Source: Magallana gigas (Eukaryota). Taken from it: a stretch of 64,000 nt of DNA. The notes under the pieces are model-generated. The model was not told where the DNA came from. It made no database searches and saw only the letters and a list, made by a program, of their open reading frames with translations. The position numbers and the translations under genes are program-made. Positions 1 to 64,000 of the stretch are shown piece after piece (position 1 is the stretch's first letter; every line of letters starts with the position of its first letter). The DNA is taken from NCBI RefSeq assembly GCF_963853765.1, contig NC_088857.1, positions 47,678,001 to 47,742,000 on the forward strand, written 5' to 3'.

Positions 1-1467
1 TGTTTCAATTATTATTTTCAATGACATTTTTCTATCTTGAGAAGTGATTTTACATTTTAATTAATGATGTGAATTAGTAGCATGAAAATTAATGAGCTGG
101 CACAGATCTTTATCCCTTTGTTACTAGATATTGGCGACAGTGTAATACTTTTGAATGAGAATTTCTCATCATTAGAATTTGTCTCTTACATTCATTAGTC
201 CATACAGGTAATTCTCTAGACCTTTCCTGAACATTTTTGTAGTAAAGAGGAAACTGTCATCAATAATTTATCACTCATAAAATCCAAACCTTTTCATTCT
301 CCAAAATAAGAAATGGCCGAGAAATGTAATTTTCCGGGGATATTACAGTGGTTGAGAACAGATAAAATGGGGATTTATGTTCAATTTGGCCCGGCGATCT
401 TATCTTACATATGCGGGGATAATCTTAAGACTTCCCTAATTGGGGGAGATGAAGCAGGCATCTTTGCCTGAGATTTCCTAATCCTCAAAGTCTGATCAAT
501 TAAATGACATTGAGGGACTAAGCCAGCTTTCTGATTTTTGCCCTGCTCAAATGCAATGCCTTGCATTGGCAAAGATAGATCAGTCATCTGTTTGCATACC
601 CACAAGTGGAGAAAATTGTTAGATTATTACCGTATTCAAATTGTATTTTATCAGACAAGTTCTTAGGTATGATTTTTCCTAATGTCATCTTTTTTCGCAA
701 TTACAAGAAAATCCTAGATATCTTTGGGACTTTTATATCATTTATCTGTTTGATCACTGAGAAAAGAATGTTTCGGTAGAGGAGGAAAATAGTCTGTGTT
801 GATTTGGGCAATCATTTTCTTAATGCTGATTAAAAGAAGGGGTTGAGAATTGATTTTCTTTTTTAGATATGAAACTCAAACATTGTGTCACTCCTTTAGG
901 TTTTTAAAAATCAAAATTAAAAAGAAAAATTCTGTTGACTTCCAAGGACATTAAAGTATAATTACATTGATTATGTAGTGTTGGTATGAAATGAATGATT
1001 GTCTGGTAAGCGCTAACTTCTGATGGATTTGAGATTAAACTGTAACACTTGGGGAGTCAACGTGTAATTATGGCCTCCGTTGGCAAACAAGGATCCATTC
1101 TGCTTTTCATTGGATTTGAACATTGTGGATTTTGAATTTCTTTACCTGCATAATAAAGGAGTTTATCCCATGTTGTTAAATAAACATAACTTTGCCTGTT
1201 GATAAACAATTGTTACAGTGTCGACAGAATCTGGCATTGTACGTTAAATATGTCTGTCTCCTGAGAGCATTTAGGATATAAAAATATTGGCTTTATGACA
1301 AAATGTTTTGATAATGGTGTATTATGTGAATCCCCATTTCTAGAGACACAGATAAATGCAGTACCAGTCTCTTTTTATTTGATCTTTTACAGCATTATTT
1401 TAACAAGAGAACTGTTTGCTAAAGAGGTAGAAAAATCTGAAATGATTTTTTTTAAAATTGAAATAAA

Positions 1468-1517
1468 GGGAGGGTAGGAAGAGGGGGGGGGGGGGAGGGT
1501 AGGAAGAGGGGGGGGGG
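1468..1517 (+). repeat. Duplicated G-rich motif (gggagggtaggaaga-Gn)x2, potential G-quadruplex
   Basis: Direct repeat with long G runs, visible in the sequence. Confidence 0.6.
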
Positions 1518-3717
1518 TCAAAGACTTGGGGTAAGAGGCTTTAATTTCGATGTCCTGTAGTTGAAGATTAAGTTCATAAGAACAGAAGATGAAGACAACA
1601 CTATCAACAAACCAACCTTAAACCCTGATCGTGAAAAGACTGTCTAAATTAGGATTTTGTGTGTGCAGGGCATTCATTCCTGGGGATTAAATCGACCCTG
1701 GATTAAGTGTCTATCCTTTATGTGTTTACATATCTTCTATTCTCCCACTCTTGTCTCTAATCCTGCCGACCTGAATTTTCCATTTAGTTAATACCGCGGG
1801 TCCCACCGAGAACGGAACACTTAGCAGTGAGATTGAAGTGATCAGACTATGAAAGCACGCTTCAAATGACAATTTTTTTTTAAATAACCATGAATATAAG
1901 ATGCATTTGAAATCAAGTAAAAACTGATGAAATTGAACTTAAATGTCTAATGTCAAGTCCAGTTCTATTTGTTACAGCTTTAAATTTGGTATATATCAGA
2001 AATATATATTGATTTATTTACTGATAATGATAACCAGATTGTATGCCAAACCTCATAGATTCGGAGTAATTTATTTTTTCTTCTAAATTAAGGGTTATAT
2101 ATGTACGTGACATATCTGCACTGCCCATCTAAATGTATATACATGTACTTCTGCACATCGACCATTGGTGGGCTCTAACTCTATCTTCCCATCTTAAGAT
2201 AAAAAAAAAATCTTGACAAAACTGCGAATAAGGAAACAATCACGATACTAAACAGTTTAATTTCTTTTTGGTGTTGTTCAGGTGTAGGTGGTTTTTATTA
2301 ATCAATTTGTTCTCTTGTGGTTTTTTATGATGTGATAAACTGAAAAAGCCACTCAAGGAAATGAATTGAAGATTATATAGTCATTTTTTCTATTCAAATT
2401 GCAAATGATTTATATACTGCAAGATATATTGCAAAATTTTTCTAGCTGTTTAATATGGGATTATTTTCTTTTTATTACCTACAGTTTTTTGTCTGCCTTA
2501 TAATTAGGAGCCAGATCATTTGTAAAGACACATAAGCACATGTGGTTTAATTAGATCTTGAATTTGTAGAGTGATAATTAACTTAATATAATAAAGGTTA
2601 TGAAAATGAAGAGACATTAACTTAATCTGAATAATTGCAAGCAAGTATAAAACTTTCATACAACACTTATTTTAAATAATTTAAAAACATTTGATTTCTT
2701 TAAATACTTTCTTACTGTTTCATTTACTATCATATTTTCATGTTGTTTTTTTTTTAAATTCTAACTTTATGATTAAGAGTGCATATGTTTACAGGAAAAC
2801 CTCAATGAAATGAAAAGAAACTTGAACTTAGTCATTCTCCAAAGCAAAAAAAAAAAAAAAAAAACATAAAAACTAAAGATGAATATTATGTAAGAGATCA
2901 TAAAATAGGATGTATGCTGGTAGTGCAAGTGTAAAACAATATCACAAGTGTGTGTAATCTCAGGAATTAGAAGAATTAAGGTAGAGCCGATAGGTAAATT
3001 CAGGACAGCTGTGAACTTCTGGAAGATTTGGTTTTAATGCAGATAATATTGGAATATATTTGGCAGTATCTTTGAAGAAAATGTGATTGCTTAAGCCAAA
3101 TACAAAAGTCTTCAAGATGTGAATTACTAAGTTTTAATCTCAAACCAAATGTGTTTCTTTTGATATCATCTTGTGGTTCTGTCAGTTTTATACCAGTCAT
3201 TTAGAAATTAATGAAAACCTTGTCTTGATCTGTTCAAATGCAATATCATTTCAATAATCTTAATGTAAGTTATAACATAATTCAAGATTTTCTCTAAAAC
3301 ATTGGGTCTTATGATTATTTGAATTTGTGTAATTTTGCCAACTTCATCAACAAGTTTGTCCCTCAGATCTTTTATTTTTTCTCCCCCTGATGTAATTGTG
3401 AGATTTAAGTTTGGCTGTTAATTACTGATGATAAGCCCCCAACTTTTGACAGTTTCTTCGGATTCAAAGAGATCTCAAGCCTAAGTTAAGTGAAGACACC
3501 CACTGCTCTGAAATTATCGTAATCATAACCATCACAGGAATATATAAGTAGCCAGTCATTTCTGCTGTTAGATCTGTCCTATGGAAGTTGTTGTGCAACT
3601 GAAATAATTTCATTTAAAACAGATGAGGAAATAAGCTGTATAGTCATCCAGCTCTAAAGTTCCAGGACAGGATATTTGTTTTCAACAAGCCACTCAAAAA
3701 TAGAATACTCAGAATTA

Positions 3718-3719
<2 letters not shown>

Positions 3720-3772
<53 letters not shown>
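3720..3772. repeat. (CT)n microsatellite
   Basis: Pure CT dinucleotide run. Confidence 0.98.
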
Positions 3773-3775
<3 letters not shown>

Positions 3776-4873
3776 TATAGTTCAGAGTAATCTAATAAAT
3801 GAATAAAAGATTCCTTTATTTTTTTTTTTTAACTGGTCAATTTTTTTTATCGCACCCCTAGTATATTTTTTAAACATTTTTAATTCTTTCCCTTCAGTTA
3901 ATGCATATAAGAGCATGTTCTGGTTTTGCCATTTATAATGTTGTTGATATCAGATGGATTGTGAAGATTAGTATGAAGTACTTGGAGATGACAACTGTTG
4001 GGGAAATGCTCCGATTTTCAGGTACAAAAATCTGCAGATTAGGATCAGAGATACTGCTCAACAGCAGCAATCCATCACAACTGTCAGGGAATTAAAATGG
4101 CCTGATCCAGCTTTGACACTGAGAGACATAAAGAGGAGAGATTGTTATTTTCACTTTTTTCCCTTTTAATTCAAATCTGACACAAAAGCAGCTGCTCATA
4201 AGAGGATGAATCTGGGGATAGACGGATTAAACGACCATGCATCTGCCTTATCGCTTTACTTAAGTCTGTCCTCTGAACATATGAAGTGTTAAAATGGAAT
4301 TAGAGGGATGTCTTCTCCTTTTGCACAGAAAGCAAACCCCAAAAAGGCTGGGCCTAATCCGCTTTGTATTAATTCCTTCTCCATATTTTTTTTTTTGCAT
4401 CTTCATTTTCCTTCTTGTCCAGAGCTGTGGCCTGTATAAGTTCAAGGGTTTTTTTGGGGGGGTTTTCTGTTTGCCTAAAAAGCAAAAGAATCATTTTATG
4501 CATGTACATAAATACCTGTACTGACTGTAAATGTACCATACAACAAATGAAAGAATATTTTTCCAATTATCTGCTGGTTTTTGATATATATTTTTAAAAA
4601 TCATTGTCTCCAGAAGTGTTTAATGGATTAGGTCAATGAAGACTGCAGATTGACCAATTGGTACCTGACAAGCTTTAACAGAATAATGACCACCAGGCCT
4701 TTCGTAGGTGATGGTGACAAGGTGTTATAGATTTGTGTCTCTGGGCGGATTAAGACCCTGGACCATCTGTCATCACCCTAGCTTAAACAAAGCTGATTAA
4801 ATGTAATCAGTGGTAAGGTGATGGAGTTCACCCCACCGAGTAATTACTACATGTAGCACAGACTTTGTCTCTG

Positions 4874-4877
<4 letters not shown>

Positions 4878-4944
<67 letters not shown>
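4878..4944. repeat. (CT)n microsatellite
   Basis: Pure CT dinucleotide run. Confidence 0.98.
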
Positions 4945-4947
<3 letters not shown>

Positions 4948-6253
4948 TTCACACATAAAGTTGATGAAAGTTGCAATGTTCGTTTTGGGTTTTGGTATAT
5001 TATTAAACTGGAAAAGCTAAATGGAAAAGATAGAAGGATGTTTTTTCTTCATCCTGGAAATACCACATGAGAATATTACCCAGTAACCCAAAAGAGCAAA
5101 GTTTGGGTTACTATATATTTGTTATTTATAGTGCAGTGTGTAGAACTCCATATTTTTTGACTTAAGTTTCATCCTTGCTTGAAAAAAAAATTAAAAATCA
5201 AAACGCAGCTGGTCAAAAAGTGTAAGAAATAAAATAGAATGATTTCAAGAACTGACTACAATACTTTCCTATCAAAAAAGATTGTGATATATGTTTTATG
5301 AATTTTATTCTTTTTATCGGAAGACATGAACATTTTTGTAAAATGAAAAAAAAAAACACTAAAAGATTCCTTAAGGAAGACAATGAAGAATTTATGTTGG
5401 GAAATTCATGCTTTGGGGCAAAGATTGGGTGGTTTTTGGAATTATTTCATTATTTATCTGAAAAGAATTTTATTGCTAAGGATTTCTGATGGGGGCTTAT
5501 CCTGTTTGCAGATTAGAGAGGAAGTTTCTGGGAGGTAGAATAGTCTTGGTATTTCAGAGAGGATAAGGACCTAAATTTATTTACTTTTGTAATAAAACTG
5601 GATTTTAAATTTTTAGAGGTTTTAAAGAGGATTTATCCCTTTCAGTTAAATTGAAAAATCTCTGGACGGATTTAAGATAATTTCCTCCGTGCTTATAAGG
5701 ATGATCTTTGTCCGACTTCTTTGAATGACGACTTTAAATTTTATAAATGCTCGACACAGAGAGAAAGTAAATAAGCTCAAAGTGTTTAAAATTACGATCA
5801 CGGGATTAATTTGCACCAAGCTTACGGATTTGATATCTGTTTTACTTTTCGATAAAATAGAATATTTAGATGACGAGTTAGGAATATGTATACCTCTTGA
5901 GTGAAGAATGAATTTATAAGAAGTTTTTTAAAAAAAACTGAGTTGTCTACTCAAGCTCATGTCAGGAGCAGTAGCAAGGTTCGGAGCTCTTGAAATATGT
6001 TGAGATTTTTGTTGATCCTCCATTCTATGAACATTTTATCAACCATTAGTATAATCGTGCTTCACTGATCTTCAGAGCAGTAGTATAAATGTAAGGGGTA
6101 TACAAGAAAATGAGAGAAGTGCGACTTTCATATGGTTGATAAACTGAAACAAATCTTTTCCCTTCAGTTATATGGGGGGTTTTTTTTCCCTCAAATGTAT
6201 TACATTTTATATACCAATTTATGTTAAATTCAAACTTTTTTTTCAAATCTTAG

Positions 6254-6704
6254 GAGTTAAATCTTTGCCCATCCATTGTGTGATTGAGCAAACAAATGGA
6301 CCTTTGACCTTTGAACCTGACAACACTGCCACCTACAATGTGGAGTTGGATACGTATGCTATATTGCCATGTACAACCCTGTTCTCGGAGCTTTTACGAA
6401 CAGCACTCGTCAAACTTGGATACAACGCCAATGAAGCCATGAACGCAAAAGGTTTTGATTAATTTCACATTTCCACAATTCATTTTAAATAAGAAATATG
6501 CACAATAATGACATTGTTAATTATTTCTGAATAGATTAGTTATTTCAAGAACCATGTAATTGAATCGTTCAATCTAGGTGCCATTCAGATCAAGAACTGG
6601 AAGCCACTCAGTTTTGAAACCATTACTGAAGACAGTAAGTCAACAATTGAGGACATTCTGGGTGACCTCACACAGACAGCCAAACTGAGGATCAGACTCT
6701 GCAG
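6254..6704 (+). CDS. dve: Compass/dve/SATB-class homeobox gene, shared ULD (CMP) domain exons 6254-6451 and 6578-6704
   Basis: Spliced translation GVKSLPIHCVIEQ...YAILPCTTLFSELLRTALVKLGYNANEAMNAKG|AIQIKNWKPLSFETITEDSKSTIEDILGDLTQTAKLRIRLC matches the CMP/ubiquitin-like domain of dve/SATB. GT-AG sites, phases 1/1/2. The first coding exon is unresolved; phase-1 candidates are 3973-4021 (MKYLEMTTVGEMLRFS) and 5489-5534 (MGAYPVCRLERKFLG), both speculative. Confidence 0.9.
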
Positions 6705-7727
6705 GTAAGTTTGTCTGTCTGAGACCAAAAAAACAGACAAAAATGGACGTCTGTCAGGCCATGAGAGTGAACCTTTCTATTCACTTGATTCCAGGAAATA
6801 TATTGCGCATATATACACATGAAATTTTAGGAACATTATTTGAAACTTATCATTTCAACAAATTCCTTTTGTTATCGTTTATTTTCTGTCATAAAAAAAA
6901 AATAATAAAACCTGATCAGATATGGGCTAAGACTCACTGTGTCTTTATGTACTTTGATGATTTTTGTAGACACACATTTATAACTCTAAAAGCATCTTCT
7001 TCAACTATATTAGATTTCAATCGTCTATGTAGAGTGTAAATCTGATGAAATAAGGAGATTAAAAGCTATGCAACACTGATTTGATGAAGCAATAAAAGTA
7101 CAACTGCCTGAGAAGATATACTGCAAGATGTACCAGTACTCTTGCACTATAATCGTTACAAGATAAACTGCAGTAGACAGTTGGCTTTCATTACCATATA
7201 CTGTACATGTATTAATGGAAGAAAGTAAACAGATTAAAAAAGAGAGTTTATACAAAAAGTGTGTGACCCTCTCAGTATGCATATTCAAAGTGATTCACAA
7301 GGTATTACATGTAAAAACAACAAATGATAGAATATACAAATGATAATACTGTAATATATAAGGAGGTGGCATTATTTATAAAGTGAAAAAAATTGCTCTG
7401 TACGGTTTTCTTAAACTGCATATCATATTTTAATGATGTTTAAATATTACCTTATTTACTGGTAACATTATGTATAATATATTTTATATATCAAAAAAGC
7501 AAAGGCAACTATTGTGTGAGCATTGTTTACAGTGTGGTTATTTTAAGAACATGTAGCTTTACATTTTTTTCTTTTGGTTATTTTCTTTTTTTTTTATTCT
7601 ATACTCTTTAAAACACAAAAACTTTTGGAAGCATTTTTCGGTACCTTATCACTGTGACGATGTTCTGGAGAGCTGCGTTGAAAGTCTCGCTTTCATTTCT
7701 TGCCACTCTCACTTTCCTTCTTTACAG

Positions 7728-10700
7728 TAGTACCAAACTCAGCTCCACCGATGAAATCAAAGGGAAACTACTCCAGCTTCTGTTGACTCAGTCGCAAGGC
7801 CTCCTCATGAGCTCTGGTTGTCCGATTGAAAAGGTGAGTGAGGGAGATGTTGTTATGCGACAGGTAGTGCTGTGCCTGGAGTAATCTAAGAGGATGAATA
7901 AAGCTGCTAGTTTTTATACTTTCTCTGCAGGAGTTTAAAGCAGTTGTTTTAAATTAGTGCCACAGCCCCTAGATGGTTTGTCATTTTAATTTGTGATGAA
8001 CATTGTATATACAGACAAGATAATTAAAATTAAAGAGGTTGGGTTGGTTTGTTTTGTTAGCAACAGAAGGGGTTTTATATGTGAGTATATTGTATTGCCT
8101 TCTGTTATTGGATTCTCTTATTCCTAACTAGTTGAAGTCAAACCTGAACTGAATGATCTACACAATAAGCAAAGCTTGTCTTCCATATTATTTAAAGCAC
8201 ATTGAATAGGAAATCAAATCAGGGTTATTTGATCAAATCCTTATATTTTTTAAAAAACAGAAGTTAAAATTAAATAAGAATACATGTATTAAGATACTAC
8301 CCAATGAACTGTATCAATAATTACATATCCAGTATAAACCTGTCACTCAGATGTCCTTAAATGGCCGTGATCTCCTGTCTTTTGTTTTTAACCTTGTTTC
8401 TTATAGCTAGCTGAATTGGTATTCAGTTGTTAGGGGGCAAATTGATTTTATAGATCTTAAATTTTAAGATTTATTTTTGACCATGAAGTTATTTCAAAAA
8501 AAGCATGCAGAAGCCTATATTTTTATCTGCCATTTGGCACCTGCAACAAGAAATTTTAGACCTTGTCATGATGTGTTGTAGTTGGAACTGAAGTCCATAA
8601 ATGTATAAGTGAATATTTTTTATGGCAGGAGCTAGATCTTATCACTTATGTGGATATTTGACAATAACAGCATTTGACATATTTGATAAACCATGCATCA
8701 GCGATTCAAATACAAAAATGGCCCATGTGTCCATGTGCTACATTCATATTAATACATTTATAGGAAATAAAGGTATTAAGCACTCTTATTAGCATATCCT
8801 CAAATCTTAATGTAGTTTCTAGCGGGGTTTTTTTGTCAAGATTATATCAAAAAAATATTTATTTCCCCTTATATTATCATTAATTTAGCAGAAGCATTCC
8901 AAAAAAAAGTACTGAACAAAAATAAAACAGGAGATACACCACTCTGATTAAGGGGTAAAGTGAGACATTAAATATTCACCAGTGATTGTAAACTTCTACT
9001 GTGATAAAATAGTAGAAGCAGACAGGGCCAGGTTTATATAAAGTCTGAACATAATGGAGGAGGGATCCTTCTACGGCTTCATTATAAAATGTATCCAAGC
9101 TCATTATAAAGTGTATTCCGTTTTTTCTCACCTGTGTGATAGGAGCATTCTGTATTTAAAAAAGCAAATGTAACTTGACCTGGTCATTATAGCAGTAACA
9201 GCTCACTCTGTCTGTATACTACAGGCTTAATGGTGATGTACTGGGCTGTTAAAATGTCATTCTCAAATGTCCAGCAGAATCCACTGAATGAGAAATAAAG
9301 TTAAATATGATCATTCAAGTGTTTTAAGAGTGGGTTTTATTTTTCTAATGAATAAATAAACCAGTTATTAAAGCTGATTTTAAAGATTCTTTCATTTTTC
9401 TTGATGAAGATTTATTTCATGATAATTTTAAATACTCGTAGATGATTACAGATGAGACCTTTATAACGTACTTATAAATAACAGCTGTTTATTAAATACT
9501 TTAAAGGTTATGGATCTGATAATATGAGGGTAATGTGAAAGTAACCAAGATTTCTGCAAATAGTATCGGTAAATAATTAAACACCTGGGATCAGTGTTAA
9601 TTCCCGGTCAGATACTTAGTAACACCTATAACTTGGTCTACAAACTCATATTTTTATATATTAAAATATGATATAAATCAGCCACTGAAAGTTGAAATAT
9701 GAAAAGTTATGACTGAGTTAGTGTGTAGATAACTGATTTGTGTTCCTACAATAGGAAGGAATTCTTTTTATCATAATGTATAGGAACTAATAAACCCATG
9801 AAATAATCTCAAATTTGAGGAAATAACTCCAAATTGTGAAATTGTTCACATGCAGTAATGATCATTGTTTAAGACTGCAGATTAAATTACTGAATACATA
9901 TATTGCCATTGAAAAATACTTCATTTATTTATATAACTCTACAACTGTATTATCAATACCGATAGCTTTACAAAGAAGTTTTCAAAACAAATATACCACT
10001 TTTTCAAAGTGTTATCCTTGGTGTAAAATATTGTGTTTCTTAAGCGGAAAAAAGAATTTTGAAGTTGTCCCCACCTTTCTGTTGCTATGGATTTATGATT
10101 ATTTTCTTCAAGAAATTAGATTCATAATGATTGCTAAAAATTATTTAATGAAAATATATTTTCATTTTATATTTTGCAGGATCTCTTAACATCTTTGAGC
10201 AAAGGGGACAGCTTTTCTAATTTGCCCCTAGAAATCAGAAAATCATTTGACAAATGGTATCAAGACCTGCATAAACAGCACAGTGAGGAGGCAAGGCATT
10301 CGAACACCTCTACCCCAGAGAAGCTCCCAGCCTCACCCCAGAGGGAACAGCAAAGTTACTCCACAAACCATGCTCCCCTGCATGGCAAAACCAGAATGAG
10401 AACGTCGTTTGACCCCGAGCATGAAATTCCACGGTTGCAGAAGTGGTTTGCTGAGAATCAGCACCCTCCTAGAGAGGTGATGATAAAATACCTAGAGGAG
10501 TTAAATTCTCTTGACTCTAGAAAAGGACGAAGGCCTCTGGATCTGACCAACATCATATACTGGTTTAAGAATGCTAGAGCTGCGCACAGAAGAGCATCCA
10601 AGTGCTTTGATGGTGACACCTCATTTGAAGGGGATGAAATTAATGACGAGAGTACTAATACTCAAGAGAATGGCTGTTTTATGGGTACCAGGGGCCTTCC

Positions 10701-11955
10701 ATACATGTTGCCTTACCCATTTCAGGGTATCTATGGTTCTCATGATATTTTAGGAGATACTCTTAAAGAGCCATGTGACCTTTCTCAGGCAGGTCAAAGG
10801 GCAAGGATGAATGGCATGAAAAAAGAGGATGAAGCAGAACGGACGAGTAAAGTTGAAGGAGAAAGAACAGAATCAAAAAGTGCAGATACAGACCTGGACA
10901 AATCAGATGATGATGAAGGAGACAAAGAGGGGCATACAGTATCCATTAAAAAGGAAAGTTCTTCACCATCTGATGGTGAAAAGACTTCTGATACTGGCGA
11001 TACTCCATACCTACCCAACAGAAATGCTGTGTATGTTCTGCCTCATCAGTACAGCCAGTATAAGAACGGTCAGGATGCCGACGAAGAACCCAGGGAACCA
11101 TGTGACTTGTCAAATTCTCATAAATCTAGTCAAGTGAAAAAAGACATTTTGGACACAGCAAACAACAACAAGAAAAGAAAGAATTCATCAGATGATGAGC
11201 AGGAGAAGGAAAACTCCAATGGAAAGGCTGACTCGCTGAACAGGTACAACACTGAGAAGCAGAGGTCCTCATCACAAGATTATCCCAACCACTCCAGCCG
11301 CTCCAGCAATGGCAATTCGGAGGTTTTTCACTCAGGATCTGATGATGACAATGATCTGGAATCCGATATGGATGATAGCCAGTCCTACGCAGGATCAGAA
11401 TCTAGTCATGAAGCCAAAGATGGAACCTTTATAAGGGAGGCCCACATGGGCAGTTACAATGCAAACGCTCTCTCACGACTGCAGCAACAGCACGGTGCAG
11501 CAGGATTACATCATCCTCTCCACATTCCCCATTTCCCCCATCCATTGGCCATGACTTATTTCCCCATGAATAGTCATTTTTTACAGCAAACAACAAGATA
11601 CCAGCAACAGCAGAACTCTCAAGCTATGTCCAGTGACGAATCTCCTACCGATCATCACATCAAGTCCGGCAGCCTCAGTTCTTCTCATCGCAAGCGACGA
11701 ACTCGAGTCTTCATAGACCCAATGTCTGAGATACCCAAGTTGGAGAAATGGTTTGCAGAGGACACCCACCCTTCATCCTATATGATTGATAAGTACTGTG
11801 AAGAGCTGAATAAATCTGAATACCGCCAAAAGTTCCCAAAGCTAGAAGCCAAAAATGTACAGCTGTGGTTCAAGAACCACCGGGCAAAAGTGAAGAGAAT
11901 GAGGGTGTCCTCTGTAGATTTACATGGGATGGAGTATAGGATGGAGAAATGTTAA
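7728..11955 (+). CDS. dve: Compass/dve 3' cassette A: exons 7728-7833 and 10180-11955, degenerate CUTL plus two atypical homeodomains
   Basis: The acceptor at 7727 is phase 2, matching the donor at 6704; 7833 joins 10180 in phase 0. HD1 KTRMRTSFDPEHEIPRLQKWF...IIYWFKNARA (~10387-10590) and HD2 RKRRTRVFIDPMSEIPKLEKWF...VQLWFKNHRA (~11689-11900) are typical dve homeodomains with K50 and an extended loop before helix 3. About 735 aa from 6254 to the stop. Confidence 0.92.
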
Positions 11956-14900
11956 CAGAAATTTGTTTGTGCATTATTTAACTTCATTTGAAGGTCTACA
12001 CATTGAATATTGTTTTGGTACACTTGTTTCTATGTATCTCAAAGTACTTGTTATTAATAGGAATTTCTGATATGTAACAAGTTTTTGTTATAAAAAATTG
12101 TATCAGAATTTTGAGTGTTAGGTCAGTAGGTTACTTTTACCTGAGGTGAGAGCTCTGCCTGTTCAGGTACGCACTCTGGGGTAAGAGAAAAATGATATGT
12201 CATTGTCATCTTGAAATGTCAGGTTGTGTGTTTTTATCTCCAGTGGATGTGTTTAAGATATTATTGTTACACCCCATATTTATTAACGTGTTGTTTACAG
12301 TCGGGGGCTACTGGCAATTCTCATGAAACTACCGCATAATTATGTTTGGTTAGATGTTCACATTGGGTTCTATAGGCCCAAAGTTAGTCACATTTTTGTT
12401 ATTTACTAGAACTTTTCCCCTTTGCAATTGATTAACTTTTTAATATACGTAGTTTACATATTGTTCTATGTGGTTGAAGGTGCTATTTTAAGAAACAATT
12501 TCTGATACATGTTTTAACATTGTTCATACATTCATCCGCCGTTGGAACCTAGTTGTCATAACATCACTGCCCATTAATGCAATTGCTGACATTTTTATAA
12601 AAATTGCATAAGATGCTTTTACGAATCAAAGGGAATAATATTTCTTTTATTAAGAATTGTACAAAAGAAACAAAAATTATTTATCTACTTAAAAGATTGT
12701 TTTCCAAGATATTTTTCTTGAAATAATAGCGCTACTCCATGTAAAGTTTGAAATCTAATTTCAGCTTAAGTACACTCTAGCTCATTTTATTTCAAATTGT
12801 TTTAGTGTTATTTTTTTTTTAATGACCAAAGGGGTACTGGTTAATTAGGTGGATGCAGGGTCAATGCTACATGTATAACAGGGCTATGAGCTCTCTCTGT
12901 ACCTAGAAATGCAACTTCTTGGTTATAAACTAACAAGGTACAGAAAAACTGGATATCTGATACTTCTGTTTAATTTACATTCCACATGACAAAACCACAT
13001 TCTGGTTGCTCCACAGGAGGGTAATATATTTTTAACAGCTCTCTCTATCTCCTGATTATTTTTATTTTTCTTCTTCGTGATAGAATTTTGGACTGTTTGG
13101 AAATCTCTAAACCTTTGATTCATAACTATAGAAATTATTTCTACAACCATCTATTGATAACAAAGACAGTTTTTGTCTGCTAATAAAACATATATGTATA
13201 TTTGATCATTAATATTTTGATTCCTTATATTCAATCATGATTTAGTTTGTATGCTTTGTTAAGTTTGTCGAAGTCGGTAAAGTGATAATTTTTTTTAATT
13301 TTTGCAATTTCTGGGTGATCTCTAGCTGGTCTTTATAAAAATTGCAACTTCTGTAAGACAATTTTTAATTTTTTTAATCTATCATGAATAGATTTCTTTA
13401 AGTTTAAGAGGGAGTTCAGTGTAAATTTAATAAACAAATTATATTTGAAGTCAGTTTTCCCAAAATTATACTGAATCATGATTGAATATAATGGTAGAAG
13501 AAAACAATTGTACTTAAATTTGAAGAGCTTACTGTTTGCATGATTTCTGTTGCATCACACAGACGCCAGATGACTTAAATTCATCTGTACTACTTTCACT
13601 TTTAGGCTCCAGTTATCCTGCTTTTTCTAGTGTTTAGATCTATGTATTCTTTGTACCCATAACAAGCATTTTCCTTCTGAATTTTTTTTATATATATGTT
13701 TTATAAAAATCACAATGATTTTATTTTATCTGATTAAGGGCTGATTATAATCTCAAACTTTTTTCAAGTTGTAGAGGCAAATGTTGCTCCTAATATTTCT
13801 TAATGCTCATAGATACCTCAAGAATTGAGATTGTTTTTAATGAAAATTAACCCTAGGTTATTGCTTTTTATTATGAAATCATGTAAGATAACTATTTTTT
13901 TTTTCTATGATTGGTTTATAAAGTCATATGAATAAAAAGGACTGAAATCAGAAACTATGGTTGATGAACCGAGACTCTTTTGAATTATTCCCCATTATAG
14001 TTCTGCTCAAGCGGTATTTTCTTGACTTGTTGAGTATCCAAACAAGTCATCTATTTCTTTGACAGCAGTGAATTCAAATTCTCTGTGCTCCTCTCACCAC
14101 GATACCAGTTTTTCAAGTGCGACAGAAATTGGTGAATAAAAAAACCGTTTTGGTTTAAAACAACAACAAAAAATAGACACTTTACATTCCATTGAAAAAT
14201 TTTTAAACAGAGTTATATATTGAGATTTATTGTCGGTGAATTTATTTTTACATGATAATTTAGATATTAGCCATGAACTGGAAAAAAACATAGCAGTTTT
14301 GGATATGTGAAGTCAGTATTTTTAATTAATGTCTTGAAACATAACATGTTTGTTAAGGTTTACTTCAAGTGCTATAATCAGTTATATAACCTGTTTTTTA
14401 TCAATCAAACTATTTATTGTATATGACTTACTCAAGTCTACCGAATAGCTCTGTTTCAGCAGGCACCTAAGTAATTTATTATGTATTCAATTGAATATTT
14501 ATTAGGCCAGTGGTCATGTTAGTCTTCTCCTCCTACCGAATCTATGTGGTTTTCTTTTTTTATTTTAAGCTTTACTGATTTTAATCTACCGCATCTCACC
14601 TCCTTTTTATAGTGCTGAGATAAACAAACAAATGATAGAGAAATATTGAAGTCTTGTCAAAGCTAGTTTTAAAGGGTTATGGGCAATAGATGAACTGTTT
14701 ACTTTTTATGGTTTTGTTCTACTCAACTTTTTTTTTCTTAATTGACTTCCTTTTTAGCAGGAATGTGTTCATATTTTTTTTAATTTTGGGAAATGAATTG
14801 TGGGTAATGGACCCACGCGAAATGTACATCTTTGGTGGTTGTCTGTAGTTTTTCTCTTGTTAGCTGTTTTTTTTTTCTTTTTGCCTTTTTTTTTGTGTAG

Positions 14901-15505
14901 TTCAGATGTCTTAGAATATTGTCTTTTTTGTTGACTCTATAATTTATAGAGACATTATTATTATTAAATATTATGACTATTTTTTCCTTTTATGAGTAAC
15001 TCTGTGACTATTGACAGGTAGACGGTTTTTATCTCTTTAAGAATCAGGTGTAACTTTTTGTATATCCCGACATGTGATCTTATTTTTGCATTTTATGTGG
15101 TTCAATCTGGCCAGAACGCAGAAACGAACAAAAGTGCAGAATTTTTTAGAAAACTTGTTAATTATGCACTGAGATTAAATCTTTTGTTCTCAACAATAGT
15201 TGCCTTTGCATTTCATCATCAGGAACTTTATACAAAAAAATAAGAAGCCAAAAAATTTTGTTGTTATGTCAGATATATGCAATAAAAATATGATCGTCAG
15301 AACTTGCGCATTTGTTCAGATTTCATCTTTCAGGTGTTCGTACCTTTGTTTTTAAGGGTTCTCCACACCTTTCAGAAAAGTTAAGCATACAAGTCCTAAC
15401 TTCTTTATTAACTAGAGATATGAATTCTAGCATGCATTCTACTTGAAAATGACAGAAAAAAAATTAATTTAGGGCACAGGGGCCTGTCACGAAGTGTTTT
15501 TAAGT

Positions 15506-15566
15506 TTTTATATCTACCACCTCTATACAATAAATATTATATTGTACAGAGGTGGTAGATATAAAA
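15506..15566. repeat. Inverted repeat with 27-bp arms, one mismatch and a 7-nt loop
   Basis: ttttatatctaccacctctatacaata (15506-15532) pairs with tattgtacagaggtggtagatataaaa (15540-15566). Confidence 0.9.
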
Positions 15567-16819
15567 CAAAAGCCCTGCTGTATTCTAACTCGGGACCTGT
15601 GGGTCAGTTGCCTATAGCTATACCAATTGCACTACAGAGTTCCACAACCAAATTGATATAAACAGTTTCAAAATGGGTTGAAATCACTATATACTGTCAT
15701 AAGAAGTAAAAGAAATGGGGTGCCAAGGACCCTTAAACTCATATTTTGCTCACTCTCTCTTGAATAAGTTTTTTATGAATTTTAACCCTTATTTAAGTTA
15801 AGTTTTTAATATTTTTAACTTGGTTGAAACAACTGAATGGTTTTTTACCTTAATTGGAATGTAGCTACTTGTAACTTCAGTGGTAGATAAACATGAATCA
15901 ATCATATGGAGAAAAATTCCGCATAAACAGCTAAAAATATTGAACTACCTGACAAAATGATTGGCCTAAAGAGACAAATAAACAGTTTAGGGGCCTAAAA
16001 TTGAAATGTTTTCTTGCAATTAGATGTATTGGATTAGTTCTAGTTAAAAACCAACATTTATAAAGGGTTTTTGGCATGCATAGTCACCAATTTTTTTTTT
16101 ATATTGCATACAATGATACCTATTGATGTAAGAAGAAGCAAACTGGCAAAAAAAAGGGCAACTGATGCTTTAGTAACGGAGACTAAAAATAAAAAAAAAT
16201 TGAAAATTTTATCGACTTCAAAGCATAAATACAGTGAAAAACACCTGTATCCAAGTGCCAGAGACAAGTGATTTCCCTGTTATAAGAGTAATTCGATATA
16301 TCCGTCTAGTTTACATTATATTAAAGTCACGGTAAATGAAAATCATTTACGGTAGCTGTAAGTGTCAATTCATTATAAGCTTGTTAGCTTTAACAGTATT
16401 TTACTGTAGAGGAAATAATCGCTGCTTATGTAAGTTTTTATATAAAATATAAATTTAACTATGTGGTCAAATTTCAAACTAAGTTTAAAATGTAAAAAAT
16501 GTTACCATGGAAACCAATGATGATTTTTTAAAACTTTATTTTTTAGGCTCAACTGAACAGAAGGTTCAAGTGAGCTTTTCTGATCACCTGTTGTTCAGGG
16601 TCCATCCATTTGTCTGTCTATCTATCTGTCTATAAACTTTTACACATTTTTACTTCCCTAGAAATAGTGCAAAGTATATTTATGTAAAGGGGGTTTTAAA
16701 TTGTTAAAAATAAAAGACAAAGTTCAACATAGAATTAAATAGGGATAATGTTTAAAATTCTTTTCAAGATCGAACTACAATGACACAATGTGTAAGATTA
16801 CTAAGCAAGCATCCTAATA

Positions 16820-17021
16820 TACTGTGGTTTCATTTATATTGAAGGGTATCAATTTTCGTGGATTAAGTGAAAATCAAGGATATGTAAATTTGTTGGCAAT
16901 GATCCTATCTACACAATATGGTATTTGCAATGCACTTCAATGAATATTTAATTTCATGGATCAACTTTACAATGAAATCCATGAAAATTGGTCTTCAACA
17001 AATATTGATGAAACCACAGTA
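16820..17021. mobile_element. TA-flanked MITE (Tc1/mariner type), nested in the Helentron-type element
   Basis: TIRs TACTGTGGTTTCAT ... ATGAAACCACAGTA; a related partial copy starts at 42684. Confidence 0.75.
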
Positions 17022-17419
17022 GTATATATTTGAAGTTGTTAAAACCGTGACCCTCGTACCGGAAGAGGAATTCAAAGTTTAACAAAGAACATAGGGAATA
17101 TATGGGAAAAGTTATCAAAAATCTTCTTTTTAAAAACATTAATACCACAAACTGTGAGATTACTATGCAGGCATTCTCAGATAGTATAAATTGTAAATTA
17201 TTCAGACCTTAACCCGGGACCATTTGGGGGCCCCAAGAAGAGTTCATTGCTTTTCATAGAAATATATACCGGTAGGGAAAATCTTTAAAGATCTTCTTCT
17301 CAGGCATTTGGCCCCCATAATTTGCTATTTTTAAAGTGTTTCAGGTACATTAAATTGTTGTTATATTTAGAATTGATTATATTAAACATGTTTTCACCAG
17401 TTAATTTATTTGTACCCAA

Positions 17420-17810
17420 TGGCAGTATATGACATCAGAAGTGAAGCTACCATTGTAATTCAATCAAAATCAGTCAAAAATTAACTTTTATTTGCATTTT
17501 TTTAATAAAAAATATTGAGCGAAGCTTTGAACAAGAACAAAGTATTTGTCAAGTCTTGGTGAAATACATCTTTGATCAAAATATTTTGTCTAAGCAATTG
17601 CTCAATGTTTTCTGATAGAAACACTGCTTGAAAACAAATCTTTTTATGCTAAAAATGCAAAAAAAAGGTAGAAAATTGGTGAACTTTTTGATGTCATATT
17701 CAAAATCACATGCATTTGGATTAAAATAAGAATTATGAAGAAAAAAAAATTCACATGCTTATTTGTACATAGGAAGCAAAAAATTATTACAGTAATTTGA
17801 TGATGTTCAT
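17420..17810. repeat. Dispersed repeat, homologous to 28964-29270
   Basis: Shared collinear blocks gacatcagaagtga, tgtaattcaatcaaa, tcaatgtttt, tgcttgaaaa, ttttatgctaaaaatgcaaaa, ttttgatgtcatatt, ggaagcaaa, attacagtaa. Confidence 0.75.
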
Positions 17811-19219
17811 TTTAGGGGGTCATATTAGGCTCATAACATATACCTGTGTATAGTTCTTTGTGAGATTTCTATGCAGGAATCCTCCAATGGCATAGGTTGT
17901 AAATTGTTCTAACCATAACCCAAACCCATACCAAATTTGGGGCCACAAGAAGGGTTCAAAATTTAACATAAATATATATATAGGAAAAAATGTTTAGATT
18001 CTTTTCCTGGAGAACTACAATGATACGTTTATAAATGTTACTATGTAAGCATCCTCATATCTTCATACCCTCAATTCAAGGTCACAGTGACCTTCTTTCA
18101 CTTTTTATAATTATTTGTACTTAATTTTCTTAATTTGTTATCTTTCATACATTGAGGCCTTGACTGATAAGATTGGCCAGTTGATGATTCGTATACATAT
18201 TAGGAAATGATATCCAAAAGTGAAGGCTTCTGTTTACATTTATTGTTTTAATGTATTATTGTTGTTCAGGTGAGCGATGTGGCCCGGGGGCCTATTGATT
18301 TTTTGTTTTGTTTATCGTAGAAGTTAACATAAAATCAAAGTAATAAATGTATATAGTGTTTTTTAAAACATTGTAAATGAGACCTGTTGCTATATGGAAA
18401 CAAGGTTAAAATTAAGAAGAAGTGATTCTAAAATGCGAAATTTAGTATTAGGTTTAACGACAATTTAGAGGAACCATACCATTCTTTGTTTGCTATTTGA
18501 AGGCATGTAAGCATTATGCAGCAACATGAATCTGTCGTTGCCTAAAAAATATTTGGACTCGGAAATTCATTCAGAAAATATATATTAAAATTTTTAAAAA
18601 CGTCATAACCAACGGCAAAAGTGAAGTTTCAGTTGATATTATATGGAAGTGTACATGTATGGTCATTCCGATTAATTTATTTTGAAGCATCGTGTCACTT
18701 GTATGAATAAAAGTTCTTCAAATGTACCGTAAAATATTTTATTTGTGATTCTGCTTAATGTCATCCAGCTGCAGCCCAGCTCCAGAGATCAACAACACAT
18801 ATAATTAATGTGTGGTGTATTTGTGGTGTATTAAAAGAGATAGACAAACAAAACTTGAACAACCGTACCTTCCCTAGTCGTTTCGGCGGGTCTCGGAAAG
18901 AGCGCCTTAAATTTTATACATTCAACAGACGTTTTAACTGCACAAAATCAGCACCACCACCACCCCCCCACCACCACCAACCCAAACAAAGTATTCAATT
19001 GACAGAGGTCAACATCTCTACCGAAGTATATGTTTTAAGTTATGTCTTTGATTACAATAATTAATTTTAGCCCCAATCTCAACAAGTGGTAGTCTACTCT
19101 ATATACTAGAATATACTTCAATGATTACACAATGGGAAGGTGTTGGACACGTTAGTCATTTGAGGTCAAACTTCCAAGCAGTCAGGTGCCCGGTCATTGA
19201 ATGTTCTGTTGTGTTTTAG

Positions 19220-20944
19220 CTCACCTGGGCTGATTTCTCCCGAGAAATGGACCGACCAGACCGTGAGGTGTGCCGTGCTTGCTCTACTAAAGGAAATGAG
19301 CCAGTCAACTCTTGCCAAATTGTGTCCTCTTACTCAGGTAAGCGCTTCATGTTCTTTGCAATCGTCATCATCAAAAATCACAGTTGTTTTCCAACCAGCC
19401 TTGTGAATTTTGATAGTCCGCATGATAAGACTGTTTTCAATCACGTTCCATTTAGATTAGAAATAGAGCTTTTCATTTCGATTTCAAGTTTATGAAAATT
19501 GTTTACAAGATATATCAACGGTGGATGTGTCGAAAGGCCACCGGGTTGTAGCTCTAAAATCAATTTGTGAACAAATAATTAATTGTTGTGATCATACAGC
19601 GTTAATAAACAATATTCCTCTGAAAAGGTAATTTGTGCTTTATCCGTTCTCAGGAGGCTTTGGGAACTTATCACGTAAATTTATTAATTATAAATTTTAA
19701 CCCTTATATAAGCAACACGTACGATTGTTCAGTTTAAATGAAATGTCTACGACGAGCCGCGTAACAATCATATCCTTTTTACAAATCCGTGGCCTCTTTT
19801 TCAGTCTGCGATCTCCAATATTGCCAACTGGAAATACACAAGCAAAGTCAGTGCCGATAAATGTAAGGAGTTCGGTGTTTGGTATAAACAATACCATTCG
19901 ATGAAAGGTATGACTTCATGCATGTACACTCTATACCAATATTCATGTATTGTTGTTTTTTAAATGAATCCATCGTCCGAAACTCGCCGACAGTTTCGCA
20001 TAACTTACTGACCATGGGTCAACTCGCCTGAATATTTCTTGTTCTCATAAATACTAGCAATTATATTATATTCTTTATGTGCTTAAGATGTGCATCTTAT
20101 GTCATTTTGCACAACATGAGAAAATGTACATGTATCAACAATAATTCATTTTATAAATACATTCTGTGTTTAGAAAATTTCAATATCATGAGTAAAATTT
20201 GTTCTTAACACGTTAAGAGTTTCGCTCGATGATTTGTGAATAACAGTTCAAAAGTAAGGATACGTGAGTTACAGCAGAGTCCGTTAACTCGGTGGGAATT
20301 TATATTATATGAAATTCTAAATGATTTAATTCATTCGGATTTGATTGTATCTCCTATTATACGTTCTATCAAGTATCCCCTCCTTATTTATTATCGATAA
20401 TTGAATTCGGCTAAAGGGGCAGGAATTGTACGCCACCAGAAGCTGGTTTTCATACGATTTTGAATGTTCCCTTTTACTTTCAGAGATTCGTGGTGAAAAT
20501 TTTGGGATACCCAAGGATTCAAGATTGACATTTCACCCCCAACATGAAATTCCGCAAATGAGGAAATGGTTCCATTCATGCAAGACTCCTTCTGATGAAA
20601 AATTGAAGTTTTTTGCAGCTGAACTGAATAAAGGTCACGTGAGACAAGAGAGACCGAACGTGACTGTTGCTAAACTCAAGATATGGTGGAAAAATGAACG
20701 ACAAAGAGAAAAACGAATGCAGCAGCAGACGCAATCCGAAAACGAGGCTCATGGCGGGAAATGCGATGAAGATGAATCCCAGCCGTCAACATCATCAGAC
20801 GAAATTGCCTCAACATCCAAATCATACGTCGAACTTACAAACGTATCGAACGATTTGCTTACGTCTGAATTATTATGTAAGAATAGCTTTTCCAGTGAAG
20901 GATCGAATACGGGCGACTTGTTCCATGACGCAGATTTTCACTGA
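19220..20944 (+). CDS. Compass/SATB-like 3' cassette B: exons 19220-19337, 19805-19907, 20484-20944, CUTL plus one atypical homeodomain
   Basis: Translation SPGLISPEKWTDQTVRCAVLALLKEMSQSTLAKLCPLTQ|SAISNIANWKYTSKVSADKCKEFGVWYKQYHSMK|EIRG...SRLTFHPQHEIPQMRKWF...KLKIWWKNERQREKR. The first two exons align with the SATB1 CUTL domain as recalled ([61 protein letters not shown]). All junctions are GT-AG and in frame (phases 2,0,1). The TGA stop overlaps AATAAA at 20944-20949. Confidence 0.85.
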
Positions 20945-21478
20945 ATAAAGCACTGACATCGATGTCCAGAGGATTGCTTTGCAAATTATTCTGGATATGA
21001 ACAGAAACATATTCAGTGAATATATTGAAGGAATTTATTTTTAATGATTATTCATCACAAATATATCAAATATAGTCAACATTTTGGAAACTTATATAAT
21101 GTTACTGGACACATTGAGTTACATAGTAACGAACTTGATACCACAACGGTCGTGTATCTCGGAGTAAAAATAGCTTGTAATGACCTTAACATTGACGAAA
21201 GTAGAACTAACCTCTACAAAAGACAAATGTGGTTGATTATGATGAGAGATGTTCTACCAATATGTCAACCAACCCCAAACCAAACCTTCGTTTTGTTACT
21301 TATGCAATAGGATCAAGAGTTACATTTCATTAGACTCTCAACTTGGATTGTATTCTGTTTCATTTATTTCTTGTTGTTATGGAATTGAAAATGTTTTGTG
21401 TTAACATTGAATCAAAAAGTTTTTGTCTCTCATTTTCATATAAGACAGTAGTGAGTACTGTGCCGGTTGCAGTTTGTT

Positions 21479-22290
21479 TTTATTAGTTCACCTGATCCAA
21501 AGCTTTTCCGTTGTCAGTCGTCGTTTTTTCGTCGAGTCGTAAACTTTTCGGTTTTGTCTTAAAAACCAATAAGGCCATTTTTTCAAAATGGACACAGTGC
21601 ATCCTTTGGTATAGTGGATGCTAGTTTCATTAAATGAAGTGTCAAGGCATCTCTCAAGGGCTGATTAAACAGATTTTGTGGTTTTTTAAAAAAGAATTCT
21701 TCTCTAGAACTCCTGCATTAAAAATGATGTAAGGTATGAGTATATTATTTGTATACAGTGAAGATTAATCTTTGTTCAATTTATGAAACACATGGACAGA
21801 AGAGGCTACAACAAGGGATCAAACTTTTACATTACGTTAAATAAAACATAATGGAAATTAAAATCGTCCAAAGAACATGTCATACTTCTAGGGAAGCATC
21901 CACAAGACTTGTTCATGTAGATTCAATATTGTTGTGTTTTTTTTAATCATAAATTTCAAATAAGGTCGGGTCAACTACGTTAAAAGAGGATCATAATTTT
22001 CCATAAAATTATGATAGAAAAAAAATCTTTTCAAAAAATGTTCACGAAAAAAAATTAAGACTACTTAGTATTATTAGTCACATTTAAAGGAAGCGTCCTT
22101 ATAAAGCTGGTGATTATAGATTAAAGTTTTTTCTTAAAGATTATGGCCCCTGGGAGTAGAGTTGGGAACTTACAGAATCAAACTTTTACATGGAGATGTA
22201 TTTCTGCAAAGAATACATGGGAGTATGTGTTATCTTTTCATGCAATGATTGCTACATTTATAGTTTGTATGTAAAAATGAACAAGAAGAC
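21479..22290 (-). mobile_element. Degenerate Helentron-type element fragment
   Basis: Starts with ttattagttcacctga...gtcgtcg...cgtaaactttt, resembling the reversed terminus of the other copies; the right end is uncertain. Confidence 0.4.
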
Positions 22291-23793
22291 ATCTATATAA
22301 AGTTAGTGAAAATGTAAAATGCATGTCGATCTACTGAGTAAGCTGATGTTTGGGATTGACGAAAGTCTTACTATTTGGAAGTATGACGTCAGTCGGTGCA
22401 GTCTGCAGTCTGTGTTTTTATTGTAGCCACAGTTTCGATCATGAAATATATTATAACATTGGTACTTGTATTTGAAGAATTGGTATCACTTTGTGAAATG
22501 AACACTGCTAAATATAATGGGTTAGAAGGCGGATTTGTATTAATTAGATCGTGTTATTCAGCTATGTCAATGGCTATAGGATCGAAATCAGATTTCTTAA
22601 GAATATTAAGAGAGAAAGTTATTAAAATTCTAAAGTATACAAGTACCTTCATAGAGGTAGTAGATTCAAGTTTGTCGAAGCTTGACCCCTGGGGATAGGG
22701 GAGAGTTTCAATAAGAGATCAAAACTAATTTACATCTGCGTTTACAAACTGAAGCACTCCATGTGCTAAAAATCACGTAAGCACCATATAACCTTTTGCC
22801 AAGTAGTTAAAAATAAAAGAATTAAAGAAATTAATAATCAAATTAGAAGCGTACAACTGTGAACACGTGATACAAAGCACGTGTTAACTCGAGACACGTA
22901 TGTAAAAGGTGTTTAGCAAATGATTTACAAAAATTAATTTTAACTATTTCAGTCTCTATAAGTATATTCTATTGGTTATAATATAAGTTATATAAATAGG
23001 TATACCTGATAGTTATTCCTGTAGCATGATTGACCCTAATTGAGCAAAGTCGCAATTTCGAATTAATCTGTATAAAATTCCTGAAATGATTTGAACATTT
23101 TGAATATACATGTATATATACTCTATAAGGATGCGTTATAAAAGAAAATAACTTTCATAAAATTTTAAAAATTTCAACTTGATAGCCAAAAATATGTAAA
23201 TTAGTATCAAAAAATAAATAAAAACGGTTCAGGTAATATTTTTGAAGGGTGTATTTATATGAAGAAGTCATTATACTATACAGTCATTTTATTTGATGTC
23301 GCTTAAGAGAATTAGTACATGTATATTCAAGCAAAATGATATAAAGGAAGTGCACATATCCCAAATGCACCCCCCATCCCCCAATTTTTTGTATTGGTTT
23401 TAAAAGTGCTATTTTAATTTACTTCTTGAAATGCATTGAAAATTGCATATATGACATATCAATACACTTAGCATTTGGAATTCCATTAAAAAAAACTGTA
23501 TGATTTTACATTTTCTTATCCAACACGTTTTGCACTGAGTGTTACACAAGAATATGTGAAACTTTGTACTTGGAAATAGAAACATATACTTTCAAAAGAC
23601 ATCTGGTTTTTTTTTTTTGCATTAGTAACTTTCTTATATATTTTTAAAGAAATGGTCCGAAGGAAGAGAATCAGTATTCAAAGGTGTTACCCGTGCGGCG
23701 TCCTGAAAGAAAGTGAATTAGCGCGTCACCAACATTACGTGACCAAATAGAGCCCTCTCTTCTTCTTGATAATACACATTTAAAAATTGTAAA

Positions 23794-23797
<4 letters not shown>

Positions 23798-23885
<88 letters not shown>
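23798..23885. repeat. (TA)n followed by short (CA)n microsatellite
   Basis: Visible dinucleotide runs. Confidence 0.97.
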
Positions 23886-23886
<1 letters not shown>

Positions 23887-23989
23887 AAATAACAGAAAGC
23901 CGATTCAAAACTCTACCGGTTTCATTATAATCTTCCTGAAGATTATAATGAAACCGGTAGAGTTTTGAATCGGCTTTCTGTTATTTTGT
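23884..23989. repeat. Perfect palindrome with 52-bp arms and a 2-nt loop
   Basis: 23884-23935 is the exact reverse complement of 23938-23989. Confidence 0.93.
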
Positions 23990-24014
23990 ATTATTTATTA
24001 CTTGTGTGGATTAA

Positions 24015-24168
24015 NNNNNNNNNNNNNNNNNNNNNNNNNNNNNNNNNNNNNNNNNNNNNNNNNNNNNNNNNNNNNNNNNNNNNNNNNNNNNNNNNNNNNN
24101 NNNNNNNNNNNNNNNNNNNNNNNNNNNNNNNNNNNNNNNNNNNNNNNNNNNNNNNNNNNNNNNNNNNN
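24015..24168. other. Assembly gap (N run)
   Basis: 154 Ns. Confidence 1.
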
Positions 24169-25219
24169 ATTCCTAAAAATTAGAGCGAAAAATCGTTATT
24201 TGTATTCATTGCTTTCTTTTGGTGTTTCATGAGGATATGATCGCAGAAAAAAAATATATATAGCCTAGCAATTCGTGGATAATTAATGTTTTCTATATTT
24301 GTATGAATAATTAATCTCAATTTGGACTCAAAGCAGACAAATATGAGACGTACAAGAACAAGACATGCAAAAGGTTTTTCTTTGTTTGTTTGTTTTTTTA
24401 TGATATTCGAAGCTCCTATTTTTCCGATTTAAATAAAATTAAAACAACAAGCGCATGTTATCGACATGCATTATTATCCTAAATCACGATAGAATATGTT
24501 GGATGCCTCAACTCGTTTTGACTGAAGGGAGCCAACTCGCACTAATCTTTTTTTTTCGTCAATTAGTAAGACCCGGCATACGCGAATGTGATAAAGAACG
24601 ACATGTCAAAACTCCTTTTCGATTTTGTTTGGAAATAATTATTAAAGCACATTAATTTCTTTTTTTCGGTGAGTATCCTACTTGAATCAGAATCACACAA
24701 ATATACACACGTCATTGGTATTTCTATGTCGTTAATAAGAATACACGCTTTGTTTCTATGAGCAGTAGCATGATTAATTGAAATCAAGCTTTAGAGTTGA
24801 CCTGTGATCAAATCAACAAATGAAAACTTCCACTTTGAACCGACTTTCTATTGCATTTGAGTCAAATTTTTGACAGATTTTTCATACATTTAATAAGAGC
24901 CATTACTTTCTTTGAAGGCAGTAAGACTGAATTCGAAGAGGTGTTGACCATTCAATTTCCCGATGATTTCATGTTGAGAACTCAACCCGCGTCATATAAT
25001 CATAATCCACAGAGCCCCATTTAACTGTGGAAGACAAATAAAGGTAAGGCTGTCAGTTACATTGGTTTTGTATTATTCACATAAAATTATTTTGTCAAAT
25101 AATGAAGCTTCAGCTTATTCTAATTGCATTAGATAGGAAATTTTAAAGCATTTAGTATTGTCTGGTTATAAAGTATATGTATTCTTACACTTTTGATATT
25201 TGACATATTTCTAGGCACC

Positions 25220-28200
25220 ATGTGTGCTCTACCTGGTCCAGGTGGCCAAGGGAAGCGGAAGGAAATTTACAAGTACGAGGCACCATGGACGGTTTACAGC
25301 ATGAACTGGAGTATACGCCCAGACAAAAGATTCCGTTTGGCTTTAGGAAGCTTTGTGGAGGAGTACAATAATAAAGTAATTAATCCAAGCTTGATAGTAC
25401 ATTGAAAAAATTATAAGATAGAACCATACTCTTCAACAGTGAGAGTTACAAAAATGGGCATAAAATTATGAATTGAATTTTTCTGAAAATAGTGCAGTGG
25501 GTGATTGCTAAAATTGTACACAGCATTGAATAAATAAGTAAAGAATTTTCTGTAAATGTAGAAACATGTATTGTAAAATCTTGATTAATTCACTTTTTTT
25601 AAAGGTACAAATTGTTTCCCTTGATGAAGAAACATCAGAGTTTACTTCAAAGAGCACATTCGATCATCCATACCCAACAACAAAAATAATGTGGATCCCT
25701 GATGCTGTGAGTATTTTATATTGATATTAATTCTTCTCCATTATTTCCTTTTTCATTATACTGTCTAGTTGTGATGGAGATTACATTTTTTTATCTATAC
25801 AGAAGGGAGGCTATCCCGATTTGCTGGCCACCAGTGGGGATTACCTGCGGGTTTGGAGGGTCAGTGAAAATGAATCTCGGCTCGAGTGTCTCCTGAACAA
25901 TGTAAGTCCAGGTCAATCAAAGAAAGCATTTCAGGGAAGAAATTAAACATTTTTTGTTAAGATTTGTTGCACCAACGACACTAACTTCCCATATTTTGTC
26001 ATGTAACAATGAAAAAGTTCTTAAAATGCCATAAACAAAAGAAAAATAATAGTTTTTTAAAGAACATGTAGCAAAATTATGATTATATATATGTAGTCAC
26101 TAACATGTAACTATCAGAGCATATAGTAAAGAGGTAGTTATTGTGTATGTTAAATTTCATATCGGAAATCTAAAAGGTACTAGTTATGTATTGTTTTATT
26201 TTAAATAGAATAAGAATTCAGATTTTTGTGCTCCACTGACTTCATTTGATTGGAATGAAGTGGACCCTAACCTGCTAGGAACATCCAGCATCGATACAAC
26301 ATGTACAATATGGGGTCTGGAGGTAGGTGTATTGCCTTTAAGTATATTTTTTGTCTTGATTTCCTATCGTTCAAAACTGCCTGAAAAATAAAGGCTAGAT
26401 TTTAAATGTTGCAAAGGTTGCCTCTCGTGATTTTGTAGGGAAATTAATTCCTCATGTTTAATTAGGAATCTACAGTATTTCATCAGTGGATAAAGTATTA
26501 CATTTGCTCAAAATTGCAAAATCTTGGCATTGATGAGTGTTTCAATAAAATAGTCATTTGAAAAACATACATGATACATGAATTTTGTTTAATTTGATAC
26601 TTTTACAGACAGGACAAGTTCTCGGTCGAGTCAATGTGGTCTCTGGTCATGTGAAAACTCAGTTGATTGCACACGACAAGGAAGTGTATGACATTGCTTT
26701 CAGTCGGGCAGGAGGTGGAAGAGATATGTTTGCTAGTGTCGGTATGTAACTTGACAGTCGGGCAGGGGGTGGAAGAGATATGTTTGCTAGTGTCGGTATG
26801 TAACTTGACAGTCGGGCAGGGGGTGGAAGAGATATGTTTGCTAGTGTCGGTACGTAACTTGACAGTCGGGCAGGGGGTGGAAGAGATATGTTTGCTAGTG
26901 TCGGTACATAACTTGACAGTCAGTTAGACAACGAAAAGAATTAATCTTAAAATATGAATTTACATACATTAGTACATACATGTGTATGCATAAAAGTAAT
27001 TAGAATCAAACTGATTACCAATTTTTATTTATGATAATGAGGTCTTTTTTTATTTCCTAAGAATTAAGTCCCACTGATACCAGTTTAATGAAATGATATA
27101 GCAGATACACATGTATATGAAAGCATGCAAGATAAAAGACAATGATATTGGAATAGTTGATTCATCATGCTGATTTTTGTGACGACGCAGGTGCTGATGG
27201 CTCTGTCCGTATGTTTGACCTCCGTCATCTGGAACACTCCACTATTATCTACGAGGACGCCCAGCACCACCCCCTCTTACGACTCTGTTGGAACAAGCAG
27301 GATCCCAACTACCTGGCTACAATGGCTATGGATGCTATGGAGGTAGAGAGGCTTTTGTTGTCAGAAACTATGGCCAATCTCACATATGCTAACTGACTGT
27401 GGGCCAACTCATTGATCTTTTTTTTGTTTTCCAGAATATTTACTAGTATTATTATCAATTTAATAATGAATATTAAGCAAAACTCTGTATTGTTTTAAAG
27501 ATGTATGTGGCGTATTTGGAGTAAAATTTTTGACATGATTTTGAGTAAAAATATACATCATGCTTCTTATAATTAGACGTTTCACAAACTCTCGGCCCGT
27601 AAAACACGTTCTTTCTTTAGTTTTTTGTCTCTAAACTTTGCTACACGTCTGATGAATATTAATGTGATCCGCCATTTGTAACGCCATTGCGCATGAGTGC
27701 GGGAAAACCTAGTATTGAAAACACGATGGATGAACAGTTTGTTTACAAATTAGAATCACGTTTTTTTATGTCTTGAAGATAGATAATTCTTATATCAGAT
27801 GATACCTGAAGTATTATTATACCGTTATTCATTTATGTACATGTAGAACGATATAAATTGCTAATTATGTTTAATAAAGATGAAACACGATTTTAGCATC
27901 AACGACACGGTAAAATGAGTGAATACCCCGTCTCCCTGAGGGATGCATGTACTGAGACTGTTTCTTTATTCTTAATTCAAAAATTCCTCTCAACGAAAAT
28001 CCATTTGTGGTTTATAACTTATAAAGCAAAGACATGGAACACATGGAGCACATACGAACCTGACTAGCAAAACCTGGCCTACAACTTTATGATAAAGAAT
28101 TAAGTTGAATTCGGCTTTAATTCCTATTCCCTCAAACTACATGGTCTCCAATGACAATCTTTCCTTTGTTCCTATCCTTGTCAGTCTGTCTCTTTTTTCC

Positions 28201-31200
28201 TTTCATTGCCAAAACTGTCAAACTTAACGGTATATCTATCTTTCTGTCGTCACCATTGTTGTTGTGATAGACGGAGCATGGTATCACGTGACCGATTTAA
28301 GGCGGGGTTTATTCAAATGTTAGATTTATTGTCGACTCCACAATAATTTTAAAAATTATTTATTAACTTCTATATCTTTTTAACCCGATTGATATAAACT
28401 GCATAATTAATTGTGAAGATATATCTTTATATAACATATATAAATAAATAAGTCAATTAAATGTTTCTTTGCAAGAAAATATACGCCACATATACCTTTA
28501 AGGTATGAAATGAAAATTGGTTAATTAAAGCATGCAATTGTTATTGATGCATTGTAAGCATTAATGCAACTGATAACATTTCCTTTACAAAATATGTAAA
28601 GAAACAATCAGAGGCATAAATAAAACATGAGAACAAGAAAAAGTCAACGAGTTGGCACAGGGTCAGTAAGACCGCCAGATTGGTCGTGTCTCCAATGGTC
28701 AGAGGCCTAGAACTGTACTCTTTATCTATGACTGATAAATATTACTGGTCTAAACTTAATTGATATAACCGAATTTAAATAAGTGTCATTGAGGAATTGC
28801 CATGCATTCAGTTATGATTTAACAGTCATTTTACAAACGGGAATCTGCAAAATATGCTTTAAAATACCATTGTGTTTCAGGTAGGTTAAATTGTTATGTT
28901 ATTTATTAGAATAGTTGATATTATACATGTTCTCCGCCTATTTTTTGATTAATTTGCACTCACTGGCAGTACAAGACATCAGAAGTGATGCTATTTTTGT
29001 AATTCAATCAAATTCGGTCAAATTTGACATTTTTGACATCTTTGATGGAAATATTTTGTTTGTTCAAGCAATCACTCAATGTTTTGTGACAGAAAATCTG
29101 CTTGAAAAAATGCCATTTTATGCTAAAAATGCAAAAATGACAGGAAAAGGTTAACCTTTTGATGTCATATTTCAAAGTTGTGGGCATTTGGATCAAAATG
29201 AAAATTATGAAAAAACTTCGCATTTATATCTGTACAAAGGAAGCAAAGAATTACAGTAAATTGATGAGGGTCATATCTTATTTGATATTATATTTAGCCG
29301 ATTGTTCTTAAGGTCATTATCTTGGACGTGAGGGTCCCCTGTACTCCTGTGGCCCGCCTGAACAACCACCGAGCCTGTGTGAATGGAATCGCTTGGGCCC
29401 CACACTCCAGCTGCCACATCTGTACAGCAGGTACTGTCAGTATTCTCAGTACTGTCATTATGGACTGATTTTCAAGTCTCATTTTACTCAATCTATAACC
29501 ATTAAATAAATATAATTTAAATTGTGTGGAAGGAATTATCTTAGTGTAACCAGGCCATGCCCTATAGAACATTATCATTTTAATAATAGAACGTTCCATT
29601 TTATATATTATGATGTTGTATACCAATTTTGTTAGATACTGTGGAATCATCATTGTTCAAGGGGGACCAATGTTCATGGCTTTTGTGGGTAACCCTTGCC
29701 CATGAATTTACATCCCAACAAACCTATATACAATCATTAGGGCCCCGCAAGGATTTGCGGGTGCCCTATAGTAATCACTCTGTCCGTCCGTCCTTCTGTC
29801 CGTCCGTCTGTCACTCTTCCGTCCACAAATTTCGTGTTTTTTTCTAATAACTTTTTTTATGGTTGCCCAATCAAGTTCAAATTTGGTATGGTAGTTCAGT
29901 AGGCAGAAATACATATTTTGATGCTAAGTTTGGTTCTCTATGTCTTCTGGTTTGGAGCTGGGGTGGTGGGGTAGATTCCTAACTATGCATAAGAATGAAT
30001 GGGCAAAGAGAGATAACTGCTGAGAATGAATGGGCAAAGAGAGATAACTGCTGAGAATGTTACCATTGTATACATGGAAGGCTGTGCAATATTTGTCCTT
30101 TAGGATTAATTAACCTTCCACACTATTTTATTTTTTAATTATTTATTTTATTTTTTTCTACCTTAATGCTGTTAATTTTAACAGGTAATCAGATAATAAC
30201 CCCATTCTGTCATTTCTGAAAAAAAAAATCTTATTGTAAATTTAGAAGAAAAGGATGAGAGAGCAGAACAATTAATCCCCTGGGATTAATTATCTTGCCT
30301 GCTGCAGAAAATTTAGAGGCTTATCTCTATCTGTCATATCGAGATTATTGAACACCTTTGTCTGCACTGATGTTTGTTTTGAAGCAAATTAAACTCTCAT
30401 TCCATGAGCTGCACCCTAATAGTTTTACCGCTGTTTAAAGGATGGTATTTGATAAAGAATACATTTCATTCTAGTCCAAATACTGAGATTAATTATCTTG
30501 CCTGTTTCAGAAAATCTAAGGTCCATCTTTATCTGTTCTATGTATTACCGTACACATGTGTCTGCAAGTGATGTTTGTTTGAAGTTGAGGCAAAGCCTAG
30601 GTTTTTTTAACAAATTTTATTTCATCCAATGTTAACCTCCTTTATCCCATGGATATGACTCATTGGATATTTTTTTGATATCCCACAGTTGTGACTTTAC
30701 AATGGGATTTGCATACTAGGCATAATGAAGTAAAATAATGTGGAGTTTTATAAACAGTGTAAACATTGATTGTGGTGTATAAAACATGGGATAAATAGAA
30801 TCTCATATGATTTGTAGTATAATATGATTTTTATCCAACTTGTGTGTTTTATCCCCTCACTAGGGCTCAAGAAAAAAACACTTTAATTGTTGGATGAAAA
30901 TCATATCCAACTCCAAATCATGAGATCCTATTATTGCAGTTCTTTACATCTTATGCTGGGCATTTATTTTTCATCGTTGTTAATATAAAGAGGATGGAAT
31001 TCAAAGTTTTTTTCACTTCTCTATATTAATTGTCATAGCGGGGCCCTTCCTGACTGGTCAGTTTTCTAGTTTGTTTAATATCTATTTAAATTATCCTGAT
31101 TATACTACCAACGAAATTATGTCCCCACGAACCAGGAAAATTTTGGCTACCCACGATCATTGACTGATTTCACTGTAAATGAAAACGAAAACTAGTTTGA

Positions 31201-31420
31201 ATATCAATATGCGGTTTTTATATATATGTTTGTTTACCTTTGGCCAGCTGATGACCACCAGGCCCTGATCTGGGACATCCAGTCTATGCCACGGGCCATC
31301 GAGGACCCCATACTGGCTTACACCGCAGCAGGGGAGATAAACCAAATCCAGTGGTCATCCACTCAACCCGACTGGATCGCCATTTGTTACAACAACTGTC
31401 TCGAAATCTTACGTGTCTAG
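25220..31420 (+). CDS. DCAF7: DDB1- and CUL4-associated factor 7 (WDR68/HAN11), WD40 scaffold
   Basis: Exons 25220-25375, 25605-25706, 25803-25901, 26209-26322, 26609-26741, 27191-27342, 29313-29430 and 31248-31420 total 1047 nt (348 aa + stop), all GT-AG and in frame. Hallmark peptides: [97 protein letters not shown] probable non-coding exon ends at the donor at 25043. Confidence 0.97.
26701..26916 (+). repeat. 54-bp tandem repeat x4 spanning the DCAF7 exon 5 donor
   Basis: Unit cagtcgggcaggRggtggaagagatatgtttgctagtgtcg|gtaYRtaacttga at 26701, 26755, 26809 and 26863. Confidence 0.97.
27499..28497. mobile_element. Non-autonomous TTAA-flanked DNA transposon (Kolobok-like) in a DCAF7 intron
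   Basis: TTAA at 27495-27498 and 28498-28501; imperfect TIRs AGATGTATGTGGCGTAT ... ATACGCCACATATACCT. Purine-purine 5' termini plus a TTAA TSD fit Kolobok better than piggyBac. Confidence 0.65.
28964..29270. repeat. Dispersed repeat, homologous to 17420-17810
   Basis: See the partner copy. Confidence 0.75.
29637..31177. mobile_element. TA-flanked MITE split by a ~1.4-kb insertion that begins with a HINE/DINE-1-like end
   Basis: The left half (29637-~29733) and right half (~31100-31177) match the intact copy at 32187-32407. The insert starts with hairpin ccgcaa-ggat-ttgcgg (29745-29760) and a (TCCG)n-like tract. Confidence 0.7.
29992..30059. repeat. 31-bp tandem duplication
   Basis: agaatgaatgggcaaagagagataactgctg x2 plus a partial copy. 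Confidence 0.9.
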
Positions 31421-32186
31421 ACAAAGTTCACCCCTCACCCTCACCCATGCTATTTATTGGATAGAGATCATGTTAAATACTTTATTTAATTTTCTCAGCA
31501 TCAAAAGATGGTGAATTAAAATTAAAGATGATGTTTTGCATTAGACAGATGAAGTTTTATAAACTGTCTTAATTACGTGTAGTTTGTTCAAGATCATGTA
31601 GTTGTCTTTGTATTGTGTTCTTGTTCAAAGATTATGAACAAATAATGTCCATGAACAGTAAATCAGAAACAATGTAAAAGTCATTATTGCTTGGTAAATG
31701 GCAAAATTGGCATAAAATGATTACAAAAGTTACAAACCATAGTTCATCATGAAAAAAACCCTGATTTATGGTATCGACATTGTCATAATATCAAAAACTT
31801 AAAGTTGTACAGCATATGCATTACAAGAGGTTGTGCATGTTTAATGGCAAAATTTTTGATAATTATTCTGAAAAGGAATTTTTTAAACTATTAACGACTA
31901 TGCATGTTTGATTTTTTTTAAAAGATACTACATATATGTACTTAACCATATTAAGCATGAAGTACATTTTTTTATACAGGTATAATCATATGTTTATTTT
32001 ATTTATTGCATTTTTGGTTTTGCCACTATATATCTGATGTGTTATCTAAAATTTTGATGAAAATTAATACTTTTTCTTGAATTTTTAAGAATGTGTTTTT
32101 TTTTTCATAAAGATTCAAAATTAATGAGTTTTTCTCTGTAAAGCATTGGATGAACTAAAACTTTATGAGCTTCTATATCTCTTTAC

Positions 32187-32407
32187 TACTGTGGAATCAT
32201 CATTGTTCATGGGGACCAATGTTCGTGGATTTTATTGGTAACCCTTGTCTACAAATTAACATCCCCATAAACGTATTAAATTCATTTATTTAATATTTAT
32301 TAATATTATCATGATTATACCACTAACGAAATTACGTCCACATGAACCAGGAAAATTTTGGCTGCCCACGAACATTGACCCCCTTGAATAAAAATGATTC
32401 CACAGTA
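32187..32407. mobile_element. Intact TA-flanked MITE (Tc1/mariner type)
   Basis: TIRs TACTGTGGAATCAT ... ATGATTCCACAGTA, 221 bp. Confidence 0.85.
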
Positions 32408-33334
32408 TTCATTTTAACTGTTTATTGAATAAATTGAGGGGATGTACTGTTTTTAGCAATGCTAACATTGTCATAGCATGAGTTTTGACATTTCATTTAA
32501 TGCTTTTTTTAATCCAAATTTCATGTCTTTAAAAAACTGTGTTTTTATATATGTGATTTAACTTAAGAAGTTGCATTCTTGTACAAGATTTTTTTTTTAA
32601 CAATGTTTGATTCTCACCAAACATTAATAACTCTTTATAAGGGCTGTAAAACTGCATGCAAGAAATCTGCTTTGAATGTGTGAAAATTTACATACATCAC
32701 AAAGGATCTCTAATCCTTTGCCCAGTATCAGCATTATGAAACTGTTGGTAAACACATGAATTTTGGTAGACCTCTATACTTCTACAATGTTATGGTTTTT
32801 TGCAAAAATACCTTTAATTATTTTGAAAATGAAGAAAGAAATTCTCATACACATGTATAATCTAGAATAAGGCATTCTTAATTTTTGAATCCATATATTG
32901 TAACTGAATGCAAAGTTTTAACATTTGTTCATGTAAGAATTGTAAAAGTGGAGACTAAATGATCACCAATTTTCTATATGGGATATGCATTTTTACCAGG
33001 CTTGGATCATGACAAAAATATTATTTTAAGTAAATTTGTGTACATAGCTCATGCTTCACTTTTCCTGTAATTATCAAATGATAAATAAATAAATTCTAGA
33101 TATTACAACCTTTTTTATAGGCTATTCATTTATTAAAGAATTGCAGACTGGTGATTTGGGATTATAAAGTTAAAACTGATACTGGTACTTGTGTATGGTA
33201 TATACCCGGTAGTACTAAGTAACATATAGTTGTGTCAGATAGGTTGTTGTCTAGAGAGTGAACTAACAAGGTTTGTATTTCCTATCAATTAATAGAGATT
33301 TGTATCATATGATGACAAGAGAACAGTTTCATTG

Positions 33335-33405
33335 ACGGTTAATTACGCCTTCTCCCTCTCTCCATAACCCGGTGATGGAGATAGGGAAAGGGCGTAACTA
33401 ACCGT
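33335..33405. repeat. Imperfect 31-bp-stem hairpin between the convergent DCAF7 and SMYD 3' ends
   Basis: acggttaattacgccttctccctctctccat / atggagatagggaaagggcgtaactaaccgt, 4 mismatches, 9-nt loop. Confidence 0.85.
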
Positions 33406-34076
33406 GGGTTTCCGACGAAGTTGCCATGTTTACCACTTTCGGAAATTGCCACTATATAATCACAATTGGAAAACATACAATAAGCCAGAGCAAAGATTTA
33501 GAGATTTTGAGGTGGGTAGACAGAATACAGTAGAATGGATGGAATTCCTTATAACGTCGGGTGACTAGGAAATCTCACGTAAGCTCAGATGAGCGAAACA
33601 CTAGTTTGTTGTAAATGTGTGTCTCATTAAATTGTCTTAATCTTTAGACATATAATAGTTTAGCCAGAATCCCTGGGACCTCTATATTCAGCTGGTATAC
33701 TAATAAAGAAAAGATATGCCATACATGATTTCATTTTTGGATTGTCCTCAATCTCCTATATTTACTTGTATATCGAGCGGCTCATGTCCTCTTTCATTAC
33801 CCATAATGCTAGCTCTTTCAAAGAAACCCAGACAATTTTCATCACCATCAATTATTGTCGTATTTTAAGAATTTTATCAAGCACACACTATTGTCAAGAT
33901 ACATGGTATATTAAATCACAGCCATTTCACCCTGTAAACTCTCACTCGTTCTTGTTACAAGGGAAAAAGCTGTCAAAAATACAATTTACCATCTAAAGAA
34001 ATGTTTGCTTTAAACTGCAATTTAATAGGAAAATGAGGATTCACTTCAGGTTCTCTTACAATTCAATATTTAGCTA

Positions 34077-37046
34077 TCAATATAAGCATATCTCTTTATG
34101 TCCTTTCTTCCAAGCGGCTTTTTGACATGCCTTAGAGCAGTACCAGGCTTTGTGACACCTCCCACAGGATGGGAACCCTTTCTCGTCGTCCGCTTCCTTC
34201 CGACATTGAGTGCAGGTGTCCGAATCATCTCCCTCAAACATACAGCGAGGGCATTCGCACCAAAAATGGTACATACGATAGAGGAGGCCGCGTCTTTGTT
34301 GGCGGTTTAGTGACGTATCCACAAATGATGTAAACAACTCATCCCCCTCTTTGATTGGTCTTTTTGAAATCACATGTATACCGGGAGCCTCGTTTACGTC
34401 TCCAGATATGATTTCCACGTTGTTGGCGCAGGAATGATTTAAGCTTGACTGTATGCGAAATATACCAGTAAAAACTGCTTCTGTTATTGTGTTTGGGAGA
34501 ATCCTCTGCAAATGTTGCATTTCTGGTATTTTATCCACTTGTTTCCGGAACAGAAAGTATGGATGGTTAGGATCAGAGAACACCTGTATGTTTCTGCTGA
34601 CCTGGCTGTAACGGAGGTTGAATTCCCCGGGGGTAATTATGTACTGTTTACGTTCGTCCTTGTTGGTGAAAATCTTTACCATGAGGTCATACATTTTGGG
34701 AATACGTTTTGTTATCCCTCCCTGACTGCAAACCTGAAAACTGAATATAAACAACCAATTCATGATAAAATATTTTCTTGTTGATATGAGGAAAAATGAA
34801 GAAATTTTAACACAATTATAAAACAGAACGCCAACGTTGCAGGTGGTTTGGTTGTAGAAGCACAGGTTGCAAATAAATCAAAAATCAAATTAACCAAGCT
34901 TCTTTTACCTGTCGAACTTTCTTTTGGATATGGCAATTAGCACATCACTGACAACTTCTTCGATGCTCTCCACTTTAGAATTTGCATCACAGAGGATGGA
35001 AGCCCATAGTTTTGCCAAGACGATTGGACTGAAATTGTCATACCACCATCCCTCAACTTTTCCGGAACTTTTAACTGAAGCTTTTTTGAACTCTGTACAA
35101 ATCTCGTAGAGTTTGGCAGCGTGTTTGTTTTGGGATGGACAAATGAGTCGATGATATTTCTTCCAGGAATCAAGCTTACACTTCTCTGAACAATATAGTT
35201 CCATTGAGCATTGCTCACACCTCAGTGGTGTTCGATTGGTCCAGAACTGATTCACGGCGTTCTTCAATGTCTTGTTGCCTTTAAGGCTCTTTCCACCAAA
35301 GAACTGTTCAGCAGAAACCAAGCATTTTGCGCAATGACTGCAGGCCGGGATATCATCATAGCCTGAATCAAGAGCCTGGGAGATAAGAACTGGTCCTTCT
35401 TGAAAGATAACTGACTGGCTTTCATAGCTGCACAAGGCCCGAACACTTCGACCTTTCTCCGACAAGTTAACCTCAATGCCTTCTTCTGATGGAAGGTTAT
35501 CAAAAAGCCGTGCTGTCCTGATTTTGAAAAACAACTGCATCAATTCTTCTTGGTCATCACTGTTAAAGTCATCTGATTGGAATGCCTTCCTTATCCATTG
35601 CTCAGCAGTGGCATGGAGAGACAGCTCTTTCGCTGCTTTTGCTGCAAAGAACACACTTTCTTTGATCAAACTAGCATTAAAATGATGCAACAGTATATTA
35701 CAGAATATGATATTTTCAATGAATGTTGAAAGAAAGGAAAGATTTGCCAATGAGTTTTAAGAGACCGATGGGCCACATCGCTCAGCTAGGCAACAATACT
35801 AGTATCTAACTTTGACCCATGAAGTCCATTTATTTTTTTTCACATTTCTCCACCATCAAAATTGTAACCTCTACATGATCCCAAATGATCAAGGCGTGAT
35901 TAAACTTGAAAACAGTAATTTGCTCGTTTGTTCATTTCACAAATAGCCTTCATACATGTATCTTCACGAGCTTCCTTTTTGTTTTGTTTGGGGTGGGGAG
36001 GGGGACATTGGCTTACTCTGACCACCCGTTGACAATGGCTATAACAAACACGAAACGTCTATATATTACCGTTACTTACTTTCATAATAATTTAACGAGT
36101 TCTTTCTTTTCCGTTCTTAAAAGAAGATATTTATGCATTTCTGTAATGCATTTGAACCCTGATGGTTGCTTTCTAAGTCCGAAAGCGTGGGTTGAACTTG
36201 CATTATTTATCATATGTAATGCCTATTTATCTCCCCCTTGTAAACTTGAACAATATTGAATTTGCTTCACGTTTGCAGGTTTGCATTACAACTACCACAG
36301 ATGATTGAAGATGACCCAGTTATTCTGGGAAAGAAGTTTAATTTAATTAAAATTAGATGTTCCGAACCCTCTATACAGTGGTAGTGGATTGGGAACATTT
36401 AAGTTTTATTAGGTTGGAAGAAGTTGAAAATTGATATTAAAAAAAATACGGACGGACAAAATTTGATTAGAAAAGTTCACTTAAACTCGGGTGGACTAAA
36501 AAGCATACCTCCTAGAATCCATACAGAGACCGAATTCTTCTTAGGGTGCCGACTTGTAAACAAGTAAATAATGCATTCCTTGTACAAGGTCATGTCATAC
36601 AGCGATTTCATCACAATGTCGACATCGTGGTCGGAAGAATTGCAGAAAGAACGAAGGGCGTGTCTACCTCTGTGAATTTCGCCATTCTTGAAAAAGTTTA
36701 GGGCTTCTTCTAGCCCCATTTCAGAGTGCACTCGAGAATTTGATTGGTTTGTGTCGCTATTCTCATCCGTTGTTTCAAGCCATTGTTTTACTTTCCCCTC
36801 CTCGTGTCGTAGAATGACGTTATCCCCTGGTAGATCTCCATAGTGGATCGACGTAGGAGAAACCATGGGCTTTGGAGAAATCCTTTCGAGCACATTCTCC
36901 TGCATATTTCGGAGTCCATCGTTTAACTCGGAATTTGCCGGAAATTTTATCAAAGCCTCCTCATAGACCTCGTATGCCTTTTGGAAATTTTGCGCATCCA
37001 CAAATTCTTTAGCTTTTATGATACATTTTTGTAATTCGTCCTCCAT
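34077..37046 (-). CDS. SMYD-family SET-domain protein: N-terminal TPR, split SET with MYND-like insert, post-SET, second C-terminal MYND
   Basis: Model: 37046-36509, 36038-36017 (22-nt micro-exon), 35670-34909, 34725-34077, ~656 aa. Motifs: GRSVRALC (SET-N), CSHC...CEQC...YCSEKC...H..IC (MYND-like), SSLNHSCANN, GDELFTSF, FWCECPRC (post-SET), CTQC...CGRCHKAWYCSKACQKAAWKKGHKEIC (MYND). The exon 3/4 junction is ambiguous (see findings). Confidence 0.88.
35761..35900 (+). mobile_element. 5' fragment of the Helentron-type element in a SMYD intron
   Basis: gatgggccacatcgctcagct resembles the 5' terminus at 46871 and 51841. Confidence 0.45.
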
Positions 37047-39862
37047 AATGGTAAATAAATCAACACGGTATTTTTAATACTTCAGTAAAAAAAAAAATGA
37101 CAATGTACTCTAAGGCGTGGTGGATCCTCGGCACATGTTCTGACTGTCTGCATGTAGTGGTATTTCGCCTACAGATCCAGATGCACTGAGGCGGTCGTAA
37201 GGTTGTAAAATTCTGCTATTGTTTCCATTGGTGATAACTGACATCATCTGTTCTCGGTTTATTCTCATTAACGGCTGATAGCAGGGTCCCCCCCCCCTAA
37301 TAACGTAGACAGTTTATCACTTTTATTTTATAGAAATATTTAATGTAAATTGCATCTATTCAAAAGATGGAAAAAATACTTGTTTAGCGACTTGAACAAA
37401 CAATCTATGGAAAATTATTATTAAACCTTGTGTTTGGAATGGGTTTGAGTAGAAATGCATTTATGAGTCCAATGACGTTCTCAGCATGTGAGCTCGGGGT
37501 CAGATAACTGACCATGGTGAGTCATAGCATGAGTTTGGGTTCATGCAGATGTTGAGAAAATTACAGTAGTAAGAGTGTGGTGTGTGAAGGCGGAACTCTC
37601 CTTTACACAATCGGAATCATCGTCTTTTGCCCCTCTCTTTATTCAGGCAAGATTCAAAAAATGCATTCGCTTAAAGTGGCCTTTTGAAACCAAAGTTTCA
37701 AGGGATACGTGTTCAATTCATACTTGAATACCATTGTTTTAACTGTGTTTAATTAATATACTGGGAATCTGTATATTTTTTCACCTTTTTTATATAGATT
37801 TGGACCAGAGCTGAACCGAGGAAAGTTGGGGCTGGACTAGAGGTTCATCAGACAAAGGCACTAGTTTACCCCATAGTATGATATAAAACTATTCTATGGA
37901 GTGAATAAGTGTCAGTAAATCGGGCCAATTGATCATATTCAGATAAACATTGTAATTATTATATTTGTGGTAAGAAATAGGACTTGGTTTCTTTATACAC
38001 ACAAAACTTTCATTACAAGTCAACTGACAAATTCTCGTTTCGGACAATACCTTGAACCCATCCGTGATCACGAACATCAGTAAATACGTAAGCATCTCCC
38101 GAAACAAAAGCTACTGTGGATTTTAGGAACAACAAAAATACGCAATACGTAAAAGAAATCCACAGTGACCTATTTAATTGACATTCAACTATCAGTTTAC
38201 CGTGAACGCATTCACGCTTCGGACGTGTATTTCAACGTCATCGTTGTTAATACGTCAAACTACACTAACAGGCGACATTGAAGAAACCATATGATTATAA
38301 ATAAATGATCGGAATTTTTGAAAAAGGAGTAGTCAACTGGAATTGGGTCTTTTGTCTCTATAGCCTGCTTCTAGGATGAGATAACCCTATATCAACCGCC
38401 GGACTGTGACGCGGATGTGCTGCCAATCAAAGTGCAACATTCTTTGTAGTCAACAAGAATCAGCAAATATCCAAGAATGAAATGGAACAGTAACTAAAAA
38501 TTATGTGCATATCGTTGGCTGTGATTATTTCATTAAAAAAAAATAAAAAATTGTACTAGAGGTTTTTTTTACATCTACATAAATTGTTGTTGCGAATAAA
38601 TTGAATTTATGATACATGTATCAACAAATTCTGTTGCAAGACCATATGGCAAATCAATCCAAATGTTATCCAAGTGCACACCAATGTACAAGTATTTCTG
38701 TTCAATCTGATGTTATATATCAAAATTCTCTTATTGAAGATGTAAATACTTGGTTGATGAGATGTATCCCCGCTTAATTTTCAGGTGACGCAAAAATGAA
38801 AAATTGTGTTATTAACAGTCATTTTCAAAGAAATACTGAACTGAAGACACAGCTACATATGTTGTATTATTTTTTAAGCTTTCAAGTGGTGTAGAAAAGA
38901 CGGTTAATATTTACCATTTAATTACATGAATATCGATGGTATTTATATTCAGCTGTCAGCTGAACATAAAATGATTAATCAGCTGCTGAGATATCATTTT
39001 ATCAGTGCTAACATGCAATGATGACATTCTCTTCGTAATTGTGTTATTTCAGGAAAAAAACAGACTGAATTTCACAGTAATACTTTTAATGACTGATGCC
39101 TGAAACCATGTTTAATTATATTAACAAGCATTTCCATTCATGAACATTTAGTCACTACAATAAATGTTTGACATCTACTATTTTGCAGCAGAAATACATA
39201 GATTTCACAAAATTTATACTCGATCTGATGCAAATCTGTTTGATGACGTATTTATTTTTAAGGTCAAATGCCTAACCATGTAAAAAGAGACTGCTTAAAA
39301 AATTTTGTTTTAGAGAAAGTAAGAAGAAAATATGTTCATGCATGAGCATAAAGCACATAAACCACATCCATCTCTTAATTCAAACTAATGTCAGTGTCTT
39401 AAATTATCATACACGCCAACAGACTGATATAAAACACAATAATAACAATGATTGACTGTTAGAATTAGCTACAATACAAAAATGGACATTTTTTTAAAAA
39501 TCAGAATGACTATACAGCATCAGCTTATATATATTGCTATAAATGTTCCTTGCAATTCTTTTTTAATTTCACTATGTCTTCAATTTTTCATCTACATATA
39601 AACTTTAACACATTAATCACCTTCTAAAGCATTTTTTTCTCAAATGAAATTCTTCATAAGAGCATTGAAAACTAGGTCTTTGAGGGCAAAAACTTCCAAA
39701 GTTCATCTTAAAAATAACACGTGGTTTTTGGTTTCACACTAAATACCACAATGAAATCTGACACACAAACATAAAGATTGAGTGTATACACTGATTGATT
39801 AGAAACAAATAAATAATGAGGTCCTTTCACTAGTATAAGGGTGGGGCTGGGGGGCGGGGCAA

Positions 39863-42800
39863 TTAGGAGCCACCCTCCTTTCCGGTGATCCCCATGTGCT
39901 TGTTGTAACTCTTTTCCTGCTTCTCGTAAAGCTTGGTTAGTTTCTTGATCTGTCCTTTGGATATTTCTTTTCCCTCTGCATCATGTGTGGGAATTCCCTG
40001 AGGAAATATCAAAGGAAGAAGTTTTAACCACAGAATTCATATGATTTATACCGTACTAATGAGGTGAAAGACTTATCACCCTGGCAATACATGTGTTCTT
40101 TGCAAAAAAATCCTTTTAATACTTGAGTAACTAAATAATAGTAGAAGTAACAAAGTGACAGAAATAATTTCACTTTAAGGTCAATGATAACAATTATGCC
40201 AACCTTATCATCAAACTGGGAATATTTGTCAGTTTCTTTCTTGAAGAGCTCCCATGGTGGAATTTTCTCCTGAGCTAACTTTGCTTCCTGATAAGAAAAC
40301 AGAACGAAGGTATGAATAAGGCTGTAAAGAAACAAAATAGTAGCTGGGCTATATATGTTTGATCAGTAACAATTTTTGTAATTCATTTACCATTTCCTGT
40401 TTCTTCTTCTCTTTTTCAAGTCTCTTCAACTCCTCTTTCTATAATAAGAAACATACACTCATTTTAATAACAAAACATCTTTATTATGAATAGAATACAG
40501 ATAAGGATTATTTGAATCCTGTAAATTCCTTATTCAACGCGAGTACTGTATTATGCGCTTCCACTATTTTGTATCAAATTGCAAGAATGTAAAATCGCAA
40601 GCACCAATTTTTTGTTATATTTTTTATTTTATATAATCAAAAACTGTCTGAAAAATAAAAGTAAGATTTTAAAATCCATGAGAATTGATTCTTGCAATTT
40701 TATGTGCATATTACTTCCACATGCTTGATAAGCAATCTACAATATATTAATCTATCACATAATTTTTTTATCTTTTTATTTGATTACTCACAAAATTCAA
40801 ACCAGTACAGTTTCTTGAAGAAACATATAATATTCAGTTACTATTAAATATAAATGTTCATTCCTAAAAACAGATTGAATTCAGCACCTTGAGTTTTTCT
40901 CCCCGCTCTTTCATCAGAGTATCTCTGTCGACAAGTTTGATTGTAGGAGGGGAGATCCCATCCTCAAGTCGCACCCCAAGATTGGGTAAAACATCATCTC
41001 TCAACTCGTCACAGAGTTTCAAGATTCCTGTGGCTACATAAATTAAGAGGCACAATGAGAACAAATAAAAACAAAAAGGAGACGAATAAATAAATTTTGA
41101 ATTTCAATCTGTAAGAAAAAATATTATAGTGTTGGATTTTGTCTAAAAAATATGGAAAACAGATCTAAACTATTTGTCAATAGCTGAGTTCTCTGTGGCT
41201 GATTTCCTTGTACTAGTTTGGATTGTTGTTAACATGGACATTTTTAAGAGGTTAATCGTGTCGTGGTGCATTCATATGGAATATTTTTATAAATTTAATA
41301 ATTCCGAGATGTATCCTTTCATATGCATTTTGAAAGTTTTTACATGATGAAATTTTGCCAAACTTCAGTCATCATAACATTTGCAAAGAATTCTTACACA
41401 AAAACATTTCAGAATTTGTTTATCCTCATTCAACTCAATTTTTTTTAAAGATGTTTGAAAGTTATTTCAATATAAAGTAACAGGTTCCCTTTTGGTTGAC
41501 AGACCTTTCTGTTCCCTTGATATTGTCCTGACATCCTCTCTGAACTGTGCAAAGGCCGACAGGAAAGGCATCACTGCTTCCTCGATCTGAAAGACAAAAG
41601 GGGCATACAGTGAGAAACTCCAGACAGGGAAACGTCCAACATCTTTGTCTCTGACAGTAACATTCATGAAGGCAAGCTCACATTAACATTCTGTGTTGTA
41701 GACTGCGGGAATCCAATCTCTTCCTCCACTTCAATAGCTCCAAACACCTGAAAAAACCCCCCGAAAATGCAGTTTTAAAAAATAATCATGTTAAGTAATA
41801 CAAGTTGATTAATATTTTATGAGCTGACAGAAATAAAAATGTATAAATAGATGAATATCTTTGGTAGACAATTTGACATCACACTAGTATGTAGTAAAAT
41901 AGTATTGGTTGTAGTAATGTAATGGAGCTTTTTCAATATGATGTACAGTCAAACTTCGTTATCTCGAACTAAATGGGACTGTTTAAAAACTTTGAGATAT
42001 TCAAGATATCGAGGGAAAAATACCTAAAAAAATAAGTGGTTGGGACTTACAAATCACTTCGACATATCCATTGTATTCGAGATATCAATGTTCAAGATAT
42101 TGAAGTTCAACTGTACTTGTATAAAGGGTGTCAGCATATTTAGGAGTCCCTTTACATGGGTTCTATTCTACAGTATCCTCTGCCTCTAAGGGTGTCAGCA
42201 TATTTTACATGGGTACTACAGTATCCCTTGCCTCTACAGTACTGACCTTCAGTAGATACGTGATGTAGCTGGCGATGTTCTTGAGGATCATCCTGTTGGG
42301 GGTCCTATTGGCACCCCGGGCATTGGCCATGTAGATGTTTGCCTCTCCGATCAACTCCCTCAAGCTTTCTAGAGCTGTCCTTGTGTTGACGTTATCTAAA
42401 GATTTATTTTGTATTCAGTAGTAATAAAAAACAATGCTGGGCAAATTAGAATAATCTTCTTCCTACTGGGCAAATTGGATACTGTGCTCCCTTCTTGAGA
42501 ATTTCTCAAATCGTAAGTTCACAATGACTTTATTTGCATACAAGTATAGTATAAATTTCCTTAGAGTGGAGACATTAACCTACCACAGAGAGCCTCATGC
42601 ACAGCGTCCTTTGTCTGCAGGTATCTGAAAAGATGACAACAAATATCTAAATACTCATCAAATTTGATTACAACTAAAACAGCTACTGTGGTTTCATCAA
42701 TATTTGTTGAATATCAATTTTCGTGGATTTCATTGTTGAGTTGATCAACGAAATTAAATGTTCATTGGATTTCATTAGTTACACATGTATTCTGTGTTTT

Positions 42801-45800
42801 CATATTTCATTGGAATCAGTTTTCATGGATTTAGTGAAAATGACAGTTTCATCGATACTGTGTGTGACTAAGTGCAATTTCTACTAACGTATTTATTGAT
42901 TGGATCATTAGCTACAAAACACATTGATGAAACTGTAATTTTGATGAACTGTATGAACTCTTAGATTTATTGAGTCATCTGCCTGATTATCACAGTATCT
43001 CAGACTTCACACAAACACAGTAATGTACAGACTAACAAATGAAGATCTTGTCATTTACGACTGAATCTCTCATTAGACTTATAAATGAATATCTTGTCAT
43101 AAACTCTGAACATTTTCAGCCGGACTAACTAAAGACTTCCCCAGTATTACTTTAAATCTTACTTTTTGTTGAGCTCCACATCCTCGGGGTTCCACTTCTC
43201 GAAGGCTGCGACCCCGGTCCCTGGGGTCGTCCTCAGTAAGTTCTTCACATTCAGGAAGAACTCCTGTCAAAAAGAATAATAATCACAGAAATTACTGAAT
43301 AACATTCCACTTCCTCTAGGCTGTAAATTTGGAAAATTCCAATAGTAAGTTTGCAGGTAAAGAACAATAACCTTTGAACTTGTGAATGTACATATAAAAT
43401 ATTGTAGAAAGGCGTATCTATATTGTGGAAAAATACCAAATTGTATTGTTTTCATCATGGATTTGGTACTTATGTAAATAATGTAACTGAGTTGAGGATT
43501 ATACATTTTTCTTTGTAATTGTCTATAAAAATTCATCTTTTATACCGGTACTTTAATCAATGTATCTTCCATGAGAAAAAACTACTTTCTTGAGGATTAT
43601 ATTCTATCAACATGAAGCCTACAGACTGTATAAATAGACCCACTCACGTTGACCATCTTTTCGTATCGGATGGCAATCTCCATGCTGTTTTCACCATAAT
43701 CCAGCGTATCCTTCCACTGATGGAGCAGGAATAGCAGACGTAACTGTCGTGCGGTGTGCTTCTTCAGTGCATCTTTTATGGTGATGAAATTCTTGAGAGA
43801 TTTGGACATCTTGCAGCCTTCGATGGTCAGATGGCCAGCATGCAAGAAATACCTCACCCAGTGATCATTGTTGAAGTAAGCCTAAAAAGTCAAATAACTT
43901 AAGAATTAAAACAATTCAAAATAAAAAACATCAACGGTACAAGGTTCTATAAAGTGTTTGCTTTTCTTTAAGCTGTTTGAAGAATCATCTTCAAAGGCAA
44001 AAATGGTTGTCCCAAGTGAGCGGTGTTTTGCAACTATTTCACGTAAAATCTGAACATGTAATATTCTATTTATGCAATTCTAACAATTGTAGGTAAATTT
44101 AGCTTTGGATTCTCTTGACATTATTGGTTATTTTTTGTGATGGTACATGTACTTCTTTCCAGTGTTAAACAATTTCAGATTTCATATCAATGTTATCCTC
44201 TGACCTCTGCCTGAGCGAGCTCATTATCATGGTGAGGGAATCTGAGATCGAATCCTCCCGTGTGGATATCCAGAGATTCTCCTTGTATACTGCTGGCCAT
44301 GACAGAGCACTCAATGTGCCAGCCTGGTCGTCCCTACAACACAAATAATATCTCTATAGCAACCACAGAGCACTCAATGTGCCAGCCAGGTCGTCCCTAT
44401 AACACAAATAATATCTCTATAGCAACCACAGAGCACTCAATGTGCCAGCCAGGTCGTCCCTACAACAAAAATAATATCTCTATAGCAACCACAGAGCACT
44501 CGGTGTGCAAACCAGGATGTCCCTACACAAATATCTTGGTCTCACATATGTATCCAAAACCTCTAAACTGTTCTACAAATCCAGTACCAAAATATCAAGG
44601 ATATACAAATTACAAGAACTATTTAAGCACTGTCTTTTTATATTTCATTGAAAACTGGAAAACAGTGTTCCTTATGTATCATCAAATTTTTAGATCACTA
44701 TTTTAAAGATATAAAGTGAACAGGCTGACTACCAGACATATTCTTGGAGTCAGAACACTGTGATCTTCACAAAAACCAGAGAATTGTTCATTATCTACCT
44801 TTCCCCAGGGCGAGTCCCAAGAGGGTTCGCCAGGCTTGGAGGCCTTCCACAGGACAAAGTCTGTCGGGTTCCTCTTCTCCTCCTGTCTCTCTGCAGACAC
44901 CGTCAGTTCTCCTAAACACATCGAACAAAAACAACAATACTCAATGAAATTGTTACACAGATCTATAAATGACTCAAATTATTAGGGTTGTTAAATCGAG
45001 TCACATCTAGTAACTGGTTACTTAATTTTCTCTGAATGAGATTTCAGCCAGTACTCAAGAAACAGCTCAAAATTTACACCTCTCTATCAACACAAATGTA
45101 TCAATGTTCTTTGTTGGTCAATCAAAACATTATGATTGAGAGCAAAAAGATATTCATTTTAGAAATCGTGTTAAATATATCTATACAAATAAAACAAAAA
45201 ATATTTACGAAGTTTAAAAACGATGGATGTTTTTCTCATTTTTTTTTTAATGTCTTTACAGGTATGCTAAATGCATTGTTCTTGGGTTTAATATTTACTC
45301 CTATGTAAATCAATTCAAATTCACACAAAAATGTTAGTTGACATTTGACTGACTTAAAAATTCTAATTATTTCCAGACTTCAGAAATACTAGTGTCATTT
45401 TTGCTACTTACTGTAGAAGCAGAAATATTCGTTGAGGATTTAATTTTGTTATTTTCGTTGGCAGTATAAATCAAAAAATTAAATCCATGACGAATTTTTA
45501 TCCAAAGTATTATTGAATACAAAAAGATTACAATATGACGAAATTAAATGCCAATGGAATTTTATTTGGTTCAAAAACAACGAAATTTTGACCCAACAAA
45601 AATATGTGCTTCTACAGTATATGAGAGACCAATAGTCTGCTTTATTTTGTGTTTGAATTCCAATCATAGCATATGCCTACTTAGTGAGTATTAACGACCA
45701 ATGCAATGCTAATTAATTATGTGAGAGCAAGTGTAAAAGTTCATTATGTGTCACATGTTACTTAGTATTGCATGATTGGTATTTAAAAATATCTTGGTAT

Positions 45801-47443
45801 CTACAGCCTCAAAATGGTTTGTTATGAATAAGTTGACTGTTATTTTCAATGCAGCTTATTAATTTTCTCAAAAATTGTTTTGGAGCAATTCTGCAATTTT
45901 TTTGCTACATTTTGGGTATGTGGGAGGCATTTTAACTGTGATGAAGGCCTGTCTTGAGACACAATTAGATTATTCTAACTAAGCAGAGTGTAGTGAAATT
46001 AATAGCATTAATGTAAGTTTAATTGGATAATGTCAACAATACGGTGTGTCGATGCATCTATTTCTTAAATGTCTGATATCATTTGCAAAGTCAACCCTGG
46101 CACGCACTGGTCAAAGTCTAGTAGATTAAAAGCTAGTGAATTAGTTAAGAGCAAGACAATGTGCTAATAACGATAATAAAGTAATGAGTTCACACAGATC
46201 CTGCTGTTCATTAACACCTTTATTTTTATGTCAAAAAGGCGTAGGTTTAACTTTATTTACAAGCTGATAATTGATATAGAAAAATTAAAATAATGTGCTA
46301 ATGAATGAAATTATTATGTGGTGGAAACATGATGAAATCTATATGATGTGCTAGACTAGTAAAATAATGACAACAGAAAAGTAATCCTCCTTAATTAATT
46401 CGTTACATTTTTACCAAGTTACCTAGAACTGACCGATTAATCCTTGACACCCATTACTCATTGACAACCCTACTAGCTTTACATTACATACCCTCTCCTT
46501 CAACCAGTTACTAATTGACAACTTATATATTACCTACCCTATTATCTTCAGCCAGTTACTCATTGACCACCTAACTAGTTACATTTTATATGTACCTTCT
46601 CCTTCATTCAGGGCAGCCTTGTCCCCATAAGCCTCCGGGACAATCTTGGCGTAACTGTGACCCTCCGCTGCATCGAAGGCGGCCGTGTCAAAGTACACAG
46701 ACCTATTGGACTCGTACCTGTCAACACCAAAAATAAACTGGAATGTGTACTGGTACTGGCAGGGTACAACATGGACCTCACATTAATCAAAAACTATTGA
46801 CACGAAACAAAGACAAGATCACTAACAAATAGGTATCCCCTAGCAACTGGAAATTATTAAAAAAAACAAGAAGCCCAGGGGCCACATCGCTCACCTGAGC
46901 AACAATATCCTTAACTCTGATCAAATTAGCATTACAGTATCAAAATAAAAATATTTTTTGACAACTAAGTACAGTAGATCTTGCTAAAAAAATTTTAAAA
47001 ATCTACCGATTTTTAACCACATATTTTTATGGTAAATACCAAGCCCCTTTTGTTGTTGTACCTGTAAGAAGATTTTTCTCTATTCCTATATACCCCCCCC
47101 CCCACCACCACCATTTTGTGGCTCCACTTTTATCTAGGGAATCATGGTTTGATCAAACTTTAATCTGCACAACCCATGCTTTCACACAAGTTACTGCTTT
47201 TTGGACTGAAAACTTTCCCAGAATATTTTTAAAGATATTCCTATGTAAAAATTCATCCCCATTGTGGCCCCGCCCTATCCATGGGGACCATGATTTAAAC
47301 AAACTTGAATCTACACTATCTGAGGATGCTTCCACTCAAATTGGAGCTTTTCTGGCCTATTAATTTTTTGATAAGAAGATTTTTGAAAAAACCAACAAAT
47401 TTTCAGTAATTCTAAATGATCTCCCCTTTCAAAAGGATGTGGC

Positions 47444-47479
<36 letters not shown>

Positions 47480-47510
47480 TGATGCTTTGTGCCAAGTTTG
47501 GTTGAAATCT

Positions 47511-47555
<45 letters not shown>

Positions 47556-47585
47556 ACAACAACAATGCCAACACCAACAACAACA

Positions 47586-47641
<56 letters not shown>

Positions 47642-50075
47642 GTTGTGAATCAAGTCAACTCATTAGTTGTTAACTCATACATTTAATTTGAGTTTTTTAT
47701 ACACAAATGTTTAATGATTCTAAGTGCTAAAATTTTTATTTCAATATTGTAACAAATTTCCTTCCACAACAAAATGCATGAGAGGATAAAATTCCAAGTC
47801 TAAATAAATGCAATCTCAAAGATTAAGGTAAGGTTTGCAGCTTGCATTGATTTTTCATTTTAGTTACATTATTATTTTCTTGACTAAAAAAAGTCTTTCT
47901 TGTTATAAAATACAAATGATTTTGTCTGACCTGTTTTTTAACAATCAAATGCTTAAGTACTAGCTGTCATTTTGATGAAGATGTAAACAATTTGGTCAAA
48001 ATATATATATTATGCGACAGGTTTGAGGGCTATTCAAAAAATATATGAAAATCATTTATTTTATGACTCATTTCTATCAATCTCTATGGAATTATTTCAA
48101 AACAGGAAATAACACTTGTATCCTGTTCCTTTTAGCACAGTAAACTACAAAACCACACCAAATGAATTGCTTGTCAGTTATTATGCATTTTTAAAAATCT
48201 TGAAGTCATTTGAAATAAAGGGTAGCTGCTGTCATGTCAAAGTGAAAATTTGAGTTATCTCCCTGTAGCCACAAACCTTACTTTAATGATGTTTATTGTG
48301 ATTAAATCATTCATAGAGAAACATGGTGACATAACTGTATGTATATCCTATGAATGCTACAGTGAACGTCTGAACTAAGATTCCAAAGGAGTTTCAATTT
48401 CGGTGTTACAGTTTACCTGTAATCTTGACTAAATGAAAATGAAATGTACCAATTTATTTTCTTTTTATCATATTGCCAAAAACTAAGAACCCATAACTCC
48501 ATTGAGTCCCCTTCTCTTCTCCAAGTTTTCTATCAATCAGCACAAAGAATAAAGGAAAATTCCACAAGCACCCATACCGATTTCCTTTTTCTTACCCATA
48601 TCCATTGTCCATGATCTTCTTGATGTACTCGACAATTTCTGGGACGTACTCACTGACCCGAGTCAGGACATCTGCTGGCAAAACCTAGTTCCGTAGAAAA
48701 CCAATATCTATTCACATACAATCCATCTCTTATGTTATATTTTAAAATTAAACACCTTTTTTTTTTATTTTAAGGTCTTGAGAAGTTCAGCAAATCCAAA
48801 GAAGCTAATCTCAGAAAATTGAGGCACTATCATTTAATACAAGATAATCTATCCACGAATAATTACTTTCCAATATATTGGTAAATTTTGGACAACCCAA
48901 AAATTTTGTCTCCATAAAAATGAATGATTTTGTAGTGAAAACAAAATCAATGTTTGATATTGATGAACTATATACATGTAGATCTTAATGGAGTTATTCC
49001 AAAACTAACATTCAAAGATTCCATGTCTTTGTGAAAGTCTTCCTCAAAAAACTGAGGAAGTCTGGCAAATATGGAGTTGTCCGTGACTTCTGACCCATGA
49101 GTTTTATCCAACCAATCACAGAGCACATCCTTCCCATCTACGCACAGTCTCTAAATTGTAAAAAGGTATGCAAAAATTAAAAACAAAAATCTGCGAAAAA
49201 GTATCATGCATAGTCTATGACAGGTGTACAAAATCTTGAGTGATCAACCCAGTTCTCTTACCTCTCTACTTTGACCTTCATCTTGACTGGCCTTGACCTC
49301 AGACAGGGCTTTCTCAACTTTGGCCTTGATTTTTACATACATGCCTTTTTTGTCTGGGTCTTCCTCTTTTTCCAGTTTTACAATAAATGGCTGAAAAAAT
49401 GGGGGGAAATAAGATGATTGACTTAAAAAGTGAAAGAATGAATTAAATAGAACCATAAGTCAAAATGCTTTAATACCTTCATAGCAGACTCAACGTCTTC
49501 CAAGATCTTGGAAAGAGCCAGGTTCTTGGTGAGATACTGCTCATACAGGTAGTTCTGGCGGGCTCTTTTGATGATCTACATCACAGAAAGTATAGTTGTA
49601 CATGTTTAAGGATATATCAACAGTTTATTCAGATGATTCTACATGTGTAATATAACAAGAGCAAATCAGTAACTAATAGCATCAATTACCTATATTATCC
49701 TACTTCAACTGACTTCCCATAGATTTCCAAATATCAATTTGGTTATAAAACATACTGATAAAATTTCAAGATATTTTAAGGTTAAAAATAAAACTTTTTG
49801 CTTAAAAAACATTTAACAAAATTTGCTGTGCATTTTCTGTTTCCCTCCCTGAAATGCCTTGAAGGTCATCAATATCAGTATCTACACACCTTGTCGTCAA
49901 TATCTGTGATGTTCATGCAATAGAAGACCTCATAATTGAAATAGTCCTGTAGGACTCTCCGCAGGATGTCAATAGAAATGAAGGACCGGGCGTGGCCCAT
50001 GTGGGAGGAATCGTAGACCGTGGGGCCACAGCTGTACCACAGGACCCGACGCCCACTCTGAGGCACAAACACCTC
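39863..50075 (-). CDS. CARS1: Cysteine--tRNA ligase, cytoplasmic (5'-incomplete in this window)
   Basis: 18 in-frame GT-AG exons: 50075-49890, 49575-49477, 49390-49262, 49150-49010, 48684-48596, 46717-46596, 44911-44799, 44333-44205, 43881-43648, 43263-43163, 42624-42584, 42395-42247, 41747-41682, 41586-41505, 41033-40888, 40438-40391, 40287-40204, 39997-39863 (2094 nt). Motifs [18 protein letters not shown] (HIGH), [38 protein letters not shown]. The exon encoding the expected N-terminal LYNSLT strand was not found. Confidence 0.97.
41944..42115. mobile_element. TA-flanked MITE in a CARS intron
   Basis: Imperfect TIRs TACAGTCAAACTTCGTTATCTCGAAC ... GTTCAAGATATTGAAGTTCAACTGTA. Confidence 0.75.
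44302..44530 (-). repeat. 63-bp tandem repeat (3 full + 1 partial) spanning a CARS splice acceptor
   Basis: Units start at 44302, 44365, 44428 and 44491. On the - strand each reads ...TTGTGTTGTAG|GGACGACCAGGCTGGCACATTGAGTGCTCTGT ([10 protein letters not shown]); the outermost copy is the most diverged. Confidence 0.97.
45409..45619. mobile_element. TA-flanked MITE in a CARS intron
   Basis: TIRs TACTGTAGAAGCA ... TGCTTCTACAGTA, 211 bp. Confidence 0.8.
46449..46606 (-). repeat. Degenerate ~52-bp tandem repeat x3 spanning the CARS donor at 46596
   Basis: Each unit has ca(g/t)ttact(c/a)attgac at one end and tacc(c/t)t...cttca at the other, i.e. the last exon bases plus GT donor on the - strand. 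Confidence 0.7.
46865..47640 (+). mobile_element. Non-autonomous Helentron-type (HINE-like) element with a ~170-bp satellite-like core
   Basis: Subterminal inverted repeats gctcacctgag / ctcaggtgagc, 3' palindrome agctcacttgagct, (caa)n tract, and central repeats containing ttgaatctacacta-ctgaggatgcttccac. These resemble the oyster Cg170-type repeat (recalled, not searched). Confidence 0.8.
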
Positions 50076-50608
50076 CTGTAAACAGGCCAATTATAAAGGT
50101 TACGCAATCAACAGGTCAATAGCTTTAGTAATTGGGTAAACTGTGCTTACTGTCTGTGCATACTGATTGAAGTATCAATAATGTATTATAGTAGCATTTA
50201 AATAAATGGTGTTGAACATAAAAAAACAGCACATTAATCATGATAAAAAATAGATATGTCATCTAGTACATATACATGTACTCATACATAGTCTCACAGA
50301 GGGATACCTATACAGATAATACACTGGTACTAATAAACTGATCACAAGTCTAGACTGGTAACATTTCACTGATCTAGGTGGCACAATCAGCAAAATGTTT
50401 GCAGTCTATTAAAATCAAGAAAATATTAATAACATTTTCAAAAACAAGAAATAAATCAAGCATTTCAGTGACAAGGACAACATCCTCTCTTGGGACAGTT
50501 TTATTTCCTCGCTTTCCTTTTACAGGAAACTGAAAATACAAGAAACATGTTAATTGCTGCAAACAGAAAAAAATATATCTAGTTGATGTCATTCACAAGG
50601 GAATCATC

Positions 50609-51834
50609 ATGGGTAAGTAGTTTTTAAACTTATCATTTCCAATTTTTAATTGTTTAAGGACATTTCTATATATGCATAAATAAACATTAGTTCAATAAAT
50701 GTTACTCATTTTAATGGTTTTGATTAGCATTGATTTCAAATGTCAAGTTGATTTTTCAAAAGCTTGTGAAAAAAATTTATTTAATAGTTCACACAAGATC
50801 CCCTTCGCAAGAACTGATTCTCCCCCCTACAGACCCCCTACCCCCTGAGGAGCCCCAGATCCCGCCTGACTGGCACACCTTCCACTTTTATGAGAACCCG
50901 TACCTGAGCGGCCTATATGGGGCCCTAGGGGGACTACTGGTCGGGGGTGCCCTCCTGGGGATCCTCTGGTACTTCTATGGCATAGAGTTCCTCCTCTCCG
51001 TATACATCGCCGGTCCGATGGCCCTCCTGCTGCTAATTGGGATGAGTCTCTCTGTGGCATGCCGGTGCATCATCTGTATCCTGGTCCCCGAGCTCCTGGG
51101 TAAGTACGGGCGGTGGGTGCTCTACTCCCTCCTCCTGGCAGCCCTGGTCAGTGGGCCAGTGTCCAATATCTCCACCAACATGGAGCGCATGTCCAACAGC
51201 ATGAGCTGTAGCGTGGAGATGATCAAAAACCAGACAAGGGACCTACAACAACAGTTCCTCGACCCTTTCAATGACATCAAGGCAAGTGGCTTCTTGCATG
51301 GGATACCATGATAAAGAACTTTAATTTGTGGTGACTCTTTAAAAAAATTACCTGTAATCAATCAGTTATGGTGACTTATTTTCATTTTCATGACAGAACC
51401 TATGTAAAATTGACTAAAAATGGCATGCATTTTTGCAACTATGATGTTCTTGCCAACCTTGTGAAATTTTCTATCAAATAGCAAATAATACTGTAAATTC
51501 TACATGTTTAATTAGGAATTTACAGTAGCTGGTTTACAGAATGGACTCTAACTATTGTTTTTTGTTGTTGTTAAGTTTACTTTTTCATTGATGTTTTCAG
51601 GAAGAGGTCATAAAAATAGAAAACAAGATAAAACTTGTTGCGAAAGTCATTGAGACAGCCATGAAACCTATCACAAATGCCATCGCTGCCACTGCTTCAG
51701 GGGTCAAAGATGCAGCTAACTACCTCAAAAAAGCGGCAGATGTATGCTCTTACTCTATTAAGTACAAAATCAGCATCCTCATATAAAGCTATAATACTTT
51801 ACTACTATGCTTAAATATAGGATACTGTAAGCTT

Positions 51835-51871
<37 letters not shown>

Positions 51872-52701
51872 GAACAATAGGTATGATAAAATCAGCTTAA
51901 TGGAGTCATAATACAAACTATCTGGACAATGTACAATATTACATGTAGATCCTGTATAAATAAAATCCATTTTTCCCCTGGATATTCTTATGTTTATAAT
52001 CATTAGTCCCTTTTCTAACAGGCTGATTTTATAGTGATATCACATTATGAGTATTGCAGTCTCAAAAAGATCCTTTATAATTGTTTATATATGGGATATA
52101 AAGCTACATCAAACTCTGAAACTTCTTGTGAGGCCGAAGAATTGTCCTGGAGCCAAAGTCTTAACAATTATAAAGAATCAGCTGGCTGATTAGTTTCTGA
52201 GAAGATTTTAAAAGATTTACTCTATATATTTCTATGTAAAACTTTAACACCCCCCCCCCCAATGTGGCCCAACCCTACCCCCAGGGATCATGATTTTCAC
52301 AACTTTGAATCTACACTACCTTAGGATACTTCCACACAAGTTTCAGCTTTCCTGGCTGATTAGTTTCTGAGAAGAAGATTTTTAAAGATTTACTCTATAT
52401 ATTCCTATGTAAAACTTCGACCCCCCATTGTGGCCCCACCCTACCCCGGGGGTCATGAATTTCACAACTTTGAATCTACACTATCTGAGGATGCTTCCAC
52501 ACAAGTTCAGCTTTCCTGGCTTTATGGATCTTGAACAGAAGATTTTTGAAAATTTCTCGAAATTGTTCATTAATTTCTAATTATCTCCCCTTGCAAATGG
52601 GTGTGGCCCTTAATTTTCACAACTTTGAATCCCCTTTGCCCAAGAATGAAAATGTGACAAGTTTACGGACAGACGGACGACAGACAAAATGTGATCAGAA
52701 T

Positions 52702-52735
<34 letters not shown>

Positions 52736-55442
52736 GACAAAGAAATACTTAGTTATTGAATTCTATGCTCAAACTTCACAAGAATCACCACAGCTTTTGA
52801 GCTGTATTATGATTTACCACTGCAAACATTCACTTGCATAACCAAAATTTAGCATGATTATAGTGATTCTTAATATTTTCAGGATTGCAAAAACATGTTC
52901 AACAGCGCCTATAACTCCTGCACTAATTTCTTCAGTAATGCCTACAAGAAGTGCAAATCTGCAATAGACAAGATTCCTGTGGTTGGCAGTCTCAGAAGGA
53001 AGAGGAATAGTGAAGGTAGTATTAAGACCAAGCCTGGTGTTCCATGCATCAAAGTACTGTCCAAACCCCAAATAAAAAGTAATGAATTTCAGATATAAAA
53101 GATGAGGTGCTGTTTCTGCTAAATGAACTTTTTCAGATATAAAAGAGGGTTGCTGTTTCCGCTAAACAACAAAAAATGCTCAAATTTAAACGCAATAGAC
53201 AAGATTCCTAAACAACAAGAAATGCTCAAATTTAAACGTTTGTTTGCAGGTAAAATTGTATTCATTCAAGATGTCTTTATTCAATGGAATGAAATGGAAG
53301 ATGAGAAACACAGACAGCTCTGGGAAACTCAAGCAGAGGAAATTCTGGAGGAGACTTTGAATGAATACTTAACCCTATATCCAAATCAAAAACTACCAGT
53401 ACAACCTCGTTTGAAAGAAAAATACTTAAATATGACAGTTCGTAGGTGAGAACTTTAATTCACAGTAATAATAGCTAATATTGGAGTTACTTAAGTGTGC
53501 ATATTGATGAACCACTGCAATGTAATTTCCATCTTTGCCCAGATTTCGGCGCGGGGCTGTCTCAGCTATATGTGAGGTGGTCAATGTGGGCGGAGCGTTT
53601 TGTGCCCCTCTGAAGCTGACCAGCGGGATATGTACTCCTCTGGAAACTATCTCAGATGCCCTGGACTTCATAGGATCAGGCCTCAACGCACTGTATGAAA
53701 CTATCAAGAATGCCTTCTACTTCAACATCATCAAGAAATGGTATCTGATAGGTCTGAATGATGTCAGCAAAACTGCAGCAGCAATGGTGGCAGAAATCGC
53801 CTCCTACTTCTCTTTTCACACCTATATCATCTACACCAGTCTCTCCTTCCTCACTAAATGGACTTCCCTTCTCCTCATTCTGATGCTTCTACAAAGCGCC
53901 CTCTACCTCCAACACTATCTCTCTCAAATAGACTTTGACAACAACTACATCTCTCTAAACTTCAGACGTTTCGATCGGGACTGCAGACGACTTGGTAAAC
54001 CATCAGCTCTACCCCTCCAGAAAAACGAAACCTCTCAGTATATCTCTACAGCCACCATTGCTTTAAATGGAACAGAAATCAAAAAGAGCATCCTGAGTAT
54101 ACTTCAGCTGTTACTGAACATCATATTCTATGCTGTTGTAGTGTTCTTTGACTATGTATTTTACTACGTTGTTTATTTGGTCCACACCTATGGAAATGTT
54201 TACATTGATTTCTCTGGTTCAATCAACATTTACTTTGCTATAACAGGAAACGGATGGATTGCCAATCTTCTCCAAGGCTTAATCTCAGGAATCAACATCA
54301 AGGATAACTACTACACTCAGTACAATGTGACCAAATGTCTACCTAACCCGTCCTATCCAGACACCAACAACTTCTACCTTCTACTGGCGCTCAATGGCGG
54401 TGTACTTGCAACCATACTGCTGCAGAGTTACTGTTATCGACTTAAGCGAGCTCTGTGTGGACTCTTTTACAAAACACGCGAGGAGGAGAGAATTCGATAC
54501 CTTCACAACAAAATACTGCACCACAGGAAATTCAAACTTCAACAAATGAAGTTTCGACTCAAGAATTCTAAACAAGAGCGTGATGCCCATCAGACACTGG
54601 CAAAGATGCCTCTGATTGGGAAAATATTCCATGACAAAAGTCACAAGCGCTCCTGTTTACACTGTGAAGTTCTGGATGATGATGCTCCACATTTTTACAC
54701 TTGTTCAAGAACCAGCTGCTATGCTGACTACTGTGAAAACTGCTTCAATGAAATGGGAAAACAATGTCTGTTGTGCTCAAAGAAAGATCACTGGCCAAAC
54801 CAAGGGGAATTGTGGGAAGGTATTTCACCTGACTTACCATTTTCCTCTTCTTTTGAGAACAAACATGAATCTGAAGCAAGGATTGACCCATCTGACAAAC
54901 TACCTCTGTTGCATGGTACTGAAGGAAATGACCTCACCTTTCAAGGACTAAACAACCTCGCTTTTTCTGGCGAACCACAAGCTGCTCACCCAGGGTCCTC
55001 CTTGGGACTAGTAAGTAAATTAACGGGCCACACTCCACCTACACTTACAGGGAAAACCAGCTCTACCTTGGCTGCAGTCCTCCATCCTGAGAGTCTCTCC
55101 ACATTTTCTGAGTCAGCGTCTTCTGATCAGGAGAAAAGCACACACAAAACACACCTCAATGTGGATACAGGGTCAAGGTTAACTCATGAAGGTCACACGG
55201 AGGTGCCTTTGCATGAAACAAATAGAAGTTTAAAATCTAATGAGGAGTCTCCTAAAAAAATGAATGTAGCTTCAAAGTCACACCAAGATAGTCACCATAT
55301 GGCAACTGCTAAAAAGAGAACAAGTTCAAGGTCAATTCAAGAAGGTCAAGGCAAAAACAAAGAGTCTCCTATTGAAATGGACACAAGGTCACAGATACCT
55401 CAACAGGGTTCCATAGCAACTAATAAGTCCACAAAATTTTGA
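50609..55442 (+). CDS. DC-STAMP domain-containing protein (DCST1/DCST2, sneaky/spe-42 family), multi-pass membrane protein with C-terminal RING-like finger
   Basis: Exons 50609-50612 (ATGG), 50788-51281, 51601-51741, 52883-53015, 53250-53445 and 53543-55442 total 2868 nt (955 aa + stop). N-terminal TM helices, SLSVACRCIICILVPELLGKYGR and GPVSNISTNMERMSNSMSC motifs, Cys-rich loop, FDNNYIS motif, EEERIRYLHNKIL, Cys cluster CLHC...CSRTSC...CENC...CLLC, then a long Ser/Thr/His-rich tail. One GC-AG intron. I cannot tell DCST1 from DCST2 by eye. Confidence 0.9.
51837..52735 (+). mobile_element. Non-autonomous Helentron-type (HINE-like) element with ~2 tandem ~170-bp core repeats, in a DCST intron
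   Basis: Same termini as 46865-47640, a (gacg/gaca)n tract near 52665-52685, and tandem core units at ~52200-52520. Confidence 0.8.
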
Positions 55443-58400
55443 TGACAATATGTTATGAATCATAATAATAAAGAGGTATCACTACAGATGAGAACATTTA
55501 GAAGAAAGCATCCAATTGGTCATTTAGTATTACTAGCATGATGCTTAATGATATATCTGTTATCGATTTTTTTCTTTAAAAAATTTATAAAATATTACTT
55601 TTTTAACTTTTATCCATTGATATATTTAAAAATACAATATGATATACATTCGTGAAATTATTTTCTTTTCTTCTATTAATAACCTTACAATATTCTTGGA
55701 ACAAAAAAAACACAAAAAAAAATAAACAAACAAACAAAGACAAGTTAAACAGAGGAACAAGAAGTAACCAAAAATCCTAAAGGCATGATGTTCTTACCTA
55801 CCGCTATGTTCTCCATATACTTATTAAGGGAGAAACTTACATTTGTGTGCCTTTCCTTCCACCTGTGTAAAAAATCCTCATGGTTTTTCCAGTGTCAGTT
55901 TCATATGTATGATGCAACACACAATGTGACCTCATCCAAAATTCTGTGACATGAAAGTGAAACAACAATGACTTGTTTATATAAATATATGTATGCATTA
56001 GAAACCATGCAGCTTAAGGGAAGTAACTCCTCTGTTCTTGTCAGAGAATGCTTTTTTGTGATACCGGCTCACACACTGGGAATTAAAGAAGATGGAAATG
56101 ATTTGTCTAAAATTTTTTTTACTTATTTAAAAAAAACATAACAGATATTTGCTGAACTTTAAAAAAATGAGGTGGAAAAAAAGAACTCAGAAATCCGTTA
56201 TCAATGACTTTGCTTTCCTTAGACTCTACACTGTATCATAATTTACATGTACAATTGTCTTGTATTAGGACATGCTAGGCTCATATCGCATTCTTGGTAC
56301 ATTTATTAAACATAATGGTTTAATCACTTTTAAATTAAATCGTTCCAAACTACTTTGTTTCTTCTTGAATTACTACATTTATTTCTTTTTATACATACAT
56401 GTATACATGCATGGTTCCATGCTCTCAGAGTGTATATATCTGAGAGTGACTCACGGGTAACTAATAAATAAATGATTACTGTCAAATTATCAGTCAGATT
56501 GTGAAATGTCTTTCACGAACTAATTAAACTAATTAACAGCTTACCTGTCACAATAAACAAAGTCTCCATAACAGAACATAAGGTGTTTAGCGATCTGAAC
56601 ACACACAAGGGCAGACAACTCCAGCATAGCTTAAGACCAGCCCATTTTCTCCTGCGATTCTATTGGCTGATGAAATGCCTGGAAGAAAAATGACAGTAGC
56701 TATTATAAACACAACACTGAACACATGTGCTTACAATGGCATGGCTCACAGTAAATTTAATGGACACAAATTTCTAAAAGGTGTATAGCTAGAGACAATG
56801 GTCCGAGTAAACATGGAGTAGCCGGAGAGAACAGAGAGATATATCATCTGATTACACAAGTCTTACATTGGCCTCTGATGACAATGTTTGAGGATTAGGA
56901 ATTCTCTGTTTTTTTTCTCTTGATTTTTTGATGATGGATCTAACTATGAGTTCAGTATTTCTGTTATTGTTACCTATTTGGACTGCGCTGGTCAGCGCCG
57001 GAGTAGACGATATGTGGGATGGATTAAACAGTAAGTTCAATTTATTTATATTTCTAATCAAAACTAAGAAAAAAACACATCAAAGCAGCATTTTTCCAAG
57101 GAAATTTTGTGAATTTTAATTTTAATTCTACTTTGGTCCCCACAGTTAATTGACAAGGTGTGACACAATATCAATGTTATCTTAATTCTTTAATGTCATT
57201 ATCACTTCTAAGCATTCTGAGGGTGGATTTAATCTGATAATCTTTTTAATGAACCATACAAAACAAGAACTCCTTTACATTCCTCATTCAATTAAACTCC
57301 AAAGCCCTCCTTTTCAAAACCTGGATTTCAAAGCAAGATTTGTAATTAAACGAGATCATAGGTATGTCATGAATTTTACTTTTGGAAAACTCAAAGAGAA
57401 TTAGTATTGAAAGATTTAATTTTATCTATATTACAACTAGTAAACCTTAAACAGTTCTTGTAAAAAGATCTTCCACTTTAAGAAATAGGTGGGACCCCCT
57501 AGAACAGCTTATTAACTAATGTGATCATATTACAAAGCATATCTGATAGTGTTTCAATTAGGAAAGCAAAATTGCTAGAGCCTTATTATCTCTGCTTTTA
57601 AATTTTAAAGACAAAAAAAGATATTCGAATTTAAAGAAAAAATATAAGAGAAAGAGAAACTGCTCAGCTAAGGATGAGATCAATAAATTGAAATAACTGC
57701 CGATTTCCACTAAAATGTTGGCTGCTGAATTTCCCTCTGGAGTCCAAGTAGTCGCAGCGAACCAAGTGTGGGAAATTGTGATCTCTGGTACACACTGGGA
57801 TAGTGACAGGAAATCACACGGCCATGGTCACAATCACTCTTACACTCAGACCCGGGAGAAAGTCCGCTAAAGCCTTCCTATTCTGTTCTACATAATGGAT
57901 GCCGTTTGCCGTTTTTATTGCTAATAGAAAACATAAACATAGATCAGAACTCACAATGGCTCAGGCCACTTTCGAATTTCTTAGTCATACATTTTGAGCA
58001 TGTTTTTTTGCCAGCGATATAAAAGGAACACTAGGTTTCTAATCAGTGAGGAATTACCCAACAGCCATCAAAATGGTCCTCCGAGACTACTACTAAAAAT
58101 GTTATCTCTTAAAAGTCTCTGGGATACCAACACCAAAACCCCCATTTGACAAATACGCCAACCAAATAAGCACTAAATATTATAAAGTTTTTGAAAACCT
58201 TTTTCATTAAACAGGGATTGGAGTGTACATTTACTTAAACGAGAATTAATCTCTTCTGAGGAATAACGACTCATTAATCCAAATGATAACATCCCAGGTA
58301 AATGAACAATAATTTACCTGAACTTATCGCCAGAGTAATGAGTTTTCTTAGGTCATGACCTCTGTCTAAGGACAAGACTCGGATAAAAATCTCAAGTAAG

Positions 58401-61400
58401 GCAGGAGACAGGGCTGGATTTGAGGGATAATATCCGAGTGGATAAATCATTAATAATTTAGTAAGTTCTCTGTCATTCAGAGACAGCAGACACAGGCAAT
58501 CAATACACAAAACCAATCCAATTAAAAAGAGCTTCCAGATCAAAGGCAGAATCACCTGGCCAAAAATAAACACAAAGAATGACTCCTGTAAGTCACCCTT
58601 CAATAATCAACAATCTTTACATTTAACTTCAGCGATTTTCCTTTTGAAATTGTAGAAATTGACCTCCACATTTCAGCAGATTTTAATACGAAGGACTTTA
58701 AAATTCTTAAGATAAATATGTACATTGAAGACAATGCAGGTGAGAAAATTGTGTGAGCACAAGACACCTGTGTTTATCATTTATCAGTGATGATAATAAG
58801 TAAGTTACCTTAGATAAATATATAAATACCCATGGAATGAAAATTAGTGAAAATCATTCATTGAATCACTGATGTACCCTAAGATTGGGACTGCTTTCAA
58901 TGTTGCCCAGGCAATTCATTACAGACATCATCTTTTGAAATAAAAGAATACCTTAATCCAAACAAATATCACAATCCAATTAACATAGCTTGTTTTAATT
59001 CCAAACTCTCAATGTCCCCAAGACATAAAGCCCATTAGAAAATGAAATTAAAAGGCCTTCTCTTTTGTGAGATATCGAATGTAGAGCTTTGAAAATCGAT
59101 TACAAAATTTTCTGTTAACAGTCTTCGACAATGAACCAAGAAGGTGCTAGGTGGGATAATTGTCAGAGGATAAACAAAATCTGATTGCTCCAAAAAATTG
59201 GACCTAGACTAATTTTCTCTTTGTTCCTTGACAAATTTTGACCTCCCTGCAGGCATCACTTAATGGAAGCGGTTTTTTTTCTAATCAAACTTTCCACCTT
59301 ATTTTCTGATCACCTGGATTCACATTAGGGTTTTTATCTTACAACAATTAGGATTCTTCCTTTTTGCACAGGCAGATGCATTTTTACAAATGAATCGATA
59401 CATTTCCATTTGTTAATGTGTTGAATTTAATTTTTTTTAGACAATTTGAAATAAATTTTAATGATCATTTCCTCGTTAAAAATATGAGAACAAGTTTTCT
59501 TCCCGAGGCTTAAATCAAAGTGATCAATTCTTTATACATATTGGATATTTAAATAATTCTAAATGAGATTATAAAAGTTTATACTTTTATATATATAAGC
59601 TGTTTGAATCAAAGTCTGATTTTTCCGTAGAGCAATTAAACAGTATCAACATAGTATCAATGAACTAAACATCCCGCTTCTTTGTGAATGGGACGATCAG
59701 AGGCGCCGGGAACTTGTGTATTTCAGGTCTTATGACACCTGATAGACCTGTACTCGGAGCATTTAATACATATGATATAGGACCAGAACATCATTACATT
59801 GTGGTCTTTTGAAATGTGCCTTCTCTGTGACAATCAATCAGCAGGACTGTGTCATTATGTAATTTGTCTCCTCTAGTAAGATGACAACTTGCCTTTTGTT
59901 ATGGCTGCACAGGTAGATATTATCAGGATCAAGCCATGACATCGGCACAATCGTAAATCACAAAATCCCTAGCTATGAGCACGCTCACATCTCATAAAGC
60001 ACTGTGAATCAGCTTTACCCTCCATACAATTAATATGCCCTCAGGACTTCCCACAGACAAGCGGCTTTAATACAATAATTAATAACTGGTCAGTGAGCAG
60101 TTACAATAAACTTTCTCAATTACAATACAATCTGTGCAAGGAGGCTTCAAATATCCCTTTTCCATCACTACATTTATCAGGGATATTGTTGAGACAGGGA
60201 TTTGAGACAGAGAGAAAGGATCTCTACTCATTGTCCAGATGTTTCTACTGTTACTTCCGAGAGATAGATGCAGATCATGGGGAGTATCATTGTCAGAATT
60301 ATCTCTGCTATGTTTTTGTACTTGTATCATGTTGGAAGACAATGAAGTCCTATGATAATATACTCTGTTACTTTTGGCAGGGTAATTATGCGAGCGCGAC
60401 ATTCATTCCTCATGTTTTCCTACTAGTAGCAACCTATCATACGATGATTAAGTCCTATCAAAATGTCTTCTGCTGGTTTGACAGCACTATTATGCTGCTA
60501 CATTGTACATTTGGAATGTATTTCATGGAAATAGCAAGTTATCATCTAAATGAGCTCTGTAAATGTCAGAAAGACCTCGCAGATAATCAGTAAAACTCCC
60601 TGAAATTATGAAGCAATTCTTATTTTAGAATCAAGTAGGTTTGCAAAATAATTAACTTTGAAGTACTGGTATATGCACCGTATCCTGCGGAATATTTCAT
60701 TATCTGGAGATCTCAAGGTGCTTCTGAGGAGATGATTCAAACTATGGGGCTAATGTATGTGTCCCCCACTTCAGAAATATTGATATTTCCTTCTCACAGA
60801 AATTTAAGTGATATAGAACAAAAGTCCAGTCATCTCGAACAGAATTCTAGGTTAAGTGACAACAGGCAATAGAAGATCGCAATTTATTTCATGACTTTGT
60901 AAGCTTACCAGGCTGAACTGTGAAAACAAATGGAGCATTATTTTTACACAGAAGAATTTATTTTTGGGTCTCAATTTCAGTTTTTCACAAGAGAGCACAT
61001 CAAGAAAATATTTCTCCCTGGCTGATTGGGCAGATAGCAGGGAAAACAATAGCAGATCAATGTGTCTGTGATGTGAGGCAAGCAGGAAACACACAGCACT
61101 TCTTTTTTTCTCTTTGATAATCCCCTTTCTATTTGGTGGCTTGAAAGAAAAGTGCCAATTACTGAGGCACTTCCTATGTATCTATGCTTGTCTCCTAATT
61201 CCGATAAATCAAACTCATATTGCAGCAACCATTTTTTGGCCCATTTTACCCCTGCTGACACTAGCTGATCAGGTTATATAAAAGCTTTAATCCTAGTCAA
61301 TACCTTTGTGTTAGTATTATCTGCTTTCAAAATACCTTCATGCAGATGTCAACAAAATAAACATTCATGTAACTCGATCTAATTGTGATACATGAGAGGA

Positions 61401-64000
61401 AAAATAACAATCTTTTGTTGAACTTTTGACAGGTAAGTCAAAAATAAATATAGAAAAGAGATTCACAATTAAATCGCTTGTAATGTCGGATTTCGCCATC
61501 CTATTGTATTTTTGGAGACAATGAAAGGATAAGAAATCGCCCCCTTCTTAGAGTCTAAGGACCTCTCTCCCACCTCATTAACTTCTTAAGAGCTTGGTTT
61601 CACACATTTTTAACCATATTGACTCTGTAAGTGATGATCAAATACTGTGTATTTATTTAGCCTTTTAATTGCTGTTCATATTTTCTTGTGAATTGTTACT
61701 GAATGTAAGTAGATGTATGTTGTTAGGTGAATTATTTCAAACTGTTTGTGTGACAACTCACACCATATTTCTTAATTACATGTATACCTATCAAAATCAG
61801 TCGAACAAAGTTGGAGGGAACCAACTATAGAACCTGTAATTTGTGAAAGGGGCCCGTTTAATGAAATGGATGAAACACACAGAGATGCACCACATCTGTA
61901 GAATTTCCCATCACTCCTAATTGTCTGTCCATTATGACCTCCTCAAACAGGGACCCTATAGTACATGACTTTCCAGTGATGGACAGTGTCTACCTCTATT
62001 AGAGCCTCACTCCCCAGAGATGTTCTAGAGAAACTGGGTCAGCTAGGCAGCCTCTGGAGACTGTGACAGAGGGGTCACCTCAGGTCAGAGAGAGAGGAGA
62101 CCCTCACCCAGCCACAGAAATTATCAACAATGCAGCAGTAAGCAGGAAGCACAGCCAGATCGGTGAACAGATGGAGAGTCAATATGGAAATCAGGCTCAG
62201 ACTGCCAGCTGGACATGACAAGGACTGTCATCCAGGGCTAAGAGAGGCTGTCCATGACACAGGGCTGTCACCCAGAGCCAAGAAAGACTGTCCCCCGCCC
62301 ACTGTTATTAAAATAGAAACAAAAGGTTGAATGTAACAACTTTCTTAAAATGAAAAAAAAAATATAACATTCAGCAATGACAGTCATGATAACATGATGA
62401 GCATGTTGTTTTATCATGATGAGTAGCTATATGAGAAATATATAATAGTGCTAGCTTTTTTCTTCTAATGAACTTCCCTGTTATAGCAGCCACAATGATT
62501 ACTTTTAGTATGATAAGAAATGTGAGAATGGTAATAGAATCTTTTCATTAAAAAAAGGGTAGGAAATCTCATTATCTCAACATGTTATGGAGGAATATGA
62601 GAAAAAACAAAATTATTTTCCTTTTACCAGAGAGGTAAGCAAATCTCATTATTGTTTGTTGGCCTACAATGGCCTCTTGACGAACTTTAGTACTGCATCA
62701 TGGGTAATTACGATTTTCTAATTATACGTAGTGAGGTACATTTGAAGACAATAATGGCTTGATAACACAGTATGATATGACGTACAATGAGCAATAGAAT
62801 ATGTCAGCAGAGACCCCCATCTAAGTCCTATTGATCTCTGTGATACACAGAACTGACCACTTCAGCCAATCGGGGCTCGCTCTTAGGAGAACCCTCCAAA
62901 AACAAAAAATAAAATATTTATAGGTATCAAGGAAATCCTGTCCCTATCCCCAGCCATTGTCCACCGAAGCCCTGCAGACATGCACCAGACATTGGTGCCA
63001 AACGCACTCTTATTATGGAAGTCTTTCCACAGTGATAGAAAAAAAATGCACAATGAGTGATTATCCAGCAAATTGGTAAGAAAATAAATTTCTTTGCCTG
63101 TATGGATGTAATGCAGTACAGAAGCTGTGCATCATTTCCAGGAAATTGCAGCATTATGGAGGCGTTATCTCTAACACTCAGGAGTGACCAAAAACTGTCC
63201 AGTTTGAAGGCATAAACATCAAAAGAGGTGTAAGCACATAGACACCTCTCCCCACAGCATCCTTCATTACTGAATGAGGAAAAGTTTGGCCAATATGCCC
63301 TGCATGTTAAATGAAGACAGGACATTAAAACTCAGTCTCAGAGGTAACCAAAAGGCAAGCTACAGAGTCATAAAACACAAATTACTGTAAGACTTCTTGA
63401 CAGACGGACATAAAACTGAGGCCTTTATTCGATATCTTCACTATCTATATTTGATGGGGATGGTGAGTTTATATCCAGCTTACGTCTCTCTCTCTTCTTT
63501 GATCTGAATTATCTTGCCACGAATCAAATCTCCAAGGTTCAAACATTGGTCACATCACCATTGCAAGAAAGGTATTTTTCTTGGACATCATCTGGATCAT
63601 CCAATGTAATTTCGAATGGCCACAGGTTCTCCTTCTGTTTTCTTGCAATGGAATTCTTTTTAATGTTTCAATTTTCTTTCTTTGTGCCCTAAAGTTTTCA
63701 GTTAAAGTTATTGAATGTTATAAAAAGTTGAAAGGGTGACTGCTGATTGAATTGGGAGTCAAACGAAAAATAATAAGGGGAGATAATTCATGTTAATGGG
63801 TATGGTCTCTGTGGAGACTATTTTCTGAATATTTAGGACCTTTCTGGATAATTGCAGTCCTTGGGAACCCTCTACTCTCGCTACCCTACAATCAACAGTA
63901 ATGAATGCTCCGCCTTTTGTATGATGCGCTACACCTGATCATGCCTGGAGGCCATAGAGTTTTTTGAAGAGATCAATATGTCTCTTTTGTGTAATTATTT

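What the first reader, a model, noticed from the sequence alone, without database searches (positions are those of the whole stretch)
6254..20944. One Compass/dve locus with two alternative 3' DNA-binding cassettes (dve-type and SATB-like)
Seen: the last ULD exon ends at 6704 in phase 2 (AG|). Two downstream exons accept that phase and both complete a Ser codon: 7728 (AG|T) and 19220 (AG|C). They are paralogous halves of a CUTL domain with the same internal phase-0 intron (CPIEK|DLLTSL versus CPLTQ|SAISNI). Cassette A gives ULD + degenerate CUTL + two homeodomains (~735 aa). Cassette B gives ULD + a CUTL much closer to vertebrate SATB1 + one different homeodomain (~335 aa). I found no second ULD between 11955 and 19220. 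Known: the ULD oligomerises SATB proteins. Inferred: alternative terminal cassettes put two different DNA-reading modules on one oligomerisation domain, so mixed oligomers are possible. The locus may preserve an intermediate between dve/Compass and SATB architectures.
Basis: partly seen in the sequence, partly recalled or inferred. Interest (0 to 1): 0.82.

Follow-up and report, generated by a model that had tools for sequence, protein, structure and literature searches.

The report
Oyster Compass gene, two alternative ends
One oyster transcription-factor gene joins a single oligomerisation domain to either of two different DNA-binding ends by alternative splicing. This layout was published in 2013 as unique to sea urchins and acorn worms, so it is probably much older than thought.

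Summary

- **Species and transcripts.** The window is Crassostrea (Magallana) gigas or a near-identical oyster. Assembled RNA contigs at 98-100% identity join the ULD exons (6254-6451, 6578-6704) to either cassette.
- **Cassette A** (7728-7833, 10180-11955) gives an 801-aa dve/CMP form with two homeodomains.
- **Cassette B** (19220-19337, 19805-19907, 20484-20944) gives a 401-aa form with ULD, a SATB-like CUTL and one homeodomain.
- **Shared 5' part.** Both forms share the same 5'UTR, start codon and 66-aa N-terminus, which lie upstream of the window.
- **One ULD only.** No second ULD exists in the window, and no first exon of B's own was seen.
- **Current annotation.** RefSeq and the oyster homeobox catalogue treat the locus as two genes.
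- **Prior description.** The design is not new. Cavalieri et al. 2013 described the same Cmp/Cmpl alternative splicing in sea urchin and hemichordate, but called it exclusive to ambulacrarians.
- **Wider distribution.** B-type proteins occur in bivalves, a gastropod, a brachiopod and chelicerates. Their homeodomains cluster with a hemichordate third homeodomain, so the locus is probably ancestral to bilaterians, although the trees are not decisive.
- **SATB link.** It is suggestive only.

The scan's notes hold no earlier finding of this kind.

The parts
6254..6451 (+). Shared coding exon, first two thirds of the ULD (Compass) domain. It enters in phase 1 from an exon upstream of the window.
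   Evidence: Pfam ULD E 1.6e-13. Present in both A and B RNA contigs.
6578..6704 (+). Shared coding exon, last third of the ULD. It ends in phase 2 (AG|gtaagt) and is the common donor for both cassettes.
   Evidence: Pfam ULD E 3.8e-12. Joined to 7728 in L020-L029 and to 19220 in L010-L019.
7728..7833 (+). Cassette A exon 1: first half of a degenerate CUTL domain.
   Evidence: No Pfam hit, but a family CUTL profile scores 45.9 bits. Spliced in A contigs.
10180..11955 (+). Cassette A exon 2, coding part: second CUTL half, dve-type homeodomains 1 and 2, and the stop codon.
   Evidence: Pfam Homeodomain, 2 stretches. 99% identical to the C. gigas A form XP_011435909.1.
11956..13030 (+). 3'UTR of the A form. 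The longest contig ends at 13030, and AATAAA lies at 13182.
   Evidence: L020 maps to 10178-13030.
19220..19337 (+). Cassette B exon 1: first half of the SATB-like CUTL.
   Evidence: Pfam CUTL 22.4 bits. GT..AG joint 19337>19805 in RNA contigs of 3 runs. Joined to 6704 in L010-L019.
19805..19907 (+). Cassette B exon 2: second half of the CUTL; it ends in phase 1.
   Evidence: Pfam CUTL 38 bits. Joint 19907>20484.
20484..20944 (+). Cassette B exon 3, coding part: a single atypical K50 homeodomain (WWKNERQRE), an acidic/Ser-rich tail and the stop codon.
   Evidence: Pfam Homeodomain E 7e-6. Held by 20 RNA-seq runs from 8 studies.
20945..21679 (+). 3'UTR of the B form, with poly(A) signals at 21629 and 21664.
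   Evidence: L010 to L012 map as far as 21649-21679.

Best explanation
This is one transcription unit of the oyster Compass (Cmp/dve) homeobox gene. One promoter, 5'UTR, start codon, 66-aa N-terminus and ULD oligomerisation domain are spliced from the single phase-2 donor at 6704 to one of two mutually exclusive terminal exon sets, each with its own stop and poly(A) site.

- Using the proximal acceptor at 7728 and polyadenylating near 13 kb gives the 801-aa CMP form: ULD, a degenerate CUTL and two homeodomains.
- Skipping that set, reading through its poly(A) site and splicing to 19220 gives the 401-aa form: ULD, a well-conserved SATB-like CUTL and one different homeodomain.

The junctions, the shared 5' part and the domains are shown. 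Three further points are inferred:

- the choice is regulated by competition between splicing and polyadenylation;
- the two ends read different DNA, as was shown experimentally for sea-urchin CMP and CMPl;
- co-expressed isoforms can form mixed oligomers through the identical ULD.

For: **Transcripts in the window's species**
- B form: P0151, 401 aa, on 41 contigs. L010-L019 map exon by exon at 98-100% identity.
- A form: P0168, on 17 contigs (L020-L029), and C. gigas XP_011435909.1.
- L010 and L020 share their first 823 nt at 99.6% identity.

**Other oysters**
- ULD-to-B ORFs also occur in two other oyster species (P0019 on L001-L006, and P0152).

**Reads laid on the window**
- Spliced B1-B2-B3 contigs occur in three RNA runs from three studies.
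- Each carries exactly 28 letters before 19218, which is 30 letters before the exon. That equals k-1 of the 31-mer assembly, the break expected where the upstream exon has two continuations in the same library.
- No joint enters 19220 from 15200-19219.

**Sequence constraints**
- There is only one ULD in the window.
- B1 begins at an acceptor with no in-frame ATG. A B-only product would start inside the CUTL, as in the 201-aa RefSeq model.

**Comparative evidence**
- The order ULD-A-B on one strand is also seen in Lingula.
- ULD+CUTL+B-type homeodomain proteins occur in Potamilus, Mizuhopecten, Nucella and Trichonephila. CUTL+B-type models from Ixodes and Nymphon lack a demonstrated ULD.
- B-type homeodomains plus the third homeodomain of Ptychodera form one clade with support 96/81.
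- Ptychodera and Anneissia also have a second CUTL, of B type.

**Literature**
- Sea-urchin Cmp/Cmpl has the same design. Common N-terminal exons carry the Compass domain, then a 2-exon set with two homeodomains or a 3-exon set with one. The CMPl product is 396 aa, and CMPl but not CMP binds boxB (PMC3784565).
Against: - Full-length A and B contigs come from different runs. Co-expression in one sample rests on the k-1 break inference.
- De Bruijn contigs prove the junction but not long-range phasing of the first exon with each end.
- The raw poly(A) reads of X24 gave almost no depth on the B exons, so there are no read counts or isoform ratios.
- RefSeq models in C. gigas (201 aa) and Saccostrea (238 aa, with a 5-nt ATGGG first coding exon about 750 nt upstream of B1) suggest a possible ULD-less transcript.
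- Orthology with CMPl is not proven. An AU test does not reject Ptychodera HD3 grouping with the ambulacrarian HD2s (p 0.485).
- The oyster homeodomain loop is one residue shorter than the 11-residue CMPl hallmark.
- No sea-urchin CMPl sequence was available for direct comparison.
Confidence: 0.87

Rival explanations
1. There are two separate tandem paralogous genes, as RefSeq (LOC105334238 and LOC117686659) and the oyster homeobox catalogue (Cmp1, Cmp2) have it. On this view the ULD-to-B transcripts are read-through chimeras without function.
For: Existing annotations list two genes (PMC5322547). Saccostrea and Pinctada are also annotated as two genes on one contig.
Against: - B has no ULD, no start codon and no first exon of its own in the window.
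- The RefSeq B model starts at a Met inside the CUTL.
- The ULD-to-B ORF is complete, in frame and assembled in dozens of runs and three oyster species.
- The same architecture is conserved in a spider, a unionid, a scallop and a gastropod.
Confidence: 0.05
2. In addition to the ULD-containing form, cassette B is transcribed from an internal promoter. This gives a ULD-less CUTL-homeodomain protein that could act as a monomeric competitor.
For: The Saccostrea RefSeq model XP_062617361.1 begins with a 5-nt coding exon (ATGGG|gt) about 750 nt upstream of B1. C. gigas XP_034318030.1 is a B-only model.
Against: - No joint enters 19220 from the 4 kb upstream in three RNA runs, and every B contig there continues 30 letters into an upstream exon.
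- The region around 18.2-18.4 kb is a repeat with very high unrelated RNA depth, which could seed false first exons.
Confidence: 0.2
3. The oyster B cassette and the ambulacrarian Cmpl cassette arose independently, by separate tandem duplications of the CUTL-homeodomain part in each lineage. The 2013 claim of an ambulacrarian novelty would then still hold for Cmpl proper.
For: - The AU test cannot reject Ptychodera HD3 grouping with the ambulacrarian HD2s (p 0.485).
- The lophotrochozoan B loop has 10 inserted residues, not 11.
- The alignments are short (66-80 columns) and have long branches.
Against: - The order in the locus is the same: the 2-homeodomain set first, then the 1-homeodomain set.
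- The exon numbers (2 and 3) and the product sizes (396 and 401 aa) match (PMC3784565).
- Both have a second CUTL in front of the single homeodomain.
- Both share W49 and the NER motif in helix 3.
- The best tree gives a joint clade with support 96/81.
- Chelicerate B types have the 11-residue loop.
Confidence: 0.15

Closest known systems
Cmp/Cmpl locus of sea urchins and Saccoglossus (Cavalieri, Melfi and Spinelli 2013, PMC3784565)
   Same: - One locus with a common 5'UTR, start codon and N-terminus carrying the Compass/ULD domain.
- Mutually exclusive terminal exon sets: two exons give CMP with two homeodomains, three exons give a protein of about 400 aa with one atypical W48 homeodomain.
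- The two products accumulate differently and bind different DNA.
   Different: [quoted passage not shown] - The second CUTL inside the cassette is not mentioned in the paper.
- The function of the oyster isoform is untested.
COMPASS family: Drosophila dve, C. elegans dve-1
   Same: The A form has the N-terminal Compass/ULD, two K50 homeodomains each with a 10-residue insertion, and no CUT domain. It clusters with insect dve HD1 and HD2.
   Different: No B-type protein from an insect or nematode was recognised among the hits I could name. That is not a proof of absence.
Vertebrate SATB1/SATB2
   Same: Both have a ULD followed directly by a CUTL. The B form matches the SATB1 ULD-CUTL crystal chain 4q2j at E 3.7e-35, and its CUTL is about 54% identical.
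   Different: The B form has no CUT1 or CUT2 domains. Its homeodomain has W48 and a 10-residue loop, whereas SATB has F48 and a one-residue insertion. Only part of the SATB1 tetramer-interface motifs (KWN, EFH) is conserved.
CUX/CASP alternative splicing in the CUT class
   Same: One gene whose shared N-terminal part is joined to alternative C-terminal exon sets with unrelated functions (Burglin and Affolter 2015, PMC4901127).
   Different: CASP loses all DNA-binding domains. Here both ends are DNA-binding modules and the shared part is an oligomerisation domain.

Membership tests
Cmp/Cmpl alternatively spliced locus (PMC3784565) | The two mRNAs share the 5'UTR, start codon and N-terminal sequence including the Compass (ULD) domain | tested here: met
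   L010 (B) and L020 (A) share their first 823 nt at 99.6% identity. P0151 and P0165 are identical up to the codon split at 6704.
Cmp/Cmpl alternatively spliced locus (PMC3784565) | Mutually exclusive terminal exon sets: two exons with two homeodomains, three exons with one homeodomain | tested here: met
   Set A is 7728-7833 plus 10180-11955. Set B is 19220-19337, 19805-19907 and 20484-20944. No contig holds both sets.
Cmp/Cmpl alternatively spliced locus (PMC3784565) | [quoted passage not shown] | tested here: not met
   W48 is present, but the oyster loop is 18 residues between LN and WWKN, the same as CMP homeodomains (a 10-residue insertion). Ptychodera HD3 and the chelicerate B types have 19.
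Cmp/Cmpl alternatively spliced locus (PMC3784565) | The single homeodomain falls in the CMPl clade, apart from CMP HD1 and HD2 | tested here: inconclusive
   B types plus Ptychodera HD3 form a clade with support 96/81. The AU test does not reject HD3 grouping with the ambulacrarian HD2s (p 0.485). No sea-urchin CMPl sequence was at hand.
Cmp/Cmpl alternatively spliced locus (PMC3784565) | The two products bind different DNA (CMPl, not CMP, binds the boxB insulator element) | not testable with these tools
   This needs binding assays.
COMPASS (CMP/dve) homeobox family | N-terminal Compass/ULD domain | tested here: met
   Pfam ULD 108-110 bits in both isoforms.
COMPASS (CMP/dve) homeobox family | Two atypical homeodomains with a 10-residue insertion, and no CUT domain | tested here: met
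   The A form has HD1 and HD2 with the same spacing as insect dve and sits in the HD1 and HD2 clades. There is no CUT hit. The B form has one homeodomain only.
SATB family | ULD followed by a CUTL domain | tested here: met
   B form: ULD 110 bits and CUTL 70.8 bits. It matches 4q2j at E 3.7e-35.
SATB family | Two CUT domains between the CUTL and the homeodomain | tested here: not met
   There is no PF02376 hit in either isoform, whereas the vertebrate SATB representatives P0209 and P0222 have two stretches.
SATB family | Homeodomain with F48 and a single-residue insertion | tested here: not met
   The B homeodomain has W48, W49 and K50 and a 10-residue insertion. The definition is taken from PMC3784565.

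The most novel reading that the evidence does not exclude
The Cmp/Cmpl two-cassette locus is not an ambulacrarian invention. It was already present in the last common ancestor of protostomes and deuterostomes. The short ULD-CUTL-homeodomain isoform, which resembles the single cnidarian protein, is the conserved ancestral form. The vertebrate SATB ULD-CUTL module descends from this Cmpl-type cassette, with CUT domains inserted, rather than from the dve-type cassette.
Probability: 0.4. Interest if true: 0.72.

Novelty: new variant of a known kind. Interest (0 to 1): 0.58.

Why it matters
- **Annotation.** It corrects the oyster annotation. What RefSeq and the oyster homeobox catalogue list as two genes, one of them a truncated 201-aa model, is one gene with two protein ends.
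- **Published claim.** It contradicts the claim that this locus design is a shared derived character of Ambulacraria, which has been used as molecular support for that clade.
- **Evolutionary depth.** If the homology holds, swapping DNA-reading modules on one oligomerisation domain is an ancient bilaterian regulatory device.
[quoted passage not shown] It gains a concrete candidate ancestor, the ULD-CUTL-homeodomain isoform, that can be tested in many phyla.
- **Function.** In sea urchin the short isoform is an insulator-binding protein. The oyster isoform is therefore a candidate chromatin-boundary factor in a protostome.

Tried and rejected
- **First coding exon and 5'UTR.** I searched for them in the window by blastn with word size 7. 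Nothing matched, so they lie upstream of position 1.
- **L007-L009.** These carry the P0032 A exon but proved to be genomic contigs of a more distant oyster (80% identity). They are uninformative for splicing.
- **First run search.** It returned runs of uncertain type. Only the second search, restricted to RNA-Seq libraries, gave usable RNA holders.
- **Raw poly(A) reads of X24.** They gave essentially no depth on the B exons, so there are no read-level junction counts.
- **Loose letters before 19218.** They were not printed, so the upstream exon had to be identified from the full-length contigs instead.
- **Many joints and loose ends at 16.4-18.4 kb.** They are non-canonical and of very high depth. 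I rejected them as repeat or transposon signal, not exons.
- **Watersipora XP_067939002.1.** It first looked like a ULD+B protein but has two dve-type homeodomains, so it is an A form.
- **AU tests.** I hoped they would settle SATB-with-B and HD3-with-B. Both were inconclusive.
- **Length window of the word search.** The first search missed the ULD+B isoform for this reason. Using the 238-aa Saccostrea protein as query found it.
Full report
**What is in the sequence**

The window is AT-rich animal DNA.

- Two exons, 6254-6451 and 6578-6704, encode a ULD domain (Pfam PF16534, E 1.6e-13 and 3.8e-12). The second ends CTGCAG|gtaagt in phase 2.
- Two downstream acceptors accept that phase and complete a Ser codon: 7728 (ttctttacag|T) and 19220 (tgtgttttag|C).
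- Cassette A is 7728-7833 plus 10180-11955. Cassette B is 19220-19337, 19805-19907 and 20484-20944.
- In both cassettes a CUTL-like domain is cut by a phase-0 intron at the same aligned position.
- Pfam recognises CUTL in B (70.8 bits in the spliced protein) but not in A. It finds two homeodomains in A and one in B.
- A profile built from family CUTLs still detects both A halves, so A's CUTL is degenerate, not lost.

**One gene or two**

The word search with the last B exon found only short bivalve models without a ULD. A search with the 238-aa Saccostrea model as query reached longer proteins and found P0019. This is a 401-aa ORF with ULD and CUTL on contigs of about 2 kb from six RNA runs of a related oyster. 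These contigs map to the window's ULD exons and then directly to B1, B2 and B3.

The 90% cluster of P0019 holds the window species' own version:

- P0151 (401 aa) stands on 41 contigs.
- The cluster of the A exon holds 795-aa ORFs on 3-4 kb contigs and C. gigas XP_011435909.1 (801 aa).
- At 98-100% identity, L010-L019 map to 6254-6451, 6578-6704, 19220-19337, 19805-19907 and 20484 to about 21679.
- L020-L029 map to the same two ULD exons, then 7728-7833 and 10180 to at least 13030.
- L010 and L020 share their first 823 nt at 99.6% identity.

The first roughly 500 nt (5'UTR plus 66 codons) are not in the window. So both forms use the same start and N-terminus and diverge exactly at 6704.

**Independent evidence from reads laid on the window**

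- Twenty RNA-seq runs from eight studies hold the B terminal exon.
- In three RNA runs from three studies a contig is spliced 19337>19805 and 19907>20484 with GT..AG.
- No joint enters 19220 from the 4 kb upstream.
- Each of these contigs has exactly 28 letters before 19218, that is 30 letters of an upstream exon.
- Thirty is k-1 for a 31-mer assembly. I read this as the break expected where one exon end has two continuations in the same library. This is my inference.
- tblastn and a ULD profile run on all six frames find no second ULD anywhere in the window.
- B1 has no in-frame ATG before the CUTL. The 201-aa RefSeq model of C. gigas starts at a Met inside the CUTL.

**What is already known**

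Cavalieri et al. 2013 (PMC3784565) described the Cmp/Cmpl locus of sea urchins and Saccoglossus.

- The products share 233 N-terminal residues with the Compass domain.
- Exons e5-e6 encode CMP with two homeodomains. Exons e7-e9 are mutually exclusive with them and encode the 396-aa CMPl with one atypical homeodomain.
- The two mRNAs have different time courses, and CMPl but not CMP binds the boxB insulator element.

The oyster homeobox survey lists Cmp1 and Cmp2 as two adjacent gene models (PMC5322547). Later reviews mention only CMP with two homeodomains. I found no paper reporting this locus design outside Ambulacraria.

**How widespread cassette B is**

An exhaustive profile-free search with P0151, names and domain scans gave the following.

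- Proteins with ULD, CUTL and a B-type homeodomain (helix 3 reads WWKNE-) occur in a unionid, a scallop, a gastropod and a spider. Ixodes and the sea spider Nymphon give CUTL plus B-type homeodomain models in which I did not show a ULD.
- They also occur in unnamed short RNA contigs (P0184, P0188).
- Lingula and Owenia have B-only models.
- In Lingula the B model lies 1.9 kb downstream of a 993-aa ULD-homeodomain gene on the same strand.
- Saccostrea and Pinctada have A and B models on one contig.
- The hemichordate Ptychodera and the crinoid Anneissia have gene models with ULD, CUTL and two homeodomains, then a second CUTL. In Ptychodera a third homeodomain with WWKNER and the 11-residue loop follows.
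- A sea anemone has a 296-aa protein with CUTL and one homeodomain.

**Trees**

- In the homeodomain tree (56 sequences, 66 columns) the 16 protostome B types plus Ptychodera HD3 form one clade with support 96/81, apart from HD1 and HD2.
- The AU test does not reject HD3 grouping with the very divergent ambulacrarian HD2s (p 0.485).
- In the CUTL tree the protostome A types form a long-branch clade (99/96).
- The B types, the second CUTL of the ambulacrarians, the vertebrate SATB CUTLs and the cnidarian CUTLs lie on the other side (97/96). SATB nests among the B types.
- Holding SATB with the A types costs only 3.1 log-likelihood units (p 0.198).

The orthology of B with Cmpl therefore rests on a sum of characters:

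- its position in the locus;
- the exon numbers;
- its own CUTL;
- the helix-3 motif;
- the product size;
- the best tree.

It does not rest on a decisive test. The closeness to SATB may simply reflect slow evolution of B.

**Mechanism**

Shown:

- one donor, two acceptors of equal phase, two stops and two 3'UTRs;
- poly(A) signals near 13.18 kb and at 21.63-21.66 kb.

Inferred:

- Making B needs read-through of the A poly(A) site and skipping of the strong acceptor at 7728. The choice is therefore a splicing and polyadenylation competition.
- Full-length contigs of A and of B come from different runs of the same series. This fits samples in which one form dominates.
- The ULD of SATB1 tetramerises, and this is needed for DNA binding (PMC3351170). 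In the oyster only W of the KWN motif is kept, F98 is Y, and E97 and H162 are replaced. Oligomerisation, and mixed A/B oligomers, are therefore plausible but untested.
- B should bind DNA through the CUTL plus a K50 homeodomain, and A through two K50 homeodomains.

**Verdict**

The interpretation of one locus with two alternative DNA-binding ends is supported by transcripts. The design itself was published for ambulacrarians, so this is a variant of a known kind in a phylum where it was said not to exist. The one-residue difference in the hallmark loop keeps me from filing it as a strict CMPl member. The SATB link and the mixed oligomers remain hypotheses.

Noticed in passing
window 16400-18400: Several short stretches have RNA contig depth in the thousands, many non-canonical joints and many loose ends, for example a (CCGT)n-like run behind 16594. 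They look like dispersed repeats or transposon fragments between the two cassettes, not exons.
   Followed up: partly
window 4830-4960: A (GA)n/(CT)n microsatellite lies in the intron upstream of the first ULD exon. In the ORF list it reads as RERERE / SLSLSL.
   Followed up: no
window 23680-24168: A long (TA/TATA)n-type microsatellite (YIYIYI in translation) is followed by a 154-base run of N at 24015-24168.
   Followed up: no
window 47260-47543 (- strand): This stretch matches three places in the Saccostrea locus L031 (1400-1477, 12622-12663, 19086-19151) at 77-90% identity. It is probably a mobile element shared by oysters.
   Followed up: no
window 20484-20944 (exon B3): Some transcripts (P0157, P0161) lack one Gln of the MQQQTQ run. 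Position 20899 A>T (Glu to Asp) occurs in all three laid RNA contigs. These are probably polymorphisms.
   Followed up: partly
P0186 / P0312 (Ptychodera flava XP_070534583.1, XP_070534582.1): These RefSeq isoforms put ULD, CUTL, two homeodomains, a second CUTL and a third homeodomain into one 1135-1143-aa protein. This is either a fused model of the two cassettes or a third, read-through isoform.
   Followed up: partly
P0189 and P0210 (Nymphon striatum): The sea spider has two B-type proteins. One (739 aa) has two B-type CUTL domains in tandem, at 434-497 and 558-630.
   Followed up: no
L031 10001-10005 (Saccostrea cucullata): The RefSeq B-only model starts with a 5-nt coding exon, ATGGG|gtaagt, about 750 nt upstream of the B1 homologue. 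It is either a possible alternative start or an artefact of gene prediction.
   Followed up: partly
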